DNA from: Macrostomum lignano
Lineage: Eukaryota
Length of the DNA: 64,000 nucleotides
Direction of reading: 5' to 3'
Assembly: GCA_002269645.1 (NCBI GenBank)
Contig: NIVC01000445.1
Location: 62,001 to 126,000, forward strand
This document shows positions 1 to 64,000 of this stretch, piece by piece. Made by a program: the position numbers and the translations under genes. The notes under the pieces were generated by a model. It was not told where the DNA came from and searched no databases. It saw only the letters and a program-made list of their open reading frames with translations. Each line of letters starts with the position of its first letter. Position 1 is the first letter of the stretch.

Positions 1-968
1 TAAAGAATTGTCTTCGAGCAGTTTTAGAATCGAACGGCTTCTCAAGTCTTAGTTTGAGCTTTCTGAAGCTTCTAGCTTGAGAATCGCTGAGCCGCTCTTC
101 GTGACTTTGGTAGAATTTTTCTCAGCGCAGAATCTCCACAGAGCGAGAGAGAGAAAAAGCCTCGTAGCGGATTTAAGAAAAACAATGACCAATTTTTTCG
201 AAGGGCCGGAGTCGAAGGGCGAGCGCGGTCTCCCCGGATACTGACTCTCTCAGTCAGCCATGTGCATAAGGCTGGGGAGGCAGCGGCCTAATTTCGATAA
301 GCCTACGGGCTGGCTGTGTTTGGAGTGAAAACAGCTCAAAAATCAGAGTTCGACACACTCAAAGGCAATATTGAGTCTTTGTTAATGGACTCCCTTACCT
401 CCCCACTGCGCCGCCACTCTTCTTATGGCTTCTCAGTCTTCTTTCGCAAAACTGGTCTTCCTGTCCGCTTATTCCACATCTTTTAGCCAGCTCGAGGCTT
501 CTTAAGGAATCTTTGTGTTGTGAGGAAGTTCATCATGAATTCTTTATGGATGAGGGATGGGGGGTATCTGACCCCATGGCAACTAAGAAATCTAAGGTGT
601 ATCGAAGTCGCAGAGCCACCTCAAACCTGTCTAGATCTCAAGACGCTGGTCCGCAAGAATTTTTTTGGCTTTTTTATTATCCCCCGAATCAAACTGCTCA
701 GCTGGTTGCCGAGGTCCTCTCGAGATATCCCCCCCCCAAGTCCTCAGTCCGCGTCTCTCCTGCATATTTTTCTTATATTTTTGGGATTATTTTTCTATCT
801 TGAATAAAAAGTAGGTTAACCACATTTTTTATAATTTGAGGTCGAGTGGCCCGACTTGAAATTGTGCACTGACTTTTTCGGGAATCTCTTCATTTGTGCA
901 CGTATTGAAGCGCGTTGCCATGGGATCCTTTGTTAGAATTGAGTCCGCATTGTTTATAGAGATGTCTA

Positions 969-1242
969 GTTTGGGATGCTTACAGTTTGGGATGTTCACA
1001 GTTTGGGATGTTCACAGTTTTGGATGTTCACAGTTTGGGATGTTCACAGTTTTGGATGTTCACAGTTTGGGATGTTCACAGTTTGGGATGTTCACAGTTT
1101 GGGATGTTCACAGTTTGGGATGTTCACAGTTTGTGATGTTCACAGTTTGTGATGTTCACAGTTTGGGATGCTTCCAGTTTGGGATGTTCAGTGTTTGTGA
1201 TTTCACAGTTTGGGATGTTCACAGTTTGGGTGTTACCAGTTT
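969..1242. repeat. 16-nt minisatellite (GTTTGGGATGTTCACA)n
   Basis: Direct reading, ~17 units. Confidence 0.95.
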
Positions 1243-1499
1243 CCAGACTCGATGCATGAACATTCGAGACAGAATTCCTAGTTGAGTTTCCTAAAACTGG
1301 CTACTAAGGAAATAATTCTACAATACATCTTGGTAACAAGGATCTGGTACTGCAGGAAGGTAACAAGCGATGAGAAGCCCACACGCAACAGGTTTAAGAA
1401 TTGTCGTGGACTCCCAAACAATTTTGATAATTAGTGTATCAAATATCTGCCTAGCAATATACAGAGGACAGCTTAAGAAACTTCTTATTTCTTCTTTAG

Positions 1500-2200
1500 G
1501 GAAGGAACTCAACTTATAATAGATACCTAGGTGGGAACAAGACAGTCTGAGTGCGCGAAGGCCTCATTGCTCATCACGGAATTCTATTCTAGCTATTTCT
1601 AATAATAAGTTTTAAACTGGAGTAGCCAAGGTGTGAGGCGAACACACAATGATAAAAAACACTGCGCTGCACGATGAAGCCATGCGATGGAAGTCAATCG
1701 GGGAAGAGAAGGGGTTGGGGGGTGGGGTTACCGGGTTCCGCTTGTTGAATTCAATTGTAGACAGGCTTCCCTTCCCCACCGAGGACTCATCATCCTTAAG
1801 GTTTTTATTGTTCCCCTGTCTTTAGTCGCCAACCGGCCTTGTAAAAAAATTCTCAAGAAAAATGAATAAAAATCACACGAGAGGGGGTACAGGTGTCAGT
1901 CAGTCTTGCTTTGCTTCTTTCAAAGGCGAAACTGCGGTTGGTTGCCACCCGGGGTTCCGGGTAATAAATTCTTGCTATTGTCACCTTTATAATCTGGTTG
2001 GTTTTGATTGTGTGAAAAATTTTTATTATATGATTTGAGATATGATTTGTGTGACCAATTGGACCAAAGATTGCTTACATCGGATCAGATCCGCCAATTT
2101 TGGTTGGGGAAATTCGAAACCCGAGAGATGTCCCACTGGCACCAGCTTGTCTCAGTGCGTGTAACACAATCTACTCAACTATTGGGGGAGGGGAGAATGA
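1500..2200 (-). mobile_element. Possible highly decayed non-LTR retrotransposon (I/Jockey-like) RT C-terminal fragment
   Basis: Short minus-strand peptides GFRISPTK (~2122-2098) and TLRMMSPRWGREACLQL (1802-1752) resemble post-YADD motifs, in the right order; many stops and frameshifts. Confidence 0.25.
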
Positions 2201-3054
2201 TGGAATCCCATGATATTATCGAGATAAAAATATGAATCTGGTCAACCAAAATTAGCCTTTTTGATGGCAATCGAAAGGTGCAATCGTGGCATGGCAACTT
2301 TACCTTACATACCAATGTGGAGAGACAGGGCTTCAGGGCTATGTTGAATGAACTCTGCTCAAACAGTCTTTGTCCGAGTAGTCTTGGTGTGAGCGCTGAT
2401 TTTTATCAGCTATACGGAAATCTGGGGATGAGGGAGAGCTCATGGAGATGGTCAGACTGGCACCTGCCTTGACCAGAGCAACCCATCCGAACATAATCGC
2501 ATGGACGAGTCTCGAATCAATCAGAAAGTCAATGAATGAGCAACCGTTCGTGTTTGAAAGTTAAAGTTTTAAACTGTCTTTTCCTTAATGTTTCGAAAAT
2601 TTTCTATTTAGGCTACAGAAGTCAAACTCTTTATTTAATTGATTATTATTTATTTTTTAACAACTGTACACAGCAGCAACCTACAATGACAGAGCAATAT
2701 TGACGTCGTTAATTTTAAGAGCGGATGCCGGAGACCCCGCAGCCCGCATGCCCATGCAGTCGATGTTGATGAAGGCGTGATGCAGATCGAGAAGACGTCC
2801 AGCGTCCATTCGCTTCATCCGGCCCGCTGCGAGATGCTCGGTGATTACCTCTCCACTTTCAATTAGCTCAGTAAGTGGGCGAGCCCCCCCCCCCTCCGGT
2901 TCAGCCGCCCCCAGTCCTGTAGCTGTAAACCGGCGCTCCCGTTTCATTTCCTGTTTTTCTCCTCTTGTGTAATCACCTCTCCTCTTTCTCCTAGAAATGT
3001 CCAAAAATGTTTTTGTCAGGGGGGGGGGGGCAAGAGTCTTTTAAACGAGCGAGA

Positions 3055-3600
3055 GTTTAGCGCCGCTTTAAGCTAGATTTTAGCGCCAATTTAGGCTAGA
3101 TATTAGCGCCACTTTAAGCTAGATTTTAGCGCCAATTTAGGCTAGATATTAGCGCCACTTAAAGCTAGGTTGTAGCGCCAATTTAGGCTAGATATTAGCG
3201 CCACTTTAAGCTAGGTTGTAGCGCCAATTTAGGCTAGATATTAGCGCCACTTTAAGCTTGGTTGTAGCGCCAATTTAGGCTAGATTTTAGCGCCACTTTA
3301 AGCTTGGTTGTAGCGCCAATTTAGGCTAGATTTTAGCGCCACTTTAAGCTAGGTTGTAGCGCCAATTTAGGCTAGATTTTAGCGCCACTTTAAGCTAGGT
3401 TGTGGCGCCAATTTAGACTAGATTTTAGCGCCACTTTAAGCTAGGTTGTAGTGCCAATTTAGGCTAGATATTAGCGCCACTTTAAGCTAGGTTGTAGCGC
3501 CAATTTAGGCTAGATATTAGCGCCACTTTAAGCTAGGTTTTAGCGCCAATTTAGGCTGGATATTAGCGCCACTGTAGACTAGATTTTAGCGCCACTATAG
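3055..3600. repeat. 46-nt higher-order repeat of two alternating 23-nt monomers
   Basis: TAGCGCCACTTTAAGCTAGGTTG alternates with TAGCGCCAATTTAGGCTAGATAT. Confidence 0.95.
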
Positions 3601-5057
3601 CAGGCTATAGATTTTATAGAATTATTTTATTACTAATTACTAATTATTTTATTAAGCTCCACAGCTAAAATTAAAAAGTTGATGCTATCCTGGACACCTG
3701 TTGCTTCACTTATCCACTATATTCTCGACTCTACTCTATTTAAAGCCTTAGGTTGCAGCATGCGCCATATATTAGATGCTGGAGGCAGTCTCTCAATTGT
3801 GAAGAATCTCAATGAGGAGGTCACCTGCAGTTCTCTCGCCCTTCAACCCCCCCCCCTGACTCGTGTCCGCCACTGTCCGGACTGGGGGGGGGCAGTGATT
3901 GATGAAGTTGAAGAGACTGACCGCTATATACCCTTATATTGCATGCCTGGCTCGTGTCTTGGCGGTCATCACCTTGATTTTGACCGGCTGCCCATCCAGG
4001 ATACTGGCACTGCCTGCACGCGCCATTAGATGAAGTCTTTGTCTGTTAATCTCAATTCGAGTATAGATTGAGAAAATTGCTTCTATCGAATCCAACAGGA
4101 TAGACAAGATTTGAGATATTATTATTTTGATTGCGAAGGCTCTCATGCAGCAGCTCTATAAGCTCTGCTCGGAAGGAAATAACCTGTTGGAGTGCAGCAA
4201 ATCTTTTTACTCATTACAACAATTTTACGCGGGTAGCAACGGACAATCAAAGAAAAAACGCGCGCACATTGAGGTCGAGACGATTTCTTAACAAACATTT
4301 TCGTTCGTAGCAATCTAACATTTGGGTTTCAATTTTGACCAAAAAAAATCAATTAAATTGCCAAAAATTTTAGTCTCCGAGAGGATTTGGAAGAAGGACA
4401 ACAGAGAGGCAGGGAGATACTTGATTGAAACATAGAAAAATTTCTTTGACTAAAGAAAGAAGGAAGATAATGAAATGCAAAAGAAGAAGATTCCTGCGTG
4501 CCGGTCTCAAAGGAAATTGTGGAGGGAGTGGGTCGGCGGGTGAGAATTGTCTTCTGTGTGACAGGCAATCTTGAGGAATTGAATAAATCGTGGCGGGAGG
4601 TGGCTGGATGAGGCGGGTGGCAACGGAGGGGGGCAAGGATGAGGCTGGTGGCACACTGAAGACAATTTTTGACAATTGACTGTTTAGGCTTATATAGAAA
4701 AGCAATATTTAATTGGTGTCTTACCAGTTTTATAACCTTGGCCTGTTTCTAGTCTGTTTCTTAGAAATTAAATATATTCTTCCCCAGTGACTGCATAAGT
4801 TACTAGAGGAATACTTTTTTTGACCCCCCAGTTGTTAAGGCGGTCGGTTTTGAGAAATGAACCTTGAGAAGTAAGAACGTGAATATTAAATACTTTAACT
4901 ATATAGATCACAAATATGCAAGTTTATCAATGTCTGCATTAATTTGACTTGTTTCAGATTTGCTACCTCGATTGTGCAATGATTAATTATATAATCAAGA
5001 AATTTAAGATTCAGCTAACTTAAGACCCTCTTAGCTTCATGACTGATTAGCTGAGAG

Positions 5058-7007
5058 GAATCTGAACTGTCTGTTGGGGAATCTGAACTGTCTGTGGGGA
5101 ATCGGAACTGTCTGTGGGGAATCTGAACTGTCTGTGGGGAATTGGAACTGTCTGTTGGGGAATCTGAACTGTCTGTGGGGAATCTGAACTGTCTGTGGGG
5201 AATCTGAACTGTCTGTGGGGAATCGGAACTGTCTGTGGGGAATCTGAACTGTCTGTGGGGAATTGGAACTGTCTGTTGGGGAATCTGAACTGTCTGTGGG
5301 GAATCTGAACTGTCTGTGGGGAATCGGAACTGTCTGTTGGGGAATCTGAATTGTCTGTGGGGAATCAGAACTGTCTGAGGGGGAATCAGAACTGTCTGTG
5401 GGGAATCGGAACTGTCTGTAGGGAATCGGAACTGTCTGTGAGGAATCGAAACTGTCTGTGGGGAATCTGAACTGTCTGTGGGGAATCGGAACTGTCTGTT
5501 GGGGAATCTGAATTGTCTGTGGGGAATCAGAACTGTCTGTGGGGAATCAGAACTGTCTGTGGGGAATCGGAACTGTCTGTAGGGAATCGGAACTGTCTGT
5601 GAGGAATCGAAACTGTCTGTGGGGAATCTGAACTGTCTGTGGGGAATCGGAACTGTCTGTTGGGGAATCTGAATTGTCTGTGGGGAATCAGAACTGTCTG
5701 TGGGGAATCAGAACTGTCTGTGGGGAATCAGAACTGTCTGTGGGGAATCGGAACTGTCTGTTGGGGAATCTGAATTGTCTGTGGGGAATCAGAACTGTCT
5801 GTGGGGAATCGGAACTGTCTGTGGGGAATCGGAACTGTCTGTAGGGAATCGGAACTGTCTGTGAGGAATCGAAACTGTCTGTGGGGAATCTGAACTGTCT
5901 GTGGGGAATCGGAACTGTCTGTGGGGAATCAGAACTGTCTGTGGGGAATCAGAACTGTCTGTGGGGAATCTGAACTGTCTGTGGGGAATCGGAACTGTCT
6001 GTTGGGGAATCTGAATTGTCTGTGGGGAATCTGAACTGTCTGTGAGGAAGCTGAACTGTCTGTGAGAAATCTGAACTGTCTGTGAGGAATCGGAACTGTC
6101 TGTGAGGAATCTGAACTGTCTGTGGGGAATCGGAACTGTCTGTTGGGGAAGCTGAACTGTCTGTTGGGGAAGCTGAACTGTCTGTGGGGAATCTGAACTG
6201 TCTGTGGGGAATCTGAACTGTCTGTGGGGAATCTGAACTGTCTGTGAGGAAGCTGAACTGTCTGTGAGAAATCTGAACTGTCTGTGAGGAATCGGAACTG
6301 TCTGTGAGGAATCTGAACTGTCTGTGGGGAATCGGAACTGTCTGTGGGGAAGCTGAACTGTCTGTTGGGGAAGCTGAACTGTCTGTGGGGAATCTGAACT
6401 GTCTGTGGGGAATCTGAACTGTCTGTGGGGAAGCTGAACTGTCTGTGGGGAATCGGAACTGTCTGTTGGGGAAGCTGAACTGTCTGTGGGGAATCTGAAC
6501 TATCTGTGGGGAAGCTGAACTGTCTGTGAGGAATCGGAACTGTCTGTGAGGAATCTGAACTGTCTGTGGGGAATCTGAACTGTCTGTGGGGAAGCTGAAC
6601 TGTCTGTTGGGGAATCTGAACTGTCTGTGAGGAATCTGAACTGTCTGTGAGGAATCTGAACTGTCTGTGGGGAATCGGAACTGTCTGTAGGGAATCGGAA
6701 CTGTCTGTGGGGAATCGGAACTGTCTGTAGGGAATCTGAACTGTCTGTGGGGAATCGGAACTATCTGTGGGGAATCTGAACTGTCTGTGGGGAAGCTGAA
6801 CTGTCTGTGAGGAATCTGAACTGTCTGTGAGGAATCGGAACTGTCTGTGGGGAATCTGAACTGTCTGTGGGGAATCGGAACTGTCTGTGGGGAATCTGAA
6901 CTGTCTGTGGGGAAGCTGAACTGTCTGTGAGGAATCTGAACTGTCTGTGAGGAATCGGAACTGTCTGTTGGGGAGTCTGAACTGTCTGTGGGGAATCTGA
7001 ACTGTCT
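5058..7007. repeat. 20-nt minisatellite (GAACTGTCTGTGGGGAATCT)n
   Basis: Direct reading, close to 100 units with variants. Confidence 0.97.
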
Positions 7008-7682
7008 CTCTATGGGTTTACACTAAGCTTAAAGCATAGAAGAAAGGGAAAAGACATTACAATACATTCAAGAACTGCTGCACTGTCCATGTATGATGCT
7101 CCTTGCTCAACCTGCGGCTATGCTGATCACAATTAATGCCCATTCAATGCTCGCATCAGATGCCTATCAGACAGATAGAATCAAATTTGAACTCAAATCG
7201 AAATCGTAAAAGTGAAAAAAATGGCTGACAAAATTGCCGGCTGTCGATCACAACTTTCCATTTGTTTCGTTGCAACCTGCATGAGAAGCATTGATTAATG
7301 CGCCTATTATGTATGTCTGAAACTGCATGAGCGCTGAATTACAGATGTTGCATTAGTGACACTGATTAGTGATGAGGCAATGGGTTAGATGTCACAGAGC
7401 TGACCTGCATGCGACACTGTGCAAGGCTTAGCAATATTGTCTGTCCAATGGGGCCCGTATATGAGCTGAGTGACGCAACAAATTATAATTGTTGGAGCAA
7501 AATTTTACTCAAAAATGGTGTGGGCCCTGGTGGGGAGCACGTTCGCGCAATGCTTGAAAATCAAATCGATATTAAAAATATTGCTATTGCTCTCGTAGGC
7601 GCGTGCTTGAGCAGCACATGAGCTTTTGAACTGCAGTGGTTTCGACATCGACCGACCTATCTTAGCTTACCAACTTCTGTAA

Positions 7683-8145
7683 TGAATCTACCTGCCTGTC
7701 TACCTACCTGTCTACCTACCTGTCTATCTACCTGTCTATCTACATGTCTACTTGCCTGTCTAATTACCTGTCTACTTACCTGTCTATCTACCTGTCTACT
7801 TACCTGTCCATCTACCTGTCTACTTACCTGTCTATCTACCTGTCTATCTACCTGTCTATCTACCTGTCTACCTACCTGTCTACTTACCTGTCTACTTACC
7901 TGTATACATACTTGTATACTTACCTGTCTATCTACCTGTCTACCTGCCTGTCTATCTACCTGTCTACCTGCCTGTCTACCTTGTCTACCTGGTACCTAGC
8001 TGTCTACCTACCTGTCTACCTTGTCTACCAACCTGTCTGCATTCCTATCTACCTACCTGTTGATTTACATATCTATCGAATTATCTACCTTACTATCTAC
8101 CTACCTGTCTATCTACCTGTCTATCTACCTGTCTATCTACCTGTC
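7683..8145. repeat. Compound tetranucleotide microsatellite (CTAC/CTGT/CTAT)
   Basis: Direct reading; explains ORFs 7682 and 7744. Confidence 0.95.
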
Positions 8146-9017
8146 CAACTCCCCCCTAAACCCTCTCCAGTACATGTAAAATTTTACTTCCCTTTTCTCG
8201 TCAGAATTCCTCAAACTCTGGCATATAAAATTCAAGTGCAGCCGTTCCTATGCGAGATTGCTCACCGCAGCCTCTCAGTCTCCCAATTCCAGGTGTAAAA
8301 CTGAATCAAAGTTCCTCCCCCGCAGCTTTTATTACCGATCGTCAAAGAAGATTTTCTTCTTTTAAATAGCAGAAAAGCTACTCCGGAAACGCCTGGGAAC
8401 GTTTTACTCATTCAAACAAACCCGCAAAAAAACAAAAATTGCTCTGCAGGCTTGTAAAATACTTCGATGCCGAGTTTCTTCTCACTTCAAATGAGTCGCT
8501 GAAATTTTTTGCTTTTTTTAAGCCACGCAAAGCCGCCACGTGGCAAATTAAAATTGCTTTTATGATCCTAGAGGCATTGCCGCTTAACAACACAACAATA
8601 AAATGTATGTAATGTCCCTCATCTTGAGAAGTCTCACCGGGTGGACCTCATGGCAGTCAATGTGTGTTTACAGTTCGACTTTTCCCCTGTCGCGTGCCTG
8701 CGGGTGGGCACGGGGATCTGCGCCATATTTTTTCTCTGTCCGTGAGGTTTCAAATTTCATTGCTGCTGCAGGCATCGGCTGAAATTGACTTTTGCCTGAC
8801 ATTTTTTCCACGTGCCTCACTCCTCTAAAAGACGTTATGCTTTTTCTGAATGGGTTCTGAACCAACCAGCATGCAGTTTAAATGGAAATTAATATATCTT
8901 TTTATGACGGTAAGTTTTTTCGTAGAATTGATTGTTGAGTTTGATTGACTTTATTAATGAGCTTAAATTGTTGCTCTGTGATATTAGAGACATTTTGCAT
9001 GCAGTTTCTCTGTCTGA

Positions 9018-10540
9018 CCTCTCTGATGAGACTCATAACTCTCTCTCTGATGAGACTCATAACTCTCTCTGATGAGACTCATAACTCTCTCTGATGAGAC
9101 TCATAACTCTCTCTGATGAGACTCATAACTCTCTCTGATGAGACTCATAACTCTCTCTCTGATGAGACTCATAACTCTCTCTCTGATGAGACTCATAACT
9201 CTCTCTGATGAGACTCATAACTCTCTCTGATGAGACTCATAACTCTCTCTGATGAGACTCATAACTCTCTCTCTGATGAGACTCATAACTCTCTCTCTGA
9301 TGAGACTCATAACTCTCTCTGATGAGACTCATAACTCTCTCTGATGAGACTCATTACTCTCTCTGATGAGACTCATAACTCTCTCTGATGAGACTCATAA
9401 CTCTCTCTGGTGAGACTCATAACTCTCTCTGATGAGACTCATAACTCTCTCTGATGAGACTCATAACTCTCTCTGATGAGACTCATAACTCTCTCTGATG
9501 AGACTCATAACTCTCTCTGGTGAGACTCATAACTCTCTCTGATGAGACTCATAACTCTCTCTGATGAGACTCATAACTCTCTCTGGTGAGACTCATAACT
9601 CTCTCTGGTGAGACTCATAACTCTCTCTGATGAGACTCATAACTCTCTCTCTGATGAGACTCATAACTCTCTCTCTGATGAGACTCATAACTCTCTCTGA
9701 TGAGACTCATAACTCTCTCTGATGAGACTCATAACTCTCTCTGGTAAGACTCATAACTCTCTCTGGTGAGACTCATAACTCTCTCTGGTGAGACTCATAA
9801 CTCTCTCTGGTGAGACTCATAACTCTCTCTGATGAGACTCATAACTCTCTCTGATGAGACTCATAACTCTCTCTGATGAGACTCATAACTCTCTCTGATG
9901 AGACTCATAACTCTCTCTGATGAGACTCATAACTCTCTCTGATGAGACTCATAACTCTCTCTGATGAGACTCATAACTCTCTCTGATGAGACTCATAACT
10001 CTCTCTGATGAGACTCATAACTCTCTCTCTGATGAGACTCATAACTCTCTCTGATGAGACTCATAACTCTCTCTGATGAGACTCATAACTCTCTCTGGTA
10101 AGACTCATAACTCTCTCTGGTGAGACTCATAACTCTCTCTGGTGAGACTCATAACTCTCTCTGGTGAGACTCATAACTCTCTCTGATGAGACTCATAACT
10201 CTCTCTGATGAGACTCATAACTCTCTCTGATGAGACTCATAACTCTCTCTGGTGAGACTCATAACTCTCTCTGGTGAGACTCATAACTCTCTCTGGTGAG
10301 ACTCATAACTCTCTCTGATGAGACTCATAACTCTCTCTGATGAGACTCATAACTCTCTCTGATGAGACTCATAACTCTCTCTGATGAGACTCATAACTCT
10401 CTCTGATGAGACTCATAACTCTCTCTGATGAGACTCATAACTCTCTCTGATGAGACTCATAACTCTCTCTGATGAGACTCATAACTCTCTCTGATGAGAC
10501 TCATAACTCTCTCTCTCTGATGAGACTCATAGCTCTCTCA
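9018..10540. repeat. 22-24 nt minisatellite (GATGAGACTCATAACTCTCTCT)n with palindromic core ATGAG-A-CTCAT
   Basis: Direct reading, ~68 units. Confidence 0.97.
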
Positions 10541-10554
10541 TAAAAGTGGAATTG

Positions 10555-10905
10555 GATGTGTCTCTCTGAGGGGAATTCGAACTGTCTCTCTTAGAGGAAT
10601 TGGAAGAGTCTCTCTGAGGGGAATTGGAACTGTCTCTCTTAGAGGAATTGGAAGAGTCTCTCTGAGGGGAATTGGAACTGTCTCTCTGAGCCCTGAGAGG
10701 AATTGGAAGAGTCTCTCTGAGGGGAATTGGAACTGTCTCTCTTAGAGGAATTGGAAGAGTCTCTCTGAGGGGAATTGGAACTGTCTCTCTGAGCCCTGAG
10801 AGGAATTGGAAGAGTCTCTCTGAGGGGAATTGGAAGAGTCTCTCTGAGGGGAATTGGAACTGTCTCTCTGAGCCCTGAGAGGAATTGGAAGTGTCTCTCT
10901 GAGGT
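10555..10905. repeat. Composite minisatellite built on GGGGAATTGGAACTGTCTCTCT
   Basis: Direct reading; shares sub-words with the 5058 array. Confidence 0.9.
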
Positions 10906-11750
10906 GGAAGTTTACAGCCAAAGATTTCACTTAGAGGCTCTGAGTCGGAAAGGGAAAAATACTCAAATCCCATGACTACAATCTGATATTGTTGTTCACA
11001 AATGGGATTGCGGTTCACGATTCGATGCATAGGATTGAAATCGAAGCTGGCCACGCGGAATCTCAAATGCCGGGCAAAGGAACTGGTCCGTAGCTGGGGT
11101 ATCTGGGGATGCACAGTGGGATAAACAAAGGCGCGTGCTCATCCTGTTCGCAAGCTGGGCCACCATACGAGCTTGCAGGTTTTCTATAATTAAGATTATT
11201 GAGTTGAGAAAGGGGAGAAATAGTCAATCAGCGGGTCAGTGTGATGCAGGGATATGTTTGCTCAACGGGAATGGATGGGAATATTCGATGTAAAAATGCG
11301 GTCTATTGCTCGTAGCAGATTCCTAATCCCATTAGATTAGATCCCACTAGAGCGGGAATAAAGGGCCGAGAATCTCGGAGTTAAATTGCCTGTCAAAATT
11401 GCGACGAATGTCTTTGAAAGCGGGCTTTGAGCATCTCTTCTTCATCTTGTTAAATTCCTCAAAGGAAATTTCTGGGTAGCAACACCGCACCGCTATAGGA
11501 AATCTGTGCGATAGGAGCTTGGGAAATTGGTATGGGATAGAAGTGAAGAGATTTTTAAAACAAGATCCCATTTTATTCGCAGTACAAATGAATGACACGC
11601 AAAGTCCTTGCATAGTGATTCGAAGTAATCAGCTTTTGAGTGGCACGTGGAGAATGAAGGCCTGTGCATGGTCTGGAGACCCGAAAACTGTTGCCAAAAC
11701 TTCACTTCCGTTTCTTAGAGTTCTGGGAGGCCGCGTTATGTAAGTCTATA
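10905..11750 (-). mobile_element. Decayed Penelope-like retroelement reverse-transcriptase fragment
   Basis: Minus-strand motifs in the order expected for PLE RT but in shifted frames with stops: NLFTSIP (11553-11533), YRKP (11188-11177), IPRGQLR (11061-11041). Confidence 0.45.
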
Positions 11751-12156
11751 GTCTTTGCAGCAGACATTGCGAGGGCTGTGTACCGCGTAATTATAGGCAT
11801 TTAGGAATATCAGGGGGCATCGGACCCACGCGCTGCACCAACCTGCAGACTTGTGGGGAAACTGCAGTTTCCGTTTATAAGGGAAGGGTCAAGAAGTCCC
11901 CGACGCTGAGGGCGTGACGATGAACCATTTATGAGAGTTTGTTGCACAAGTTCCGATTCCATGCCTTTGTAACAATTGCGATTCCCTATGCTAAAGTTTA
12001 CTGTATCCTGTCTTGTCCTTTCTGTCCTGCTTACTATCTGAATATTACCTGTCTGCGGGAGTGCTATTGTAAAGATATCCTAACGACAGAGTTGCTTAAG
12101 GAGGCGGTTTCGGAAGTCACGGAGCTTAGCCCTTAGGTAGCCAGGGAACACTCGAA

Positions 12157-13373
12157 GATTGTAGCTTCATGGAGATTCTGATTGTAGCTTCATGGAGATT
12201 CTGATTGTAGCTTCAGGGGGATTCTAATTGTAGCTTCAGGGAGATTCTGATTGTAGCTTCAGGGAGATTCTAATTGCAGCTTCAGGGAGATTCTAATTGT
12301 AGCTTCAGGGAGATTCTGATTGTAGCTTCAGGGAGATTCTGATTGTAGCTTCAGGGAGATTCTAATTGTAGCTTCAGGGAGATTCTAATTGTAGCTTCAG
12401 GGAGATTCTGATTGTAGCTTCAGGGAGATTCTGATTGTAACTTCAGGGAGATTCTAATAGTAACTTCAGGGAGATTCTGATTGTAGCTTCAGGGAGATTC
12501 TAATTGTAGCTTCAGGGAGATTCTAATTGTAGCTTCAGGGAGATTCTAATTGTAGCTTCAGGGAGATTCTAATTGTAGCTTCAGGGAGATTCTGATTGTA
12601 GCTTCAGGGAGATTCTAATTGTAGCTTCAGGGGGATTCTAATTGTAGCTTCAGGGAGATTCTAATTGTAGCTTCAGGGGGATTCTAATAGTAGCTTCAGG
12701 GGGATTCTAATAGTAGCTTCAGGGAGATTCTAATTGTAGCTTCAGGGAGATTCTAATTGTAGCTTCAGGGAGATTCTAATTGTAGCTTCAGGGGGATTCT
12801 AATAGTAGCTTCAGGGGGATTCTAATTGTAGCTTCAGGGGGATTCTAATTGTAGCTTCAGGGGGATTCTAATTGTAGCTTCAGGGAGATTCTAATTGTAG
12901 CTTCAGGGAGATTCTAATTGTAGCTTCAGGGGGATTCTAATAGTAGCTTCAGGGAGATTCTAATTGTAGCTTCAGGGAGATTCTGATTGTAGCTTCAGGG
13001 GGATTCTAATAGTAGCTTCAGGGAGATTCTAATTGTAGCTTCAGGGAGATTCTAATTGTAGCTTCAGGGAGATTCTAATTGTAGCTTCAGGGAGCTTCTG
13101 ATTGTAGCTTCAGGGAGATTCTGATTGTAGCTTCACGGAGATTCTGATTGCAGCTTCATGGAGATTCTGATTGTAGCTTCACGGAGATTCTGATTGCAGC
13201 TTCATGGAGATTCTGATTGTAGCTTCAGGGAGATTCTGATTGCAGCTTCAGGGAGATTCTGATTGTAGCTTCAGGGAGATTCTGATTGTAGCTTCAGGGA
13301 GATTCTGATTGTAGCTTCAGGGAGATTCTAATTGTAGCTTCAGGGAGATTCTGATTGTAGCTTCAGGGAGATT
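12157..13373. repeat. 23-nt minisatellite (GATTCTAATTGTAGCTTCAGGGA)n
   Basis: Direct reading, ~53 units. Confidence 0.97.
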
Positions 13374-14261
13374 CCATCCCTGTCTTCCAGAGTTCCCCGA
13401 TCTAGCTAACCCCAACAACAAATCTATTGAAATATAAGAACCAGAAGAGAAATATTTTTCTTCTTTGAATCCATAGTTGGGAGATAGATTAGATATAGGA
13501 ATAGAACAAATAGAGAAGTCCCACACATGACGAGAGTCAGACTCCTTTGCCGCGCACTTATATTACCTGTTTACCTGTGTCGAATGCGACAGAGAGAGAG
13601 GTGGGAGATGCGTATTCGGTCGAGTGGGAGATAAAAGATTTGCCTCAGATTGCTCCATGCAATCTAATAATAAAGTATTTGCATACTTGATGAGCTCCGC
13701 TTCTTTCTTGGTGGGTTCGGTCTGAGAGTTCCGCCCAGCAACAGGGGCCAAGGAGCGAGCAAAAAGGTTTTGAATTATTTTATTTCTTAACGACTCAAAT
13801 AAAAGGAGTAAACGCTGTGGTAAGAAGCCGCATAAATCCTTTGGTGAATCAGAGGACAGATCAAGGATGCCGCCTTTTTATTGCTATCATTCGAATCTTG
13901 TAGGCAGCTAGGCTTTTCTCTTGCGTAACTGCGCTCAGTACATAACTCTATATTATTGATCTAAATTAGAGCTCTATTGTATTTCACTGAGACCGAGATC
14001 TGCACTTGCTGCACTGCGCGCATCAAAAAATGAGTTTTTATTCTCCACCCCCCCCCAATTCATCAGCTTGAGCATCCTGCTAATAAATCAGCTTGAGCAG
14101 AGAGTGTCAGGGCACAGAAAGAGAGAGAAAGAGCATCAGGTGCAGATTATTAGAAAATGAATTGAATTAGTTTGAATCTTATATACGCGTCATGCTTCCT
14201 CGTGCGGGAGGGGAGTCGCGAGTTTAGATCATAAAGTTAGGATCCTGCATCGGTCCCTCTA

Positions 14262-15855
14262 ACCCGCACCGTCTGCGTGTGCGCCCCTTTGTGCCGGGCG
14301 CATTCTATTCTTGCAAAAAGCTGCATGTTGAGCCGTTAAACTCATTCGTATGCATGGGAGCTGCTGCAACACCATTGGGGCGTTTATTGATGAAGCCCGA
14401 GAGGGGTTGGTTGGGGGATTTCAACTCTTGAATTGTTCCCCGACTTGTCGCGCGCTGACCCCTGTCTGGTCTGACTCCCCCCTCCCCACCACCAGCATCC
14501 CGCATGCGGCATAAAACACATGCAGGGATACTGAGGGGATGCATAGAAAGTTTAAAAAAGGAACAATGACTGCTGCTGCTGCATACGCGGTTAGGAAATT
14601 AATATCTTTCACGGGGATAATTATCGGTCACGGGGATTTAGGATTAGATTCGGGCTAAAGTTTTCTGCTCCCGCAGCAGACCCCTCCCATACCCCCACTT
14701 CTCTTCACCTCCAGAATTTCTCTGCAGCGCTGAGCAATTAAAAACGGACTCAGATGATGGCGCACGGAGCCTGGGGGATAAAGGGGCCGAGGGATGCTTT
14801 TCTCTCTGTGTACAGTTGAACTGAGCGGATAGCTGCAGGGGAGGTCGTTTGTCTTCCAACACGAGCGATTTTTTGTCTAGATATGGCTGCACCAAGCAGC
14901 AGCCAGGGGTCACTGCAGAAATCTATCCTGAAGCAGCTGAAATGACATCCAGCACTGCTGACAGCAACCGGTTCACAGCTCTACACCGCCTGTATCTGTC
15001 GAGAGTCAGCCAGTACTGAATATATCCTCCCATAACGCGGGAAATAATCCGCATTTTCCCACTTCTCGCGCCTCTCTGTCTCTCCTCTCCCGAGAACAAA
15101 AACTGATTATTAAAATGAAGAAAAAATCATGAAAAGGCGGGAGATTTCAATTTCAGTAATGGGGCGTGGATTTCCCTTTAGCGGCTGAACTGAAGTGTCC
15201 CTAGGGGGGGGGGCTCAGAATCCCCATTGTTTGTTGAGACACCTTCCACGAGGCTGCAGTCTCCCGTGTCTGCTGGGAGCTGCGACTTCTCAGATTGGGA
15301 CACAGAATTTTTTGAAAAACGCATCTAGACGGGAGATGGGGGTGGCACACGCAGCGAACGAATCTGGGAAGGGAAGTCTCCCAACCATACACGCGCGGCC
15401 CCCTTCATCGGCCAATCCCAGACCCGCATGCCCAGCTCCCCTCCCTCCTGCCCGCCCGCAGTTTCCCCAACCCCAATCCCCCATCGTTGCGATTGTTTCC
15501 CAAATCCCAACGCATCCTTCTCAACCCCACCCGCCTCGATCCCATTGGCGCTGGGGCTGTGGGCTCCCGGCTCGGCTATTAAAGCAGGCCTACCCGCAGC
15601 TCGGCGGAGGCCCACATCGAATTTTCCCTTCAAGCCACTCGAGCCTCCCCAGCATATCCTCCAGCCACAACCAGCAGGTATTCCCGCATTCTCCTCTCTG
15701 ATCCCCAGAGAATCCCAGGACTAAAGACAGTTGCGCTTGTACCGAGTTTCTAGCGGGCGGCAGTTCAATACAGAAAGCCGCAAATTTTGCACACGTACCC
15801 CAAAGCATAGATAACAATCATAATTGTAATAATAAAATAGGCACTCAGCCCGCAT
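14262..15855 (+). promoter_or_regulatory. Cluster of GCM binding sites upstream of gcm paralogue A
   Basis: ACCCGCAT 15422, GCCCGCAT 15848, TCCCGCAT 14498 and 15682; near-matches ACCCGCAC 14262, ACCCGCAG 15592, ACCAGCAT 14491. The known GCM consensus is (A/G)CCCGCAT. Confidence 0.55.
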
Positions 15856-15902
15856 CCGCCAGCATCAGCCATTTTCACTGCACAAAATTCACCGCACAAG
15901 AC

Positions 15903-18423
15903 ATGACTCTGGGAAGCAGCGGAAGCAGCGGAGGTGCAGAGCTGCAGCAGCAGGTTAGCGCCAGCAAGCGATCATGGGACATCAACGACAGCAAGCTGCC
16001 ATTGGTAAGCGCTAAAACCTCCGCCTCACCGACCAATACGCAGTCAATTTCGCTAATTTAAGTACTCTTAATTTATACTAAAACCAAACCTCCCCATCGA
16101 ACAGCCCGACAGGCACGACAGCTTCCAGCTCTGGCCGAACGGACACTGCCGCTACGCCTATTGCCAGGACTCGGACGAGGCCAAACGGCACACCAGCGGC
16201 TGGGCGATGCGGAACACCAACAATCACAACGTGAGCATCTTGAAGAAGTCCTGCCTCGGTGTGCTGGTCTGCAGCCGCGGCTGTCTGGCCCCCACAGGCA
16301 ACCCGCTGGCCCTGCGGCCGGCCATCTGCGACAAGGCGAGAAGAAAACAGTGCGGTGAGCGACGGCTTCTGCTCTTGCATTCTTAATAGAGAAACGTACT
16401 ACTATGAGTACTGTATTCTACAAGCTATCTTTGGTATTCAATGCTAATTGAACAATCCCCAATCTATGATGCAGGCAAGCCGTGCCCCAACGCCAAATGC
16501 GATGGCACCCTGGTCCTGCAGGCCTGCCGGGGCCACTCCGGCTACCCGGTCACGCATTTCTGGCGCCACCTGAACGGCTGCGTCTATTTTCAAGCCAAGG
16601 GGGCGCACGACCACCCGGCGCCGGATCTGAAGCCGTCCGAAGAGTTTCGCAAAAACAATCGAAAGGCGACTAAAAGGCCGGCGGCCGCTGCTTTAGCGGT
16701 GAGTTCTTGAGTTATTTTTTTAACCCCCCCCTCTACTCATGTATGCCCGCCACTTCATCCGCTCCTTCACCCGCCCCTTCATCCGCCCTTCATACGCATT
16801 TCATCCACCTCTTCATCCGCCCTTTCATCTACCCACTATCTGCCCCTTCATCCGCCCCTTCATCCGCCCCTTCATCCGCCCCTTCACCCGCCCTTTCATC
16901 CACCTCATCACCCGCCCTTTCATCCACCTCATCATCTGTCCCTTCATCCGCCCTTCATACGCATTTCATCCACCTCTTCATCCGCCCTTTCATCTATCCA
17001 CTATCTGCCCCTTCATCCGCCCCTTCATTCGCCCCTTCATCCGCCCCTTCACCCGCCCTTTCATCCACGTCATCATCCGCCCTTTCATCCACCTCATCAT
17101 CTGTCCCTTCATCCGCCCTTCATACGCATTTCATCCACCTCTTCATCCGCCCTTTCATCTACCCACTATCTGCCCCTTCATCCGCCCCTTCATTCGCCCC
17201 TTCATCCGCCCCTTCACCCGCCCTTTCATCCACGTCATCATCCGCCCTTTCATCCACCTCATCATCTGTCCCCTTCATCCGCCCTTTCATCCGCCTCATC
17301 ATATGTCCCTTCATCCGCCTTTTCATTCTGTCCCTTCATCCGCCCTTTCATCCACCTCATCATCCGCCCCTTCATCCGCCCTTTCATCCACCTCATCATC
17401 CGCCCCTTCATCCGCCCTTTCATCCGCCCCCATCATCCGCCCCTTCTCCCGCCCCTTCATCCGCGTATACTTAACGCAAAACAACCCGCTATAAAATTGT
17501 CACTCCCTCCAATCCAAATATTCCAGCGCCGGCCAGCAGCGACGGTCCTTGACTGCACCGACCAGGTCGACGGTCCGCTGCCTCCGGCCAAGGCGCTCCG
17601 CCTGCAGGCATTCGTGGGGCCCAACTCGGACATGATGCCGCCCCCCTGCTGCTCGCCCTTCTCCTGCGCCTACCAGCCGCCGCACTCAGCCGTCGCCGCT
17701 GCCGCTGCCGCGGCCGCCTACAATCAGCAGCAGGAGCAGCAGACTCAGCACCAGCTGCATCATCAGCAGTGCCAGCTGCCCCAGCATCCGAATTTTTACA
17801 GCCCCGAATCGGCGCCTCATCGCGTACCTGCCCAATACTACAGCGACCTGCAGCAGCAGTCGGCGGCGGCGGCCTACCAACACCAGCATCATCAGCATCA
17901 TCACCAGCAGCAGCTGCATCATCCTGCAGCCGCTCACCACGCCGCCTACCAGCCTCTTCAGACAGTCCCGCCGGCCACCCCGCCGCCAGCCGTCCACGGC
18001 GGTTTCTCCCGGCACGCCTCGGACGCCATCAAGAGCAGCCCGGACTCGCCGCTGTGCAGCCCCGCTGGCATGCCGTTCGAGTCTGCAGCTCAGCAGGAGT
18101 CGTTCTTCCCGTTCTGGAGCCCGACGCATCAGATGTTCAGCCAGCAGCAGCAGCCGCACCAGCAGCTCCACCACCAGAGCCAGCATCAGCTACATCATCA
18201 TCATCAGCAGCAGCAGCAGTACCAGCATCACTATGAGCAGCAGCAGCAGCAGTGCTCTCAGTCACCCTCTATGACAGCAGCGGCAGCGGCAGCGGCAGCG
18301 GCGGCCTGGGCGAACAGTTGCCAGCCAGTTGCCAGCCAGTATTTCCAGCAGCAGCTGCATGACTACGGCAATCCGGCCACCTACCCGCCGCAGGCGCCGC
18401 CAGCAGTTCTTGGCCAGTCTTGA
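15903..18423 (+). CDS. gcm: GCM (glial cells missing) family transcription factor, paralogue A; 4 exons, ~490 aa
   Basis: Exons 15903-16004, 16105-16354, 16475-16698, 17527-18423, all GT-AG, phases 0/1/0, joining in frame (1473 nt). Translation has the GCM domain: [93 protein letters not shown] with all Zn ligands, then a Q/H/A-rich C-terminus. The start ATG is inferred. Confidence 0.95.
16740..17465. repeat. Pyrimidine-rich minisatellite (CCTTCATCCGCC core, ~165-nt higher-order period) in gcm-A intron 3
   Basis: CATACGCATT recurs at 16791, 16956 and 17121. Confidence 0.95.
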
Positions 18424-19121
18424 ACAAAATTGATTGATTTTGTTAATATCTCGAAGATCCAACATGGGATCAAGCAAAATCGGCTGTGATTCTTATTATT
18501 TCTATTGTACAGTTTTAATGCGATCTGCTTTGGCTAAAACTTCGAGTGTAAATACTATGTTGCGTGATGCGCAGTTTACATAATATCGCATTACATTTTA
18601 TTTGCTGTACATAAAATTGAGAACTGTCTCTATCGCGCCGCTAACTATAACAGCTATATTATACTTTAAATGCAACGCTCTGCTCTGTGTCTCAATTCTA
18701 ATAACTTCTAATCATCTGCAACAATCTGTCAATCAATCTTTAACTCAAACCAATCAGAATATTCTTGCACTCGTCAACTATCTTGTAAATAATTGTTTAT
18801 CTTTTTCAACTTATTGGCAAGCTGTAGTGCATGTCTCGCAATGCCGTCATTTTGCTTTCATTAGCTGCCGCCCTCTTAACTATACATGTAGTTACTAATT
18901 CCTTCGTAATTATTATACAAAAGTACATTAGCTATTTTTAAGAGTTCGATATTTTCTTTTCGAAGCGAGCCGCATGCGATGTGCAAATTAAAAAAACGAA
19001 GTGTTTTAATTGGTTTTGTCTTTTTAATGACGTCATTTGGTCAATGGAAAAGCTTTCGGATTGATAAAATATGATAAGGTATTAGAGTGAATGAGAGATA
19101 GTGTTATGATATTGAGTGACA

Positions 19122-19340
19122 TTTGAGATCTGGGAGTGACATTGAAAATCGGAGAGTGACATTTGAGATCTGGGAGTGACATTTGAGATCTGGGAGTGAC
19201 ATTTGAGATCTGGGAGTGACATTTGAGATCTGGGAGTGAAATTGGAAATCGGGGAGTGACATAGGAGATCCTGGAGTGACATTGGAAATCGGAGAGTGAT
19301 ATTTGAGAGCTGAGAGTGACATTTAAAAGCCGGGAGTGAC
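19122..19340. repeat. 20-nt minisatellite (GAGTGACATTTGAGATCTGG)n
   Basis: Direct reading, ~11 units. Confidence 0.93.
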
Positions 19341-20169
19341 AAGATTTGTGAAACTTAGTGAAACTTAGTGAAACTGCTCATTATCGTTCATTTATGCTAG
19401 CCCTGAGTTGCATATTAATTCTATAAATATGCTACACTCGTACACTGATGTCTATCAAGATTAAAACTGCAAGATCATGTATTTATTATTAATGATGATC
19501 ATATTATATATAAAATGCCCATATTTACATTTACTGAAGGTCAGTTGCGTTGTGTCCACTATAGTTATAACTCTCACGCACTGTCATCTATGAACAAGAT
19601 CGATTCTATATAATAATAACATGTCAGACGTTCATAAGGCAGATATCAATAGTAATTAAATACTTATATCACCTGCATTCGAACTAGCACTGGAGGTTGC
19701 GTCATCCCAGCGCATCCGAGGCCGCGGCTTTGGGGCAATAACTTGTAGGGGGTTGTTGCATCACTGTGAGCATATAGAAGCATACTTTTATGAGCAGAAT
19801 TTAGAAATATCGACTGAGGCCATAGACTATGAAAGAGAAAAGGTCTAAGAACAATTTCTAGAGTCACCACTCCCACAACTGCAGGCTGCAAGCAATTAGT
19901 CATGTTATTATTCAGACAGACATGTTGCAAACTTATTTCTGCCATATTTCAGAAACTCATAAATATCGAAGACTTGTATTGTGGCAAATGACTCTTCTTT
20001 TCCTTTTTGACAAGCGAAGAACAACAAACAGCATTTTTCTATAGTTAGTTTACAAGGAAAATATTTTCTTTAGAGAAACCATGCTTATGAAATGAATGTC
20101 GTCAACATAGACCCTATTCATTCATTTGTGTTGTCTTCCGTGTTGTAGGTTACCGAAACATGTTTCAAG

Positions 20170-20530
20170 TTGGGGATTTCAAAATGGGATTTTAGAATCG
20201 GATTTCGAGTTGGAGATGTCAGAATGGGATTTCAGAATGGGATTTCAGAATGGGATTTCAGAATGGGATTTCAGAATGGGATTTCAGTATGGGATTTCAG
20301 AATGGGATTTCAGAATCGGATTTCAGAATGGGATTTCAGTATGGGATTTCAGAATAGGATTTCAAAATGGGATTTCAGAATGGGATTTCAAAATGGGATT
20401 TCAGAATGGGATTTAAGTATGGGATTTCAAAATGGGATTTCAGAATGTGATTTAAGTATAGGATTTCAGAATGGGATTTCAGAGTGGGATTTCAGAATGG
20501 GATTTCAGTATGGGATTTCAAAATGGGATT
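20170..20530. repeat. 13-nt minisatellite (ATGGGATTTCAGA)n
   Basis: Direct reading. Confidence 0.95.
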
Positions 20531-21269
20531 ATGAGTTAGGGATTCCAGTTGAAGTAGACCCTACAAAGACGGCAAGACCCAGCATAGAATATTCATCAGT
20601 ATTCGAATGTTAAGCGACAATTCTGATAAATAATTAGCATTTTTTCGAAACAGAACCACACTATGCAGACAGAGACAAAGAGAGGGACAAAGGACCTGAA
20701 TAAAGAACAGGTCACCTGCAGAAATATTTGCTATAGCCTATACAGCCCAGCTATCCGTGTTTCGAGAAGGCAGACTTTAATAAGCATCTCTACAATGGGG
20801 ATGAAACTTCATCTAAAAGCATTATACAGCCCGTTCCCGCATCCACCAGCATGCTGGTGCTCAGGGTTTGGGGTGAGTCCGCAGACAGCCCGCAGGACTT
20901 CACCGAATCTGCCCACCCCCCCCCGTTTCCTGACCCAGACTCCAACATCCCATTCTCTCATTCTCATTTGTAAGCAGGTCTACCGAAAAAACTGCTAAGA
21001 TCTTCTTTTCTCTACAGAAGGGGGGGGGGCTCAGATCTAGATATCTGGAGAAAGGAACCCCCACTCCTACACTACCGAGTGCATGTGACGTACATGCGCA
21101 GATATTGTAGCGGGTAGAAATTTGGTTGCGTTCAAAAATTGTTTGAAATGTAAAATTATAGTATAATTATTTTGTCGGCCAAGTTTACCTAGTGCTCTCT
21201 GTTAAAGATTAACGTCTTTAAAAGCAGGTTTATCAACGATATTGCACCACAGACAGGTTTGCCTAAGCT

Positions 21270-21590
21270 GTACTTTGAGAGTGCGGGACGGGGGTGCGGG
21301 GGCGGGGGGTTTCACAAACTCGAAATTTCACAAGATCGAAATTTCACAAGGTCGAAATTTCACAACATTGAAAACTTTAGCAAGGGACTTCATAAGGTCG
21401 AAACTTCACAACGTAGAAAACGTAGAACCTTGTGAAATTTCGACCTTGTGAAGTTTCGACCCTGTGAAATAATTTACTTTTCGACGTTGTGAAATTTCGA
21501 CCTTGTGAAAGCACCCCCAGGGGCGGAGCCGGGTCCCCAACCACTACCATAGACTATTTGTTGTTTTCTAAGAGTGTCTAAATAAAGTAC
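21270..21590. mobile_element. Small foldback/MITE-like element with inverted arms built from a 16-nt subrepeat
   Basis: 21311-21415 carries tandem AAATTTCACAAGGTCG; 21428-21511 carries its reverse complement CGACCTTGTGAAATTT. G-rich and C-rich flanks; outer CTGTACTTT (21269) and AAAGTACAG (~21583) are inverted. Confidence 0.5.
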
Positions 21591-22249
21591 AGTATTTATT
21601 TTTATGGCAGTCAATCGGGTCTTTGGCCATAGGCAGTTCAATTCAGATTCAATCCATGGTTTAATTTTGCATAATCTGCTTCTAGCTCGTAGTTCATCTA
21701 ATTCACACAAGACCAAAATGATAAAAACTTTTTTTTTGATTGAGAAATCGCCTCCGTAAGTCCTGTGGGCGCCCTCATATTTTCTGCAGATGAAGGCTTC
21801 AAAATCCTGTTTTGCAACCGCAGTCACTCCTATGCACCCCAATATCGGTTTGGGGCTTAGAGAACGGGACCGTGGCTTGGAGAATGACAAAGGAAAAATA
21901 TATTCTTCATGCGGGACTAGAGAAAAAACCGAAAGAAACTCTAATTTTGCTTGGAATCTGTTTAGAATCTGAAAAATTCTTATCCAAAACTTCAGCTTCT
22001 TCGAGGCCAGGATGAGGGAGGGAGAGAGCCAGAGAGGAGACTCAAAAGCTTGTTGCTAGGAGCCCTTGGCGCGCTTCCTTAAATTATCCCGCATATAAAG
22101 ACACGAGTGTTGCTGTGAATCTTAAGAAATCTGTCTGTCTTTTAGCCGCAACAAAGGCAGGAGTGGGCAGCAGTGAATGTCCAGGCCAACCTTCTGTGGC
22201 GATCTTTAGGTAAAGAATTTAGAATTTGCTAAAACTGGACTAAGAGGGT

Positions 22250-23060
22250 GCCATGTACAATAGAGTGAGTGCCATGTAGAATGAGTGCCATGTAGAATGA
22301 GTGCCATGTAGAATGAGTGCCATGTAGAATGAGTGCCATGTAGAATGAGTGCCATGTAGAATGAGTGCCATGTAGAATGAGTGCCATGTAGAATGAGTGC
22401 CATGTAGAATGAGTGCCATGTAGAATGAGTGCCATGTAGAATGAGTGCCATGTAGAATGAGTGCCATGTAGAATGAGTGCCATGTAGAATGAGTGCCATG
22501 TAGAATGAGTGCCATGTAGAATGAGTGCCATGTAGAATGAGTTTCATGTAGAATGAGTGCCATGAGTTCCATATAGAATGAATGCCATGTAGAATGAGTG
22601 CCATGTAGAACGAGTGCCATGTAGAATGAGTGCCATGTAGAATGAGTGCCATGTAGAATGAGCGCCATGTAGAATGAGCGCCATGTAGAATGAATGCCAT
22701 GTAGAATGAGTGCCATGTAGAATGAGCGCCATGTAGAATGAGCGCCATGTAGAATGAGCGCCATGTAGAATGAGTGCCATGTAGAATGAGTGCCATGTAG
22801 AATGAGTGCCATGTAGAATGAGTGCCATGTAGAATGAGTGCCATGTAGAATGAGTGCCATGTAGAATGAGTGCCATGTAGAATGAGTGCCATGTAGAATG
22901 AGTGCCATGTAGAATGAGTGCCATGTAGAATGAGTGCCATGTAGAATGAATTTCATGTAGAATGAGTGCCATGTAGAATGAGTGCCATGTAGAATGAATT
23001 TCATGTAGAATGAGTGCCATGTAGAACAAGTGCCATGTAGAATGAGTGCCATGTAGAATG
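22250..23060. repeat. 16-nt minisatellite (AGAATGAGTGCCATGT)n
   Basis: Direct reading, ~50 units; explains ORFs 22206-23052. Confidence 0.97.
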
Positions 23061-23934
23061 GGCGCTGCTTAAAATGGAACAGGGCAGGGATAATAAAACT
23101 GGAATTAATGTCCTTTTTAGCTTTCCAAGTCCCAAAGGAATGAACACTAATCCTATTTTAATCACATGTTCCTCTGTTTCTGCAGTTCAGCAAAATCAAC
23201 AACTGCAGGGTGAATGAGCTATAGCGTTTGATTTATTTCATTTTTTGCAGCAGAATGACAACAGTGATGACAATAAATTTGCTCGAGATCGCTAAAAAGT
23301 GATAATTCAACACGGGGGTTGGATGGGGGTTGGCGGCACAAGCAGACTTGCGGGCAGCTTGTTGCAGTAAGGCTGAAAACAGATGGATTATCATCGGGAA
23401 CAGAATCCTCAAGCCCTCATTTATCCTGCACGATTCTGCCGGCACAATGATTCCATTGTTTTCATTTCGACCATATATAAATTGAAAGATGAAGTAAGAA
23501 GAGCCTCCAAGCCTTCGTGAGCAGTAAAACCCACCACCCATATTCAGAGGAATGCCTTGCAGATCACAACTATGTATTATCATTTTGACTGTTGATCCTC
23601 AGTGGATTTCAGAACTCCCCACCTCTCTTTCGCTTCACCGACCGATATTTTTTCCTGTCTTTCTCTCCAGCCTTGCCCCTCTGTATTGCAGTCTACGCAC
23701 ACACCGAAAATAATTTTATAAACTGTTGTTTAGTTGATGTTGCATTGTCACATTGTCTGTTCTGCCACATTCATTTAGTCGTGTCTTGGTTGTTTTCTTA
23801 AGTTCTAAGAAACAGCTATAGCTATTAACTGGTCTGGGAGTGAATTCTTGCTGACAGCAACAAAAACAGCGTCAGAAGAAGTAGTTTGTATAGTGTACAA
23901 AGACAATTTTACAAAGACTTCGGGGTGATCCCAA

Positions 23935-24360
23935 CACTGCGCGCTTATAGCACTGGGCGCTTATATAGCACTGCGCGCTTATATAGCACTGCGCGCCTAT
24001 AGCACTGCGCGCTTATATAGCACTGCGCGCCTATAACACTGCGCGCTCATATAACACTGCGCGCCTATAACACTGCGCGCTTATATAACACTGCGCGCTT
24101 ATATAGCACTGCGCGCTTGTATAACTCTACGCGCCTATAACACTAGGCGCTTATAACACTGTGCGCTCATATAACACTGCGCGCTTATATTACACTGCGC
24201 GCTTATATAGCACTGCGCGCTAATATAACACTGCGCGCTTATATAACACTGCGCGCTTATATAACACTGCGCGCTTATATAACACTGCGCGCTTATATAG
24301 CACTGCGCGCTTATATAACACTGCGCGCTTATATAACACTGCGCGCTTATATAACACTAG
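23935..24360. repeat. 18-nt minisatellite (CACTGCGCGCTTATATAG)n
   Basis: Direct reading, ~24 units. Confidence 0.95.
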
Positions 24361-25169
24361 GCTCTTCTGCTGCGTACCCTCTCCCATATGAGCAGGCACA
24401 ACCGATGGATTGGGTCAGCGAACAAAAAATTTGCTGGAAGCCGCCGCTCTGATGGCAATCTGATGGGGAATGTCAGACGGGAAGGCCGACGGTCCGCCAC
24501 GCGACATATTCCGATATCCCATCGCATTGCGCAATGGCGAAGGCCAGAGTTCTGATTTCGAACTGGAGTGAATGCAGCCTGAGGCGCTGACTTCTCAGCT
24601 CAACTGTCTTTCTCTTGTTCTCAAAACACGAAACAATATTTCTATGTAGGAGAAAGCTGACCCCCCAGCAGTTGTCCCAAATTTCTCCCAGCTCTGCAGG
24701 TGTCTCCTTTGCATGCGCGAGTCATCTGATTAACATGGCCGGACTTCCTGATTGATGAGGCGCACGAGTGAGGCTGGGCTGGGTGGAGGATGGGGGCGGG
24801 GAATTTCAAAGCATTTTCCAAAGTGGCCCATTGTAATTGCGCCACTGACGTCAGTTCGAACTCGAAGAACTCCCGAGCTTCTCAGCTTACATACACCTTA
24901 CTGAATACTGTTGGATTCCATATTGTCTGACAAATTAACTACATCAATCGAACCCAACCAACGTGTATTGAGAAATTGTGCAACAAGAGAGAACTACTGC
25001 TCAATGTTGTGCAAGGCCATGGTTAGTTATCTACATGTCAGGCAGTCTGACAGCGGCGTCCAGACTCTGAGATTCTGATCTACTAGTAAAAGCAAGCATC
25101 TATTCTACGTAGAAATATGCTAGGAAGTTTGACGCTCCTTTCATTTTCATTTTATAGCTGCCAGCCGCC

Positions 25170-26090
25170 AGATACTATAAATAGGGCGCACTAGTAGCGA
25201 CCCTAGTAGCGACCCCAGACACTATAAATAGGGCGCACTAGTTAGCGACCCTAGACACTATAAATAGGGCGCACTAGTAGCGACCCTAGTAGCGACCCCA
25301 GACACTATAAATAGGGCGCACTAGTTAGCGACCCTAGACACTATAAATAGGGCGCACTAGTTAGCGACCCCAGACACTATAAATAGGGCGCACTAGTTAG
25401 CGACCCTAGACACTATAAATAGGGCGCACTAGTAGCGACCCTAGTAGCGACCCCAGACACTATAAATAGGGCGCACTAGTAGCGACCCTAGACACTATAA
25501 ATAGGGCGCACTAGTTAGCGACCCTAGACACTATAAATAGGGCGCACTAGTTAGCGGTCCTAGACACTATAAAAAGGGCGCACTAGTAGCTGTCCTAGAC
25601 ACTATAAATAGGGCGCACTAGTAGCGACCCTAGACACTATAAATAGGGCGCACTAGTTAGCGACCCTAGACACTATAAATAGGGCGCACTGGTAGCGACC
25701 CTAGACACTATAAATAGGGCGCACTAGTTAGCGACCCTAGACACTATAAATAGGGCGCACTGGTAGCGACCCCAGATACTATAAATAGGGCGCACTAGTA
25801 GCGGTCCTAGACACTATAAATAGGGCGCACTAGTAGCGACCCCAGACACTATAAATAGGGCGCACTAGTAGCGGTCCTAGACACTACAAATAGAGCGCCC
25901 TAGTAGCGGTCCTAGACACTACAAATAGAGCGCACTAGTAGCGGTCCTAGACACTATAAATAGGGCGCACTAGTAGCGACCCCAGACACTATAAATAGGG
26001 CGCGCTAGTAGCGTTCCTAGACACTAATTAGAGCGCACTAGTAGCGGTCCTATTCCTAGACACTACAAATAGAGCGCACTAGTAGCGGCG
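25170..26090. repeat. 35-44 nt minisatellite (GACACTATAAATAGGGCGCACTAGTAGCGACCCTA)n
   Basis: Direct reading, ~25 units. Confidence 0.96.
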
Positions 26091-26509
26091 CCAGGTACAC
26101 TCAGTGAATTCTGTCGCAAAAATAAATATGGTCAAACAGTCACCTTCTGATAACGCACACAATAGTCTTCATTAAAAGTCGGATCCCCGCTCCCCAGTCC
26201 AGTTTCTAGGGTGCGTAAACAAAGTACAAAAAGCATCTTCAAGAATATCGGGCCAAAGTCGAAGTTGGAGTCACGAATTGTTGCAGAGTTCGGGGCAAGG
26301 AATCCCATGATTTATGGCAGTGCCAATCCGAGTCCAGGAAATCAGAGCAATTGCTTTCTGTCGGCTTCAATTTCGGCAGTATTTGGCAATTTTACTGCAC
26401 CGAGGCGTGACTTTCTTGAATGCCTGCTCCCCAATTTGCTAGTGCGGGGATGCGTGTGCCTTGGCATTTTTAATATCCCATCTCTGACTCCATCTCTGTG
26501 TCTCAGATT

Positions 26510-26650
26510 CTGAAATTTCAAATCTCTGACTCTCACATCTCTGACTCTCACATCTCTGAACTTTCACATCTCTGACTCTAACATCTCTGACTCTCACATC
26601 TCTGACTCTCACATCTCTGAACTTCACATCTCTGACTCTTACCCTCTGAC
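26510..26650. repeat. 15-nt minisatellite (TCTCTGACTCTCACA)n
   Basis: Direct reading. Confidence 0.9.
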
Positions 26651-28096
26651 TAACATTGTGCTTATTTTCCTTCAAACTTCAATAAAACTTCAGTCAGTTG
26701 TGAAAGATTTATTCGACTTTATTAAAATGAGACCAAGATTGTAGAAATCGGTTTATCTGTTCCGAAATTATCGATAATTCTGTGCAGATAGTAGGGTGTC
26801 TGGTGCTGGTACACCCAGGACCCATTTCGTATTTGGGGGAATGTCACCATCCATGTCTCCAGAGTTCCTATTTTTAAGAATCATGCGGGCTTAGTCTTTT
26901 AAATCCAAATATTTTAAGTTGATAAAGTTTTATAACAGCTAGCATGAATTGAAGGGATAAACGTTTCTAGTCCAGATGATTTAGATGTTGTCCATGTGCC
27001 AGCCGATCCCTAAAGCGTCTAATTTTCAAGTTTAATCAGTCGAGAAGCTTGTGATAGCTAATGCAATTGTTATTTTTTTAGTGTACGACTCTTGACTCGG
27101 CTCTTCTACCCTCTCATTATGCTGTTGAAGAGTGGAAAAAGAGGAACCTGCTTTTAAGAGGCAGGGTAACGTGTCAGGCGGACATTGTGGTGTGTGTGTG
27201 CAGATGGAGAAGTCAGCCTCCTCTAAGTCTCAACCATGCGGTAATGCGCAGTGTAAAGTTGCCTCATCAGCGGACAAAAGCTTGGGCGCACGTGCTGGCG
27301 CCCCCCCCCATCCATATTTTGCTGCATAATTAATGCAGATAAAATAATTAGTGCCTGTATGAGTGTGTTAGGAGACCTGGCTGTGCAATGCAATGTGAGC
27401 CATGCCATATTAGTCAAACTACGAGTATTTGGCCAACAGCTCCAGTACCGATCAACAGATGAGGATTTTTGTCATCCAAAAAGCAGAATCTGCCAGCGGC
27501 GAAGTCTGAACAACAACGACAAAAGTTTCTATTTGTTGGCGCAAAGCATATCATTATATTGCAACAGTATTGGCACGTGGCTAACACATAAGTATGCAGG
27601 AACTTTATAGAGCGGCGAAGAAACTCACGAAAACTTCTGAACTGATGTGTGCTAAAATTTACCCAATAACAGAAGGTATATTCAATCACTTTGAGTTCAA
27701 CAGATCCCAGAACAATGCGTTTTCTGAGAATTTTTTGACGCTTTGAACAGTCACGGAATGGAACCAACGAGAGTCAGGTGGCGCGAGAGTCAAACACGTA
27801 GGTAAGGCTTGTGTGGTGCTGATTAGAACGCCTGTCGACTTGATTTGCAGATATTGTCAAAAGTTATATATAAAACTACAAAGTTTATCAAAAAATGGTA
27901 TGGTCACTGAGTTCGCTTCATGCGCCTGCGACTCTCCGTCCCGGATCGGGCTCTGAGAATATTGTTAGTCAGACAAGAGTAGGGGTTGGCCATCCTTTAT
28001 TGGTAGCCCAGCTGTTGATTACTTCTCGAGGCAATCCATCATTTCGATGTGTGTTTCCGTATGAAAGGCAAGGTGAAAAATTAACTGTCTCAGAGA

Positions 28097-31000
28097 TCAT
28101 CCCATGAACAGCGGTCGTGTCGGCGAAGTCCGGCCATAGAGGTGGTTGGCGGCCGGGCCGTGGCCATCGGCTTCCGCGTCGGCAATGAGGGGCAGCAAGA
28201 CGCTCGCACTGCTGATGCCGGGTGCGGCACTGCCTCCGGGATTTGCTTGGAACAGACCGTCTTGATAGTACTGCTGCTGCTGCTGCTGCTGATGTTGTTG
28301 ATGAAGCTGCGGACGCTGGATTGGGATCGGCTCCTCATCCTCTAGCTGAAACTGCTGCCTAGTCAGGTGCGGCCTGAGCTCCGCCAGCAACGCCGACTCT
28401 CCGTCCGAGTTATAAGTCGTTCCGCTGCCGCCGCCGTTGGACTGCCAGAAGGCGAAGAACGGATCGGCGAAGTCTGTCACTGGATCAACGATCGGTGGCG
28501 ACTCAGAAAGTGGCAACTGCTGCTGCTGCTGCTGGTGCTGCTGGTGCTGACGATGCAACAGCATCTGGTGGTACTGCTGGTGCTGCTGGTGCTGCTGGTG
28601 TTGCTGGTGCTGCTGGTGTTGCCCAGTCACTGCAGATGGCAGAGCGATTCTCTCGCCAATTTGCATTGGAGCTGGCAGCCGCTGTTGCTGCTGTTGCTGC
28701 TGATAATGATGATGAATCTCGTGCTGCTGATGCTGCAGCTGCTGATGGAGCTGGTGCTGCTCCAACTGCTCACGATGCTCAGCTGGCGCTGAAGCATAGA
28801 ATCCAACCGATGCTCCCAAGCCCGGATACGGAAGCATTCCGATGTACTGCTGCTGCTGCTGCTGCTGCCCGTGAGGTGCTGCCTCGGGTCCTCCGACGAA
28901 AGCCGCCGCCGCAACTACCGCGGCCGCCGCCGAAGCCACCGCCCCAGTTGAATCCGGCCGGTGAAGTAGCTGCTGCTGTAGGTGGCTCGCCTGACGCTGA
29001 GCCGTTGGTGCTGGGCGGCAGCGGCACTGGTCGATGTCGACGCGATGATATGGGCAAATTAGTGACTGATAATATTGATGATGCTGATGCTGCTGATAAT
29101 GGGCCTGCTGGTGGTTGATGGTTGATGGGGCTGTGGGCCTGCGCTTGATTTTCGCCTTCGGCTGTCGCTGTTTCTGTGGCTTCACGGCGTTCTTGACAAT
29201 CAGCTGCTGCTGTCTCTGTACCTGTTGATGCTGCGGCTGCTGTTGCTGTCTCTGTGGCTTCTTGGCCTTCTTAACAATCGGTTGTTGTTGTTGCGCAAAT
29301 TGATGCTGCACCTGCTCCCGCCGCTGAACCTAGAATAGGTTGCGAGTTCGATTCCTATCTCAAGGTAGGTAGAATCTCATGCGATCCTTTTCTCCCTGTC
29401 TCTTCCTGTCTCTCTCCCCGCCTTTCCCCTCTCCCTCCCTCAATGTCCCTGTCTCCCTCTTGCACTGTCAAAGTCTCCCACTCTCCCCTCACCACTGCGG
29501 GTACGCCGCTCTTCTTCAACAGTCTCATCCGCCTTCGAATGTCTTCAGCCGGCTTCAGATCCGGCGCCGGGTGGTCGTGTGCCCCCTTGGCTTGAAAATA
29601 GACGCAGCCGTTCAGGTGGCGCCAGAAATGCGTGACCGGGTAGCCGGAGTGGCCCCGGCAGGCCTGAAGGACCAGGGTGCCGTCGCATTTGGCGTTGGGG
29701 CACGGCTTGCCTGGAATGAAAGCAAAATCAGCGCGTCGGAAACGGGCTTTTGTGTCACAGCTGCCAGCTTTCCGCAGCTCATGATTGTCAATGTGTCCGG
29801 TTTGTGAAGTGTCCGGTTTGTGAAGTGTCCGGTTTATGAAGAGTTCGGTTTGTGAAGTGTCCGGTTTGTGAAGTGTCCGGTTTGTGAAGTGTCCGGTTTG
29901 TGAAGTGTCCGGTTTGTGAAGTGTCCGGTTTGTGAAGTGTCCGGTTTGTGAAGTGTCCGGTTTGTGAAGTGTCCGGTTTGTGAAGTGTCCGGTTTGTGAA
30001 GTGTCCGGTTTGCGAAGTGTCCGGTTTATGAAGTGTCCGGTTTGTGAAGTGTCCGGTTTGTGAAGTGTCCGGTTTATGAAGTGTCCGATTTGCGAAGTGT
30101 CCGGTATGTGAAGTGTCGGGTTCGTGAAGTTTGTGACCAGTTTCTGAAGTGACCAGTTTGTGAAGTGTCCGGTTTGTGAAGTGACCAGTTTGTGAAGTGT
30201 CCGGTTTGTGAAGTGACCAGTTTGTGAAGTGTCCGGTTTGTGAAGTGTCGGGTTTGTGAAGTTTGTGACCAGTTTCTGAAGTGACCAGTTTGTGAAGTGT
30301 CCGGTTTGTGAAGTGACCAGTTTGTGAAGTGTCCGGTTTGTGAAGTGCCCGGTTTGTGAAGTTTGTGACCAGTTTCTGAAGTGACCAGTTTGTGAAGTGT
30401 CCGGTTTGTGAAGTGACCAGTTTGTGAAGTGTCCGGTTTGTGAAGTGACCAGTTTGTGAAGTGTCCGGTTTGTGAAGTGTCCAGTTTGTGAAGTGTCCAG
30501 TTTGTGAAGTGTCCGGTTTGTGAAGTGTCCAGTTTGTGAAGTGTCCGGTTTGTGAAGTGTCCAGTTTGTGAAGTGTCCGGTTTGTGAAGTGCCCGGTTTG
30601 TGAAGTTTGTGACCAGTTTCTGAAGTGACCAGTTTGTGAAGTGTCCGGTTTGTGAAGTGACCAGTTTGTGAAGTGTCCGGTTTGTGAAGTGTCCAGTTTG
30701 TGAAGTTTCCAGTTTGTGAAGTGTCCAGTTCGTGAAGTGTCCGGTTTGTGAAGTGTCCGGTTTGTGAAGTGCCCGGTTTGTGAAGTTTGTGACCAGTTTC
30801 TGAAGTGACCAGTTTGTGAAGTGTCCGGTTTGTGAAGTGACCAGTTTGTGAAGTGTCCGGTTTGTGAAGTGACCAGTTTGTGAAGTGTCCAGTTTGTGAA
30901 GTGTCCGGTTTGTGAAGTGTCCAGTTTGTGAAGTGTCCAGTTTGTGAAGTGTCCGGTTTGTGAAGTGTCCAGTTTGTGAAGTGTCCGGTTTGTGAAGTGT

Positions 31001-34000
31001 CCAGTTTGTGAAGTGTCCGGTTTGTGAAGTGTCCGGTTTGTGAAGTGCCCGGTTTGTGAAGTTTGTGACCAGTTTCTGAAGTGACCAGTTTGTGAAGTGT
31101 CCGGTTTGTGAAGTGACCAGTTTGTGAAGTGTCCGGTTTGTGAAGTGACCAGTTTGTGAAGTGTCCAGTTTTTGAAGTGTCTGGTTTGTGAAGTGTCCGG
31201 TTTGTGAAGTGACCAGTTTGTGAAGTGTCTGGTTTGTGAAGCGTCTAATTTGTGAACCCATTCAACATTGCTGATAGACGGAAGCGTGAACTGACATGCA
31301 GAAACATTTTTCATCATCGGTGAAGCAGCAATGCTCTCACGACTGGAGCATTTCCCAGATCGGGGCCGGAAATGATTTTGTCAGCTCAAATTTCAACAAA
31401 ATTCCAGCCGGCTACCGGGCGGGGCCCCGGTGACTATCTGCTCACTCTAGAGGAGAGAAATGAGTGAGGAAAACTAAGAAGAAAATTGCCCCCAGCCGAG
31501 AAGATGGTGGGCGGGGCACCAGCGTTGCTGCTGAAGCGCAGTGCCATCCCGTTAGGCCAGGTAACCGGTAATTACCCTGCGTGATTCCCAAGCCCTTGCA
31601 GGCTCATAGGGGGAGGCGATAGATGGAGTGTCGAATCTCTCGCTGAAATGGGAACCAGCTAATTGGGGTCGCGCTGAAAGCTGAGGGGGGAGAGCAGATA
31701 TTGCAGCCATTCTTTCAGAGATAAACACTATCTATTGACTATTTTTGGGGGTTGCTAAGCTGTTGCCAGCTTGCGCGAACTCTATGAGTCCGTGAATTGG
31801 TTCATAGGCGGTTTGCTTGCGGCTACAGTTTCACGATTTGATGGAGCTGATAGCTTATGAAATTGGTGCTTAAGAAATGCTAGGTCTAGTCTATAGACTG
31901 GCTTCAAGATCTACTAGGTCTAGTCTATAGACTGGCTTTAAAATCTACTAGATCTAGTCTATAGACTGGCTTTAAGATCTACCAGATCTAGTCTAAAGAC
32001 TGGCTTCAAGATCTACTAGGTCTAGTCTATAGACTGGCTTCAAGATCTACTAGGTCTAGTCTATAGACTGGCTTCAAGATCTACTAGATCTATTCTAAAG
32101 ACTGGCTTCAAGATCTACTAGGTCTAGTCTAAAGACTGGCTTCAAGATCTACTAGGTCTAGTCTATAGACTGGCTTCAAGATCTACTAGATCTAGTCTAT
32201 AGACTGGCTTCAAGATCTACTAGATCTATTCTAAAGACTGGCTTCAAGATCTACTAGGTCTAGTCTATAGACTGGCTTCAATATCTACTAGGTCTAGTCT
32301 ATAGACTGGCTTCAAGATCTACTAGGTCTAGTCTATAGACTGGCTTCAAGATCTACTAGGTCTAGTCTATAGACTGGCTTCAAGATCTACTAGGTCTAGT
32401 CTATAGACTGGCTTCAAGATCTACTAGGTCTAGTCTATAGACTGGCTTCAAGATCTACTAGGTCTAGTCTATAGACTGGCTTTAAGATCTACTAGATCTA
32501 GTCTAAAGACTGGCTTCAAGATCTACTAGATCTATTCTAAAGACTGGCTTCAAGATCTACTAGGTCTAGTCTATAGACTGGCTTCAAGATCTACTAGGTC
32601 TAGTCTATAGACTGGCTTCAAGATCTACTAGATCTAGTCTATAGACTGGCTTCAAGATCTACTAGATCTAGTCCATAGTCTGGCCTCAAGATCTACGATT
32701 CTACTAGATCTAGTCTATACATAAAAGTCAATCAATTGAGATCTTTCTGTGTTGCCTAATATGAATATAAATATTTTTTTATATTTTAAACGTTCTAGTC
32801 ATCATGAACTAGCAAAATTTGTCATTTTTATCTAAATCGTTGTATTATCGAATCGGAACAACCGCAGATAGTCGAGACAGTGGGCCTATAAAACTTTCAT
32901 TTTTATAAAAAATCCTTGTAATTTTTGAATCGCTCTTTACTTGACCAGATTCGATCAATGTTGTGCGCTCTCCTGTACATCCAGCTGGTAGATGTGGTGC
33001 GCGCCATTTCAGATACAAATGAGTTGAAAATATTGTTAATGTTGTATTATTTTTTGAGAAAAGTGGTGGAAAATAGATTAGATCTAAAATGAATCAGATT
33101 TGGAACAGGAAACGAAAGAGAGCAGGGGAAGGGAGCGAAGATAGACGGGAAGGGAGCGCAATGGAGTGGGAAGGGAGTGGAGACAGACGGGAAGGGGTGG
33201 AATGGAGCGGGAAGGGAGCGGAGACAGACGGGAAGGGGTGGAATGGAGCGTGAAGGGAGCGGAGACAGACGGGAAGGGGTGGAATGGAGTGGGAAGGGAG
33301 CGGAGACAGACGGGAAGGGGTGGAATGGAGCGGGAAGGGAGCGGAGACAGACGGGAAGGGGTGGAATGGAGCGGGAAGGGAGCGGAGACAGACGGGAAGG
33401 GGTGGAATGGAGCGGGAAGGGAGCGGAGACAGACGGGAAGGGGTGGAATGGAGTGGGAAGGGAGTGGAGACAGACGGGAAGGGGTGGAATGGAGCGGGAA
33501 GGGAGCGGAGACAGACGGAAGGGGTGGAATGGAGCGGGAAGGGAGCGGAGACAGACGGGAAGGGGTGGAATGGAGCGGGAAGGGAGCGGAGACAGACGGG
33601 AAGGGGCGGAATGGAGCGGGAAGGGAGCGGAATGGAGCGGGAAGGGGCGGAATGGAGCGGGAAGGGCTGAAATGGAGTGGGAAGGGAGCGGAATGGAGTG
33701 GGAAGGGAGCGGAAGGGAGCGGGAAGGGGCGGAATGGAGCGGGGAGGGAGCGGAAGGGAGCGAGAAGGGAGCGAGAAGGGAGTGGAATGGAGCGAGAAGA
33801 GGCGGAATGGAGCGGGAAGGGGCGGAATGGAGCGGGAAGGGAGGCGGAAAGACAGAAGCCGTCGCTTACCGCACTGTTTTCTTCTCGCCTTGTCGCAGAT
33901 GGCCGGCCGCAGGGCCAGCGGGTTGCCGCTGGGGGCCAGACAGCCGCGGCTGCAGACCAGCACGCCGAGGCAGGACTTCTTCAAGATGCTCACATTGTGA

Positions 34001-34512
34001 TTGTTGGTGTTCCGCATCGCCCAGCCGCTGGTGTGCCGTTTGGCCTCGTCCTGCCTGCCTCCATAGGCGTAGCGGCAGGCTCCGTCTGGCCACAGCTGGA
34101 AGCTGTCGGGCACTTGCGGCTGGAGATTGCGCGGCAGTTAGGAGGAGACGACATGCAGTGTTTTTCAGCTTTGGTGCTTAATGCATGCGCTCTCTATTAT
34201 TATCTACTCGTATATATACACACACAGGCAGATGTCCACAGAGGGAAGCAGACGCACATGTGGGTATCTATCAATATATACCAACTACACTCAGACCGCA
34301 GCAGGCAAATACTTTCTCAGGGTCATACGGGCAGGCACAAGTGGAAGGGTCAGGCGGCGCGCTCTCACTGTTGGAAGCTGCGGGTCGTTGACGTCCCAGC
34401 GTCGGTCAGGGTCCAGCAGAGTCTGCAGTTTCTGCTTCTGCTTCAGTTGCTGTTGCTGCTCCTGCTCCTCCTGCTGCTCCAAAAGCAGCTGCTGCTTGCT
34501 GCTTGCAGGCAT
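28097..34512 (-). CDS. gcm: GCM family transcription factor, paralogue B; 4 exons, ~614 aa
   Basis: Exons 34512-34369, 34119-33870, 29710-29493, 29329-28097 (an in-frame acceptor 6 nt further in is also possible), GT-AG, phases 0/1/0, 1845 nt. WDVNDPQLP and the full GCM domain; poly-Q N-terminus; basic IVKKAKKP segment; poly-Q C-terminus. Intron 2 is 4159 nt. Confidence 0.95.
29800..31250. repeat. 16-nt minisatellite (GTCCGGTTTGTGAAGT)n in gcm-B intron 2
   Basis: Direct reading, ~90 units; explains the 509-aa and 395-aa ORFs. Confidence 0.97.
31880..32720. repeat. 34-nt minisatellite (CTACTAGGTCTAGTCTATAGACTGGCTTCAAGAT)n with 12-nt palindrome, gcm-B intron 2
   Basis: Direct reading, ~24 units; core AGTCTATAGACT. 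Confidence 0.97.
33130..33850. repeat. 41-nt G-rich minisatellite (GGGAAGGGAGCGGAGACAGACGGGAAGGGGTGGAATGGAGC)n, gcm-B intron 2
   Basis: Direct reading. Confidence 0.95.
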
Positions 34513-36239
34513 TTCTCTTGAGCCCTTGAGTCCTCGAGAGCCGAGAGACGCAGAGACTCGAGCCCAGAGCGCTTGAAATAAGCCAATTTTAAAAGCAACG
34601 CTTGCTATAGCTTAATCCTGCACCCGCAACCCCTTTTACACACTGCTCAGCTATAGGCAGGGGATATGGGAGGCAATGGGATATGAGTCTAAAATATGCG
34701 CGTTATTCCTGGTGCTGAGACCAGACAATGGGGGTTTCTGTAGAGCTCAATAACCCAGCCTTCCCCCCTGTTGCAGCGCGGCGGTGGCAGCGGCAACATA
34801 CGCTCGTATTAAAAAATATTCTGCCAGCCAAAACAAAGTAGCAGCAGCGCAACCCCTCCCCTCCAGCCGGGTGGGTTATCAGACAGCCAGCAGGTGGAGT
34901 GGAGGGGGGACAGGACTATCCTCCTGACATTTCCAAAGTCCTATCCAAAAAAGAAACAAATTGAAATGGTTTGCATGAGCATTGCAATGCCGTGTCTTGA
35001 GAAAGCTATGAGCGCTCAGGGTCCAGCGGAATGCGCTAATTTCCTAATCTAGACATCTGCAAAGCTATCTATGATTGTTTCATGATAAAAAACCAGACTG
35101 TGAATAAAAAGAGATGATGGTTCGATGGGTTGTAAGTGTTCACTATTTTTTTTCGAGGCACCTTCACCTTGCGGCCGGCTGTAAAAGACTCTCGCTGTCT
35201 CTCGCTGCTCTTGCAAGGTCGTGTGCCATGCGCATATTTTGTCAGTTTGAGTAAAAAAATTTCATCCTTCCTGTTTACCTCAGCCTTAGCAACTGCAGCA
35301 ATAAACTGCCTGCTCGGGCTGGTGGCTTGAGTTGTAAAATTTCCCGTGGGATTTATTGCTCGCGCATCTCTGGGGAAAATTTGCTTTCAGACTCATCCTA
35401 GAAGTTTTCTATTTTTCTCATTTCTGTCTTATTTTTCTTTTGAAGGTGTGTGGGTGTTATGCCTAGCATTCACGCAACAAGCAAATGGGGTTTTTTACTT
35501 GTTTAAAATTGAAATTCTCCTTGCACCTGGCAACGTAGGGGCTATAGAAGGATTTTTTCCTCACCAAGCCAAGACAATTTTCTTCAATATTTTCTTTTAA
35601 TTGCAATCGGCAACCGCAAGTCTTTGTGCTATGCTTCTATAATCTTTGTTTCACACCTGCCAAGGCGCTGGCGTCACCAGAGGCGACAGAGCTTGGCTGG
35701 GCAGTGGGCAGTTGCCGCATGTCTCCGCATGGCTACTGGGCCCGCTCAGGCCCTCTGGGGCAGAAGCGACCGTTTCTACCTGTTGGCGAGTCCGTGAGGC
35801 CCGTGCGCCTCACCCCCACCAACCAGCCCTCCGTTCCCTGAGGGGCGTCAAAAATTATTTTCGAGTCAAAGACGTCAAGCGGCACCTGGCGACGGAACTT
35901 CGATTCCACTAAATATTCGAGTCAGTTTTGATTTTCTGTATTGTTCCCCGGCTTGGCACAGACGGTTGAGCTCTTCAAAATCCTAGCTTCAAGTCCCACT
36001 CGGACTGTTCAATTTGGCGGCATTCAAGCTGATTCACCTGTGAGTACTCGATGATGTTGTCGGATTGAAAACATTGCGTGAGTTGGACATTGGCATCGTG
36101 TGGCACGTTGCGCATTAAAATTATAATGGCTAATTTTAGCATTGAACCGCTTCTGCTCAAACCAATAAATCTTAATTTTATGAGTGTGTCAGCTCGGGTC
36201 CAGGAATTGTCTGAGGAGTTTGTTAGTTCAGGTCTGAGG

Positions 36240-36790
36240 GCGTGTGTCAGGTCGGGTCCTAGATTGTGTCAGGTCGGGTCCTAGATTGTGTCAGGTCGGG
36301 TCCTAGATTGTGTCAGGTCGGGTCCTAGATTGTGTCAGGTCGGGTCCTAGACTGTGTCAGGTCGGGTCCGAAAGTGTGTCAGGTCGGGTACTAGATTGTG
36401 TCAGGTCGGGTCCGAGAGTGTGTCAGGTCAGGTACTAGAGTGTGTCAGTTTGGGTACTAGATTGTGTCAGGTCAGGTACTAGATTGTGTCAGGTCGGGTC
36501 CGAGAGCGTGTCAGGTCAGGTACTAGATTGTGTCAGGTCGGGTCCGAGAGCGTGTCAGGTCAGGTACTAGATTGTGTCAGGTCGGGTCCGAGAGTGTGTC
36601 AGGTCAGGTACTAGAGTGTGTCAGTTTGGGTACTAGATTGTGTCAGGTCAGGTACTAGATTGTGTCAGGTCGGGTCCGAGAGCGTGTCAGGTCAGGTACT
36701 AGATTGTGTCAGGTCGGGTCCGAGAGCGTGTCAGGTCAGGTACTAGATTGTGTCAGGTCGGGACGTAGAGTGTGTCAGATTAGATCTAGG
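36240..36790. repeat. 22-nt minisatellite (GTGTCAGGTCGGGTCCTAGATT)n, partly a 44-nt dimer
   Basis: Direct reading, ~25 units. Confidence 0.95.
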
Positions 36791-38099
36791 GAGTGTCAGG
36801 TGCAGTCGCGTCTCACACCTGCAGACTTACATCTAAGATAGTCCGATTAAATAAAAGAACGCAGGTTGTCATATCTCAGTCTGACGTCATAGTTAATAAT
36901 GTAATTAGAATAAAATATTGTTGCCCATGGCATTATTATCTACTGTTCCGTAAGCCGCACAAGATTACACAAGTCGGACAATGACGAAATCCTCTAAGGC
37001 TGTTAACAATTCCCAAATGTAGAATAGGGCCAAAAAGTGAGGAAATGGTACGTCATAACCAGCTTGCGCGAACAAAGATTTAAAGAAAACACAGAGCCGC
37101 CAAACTACTAGCGATAAGCAATCTTGCTGTCGCCAGAGCAACTGAAAAGAAACAATAATTCGGGATTATAATCGCTATAAAAATGTCACACAGGACAGGA
37201 CTATTAAAACCCTAAAGGTATTTATTTATTATTTTATTGCTAACTATTTTTAGTCTCACAGAGATTTCACGCACCGGAAAAATTTATGTAATTTAAAAAA
37301 AAATTTGCGAAATTTCAGCAAAAAATAGCTACCATCGAGGGACTGGGTGAGACCGGGGGCAAGATGAGGAGGGGTGGAGATGGAGCTGCGAGGCTTAGCC
37401 GCCTCATTAAATAAATTGTTCGCCCGAGCGAGAAAGCTAGCTTAGCTACTCAACAGCCTCATCAACCTCACCCCCACCCGAAAGTGACAACCTTTTCTTT
37501 GCTTCACCGGCCGCAGAATTCAGACAGAGTGCAGATTGCAGTCATAAATCTGCATTCTATAGCTACAGTATAATGCTATAAATTTGTGGTTTCGCTAACC
37601 CCCCCCCCCGTGCAAGGAGTGGCGCTTAAATTGCCCAGTGACGTCACTTTGATCGCGGATATCGGGGGGAGAGGTGCTCAAAACTGGGAGGCTGACAAAG
37701 ACTCGGGAACAAGGGAGATTGAGAGAGAGAGGATATGACTACAAGGGAAGGAGTAACTTCTACAAGGATACAATCACGCGAAGCCACACTTTTCCGCTTT
37801 GCTCAATCACCTAAGCTAGCATCAGACACAGCATGGGAGCAGATAGTACCCCTCAGTCAGTGTGAGCTGTCAATAATTCTTCAATGAAGATTATTTGCCT
37901 CACTCAGAGTTTTAAATTGTTTTTTTTTGCTATAGCTAATCAATTATTGATGGGTCCATTCGCCTCGTCCTAATAGTGACCTAATTCTTTCTAGTTCTTG
38001 CCTTTCTAGACAGTAACAAAGGGAAGAGGTCATCGGGTTCTTAGTTTGTATCTGGGGTATAAAAAGTCACTACAAGTGAGAACATGATCAGCTATCAGT

Positions 38100-38415
38100 T
38101 TGAATCTAACCTGAATCTAACCTGAAACTAACCTGAATCTAACCTGAATCTAACCTGAATCTAACCTGAATCTAACCTGAATCTAACCTGAATCTAACCT
38201 GAATCTAACCTGAATCTAACCTGAATCTAACCTGAATCTAACCTGAACCTAACCTGAATCCAACCTGAATCTAACCTGAATCTAACCTGAATCCAACCTG
38301 AATCTAACCTGAATCTAACCTGAACCTAACCTGAATCCAACCTGAATCTTACCTGAATCTAACCTGAATCTTACCTGAATCTAACCTGAATCCAACCTGA
38401 ATCTAACCTGAATCT
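38100..38415. repeat. 11-nt repeat (AATCTAACCTG)n, copy 1
   Basis: Direct reading. Confidence 0.95.
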
Positions 38416-39039
38416 TCCGATTCCCAGAAATAATGGATCGCAGTGAAGCAGCCCCCTAATTACGAAGTGTAACACTTTGCTGCAGGCAGAATCGAAGCCT
38501 GACCGGAATCTGGGTCTCGTCATCAACATGGGGCCCACGCTGTGAGGTCACGTCACCACTTCTAATAATAGTTTAGCGATGAAAGAATCCCAACTTTTTT
38601 TATCCTCAAGCTTCTCAGCTCCTTTGTTTTCTTGCCTCTAATCCCAGTGCTTTATATCCCGATGCTTCTGATAGCTGCCGGCTAATATTATGACAACACG
38701 CGCTTTATAGGGCAGCGAGTAAATTGATGGTCTCCGCGACCCAGCAACTCCAGCTATATTGACTGAAAAAGTGAAAATATATTCTATTTTCAATTACACG
38801 GCTTCTGCTTCTAGGGGCAGGCTGAAGAAAAAAGCGAAATAATAGTCTTGGGCTCATTACAAATTCTGCGCGGGGCGTGTCTGCAGACAGTGAAGGCAGT
38901 TGTCTGCGGCTGGGACGCCGGCGGGGGCGGCAGGCAGCTCGTGTCTGAGGAGCCTTCGAATCTGAACAATTCAATGCCGACTAGCGGGCGTGACCTTGGC
39001 GCTTGGGAACAAGACGGTTGAGTGATTTACTGATAGCTA

Positions 39040-40130
<1,091 letters not shown>

Positions 40131-40404
40131 CTACCTGAGCTACTGGGTGGGCAAGACTCATCACCGAGATCAAGATCGTTGAGTAGCTAGCAGAAGACTC
40201 AACAGGATAATCAATTATTCCTATTTTTAGCTCGAACAGAACAGCTGCAATGTTGAGGCCGGACTCGCGGAACGGGGAGCAGAGGCGCCACAGGTTTCTG
40301 TTGCTCTGGGTTGGGGATTTATAGTGGGATCATAAATTTATGTCTTATCTCTGTAAACTGCTTACTTACCTATTCAGCAAGATTGCGATCATCGTCAGCC
40401 CGTC

Positions 40405-40772
40405 CCATCTAACCTGAATCTAACCTGAATCTAACCTGAATCTAACCTGAATCTAACCTGAATCTAACCTGAATCTAACCTGAATCTAACCTGAATCTAA
40501 CCTGAATCTAACCTGAATCTAACCTGAATCTAACCTGAATCTAACCTGAATCTAACCTGAATCTAACCTGAATCTAACCTGAATCTAACCTGAATCTAAC
40601 CTGAACCTAACCTGAATCCAACCTGAATCTAACCTGAATCTAACCTGAATCCAACCTGAATCTAACCTGAATCTAACCTGAACCTAACCTGAATCCAACC
40701 TGAATCTTACCTGAATCTAACCTGAATCTTACCTGAATCTAACCTGAATCCAACCTGAATCTAACCTGAATC
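40405..40772. repeat. 11-nt repeat (AATCTAACCTG)n, copy 2
   Basis: Direct reading. Confidence 0.95.
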
Positions 40773-41397
40773 TTCCGATTCCCAGAAATAATGGATCGCA
40801 GTGAAGCAGCCCCCTAATTACGAAGTGTAACACTTTGCTGCAGGCAGAATCGAAGCCTGACCGGAATCTGGGTCTCGTCATCAACATGGGGCCCACGCTG
40901 TGAGGTCACGTCACCACTTCTAATAATAGTTTAGCGATGAAAGAATCCCAACTTTTTTTATCCTCAAGCTTCTCAGCTCCTTTGTTTTCTTGCCTCTAAT
41001 CCCAGTGCTTTATATCCCGATGCTTCTGATAGCTGCCGGCTAATATTATGACAACACGCGCTTTATAGGGCAGCGAGTAAATTGATGGTCTCCGCGACCC
41101 AGCAACTCCAGCTATATTGACTGAAAAAGTGAAAATATATTCTATTTTCAATTACACGGCTTCTGCTTCTAGGGGCAGGCTGAAGAAAAAAGCGAAATAA
41201 TAGTCTTGGGCTCATTACAAATTCTGCGCGGGGCGTGTCTGCAGACAGTGAAGGCAGTTGTCTGCGGCTGGGACGCCGGCGGGGGCGGCAGGCAGCTCGT
41301 GTCTGAGGAGCCTTCGAATCTGAACAATTCAATGCCGACTAGCGGGCGTGACCTTGGCGCTTGGGAACAAGACGGTTGAGTGATTTACTGATAGCTA

Positions 41398-42670
<1,273 letters not shown>

Positions 42671-43814
42671 ACCTGAGCTACTGGGTGGGCAAGACTCATC
42701 ACCTAGATCAAGATCGTTGAGTAGCTAGCAGAAGACTCAACAGGATAATCAATTATTCCTATTTTTAGCTCGAACAGAACAGCTGCAATGTTGAGGCCGG
42801 ACTCGCGGAACGGGGAGCAGAGGCGCCACAGGTTTCTGTTGCTCTGGGTTGGGGATTTATAGTGGGATCATAAATTTATGTCTTATCTCTGTAAACTGCT
42901 TACTTACCTATTCAGCAAGATTGCGATCATCGTCAGCCCGTCCCATCTCAAACCCCAACTCTGTCGCGTGTTGTTGCCAAGGTGGCAGTCGAGCTCAAGA
43001 AAAGCCCAGAGTCAAGAGCAGACTTTTTTCTCTTCCTCTGTCCGCCATTCTTCATATTTTTTGAGATTCCAAGTGCGGGTGGGCTGGATTGCGACAAATA
43101 GCTTTTTTATGATTCTAACAAAAAACCTCAACTGTCTTAGAACAGGAATAACCTCACTGGATCTGCATCTTCTCCCTCAGCCATCTTCATTGTGTCTTGG
43201 TTGCCGACCGGGTCCGCCATTTTTGCCGCAAAATTTGAGATGCGAATCTGCTGCTAGCGTGTGCAACTCGAATACACAGTTTAAATAGGAAGTGCGGATT
43301 ACCGGCAGATCTACGAGCGAGATTAACTTTGGTTGCCAAGGATAATGAGAGAGCATTCTTGGTGCCTAAGCCGGATTCTCTGACGACAATTCCATGACTT
43401 CATTAGCAACCAGTTCAGGATCCGTGCGTGTCATCCCCCGGTCCTAACCTCAAACAAAGCAAAGGGCTTCTGAGTAGAATTTTCCACTAATACCATTTGT
43501 ATGGAAGAAAATTTGTCACGCGTTCCAACCGCACTACTTGTTTAGTAGAGGGCTTAGAGTTTATTGTCTTTATTGCAATCTTATAAAAAAAAACAAATCA
43601 AACACATTTTCATTGTTCAGTTGTTTTGCGTGTTGGGATTTGCTATATTTTGAGTTGCTAACTCACAACTTCATCTTCTTAATAGCAGGAAAGTTTTCAA
43701 AGATCAAATAAAATACACTGTCAACTCTGCTCAAACCGTTCAATCGGTAAACGCGACAGTTTTTATGTTTGCAGGGTAAATTAAAACTCAGGGATCAGAA
43801 AAAGGATCAAAGAT

Positions 43815-44190
43815 TTGGGATCCGGAAATTGGGATCCCGAAATCGGGATCCAGAAATCGGGATCCAGAAATCGGAATCCAGAAATCGGGATCCAGAAATC
43901 GGGATCCGGAAATCGGGATCCAGAAATCGGGATCCAGAAATCGGGATCCAGAAATCGGGATCCAGAAATCGGGATTCGGAAATCGGGATCCAGAAATCGG
44001 GATCCAGAAATCGGGATCCAGCAATCGGGATCCAGCAATCGGGATCCAGAAATCGGGATCCAGAAATCAAGATCCAGAAATCGGGATCCAGAAATCGGGA
44101 TCCAGAAATCGGGGTCTTGAAATCGGGATCCAGCAATCGGGATCCAGAAATCGGGATCTAGAAATCGGGATTCAGAAATCGGGATCCATA
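43815..44190. repeat. 14-nt minisatellite (GAAATCGGGATCCA)n
   Basis: Direct reading, ~27 units. Confidence 0.95.
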
Positions 44191-44262
44191 GAGAGAGCGG
44201 GACCAAGTTAAAAGTTTGTATTGACGCTCAGTTCTTTCAGCCCCCAAGTGCAGCAGCCATTC

Positions 44263-47200
44263 TCAGACGAGCTCGCAGATGACGGCCTCCACAGGGGTGG
44301 CGCAGTCCACAGATCGCATGCTGTACGGCGGGGTCCTGTCCACCGTGACGCAGTGCACGCTGGTGTTGGCGGCCGAGGCCCAGACGTACTGGCTGGGGGT
44401 CAGGCTGCCCTCGCCGCTGACCCACTGGTACTTGGAGTCGCTGGTGTTGTAGCGAGCACCGATTAGGTAGACGGAGAAGTCTGAAAGTTCGAGTATTTGG
44501 ATCGGGATCAGGATCGGGATCAGGATCGGGATCAGGATCGGGATCAGGATCGGGATCAGGATCGGGATCAGGATCGGGATCAGGATCGGGATCAGGATCG
44601 GGATCAGGATCGGGATCAGGATCGGGATCAGGATCGGGATCAGGATCGGGATCAGGATCGGGATCAGGATCGGGATCAGGATCGGGATCAGGATCGGGAT
44701 CAGGATCGGGATCAGGATCGGGATCAGGATCGGGATCAGGATCGGGATCAGGATCGGGATCAGGATCGGGATCAGGATCGGGATCAGGATCGGGATCAGG
44801 ATCGGGATCAGGATCGGGATCAGGATCGGGATCAGGATCGGGATCAGGATCGGGATCAGGATCGGGATCAGGATCGGGATCAGGATCGGGATCAGGATCG
44901 GGATCAGGATCGGGATCAGGATCGGGATCAGGATCGGGATCAGGATCGGGATCAGGATCGGGATCAGGATCGGGATCAGGATCGGGATCAGGATCGGGAT
45001 CAGGATCGGGATCAGGATCGGGATCAGGATCGGGATCAGGATCGGGATCAGGATCGGGATCAGGATCGGGATCAGGATCGGGATCAGGATCGGGATCAGG
45101 ATCGGGATCAGGATCGGGATCAGGATCGGGATCAGGATCGGGATCAGGATCGGGATCAGGATCGGGATCAGGATCGGGATCAGGATCGGGATCAGGATCG
45201 GGATCAGGATCGGGATCAGGATCGGGATCAGGATCGGGATCAGGATCGGGATCAGGATCGGGATCAGGATCGGGATCAGGATCGGGATCAGGATCGGGAT
45301 CAGGATCGGGATCAGGATCGGGATCAGGATCGGGATCAGGATCGGGATCAGGATCGGGATCAGGATCGGGATCAGGATCGGGATCAGGATCGGGATCAGG
45401 ATCGGGATCAGGATCGGGATCAGGATCGGGATCAGGATCGGGATCAGGATCGGGATCAGGATCGGGATCAGGATCGGGATCAGGATCGGGATCAGGATCG
45501 GGATCAGGATCGGGATCAGGATCAGGATCAGGATCGGATCAGGATCGGGATCAGGATCGGGATCAGGATCGGGATCAGGATCGGGATCAGGATGCACCCA
45601 CCAGTATAAGACTTGAACAGGTCCGCAGTGATGTTGAACTCGTTAGGCATGGAGGAGCCGCCCATGCGGTTATCGTAGGACACCAGATCCGCGTAGCCCA
45701 TCGACTGGCACTGCGTGCGGCCGCTGTCGAAAGTCCGCCCGCCGCCGCCCCAGAAAGCCAAATAGGGTGCCTTTGGAGCCGTTGTTGGTGCTGGCGTTGC
45801 GGCGCCGGTTGTAGCGCCGACAGTTGTGGCGCCGACGGTTGTGGCGCCAGCGCCAGCTACGGTTGTTGTTGATGCGGCGGAATCTGCAGTCTGCCTTACG
45901 AACAGCGTCTGCAGTGATGCGGGCGGCGGATAAATAATTTGAGAGCGCACCTTTTTTCTTCTTTAATTGACTATTAGGTCTTGAAAATTTAAAGTGCTTA
46001 GAGATAAACTATTTGATTATATCATCCCTTCTATAGATTAGATTATCCCCGATAGTTTTGAAGTATTCTCCTAATTTAAAGTATATTTTGGGATCATTTA
46101 ACTATACGAGATTTGATAGTCCCTCCAGCTCACCTGTCCCTCCAGCTCACCCGTCCCTCCAGCTCACCTGTCCCTCCAGCTCACCTGTCCCTCCAGCTCA
46201 CCTGTCCCTCCAGCTCACCTGTCCCTCCAGCTCACCTGTCCCTCCAGCTCACCTGTCCCTCCAGCTCACCTGTCCCTCCAGCTCACCTGTCCCTCCAGCT
46301 CACCTGTCCCTCCAGCTCACCTGTCCCTCCAGCTCACCTGTCCCTCCAGCTCACCTGTCCCTCCAGCTCACCTGTCCCTCCAGCTCACCTGTCCCTCCAG
46401 CTCACCTGTCCCTCCAGCTCACCTGTCCCTCCAGCTCACCTGTCCCTCCAGCTCACCTGTCCCTCCAGCTCACCTGTCCCTCCAGCTCACCTGTCCCTCC
46501 AGCTCACCTGTCCCTCCAGCTCACCTGTCCCTCCAGCTCACCTGTCCCTCCAGCTCACCTGTCCCTCCAGCTCACCTGTCCCTCCAGCTCACCTGTCCCT
46601 CCAGCTCACCTGTCCCTCCAGCTCACCTGTCCCTCCAGCTCACCTGTCCCTCCAGCTCACCTGTCCCTCCAGCTCACCTGTCCCTCCAGCTCACCTGTCC
46701 CTCCAGCTCACCTGTCCCTCCAGCTCACCTGTCCCTCCAGCTCACCTGTCCCTCCAGCTCACCTGTCCCTCCAGCTCACCTGTCCCTCCAGCTCACCTGT
46801 CCCTCCAGCTCACCTGTCCCTCCAGCTCACCTGTCCCTCCAGCTCACCTGTCCCTCCAGCTCACCTGTCCCTCCAGCTCACCTGTCCCTCCAGCTCACCT
46901 GTCCCTCCAGCTCACCTGTCCCTCCAGCTCACCTGTCCCTCCAGCTCACCTGTCCCTCCAGCTCACCTGTCCCTCCAGCTCACCTGTCCCTCCAGCTCAC
47001 CTGTCCCTCCAGCTCACCTGTCCCTCCAGCTCACCTGTCCCTCCAGCTCACCTGTCCCTCCAGCTCACCTGTCCCTCCAGCTCACCTGTCCCTCCAGCTC
47101 ACCTGTCCCTCCAGCTCACCTGTCCCTCCAGCTCACCTGTCCCTCCAGCTCATTTGTCCCTCCAGCTCACCTGTCCAAGCCATCCGCCGCTCCCGCAGTC

Positions 47201-47484
47201 CAATTCAGCCGATAGCCGATGCCGCAGGCTCCATCAGCTGCGGAGAAGGCGAAGGCGGCGCAGTCGCTGGCATCGGCAGCAGAGGAGGCGGTCAGGCAGC
47301 GGGCTCCGCACTCCAGGCGGGTGGCAGCCGGAGTTCGAGTCGGCGGATCGGCAAAGACGGCCAGTTCGTCGGCGTGGTAGACAAAACTGCCGCTTGGCAC
47401 AGCGGCATCGGCAGCGGGGAACAAGAAAAAGCAGACTGAGCAGCCGCTCAGAAGCAGAAGAGAGAGTCTAACAGGGTGAAACAT
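44263..47484 (-). CDS. Secreted PAN/apple-like + Thr/Ala-rich linker + C-type lectin-like domain protein; 3 exons
   Basis: Exon 1 (47484-47171) encodes a hydrophobic signal peptide and a PAN-type Cys pattern (LECGARC...CAAFAF...GAC). Exon 2 (~45894/45908-45602) has TTVAGAGATTVGATT followed by the CTLD N-half (TFDSGRTQCQSMGYADLV). Exon 3 (44480-44263) has IGARY..KYQWVSG..W..CVTV..CATPVEAVICE. The exon 2/3 junction is in phase; the exon 1/2 junction has a phase conflict (see findings). Confidence 0.8.
44498..45592. repeat. Near-perfect 12-nt repeat (GGATCAGGATCG)n filling PAN-CTLD intron 2
   Basis: Direct reading, ~91 units. Confidence 0.98.
46119..47175. repeat. Near-perfect 17-nt repeat (CCCTCCAGCTCACCTGT)n filling PAN-CTLD intron 1; each unit is a copy of the splice donor
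   Basis: The sense (minus) strand unit is ACAG|GTGAGCTGGAGGG; ~62 units. Confidence 0.98.
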
Positions 47485-47616
47485 GCTTTGCTTGGTTGTG
47501 CTGCTTCTTCTAATCTAGAAGAAAAACACACGAGCTGGCTTACAGAGAAGCTAGGAAGGCCTCAGTTTTATACAGCTAGTGAGGAGAGACGGGAGCGTGC
47601 CATTGAATGATAATCC

Positions 47617-47630
47617 GTTGCCATGGAGAC
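47617..47630. promoter_or_regulatory. RFX X-box (GTTGCCATGGAGAC)
   Basis: Matches the 14-bp X-box consensus; 133 nt upstream of the ATG of the PAN-CTLD gene. Confidence 0.5.
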
Positions 47631-47958
47631 CGACTCCGTCCACCGCCCTGGATCCCATTGATCAGCGAATGCAAAGCGTGCGACTCGCTGCCACCTGCGC
47701 TTGACTGGCAAATATTTTCCACTTCGGTGAAACTCTTCCATGCCTTGAAGACGGCGACGGGCTGACATCCAATTATTATTCCTGTGCAGGCTCCCGTGTT
47801 TGTTGTCGACTTGTGGAGCGAGCAAACAGTGAAGAGAGAGAGAGAGATAATGAAAAGTCAACCCAATTAACTGGGTATTTCAGCGCGAGTTCTGCATTCT
47901 CAGAACTTTCTAATGATCATGAGCTTGGCTGCCTGGTGGCGAGGTTGTGGCCATTACT

Positions 47959-48085
47959 GAGCAGTTGATCAACGGTAAAAGCGTCTGACTCTCGCGCCGC
48001 GACCCCTGGTTCGATTCCGTGAGCGGTCCCGCATTCATTTGGGGCTTTTGTGCACGAAAATTGGCTTAGGGGGTTGTCGTGTGTT
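47959..48085 (+). mobile_element. tRNA-derived SINE-like copy (family 1)
   Basis: B box GGTTCGATTCC at 48008; downstream CATTCATTTGGGGCT...GGCTTAG is shared with the copy at 60438; no proper cloverleaf. Confidence 0.6.
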
Positions 48086-48124
48086 TCACGCCCATGAGGA
48101 TCAAAACCCAAAACACCCAAAACG

Positions 48125-48600
48125 TTCTCTCCTCTCCTCTCCTCTCCTCTCCTCTCCTCTCTCCTCTCTCTTCTCTCCTGTTCTTTCCTGTCTCTTCTCT
48201 TTTCTCTCCTCTCCTCTCCTCTCCTCTCTCTTCTCTCTTCTCTCCTGTTCTTTCCTGTCTCTTCTCTTTTCTCTCCTCTCCTCTCCTCTCTCCTGTTCTC
48301 TCCTCCCTCTTCTCTTCTCTTTTCTCTCCTCTCCTCTCCTCTCCTCTCTCTTCTCTCCTGTTCTTTCCTGTCTCTTCTCTTTTCTCTCCTCTCCTCTCCT
48401 CTCCTCTCTCCTCTCTCTTCTCTCCTGTTCTTTCCTGTCTCTTCTCTTTTCTCTCCTCTCCTCTCCTCTCCTCTCTCCTCTCTCTTCTCTCCTGTTCTTT
48501 CCTGTCTCTTCTCTTTTCTCTCCTCTCCTGCTCCTCTTTCCTCTCTCCTCTCTCTTCTCTCCTGTTCTTTCCTGTCTCTTCTCTTTTCTCTCCTCTCATC
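48125..48600. repeat. CT-rich low-complexity repeat
   Basis: (CTCCT)n with TCTCCTGTTCTTTCCTG blocks. Confidence 0.93.
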
Positions 48601-48919
48601 TTCTCTCGGTTTCCTTTCCTATATTATCTCTCCTCTATTCTCATTTATTCCATTACCTCTCTTTTCTCTTTTCCCTCCCTTGGCCTGCAGTCATACACTT
48701 GGTTGTCTATCTGGCCCTTAAGGTAAAAAAGGTTGCCGATACCTGATATATACGCTCGTACAAAGTATTTTTTAAGCAATATTTAGGAACAAATCAAACG
48801 CAAAGATCCATAGATTACATTGAATAAAATAAGCAAAATGTACTTTATTAATCAAAGTGATTTTTTTATCTGTAGCAATTAGCGAGTGTCGCAGAAAAGT
48901 TTCCAAAATTTTCCACTTT

Positions 48920-57872
<8,953 letters not shown>

Positions 57873-60104
57873 CTTCTTTTTATGGTCGGCTGCAATTTTG
57901 TTTGATTTTTAGGTATTTACCACTTGCTACTCCAAAAAATTATTAAGTAGTAACGTGGGTATCGATGCAATAAGAGAAGTTCATAGTTTTTGGGCCAGCC
58001 AAGATTTAATATTAGCCCTACCCCTGACTACTCTTGAATAGTCCTTAACAGAGTGATATTATCAAGCAGTCCTTTAAAATACGGTTGAAAGCCATGGAAG
58101 GATCAAGTTATTAAGTAAGTTTAGCTCGAAGAGGGCTTTCAGTTGCATGGATAATCCAGCCTGACTGATATAAAGCAAATTCTTTCTACTCTCGCTCATG
58201 GCTTCCTATCTAAAATATGAATGAAGAATATGATAAGAATTTAGTTACAGGCTTCAAACGCATTATTTTAAGTGCAATCTAGCTAGCCCAACTGCATCTG
58301 CATACAGAAAAGAAAAGTTGGACAAGATTTAGCTTGTTGAGACAAATGAACATTTTGTTCCTTTGGTGTCAAAAATATTTTAAATACACACATACATATG
58401 CTGTTCATTAAAAACTAAGCTACAATAGAAAGTATACGTAGAAGGATTTAAAAATCATCAGGGCAGTAAATCTGTATATGGGTGGGACTTGGGTAAAGAG
58501 TTCGAAGCTACAACTTTCATGAAAATATAACATCCTGACATTCCTCAACTGAGAAGTGAGAGTCTACAATATGCTGAAACTTAAACCCGTAATGGACCCA
58601 ATTTGAAATGAAATGCTTCCGTTTTAAAATATAGATAATTAATAAATTCTTCAATAAGGCAATAAAGCAAGACATAAAATGGATAATTCTACTTAAGTAG
58701 AGTTGAGAATTAAAATATTATAAATAAGCGAGTTAAATTATCGCAATAATTCTTTCATAGAGACCACTTTTTTAGATTTTTGAAGACTTAAACTTGTAGT
58801 TACAGTTAAAATAGTGTATGTTTTACTTTTTTATATAAAACAAACCAAATAAAGCATAAAGCAGAAAAAATTTGTTTAACATTTATGTTTAAAAAATGAA
58901 ACTAGAGCGTGTGGAACCTGTCGTATATTTATTATTTTTATTTTGTAATGGAATGCATTATTGTGCTTGCAGTTACCTCATTATTAGCGCAATGAGATAC
59001 GATCGAAAAATGTGAGGTAAAGTATTATGACAAGAGAGTATGCCAAATACCAATTTTAACAGAAAGAGAAGGTCCTTACTTCAGGTCTAGGAATCAAAAT
59101 CCAAATTTTCACAAAAGTAAGACCTGACCTCGTGACCTGACGTCTTGACCTACTTTGTTAGCCAGTAAAGCGGGGGATTCAGGCCCTTGACCTAATATAA
59201 AATTTAAATTAAATTTTATTTTAGGTACAAACATGTTTTTCAAAAAGTAGAACTTTAAGTTTAACCTTTATTGATACTTCTACGTCTTCTAGTTCTAGGG
59301 TCTAGACCTAATAATATGCTTCTTGCCTTCTTATTGCTCAATTTTTATTGTTTCTAAACTTTTTTTGATTCCTAAAATTAAAAAGATTCAATTTACAACC
59401 GACTTTATTTCTTAAAATTGTTATTAGCTTCTTTCTATCTTTTTTATCCTTTCAAATTATTTCTAGGCCTATTCTAGCTAGCTAGCTTAACACAAGGTGC
59501 CCGCACCCTCATTTATCTCCTTTATCTCCTTTATTCTCCTTTATTCGGCAAACCCCTCTTTTATCTCTTTTATAGGCCCCCTATCTTTTATTTGGAAGAT
59601 TTTTTGGACTTTCTCCTTTATTTAGCCACTTTAGCTCTTAGGATTTTTAGCACACAATACATAATATTAATATATTATTAGTTTAGGGTCCTTTTAAATT
59701 CATTTAAAAAATCCCATTCTATTGATTTGTATTATTTTCCTAGACAAAGTTATATATAAGAATAATTTGTAAGTTTCAACAAAATTGTTTGTATATATGA
59801 TTAGGCTTAGGCCTAGTTACTAATTGAACAAACTTTAAAGTATCAACCATAGGTTAGCCACAATATCAAATATGTGGAACTGTGAAATTGGAGATATATA
59901 AGTTCTTCTCAAGGCTACAAATTGACTAGAAGAATGATGTGATCAAAGCAATCAGAAAATGGGCCACAAAATGAAACAATCATAAGAATACTATTTCTTA
60001 CAAACTGGCTTTCAAAGCAAGGATAGGCAGACTTTTACCTCAAAGGCCAGATAAATAATCTAGCTAGGCCTAATGGTTGCAGGGATAGATAAGTGGAAAA
60101 AAGA

Positions 60105-61075
60105 ATGAATAGACAATAAGAAAAAAGGAGAGGTAAGAGAAGGAAGAGAAAAGATAAATGGAGATAGGAGGATAAAAAGAAAAAGGGTAGAGAAGAGGGG
60201 AATGAGAAGAGAAAGAGAAGTAAGAGGACTATAAAGGGGAAAAAGGAGATAAAAAAGACAAGAAGAGAGAGGAAAGAGAGGAGAGAGATAAGATGAGAGA
60301 AAGATAAAAGATAAAAAAAAGAGTAGAGAGGAGAAAGAAAAGATTAAAGAAAAGAATAGATGAAAGAGGAGATATTTAAAAGAAGAGATAATAAGGGAAA
60401 GAGTTCAGAGAAGAAAGAGGAAGAAAAGAGAAGAAAAGGGCCATAGCCCAGTGGTAATGTAGCTGCTCTGGTATGCCAGTGACCCAGGCTCGATTCCAAG
60501 TGCAGTCACATTAATTTGGGGCTGAATTAGAATCTCGGCTTAGCTCTGCTCGTGCAATTAATGGCCTTGAGAGCCAACCCCCCCCCACCCCAAGGTGCAG
60601 TGAAGTGTATATGCCTAACAATAATATAAAGTTAGGGCCGCTGTACACTCCTATGTGAGTGTGTGCTTGCATATATATCCGCATGCTTGTATGCCTGCTC
60701 AGGGGAGTCAGCAGAATGGGTAGTAATGCCTCTTGCCAGTTGTGTGCCTATGTTGCTTAAATTGTGCCAGGGTGCATATAACCTTCCTGCCTCTAATAAA
60801 AAAAGAACAGAGGGGATAGCAAAGGAAAGAAAAGAGAAAAAGGGAGAGATAAGAGGAAAGATGAGAGCTAAGAGGAGAGAAAAAAGATGAGAGAGCAAAG
60901 AGTAAAGATGAGATAGCAGAGGGGGGAGAGAGAAAAGAGTAGAGAAAAAAAGTGGAGATGAGCAAGATAAGAGAAAAGAGAGTAAAGAGTATAGGAAAAG
61001 GGAAGAAAAGAGAAGAGATGAAAGGAGAGAAAGAGAGAAGAGAAGAGATAGAAGATGAGATAGAAGTTTTAAAGG
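60105..61075. repeat. Two AG-rich low-complexity tracts (60105-60440, 60800-61075) flanking a SINE-like copy
   Basis: Direct reading. Confidence 0.85.
60438..60553 (+). mobile_element. tRNA-derived SINE-like copy (family 1)
   Basis: A box TAGCCCAGTGG (60444), B box GGCTCGATTCC (60487), tail CATTAATTTGGGGCT homologous to the 47959 copy. Confidence 0.6.
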
Positions 61076-63726
61076 ACCCAAGGGACATAGAGAAATGTAG
61101 AGGCAAGAGGCCAAAGTTTGCCTATGTATAGGCCTTAGACAGATATTGCTTGTCATTCCATGGCAACATCAACCAAGATGATCAATAATACACCTCAAAT
61201 CTTAATTTACTACAAATTTACTCCAATTTTTATTTACCTCTATTCTAACAATTAACAGGATTTTGTTGGAGTATGACTTCAGATTTAAAATTATTGTTCC
61301 AAGGATTGGAACTCAGTAGGTTCAAAATCTGTAGGTTAGAATAGTTTAAAGTTTAAATGTAACAAATGAGTGATGTATGTTTAGGTCCATGTTGTTACCT
61401 GCAGATTTACCAAATTACCAAATTAAATCTCCTTTATTTTGGCATTAGTCAAATAGTCTCCTTTATTTTACTTTTTCAAAATGTGCAAGCACCCTGTAAT
61501 AATAACATATTATCTTTAACTAAAAATCTTGATTGGCTAAATTCCAACTACAATTATATTATCTTCTGTTGAATTTCTTATTAAATTAATCGGTAGCTAG
61601 GCATAGTTAAAGAGAGTTGGTCATTATGAAGTAAATTATATACTATAATATATAATTATTCTTTTGGATTTAAGAATGAAGCCTTTTTAATTGGTTTATA
61701 TATTTTGAAATTTTCATAGGCTATGCATATAGTGCTAGCTGACTAGGCTAGGCCTATAAAATTAAAGTTATGTTTTTTGTCTTGAATAAAATAGTCCTAA
61801 CTATATTGTAAGAAACAAAGAATATTCTAGGCCTTATAATATTATATTAATATTAATATAGCCTATAAGCTATTATAGAAAATTCTTATTAAATAATTGA
61901 TTCAAGCCTACTTTTAACCAAGAGTTATTATTGAAGATAAACAAGGAAAAAATGAAGAGAAAAATAATTCAAAGAAACAAACATGAAATGGACAAACCAA
62001 AACATGGCACAAATGCATAAAAGATTGAGTATATAGTTATAAAATTAAGTCACTTTTGAAGTATTTGGGTTTTGGTGGTTTCTAGTTTGTCTCGGGTGGC
62101 CTAGCCGTAGGTCTTGGAATCCCACCGCTGCCACCAATGAAGTATTTGTCTATTTTGCTTCCCACTCAGGCACTAGAGCTGCCAACCTTGGGCTCTTGGT
62201 AGACTCTCCCAGGAAGCCTCCTAGCAGTTCTTAGTAGCGTTGGTAGTGCTGCCACCAGCTCGCTCGGATCTTGTCCTTTGGTGAGGGAGACTCTAGGCCG
62301 AGCAAAATAAACAAGACACAAGAACTCAGCATGCCGTGCAGATTTGACAGTTCGTACCAGTGCACACCTCGTCAGCAATCCTGCCAGGCTCAAGTGTGGG
62401 GACGAGAAGCTGCGCTAGTTTTTGTTAGTTCTGTCGGGAGTTTCGCACTCACTCACAGGCACACAGTCGAAGATAGATCAGAAGTCAAGTAAGTTGGCGG
62501 AGGCCTAGCGCAAGCTGCGCTGGACTTTCAAGAGAGCGGTTATCAGAGCGCTAGCAGAGAGAAGGATTAACAGTAGGGTTGACAGAAAGGTTGCCAAACA
62601 GAGGCACAAGAGGCCCGTACTTATAGGATAGCGGGTCGATTTCACCATATAGTGAAAGCCTCCCCATTGCGCCAGAGTACGCAAGGCTGCTCTCACTGCC
62701 CCCCAATCTGGTATGATTCAGTTCTATTTTTAGAAACAGGCGTGGAACCCTCAATTTGAGAGGCAAGGACGCCATTCCTAATTTAGAGCCTGACACCCGA
62801 GATTGCACAAGGGAGCACAAAAGGACAGAGCGCCTGAGGCATGTGATCCGCTTCGGTATGGCCAGACAGAGAGAGTACAGCCAGAACTGGCTGGACTCGA
62901 GCCAAGAGAACGCAGCCACACAAAAAGGGGGGGGGGATGGAGACAGACAAAGAATGAAACAAGGACAGGCTGAGCAGAGAAGCTCAGACACAGGGAACGC
63001 AAACAAACCGGAAAAGGGGGGAACAAGGGGGAATGCAGGCAGACAAAAGGACAACAGGGAAGAAGAGGGAAAGAGAGGGAGAGAGGGAGAGCTGAGGCCA
63101 GCGGCAGCCAGCAGCTCAGAAGGGCGCAGGGCACAGCTGACAAAGGGGGCACCTAACACTAAACTAGTGCTCACTTCACTTTGGTCAAAACCAAGTCATA
63201 TGGCTAGTGGAATTTCTAACATTGTATCTATATACTTAAAATAGAATTCAAAGTCTAGCATTCTCTATTTTAAATTATGCTTGATTAGCAACTAGTCTTA
63301 AACCACCAAGGTCCAAAGTCACTGCAATTTAATAGCTTTTTTCATTTAAATTTAAAATTTACTTTGACTTTTAATTTAAAATAGAAAAATATATATTTAA
63401 AACCAAAATATATTATATAGATAGAACCAAAAGTTTTAAGTTCTGTTTGTGGCATAGTGGGATTCAATTTTGAACTATTATATAAAGAAATCAAAATAAT
63501 TCAAAAAAAAGTTGCATGATCCAAGTCTATAAAACAGAAACTTTAGTCAAAAACTTCTACTACTATGTATCATTTCCTTTATTTAAGACAAAAATATATT
63601 TGACTTTTGAATTTGCCTAGGTTTTGATGCTTATAAAAATTTTGTTTTTGCACCTTTAGCTTGTAAAATGGTACTCAACTATTAATTTAAAAAACCATGA
63701 TTTCATGGCTAGTCAAACAGCTTTGC

Positions 63727-64000
63727 ATGGAGAATGAAGCAACGGCAGCAACTGTGCCAGTACAGTCTGCTCTGACCAGTGACTGCTCTAGAGACAAAAG
63801 CAGCAGCAGTAGCAGTACCAGCAGCATCATCAACAGTGGCATTACCATGCCATTGGTACATGCATTGGCTGACAAGCAATCAGATGTCGACCTGCTAGGC
63901 AAGGAGGAGCGCTGTATGCAGTGGTCCTATGCTGAACGATTACGCTGGATGTGGTGCCTGTTCGCTGGCCAGGCTGCTCTTTTTATCGCCCGCACTGTGA
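63727..64000 (+). CDS. SLC17A9: 5' end of an SLC17/MFS transporter, SLC17A9 (vesicular nucleotide transporter)-like; runs off the window
   Basis: Open frame from ATG 63727 to the window end (91 codons), absent from the ORF track because it has no stop. QWSYAERLRWMWCLFAGQAALFIART resembles the SLC17A9 TM1 region as I recall it (QWS..E...W...L..G...L..AR). Confidence 0.65.
   Translation, partial: MENEATAATVPVQSALTSDCSRDKSSSSSSTSSIINSGITMPLVHALADKQSDVDLLGKEERCMQWSYAERLRWMWCLFAGQAALFIARTV

What the first reader, a model, noticed from the sequence alone, without database searches (positions are those of the whole stretch)
15903..34512. Inverted GCM gene pair whose DNA-binding domains appear homogenised by gene conversion
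Seen: two gcm paralogues face each other with identical intron positions and phases and a 250-nt exon 2. From exon 2 codon 24 (16174 / 34050) to the donor there are 4 mismatches in 181 nt, and identity continues 17 nt into intron 2 (gtgagcgacggcttctg vs gtaagcgacggcttctg). Exon 3 has 3 mismatches in its first 161 nt. That is about 5 synonymous differences in ~113 codons. In contrast the first 23 codons of exon 2 differ at 9 residues, with 3 synonymous changes among the 14 shared residues. Exon 1, exon 4 and the remaining intron sequence are not alignable. Known: inverted repeats favour intrachromosomal gene conversion, and Drosophila gcm/gcm2 are also a linked pair. Inference: an old duplication in which conversion keeps DNA specificity identical while promoters and activation domains diverge.
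Basis: partly seen in the sequence, partly recalled or inferred. Interest (0 to 1): 0.75.

Follow-up and report, generated by a model that had tools for sequence, protein, structure and literature searches.

The report
Flatworm GCM gene pair, converted domains
Two neighbouring, oppositely oriented GCM transcription-factor genes of the flatworm Macrostomum lignano are unrelated in sequence almost everywhere, yet share a 98% identical DNA-binding-domain core; this is a clear but ordinary case of one gene copy overwriting part of the other (gene conversion).

Summary
Two convergent four-exon GCM genes are present: A on the + strand (15903-18423, 490 aa) and B on the - strand (34512-28097, 614 aa). 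Introns 1 and 2 sit at the same positions and phases.

From exon 2 codon 24 to exon 3 codon 137 there are 7 mismatches in 343 nt (dS 0.07). The alignable flanks have dS of 0.33 to above 2. Introns, exon 4 and the up/downstream flanks show no similarity above shuffled controls.

Codon bias cannot explain the identity: 105 of 110 codons are identical against 50-68 expected. Protein constraint cannot either: A differs from B at 1 of 45 core columns that vary among other animals, against 28 of 45 in the flanks. Identity also runs 22 nt into intron 2. Interparalogue gene conversion is therefore well supported.

- The organism is Macrostomum lignano, not a fly; UniProt fragments match both genes exactly.
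- The homogenised region is two exon-confined tracts. Intron 2 between them is unrelated (120 nt versus 4159 nt).
- Exon 1's last 13 codons do align.

No orthologues from other Macrostomum species were available, so the cross-species tree test could not be run. Whether selection maintains the identity is untested. This is a new example of a known process, of modest interest.

The parts
15903..18423 (+). Gene A, a GCM-domain transcription factor of 490 aa. CDS exons: 15903-16004, 16105-16354, 16475-16698, 17527-18423.
   Evidence: Clean GT-AG model. Pfam GCM E 2e-64 over residues 39-176. UniProt M. lignano fragments P0143 (118/119 identical) and P0121 match it.
28097..34512 (-). Gene B, a GCM-domain transcription factor of 614 aa. 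CDS exons: 34512-34369, 34119-33870, 29710-29493, 29329-28097.
   Evidence: Clean GT-AG model. Pfam GCM E 4e-64 over residues 53-190. UniProt M. lignano A0A1I8GP91 (P0002) matches exons 2-4 exactly outside a frameshifted stretch, including the exon 3/4 junction.
16173..16376 (+). Converted tract 1, arm in gene A. It covers exon 2 from codon 24 (third base of codon 23) to the donor, plus the first 22 nt of intron 2.
   Evidence: Inverted repeat I25 at 97%. 4 mismatches in 181 exon nt. 20 of 22 intron nt match.
33849..34051 (-). Converted tract 1, arm in gene B. It covers the exon 2 3' part plus the first 21 nt of intron 2. A CT-rich tandem array starts immediately after it.
16475..16635 (+). 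Converted tract 2, arm in gene A: the first 161 nt of exon 3, up to codon 137 of exon 2+3.
   Evidence: 3 mismatches in 161 nt. BLAST 16472-16649 versus 29713-29536 at 96%.
29550..29710 (-). Converted tract 2, arm in gene B: the first 161 nt of exon 3.
16105..16172 (+). Unconverted 5' part of exon 2 in gene A (partner in B: 34119-34052). Codons 1-19 are 81% identical. Codons 20-23 differ at 10 of 12 nt and form the sharp 5' boundary of tract 1.
   Evidence: dS 0.33-0.45.
16355..16474 (+). Intron 2 of gene A, 120 nt. It is unrelated to B's intron 2 beyond its first 22 nt.
   Evidence: Local alignment score does not exceed shuffled controls.
29711..33869 (-). Intron 2 of gene B, 4159 nt. 72% of it consists of three tandem arrays: 29793-31256, 31880-32696 and 33126-33849.
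16747..17464 (+). CT-rich minisatellite filling intron 3 of gene A. The unit is 12 nt (CCGCCCCTTCAT) with a 165-nt higher-order period.
18424..28096 (.). Spacer of 9.7 kb between the two stop codons. The genes converge on it. It contains several minisatellite arrays and no recognisable gene.

Best explanation
The window is from the flatworm Macrostomum lignano. It carries two GCM-domain transcription-factor genes in convergent (inverted) orientation. They descend from a duplication that is much older than the similarity of their DNA-binding cores.

Non-allelic homologous recombination between the inverted copies has overwritten one copy with the other. This is interparalogue gene conversion. 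It covers most of the GCM domain: residues 58-171 of A and 72-185 of B.

In the genome the homogenised region forms two exon-confined tracts, of about 200 nt and about 161 nt. The intron between them is completely different in the two genes (120 nt versus 4.2 kb of minisatellites). The most likely reason is that conversion can only start and travel where homology survives. Tracts therefore stop at the intron heterology on the inner side, and at already-diverged coding sequence on the outer side.

**Shown:**
- the mosaic pattern;
- the synonymous-site contrast between core and flanks;
- the spill-over of identity into non-coding sequence;
- the exclusion of codon bias and of protein constraint as explanations.

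**Inferred:**
- the recombination mechanism itself;
- that there were two or more events rather than one discontinuous event;
- that the consequence is two factors with the same DNA specificity but different N-terminal ends, C-terminal halves and regulatory DNA. Whether that outcome is selected or incidental is unknown.
For: **Gene models and domain.** (mouse GCM1 structure 1ODH, E 9e-57).

**Organism.** P0143, P0121 and P0002 are M. lignano UniProt entries identical to A or B outside frameshift artefacts.

**Mosaic pattern.**
- The core has 7 mismatches in 343 nt.
- The preceding 68 nt have 21 mismatches; the following 57 nt have 37.
- dS is 0.071 in the core against 0.33-0.64 and above 2 in the flanks.
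- Synonymous-only Fisher test p = 2.5e-4; change-point permutation p of about 5e-4.

**Controls.**
- Codon bias: 105 of 110 identical codons against 50-68 expected; 0 of 200,000 simulations reached it.
- Intron 2's first 22 nt are shared, well beyond the splice consensus. All other non-coding sequence is at shuffle level.
- The exon 4 proteins are unrelated (E = 4).
- Scaled to other animals, A-B distance in the core is 0.009 against 0.29 to outgroups. In the flanks, A-B distance is 68-97% of the outgroup distance.
- These tracts are the only non-tandem repeats in the window.

**Consistent but weak.** GC3 is 0.87 in the core against 0.76 and 0.67 in the rest of the two genes, as GC-biased conversion would give.
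Against: - No orthologues from other Macrostomum species were available, so the classic phylogenetic incongruence test is missing.
- Only two sequences were compared, so the direction and number of events cannot be determined.
- The flank samples are small (24 informative codons).
- A single conversion tract should have homogenised intron 2, so two events, or one discontinuous event, must be assumed.
- The higher GC3 of the core could simply reflect the conserved domain.
- The core dS of 0.07 shows that the last homogenisation is not very recent.
Confidence: 0.85

Rival explanations
1. The pair is a young inverted duplication. Its flanks (exon 1, exon 4, introns, regulatory DNA) diverged unusually fast, while the domain core stayed similar.
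For: M. lignano has many recent duplicates and a very repeat-rich, fast-changing genome (PMC5730564). The low-complexity Q/H/A-rich tails evolve quickly. Exon 2 codons 1-19 are still 81% identical.
Against: Neutral sequence should be as similar as the core's synonymous sites. It is not. Introns 1 and 3, and 600 nt upstream and downstream, are at shuffle level, while the core is 98% identical. Flank dS is 5 to over 30 times the core dS. Boundaries are abrupt, for example 10 of 12 nt differ immediately before a 343-nt stretch at 98%.
Confidence: 0.04
2. The core was homogenised by a spliced cDNA (RNA-templated conversion). In the mRNA the tract is one continuous 343-nt stretch, while the intron between the two parts is untouched.
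For: The two tracts abut intron 2 on both sides. They have equal divergence (dS 0.062 and 0.085). Intron 2 is unrelated in between. At exon 3 the identity starts within 3 nt of the acceptor.
Against: Identity continues 22 nt into intron 2, including at least 10 nt beyond any donor consensus. A spliced template would not carry that sequence. cDNA-templated repair usually removes the recipient's intron, yet both genes keep intron 2.
Confidence: 0.05
3. The identity is held by selection on the nucleotide sequence itself, through extreme codon bias, exonic splicing signals, RNA structure or antisense pairing between the convergent genes. No recombination is involved.
For: The core has high GC3 (0.87). 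The GCM domain is highly conserved across animals.
Against: Codon usage predicts at most about 68 identical codons of 110, against 105 observed. A equals B at 44 of 45 core positions that vary freely among other animals. The shared intron sequence is not explained. No Rfam family is found in the window.
Confidence: 0.03
4. It is an assembly or polishing artefact. Reads from one paralogue were used to correct the other, producing false homogenisation.
For: M. lignano assemblies are redundant and hard to polish. UniProt models from an older assembly carry frameshifts in these genes.
Against: Independent UniProt models show the same mosaic and keep the paralogue-specific Thr/Ser difference inside the core. 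P0143 has APTGNP with A-type flanks. P0002 has APSGNP with B-type flanks. Seven differences survive in the core. Polishing cannot turn a 30-50% diverged sequence into a 98% identical one.
Confidence: 0.03

Closest known systems
Interparalogue (ectopic) gene conversion between linked inverted duplicates. Textbook examples recalled from memory, not tested here: the Drosophila Hsp70Aa/Ab inverted pair, primate Y-chromosome palindrome arms, and globin and RHD/RHCE exon-limited tracts.
   Same: Inverted orientation at kilobase distance. A sharply bounded tract of near-identity, including at synonymous sites, inside otherwise diverged paralogues. Tracts of a few hundred nt. Raised GC3 in the tract.
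   Different: Here the tract is confined to two exons of a DNA-binding domain and is interrupted by a completely heterologous intron. There is no population or cross-species evidence yet.
Drosophila gcm / gcm2 (glide/glide2) linked paralogue pair
   Same: Two linked GCM-domain factors with similar DNA-binding domains and unrelated C-terminal halves. The protein sizes are also similar, from memory (about 500 and 600 aa).
   Different: The phylum is different (Platyhelminthes). Fly GCM domains are only about 60% identical to these. In the 10-sequence alignment, A and B are each other's closest relatives in every alignable segment. The pair is therefore most likely an independent duplication. No paper reporting conversion between fly gcm genes was found.
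GCM domain of mouse GCM1 bound to DNA (PDB 1ODH)
   Same: It aligns over residues 3-160 of the query at E 9e-57. The invariant Cys/His columns are kept.
   Different: Both flatworm copies share lineage-specific residues in the variable loops, for example [20 protein letters not shown] and HLNGCVY.

Membership tests
GCM-domain transcription factors (Pfam PF03615) | GCM domain match above Pfam's gathering score | tested here: met
   A scores 216 bits and B 215 bits against a cut-off of 25. Both match profile positions 2-139 of 140.
GCM-domain transcription factors (Pfam PF03615) | Sequence similarity to a solved GCM DNA-binding domain, with the invariant Cys/His columns retained | tested here: met
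   1ODH matches at E 9e-57. The Cys and His columns that are invariant across all 10 aligned sequences are present in A and B. Which of them bind zinc was not checked.
GCM-domain transcription factors (Pfam PF03615) | Binding to the GCM DNA motif and activation of transcription | not testable with these tools
   Needs EMSA or reporter assays.
Interparalogue gene conversion / concerted evolution | A sharply bounded high-identity tract inside otherwise diverged homologous genes | tested here: met
   The 343-nt core is 98.0% identical. Adjacent coding flanks are 69% and 35% identical. The change-point test gives p of about 5e-4.
Interparalogue gene conversion / concerted evolution | Homogenisation of synonymous sites beyond what codon bias gives | tested here: met
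   dS is 0.071 against 0.33 to above 2. 105 of 110 codons are identical against 50-68 expected.
Interparalogue gene conversion / concerted evolution | Identity extends into non-coding DNA | tested here: met
   20 of 22 nt match at the start of intron 2. The score is 32 against a shuffle maximum of 24. This applies only at that one boundary.
Interparalogue gene conversion / concerted evolution | Phylogenetic incongruence: the tract groups by species, the flanks group by paralogue | not testable with these tools
   No GCM sequence from another Macrostomum species was found in two protein searches. Within the genome, A and B are closest to each other in all segments relative to the third paralogue P0223.
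Interparalogue gene conversion / concerted evolution | GC enrichment of the converted tract (GC-biased conversion) | tested here: inconclusive
   GC3 is 0.87 in the core against 0.76 and 0.67 elsewhere in the two genes. This is confounded by the conserved-domain codon usage.
Orthologues of Drosophila gcm and gcm2 | One-to-one relationship of A with gcm and of B with gcm2 | tested here: inconclusive
   Fly proteins are about 56-61% identical to A, as are GCMs of many other phyla. A and B are nearest to each other even in unconverted flanks. The flanks are too short for a real tree. The organism is a flatworm.

The most novel reading that the evidence does not exclude
The two inverted exon tracts may act as a standing recombination substrate. 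On this reading, breaks arising in the polypyrimidine and other minisatellites that abut the converted exons repeatedly trigger exon-confined conversion. Occasional crossovers between the arms would invert the 13-17 kb between them. That would swap the two unrelated C-terminal halves, and intron 2, between the two promoters. The locus would then exist as interchangeable isomers. The array in B's intron 2 starts right where tract 1 ends. A's intron 3 is itself an array.
Probability: 0.1. Interest if true: 0.55.

Novelty: new member of a known kind. Interest (0 to 1): 0.3.

Why it matters
**What it shows.** M. lignano, a regeneration and stem-cell model, has at least three GCM genes. Two of them encode essentially the same DNA-binding domain (113 of 114 residues). 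These two are attached to unrelated N-terminal ends, C-terminal halves and regulatory DNA.

**Practical consequences.**
- Any probe, RNAi trigger or guide aimed at the GCM domain will hit both genes.
- Tree-based orthology calls made on the domain alone will wrongly date the duplication as recent.
- The public protein models for both genes are fragmentary or frameshifted. The window gives complete four-exon models.

**For molecular evolution.** It is a clean, small example of exon-confined conversion across a fully heterologous intron. It does not introduce a new principle.

Tried and rejected
- **Cross-species test.** Two database searches found only M. lignano fragments and GCMs of other phyla at 72% identity or less.
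- **Source contig.** The M. lignano hits are UniRef-only with no contig, so no DNA for the third paralogue or for a second copy of the locus could be fetched.
- **Fly locus.** I first assumed a Drosophila locus because of the codon usage and the poly-Q tails. This was rejected when UniProt M. lignano entries matched exactly.
- **Larger inverted duplication or shared mobile element.** I looked for one around the genes and found none.
- **Remnants of A's intron 2 inside B's 4.2-kb intron 2.** None beyond the first 22 nt. This rejects a single continuous tract followed by insertions.
- **Shared motifs in the exon 4 products.** No significant similarity.
- **Other genes and RNAs in the window.** Pfam on ten long ORFs and Rfam on the whole window found nothing.
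- **Literature.** No paper on gcm in Macrostomum, or on conversion between gcm paralogues.
Full report
**1. What is there**

Reading both strands gave two complete four-exon genes with canonical GT-AG junctions.
- Gene A is on the + strand: exons 15903-16004, 16105-16354, 16475-16698 and 17527-18423, giving 490 aa.
- Gene B is on the - strand: exons 34512-34369, 34119-33870, 29710-29493 and 29329-28097, giving 614 aa.

The genes converge, with 9.7 kb between their stop codons. Exon 2 is 250 nt in both. Introns 1 and 2 are at identical positions and phases. Intron 3 has the same phase and lies within two codons of the same position.

Both proteins match Pfam GCM (PF03615) at E about 1e-64. The domain matches the solved mouse GCM1 DNA-binding domain 1ODH at E 9e-57.

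**2. Organism**

The best database hits to the GCM domain from insects, molluscs, annelids and other phyla are only 55-68% identical. Three UniProt entries of the flatworm Macrostomum lignano match the window exactly, apart from prediction or frameshift artefacts:
- P0143 (A0A1I8G6F2) equals gene A exons 1-2 (118 of 119 residues) and then reads into intron 2.
- P0121 (A0A1I8FHY8) is gene A with frameshifts.
- P0002 (A0A1I8GP91) equals gene B exons 2-4, including my exon 3/4 junction.

The window is therefore M. lignano, not a fly. A fourth entry, P0223 (A0A1I8HR09), is a third and much more distant GCM paralogue at 54% identity.

The repeat landscape fits this species.
- 36% of the window is in tandem arrays.
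- It puts simple and tandem repeats at 15% of the genome.
- It also reports extensive redundancy from extra chromosomes (PMC5730564).

**3.

I concatenated exons 2 and 3 in frame.
- Positions 69-411 (codons 24-137) have 7 mismatches in 343 nt, or 98.0% identity.
- Four of these fall in the 181 nt of exon 2 and three in the first 161 nt of exon 3.
- Five are synonymous. One codon (ACA/AGC) gives Thr/Ser.
- The 68 nt before the tract have 21 mismatches. Ten of these fall in the 12 nt of codons 20-23.
- The 57 nt after the tract have 37 mismatches.

The repeat finder reports the exon 2 arm independently (16173-16371 / 33853-34051, 97%). A self-BLAST shows that the two exon tracts are the only non-tandem self-similarity in the 64 kb.

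**4. Is it conversion?**

*Synonymous divergence.* Nei-Gojobori dS values are:

| Region | dS |
|---|---|
| Core, whole | 0.071 |
| Core, exon 2 part | 0.062 |
| Core, exon 3 part | 0.085 |
| Exon 2 codons 1-19 | 0.33 |
| Exon 2 codons 1-23 | 0.45 |
| Alignable last 13 codons of exon 1 | 0.64 |
| Exon 3 tail | 2.6 (saturated) |

I then counted only codons that encode the same degenerate amino acid. Five of 110 differ in the core, against 8 of 24 in the flanks (Fisher p = 2.5e-4). A two-breakpoint maximum chi-square test on that synonymous series gives a permutation p of about 5e-4.

*Codon bias.*
- With the codon usage of the rest of the two genes, 50 identical codons are expected.
- With the core's own usage, 68 are expected.
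- 105 are observed, and no simulation in 200,000 exceeded 89.

*Non-coding sequence.*
- The first 22 nt of intron 2 match at 20 positions with one gap.
- That is at least 10 nt beyond anything a donor consensus could explain.
- Intron 1, intron 3, the rest of intron 2, and 600 nt upstream and downstream score no better than shuffled sequence.

*C-terminal halves.* The exon 4 products have no detectable similarity (E = 4).

*Protein constraint.* I aligned A and B with seven GCM domains of other animals and with the third M. lignano paralogue.
- The core has 45 columns that vary among the other animals. A differs from B at only one of them.
- In the flanks, A differs from B at 28 of 45 such columns.
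- A-B distance in the core is 0.009, against 0.29 to the outgroups.
- In the flanks, A-B distance is 68-97% of the outgroup distance.

Constraint therefore cannot explain the identity.

**5. Anatomy of the tracts and likely mechanism**

The homogenised region is continuous in the mRNA but not in the genome.
- Intron 2 is 120 nt in A and 4159 nt in B.
- 72% of B's intron 2 consists of three minisatellite arrays.
- The two introns share only their first 22 nt.

A single DNA-templated tract would have made the introns alike. No remnant of A's intron is found in B's.

The most economical reading is exon-confined conversion. Strand exchange between the inverted copies is possible only where homology survives.
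- On the inner side, tracts end at the intron heterology.
- On the outer side, they end at already-diverged coding sequence: the patch at codons 20-23, and codon 138 onward.

The equal divergence of the two tracts fits either two events of similar age, one discontinuous event, or a steady state of recurrent conversion. These cannot be told apart with two sequences.

A spliced-cDNA template would explain the mRNA continuity. It is contradicted by the shared intron start and by the retention of intron 2 in both genes.

Exon 2 codons 1-19 are an intermediate shoulder at 81% identity and dS 0.33. This may be the true age of the duplication or an older tract.

GC3 is higher in the core (0.87) than in the rest of the genes (0.76 and 0.67). 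GC-biased conversion would give that, but the domain's own codon usage confounds it.

The direction of conversion is unknown.

**6. Artefact check**

Independent UniProt models from an older assembly show the same mosaic and preserve the paralogue-specific Thr/Ser difference inside the core. P0143 has APTGNP with A-type flanks. P0002 has APSGNP with B-type flanks. An assembly or polishing artefact is therefore unlikely.

**7. Comparison with what is known**

This is a standard outcome of non-allelic recombination between linked inverted duplicates. Crossovers between inverted copies invert rather than delete, so such pairs can persist and convert. This is established knowledge and was not tested here.

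The fly gcm/gcm2 pair is an analogy only. A and B are nearest to each other in every alignable segment, so the duplication is most likely independent of the fly one. The flanks are too short for a firm tree.

I found no paper on gcm genes in Macrostomum or on conversion between gcm paralogues.

**8. Verdict**

- The interpretation (an old duplicate with a converted DNA-binding core) is supported by several independent within-genome tests.
- Selective maintenance of identical specificity is untested.
- The cross-species test remains to be done.
- Novelty: a new member of a known kind. Interest is modest (0.3).

Noticed in passing
window 1-64000: 36% of the window lies in 33 separate minisatellite or microsatellite arrays with TRF score of at least 200. 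Examples are a 20-mer x97 at 5057-7007, a 22-mer x68 at 9019-10539, a 12-mer x91 at 44499-45593 (99% matches), a 17-mer x62 at 46119-47176 (99%) and a 16-mer x112 at 50498-52294. Each array has its own unit.
   Followed up: partly
window 38101-40130 and 40459-42480: A 2.0-kb composite block, made of an 11-mer array followed by a (GATA)n array, is directly duplicated at 99.2% identity and 2.36 kb spacing. This is far more similar than the GCM cores, so it is a very recent local duplication.
   Followed up: partly
window 16747-17464 (A intron 3) and 33126-33849 (B intron 2): Both genes carry a C/T-rich (sense-strand polypyrimidine) minisatellite in an intron next to a converted exon. B's array begins exactly where tract 1 ends. 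The two arrays share composition and a CCCTTC motif but are not alignable. Whether such arrays promote breaks and conversion is speculation.
   Followed up: partly
window 48920-50188, - strand: A GC-rich (57%) stretch with long minus-strand ORFs rich in Ala, Glu and Gln. One contains ...[36 protein letters not shown]...; another starts [20 protein letters not shown].... It is probably another gene. There is no Pfam hit.
   Followed up: partly
UniProt entries P0002, P0121, P0143 versus window genes A and B: The public M. lignano protein models for these genes are fragmentary. One reads into intron 2. Two carry frameshifted stretches. One is fused to an unrelated N-terminus. Two different entries for gene A suggest that the locus is present twice in the older assembly.
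   Followed up: partly
P0223 (UniProt A0A1I8HR09), not in the window: A third M. lignano GCM paralogue, 54% identical to A and B in the domain. It also starts with MTLG, like gene A. It was useful as an in-genome outgroup.
   Followed up: partly
window 16162-16173 / 34062-34051 (exon 2 codons 20-23): A four-codon patch differs at 10 of 12 nt (CQDS in A, GGRQ in B). It sits between an 81% identical shoulder and the 98% identical core. It could be a small replacement or indel pair that now marks, or sets, the 5' limit of conversion.
   Followed up: no
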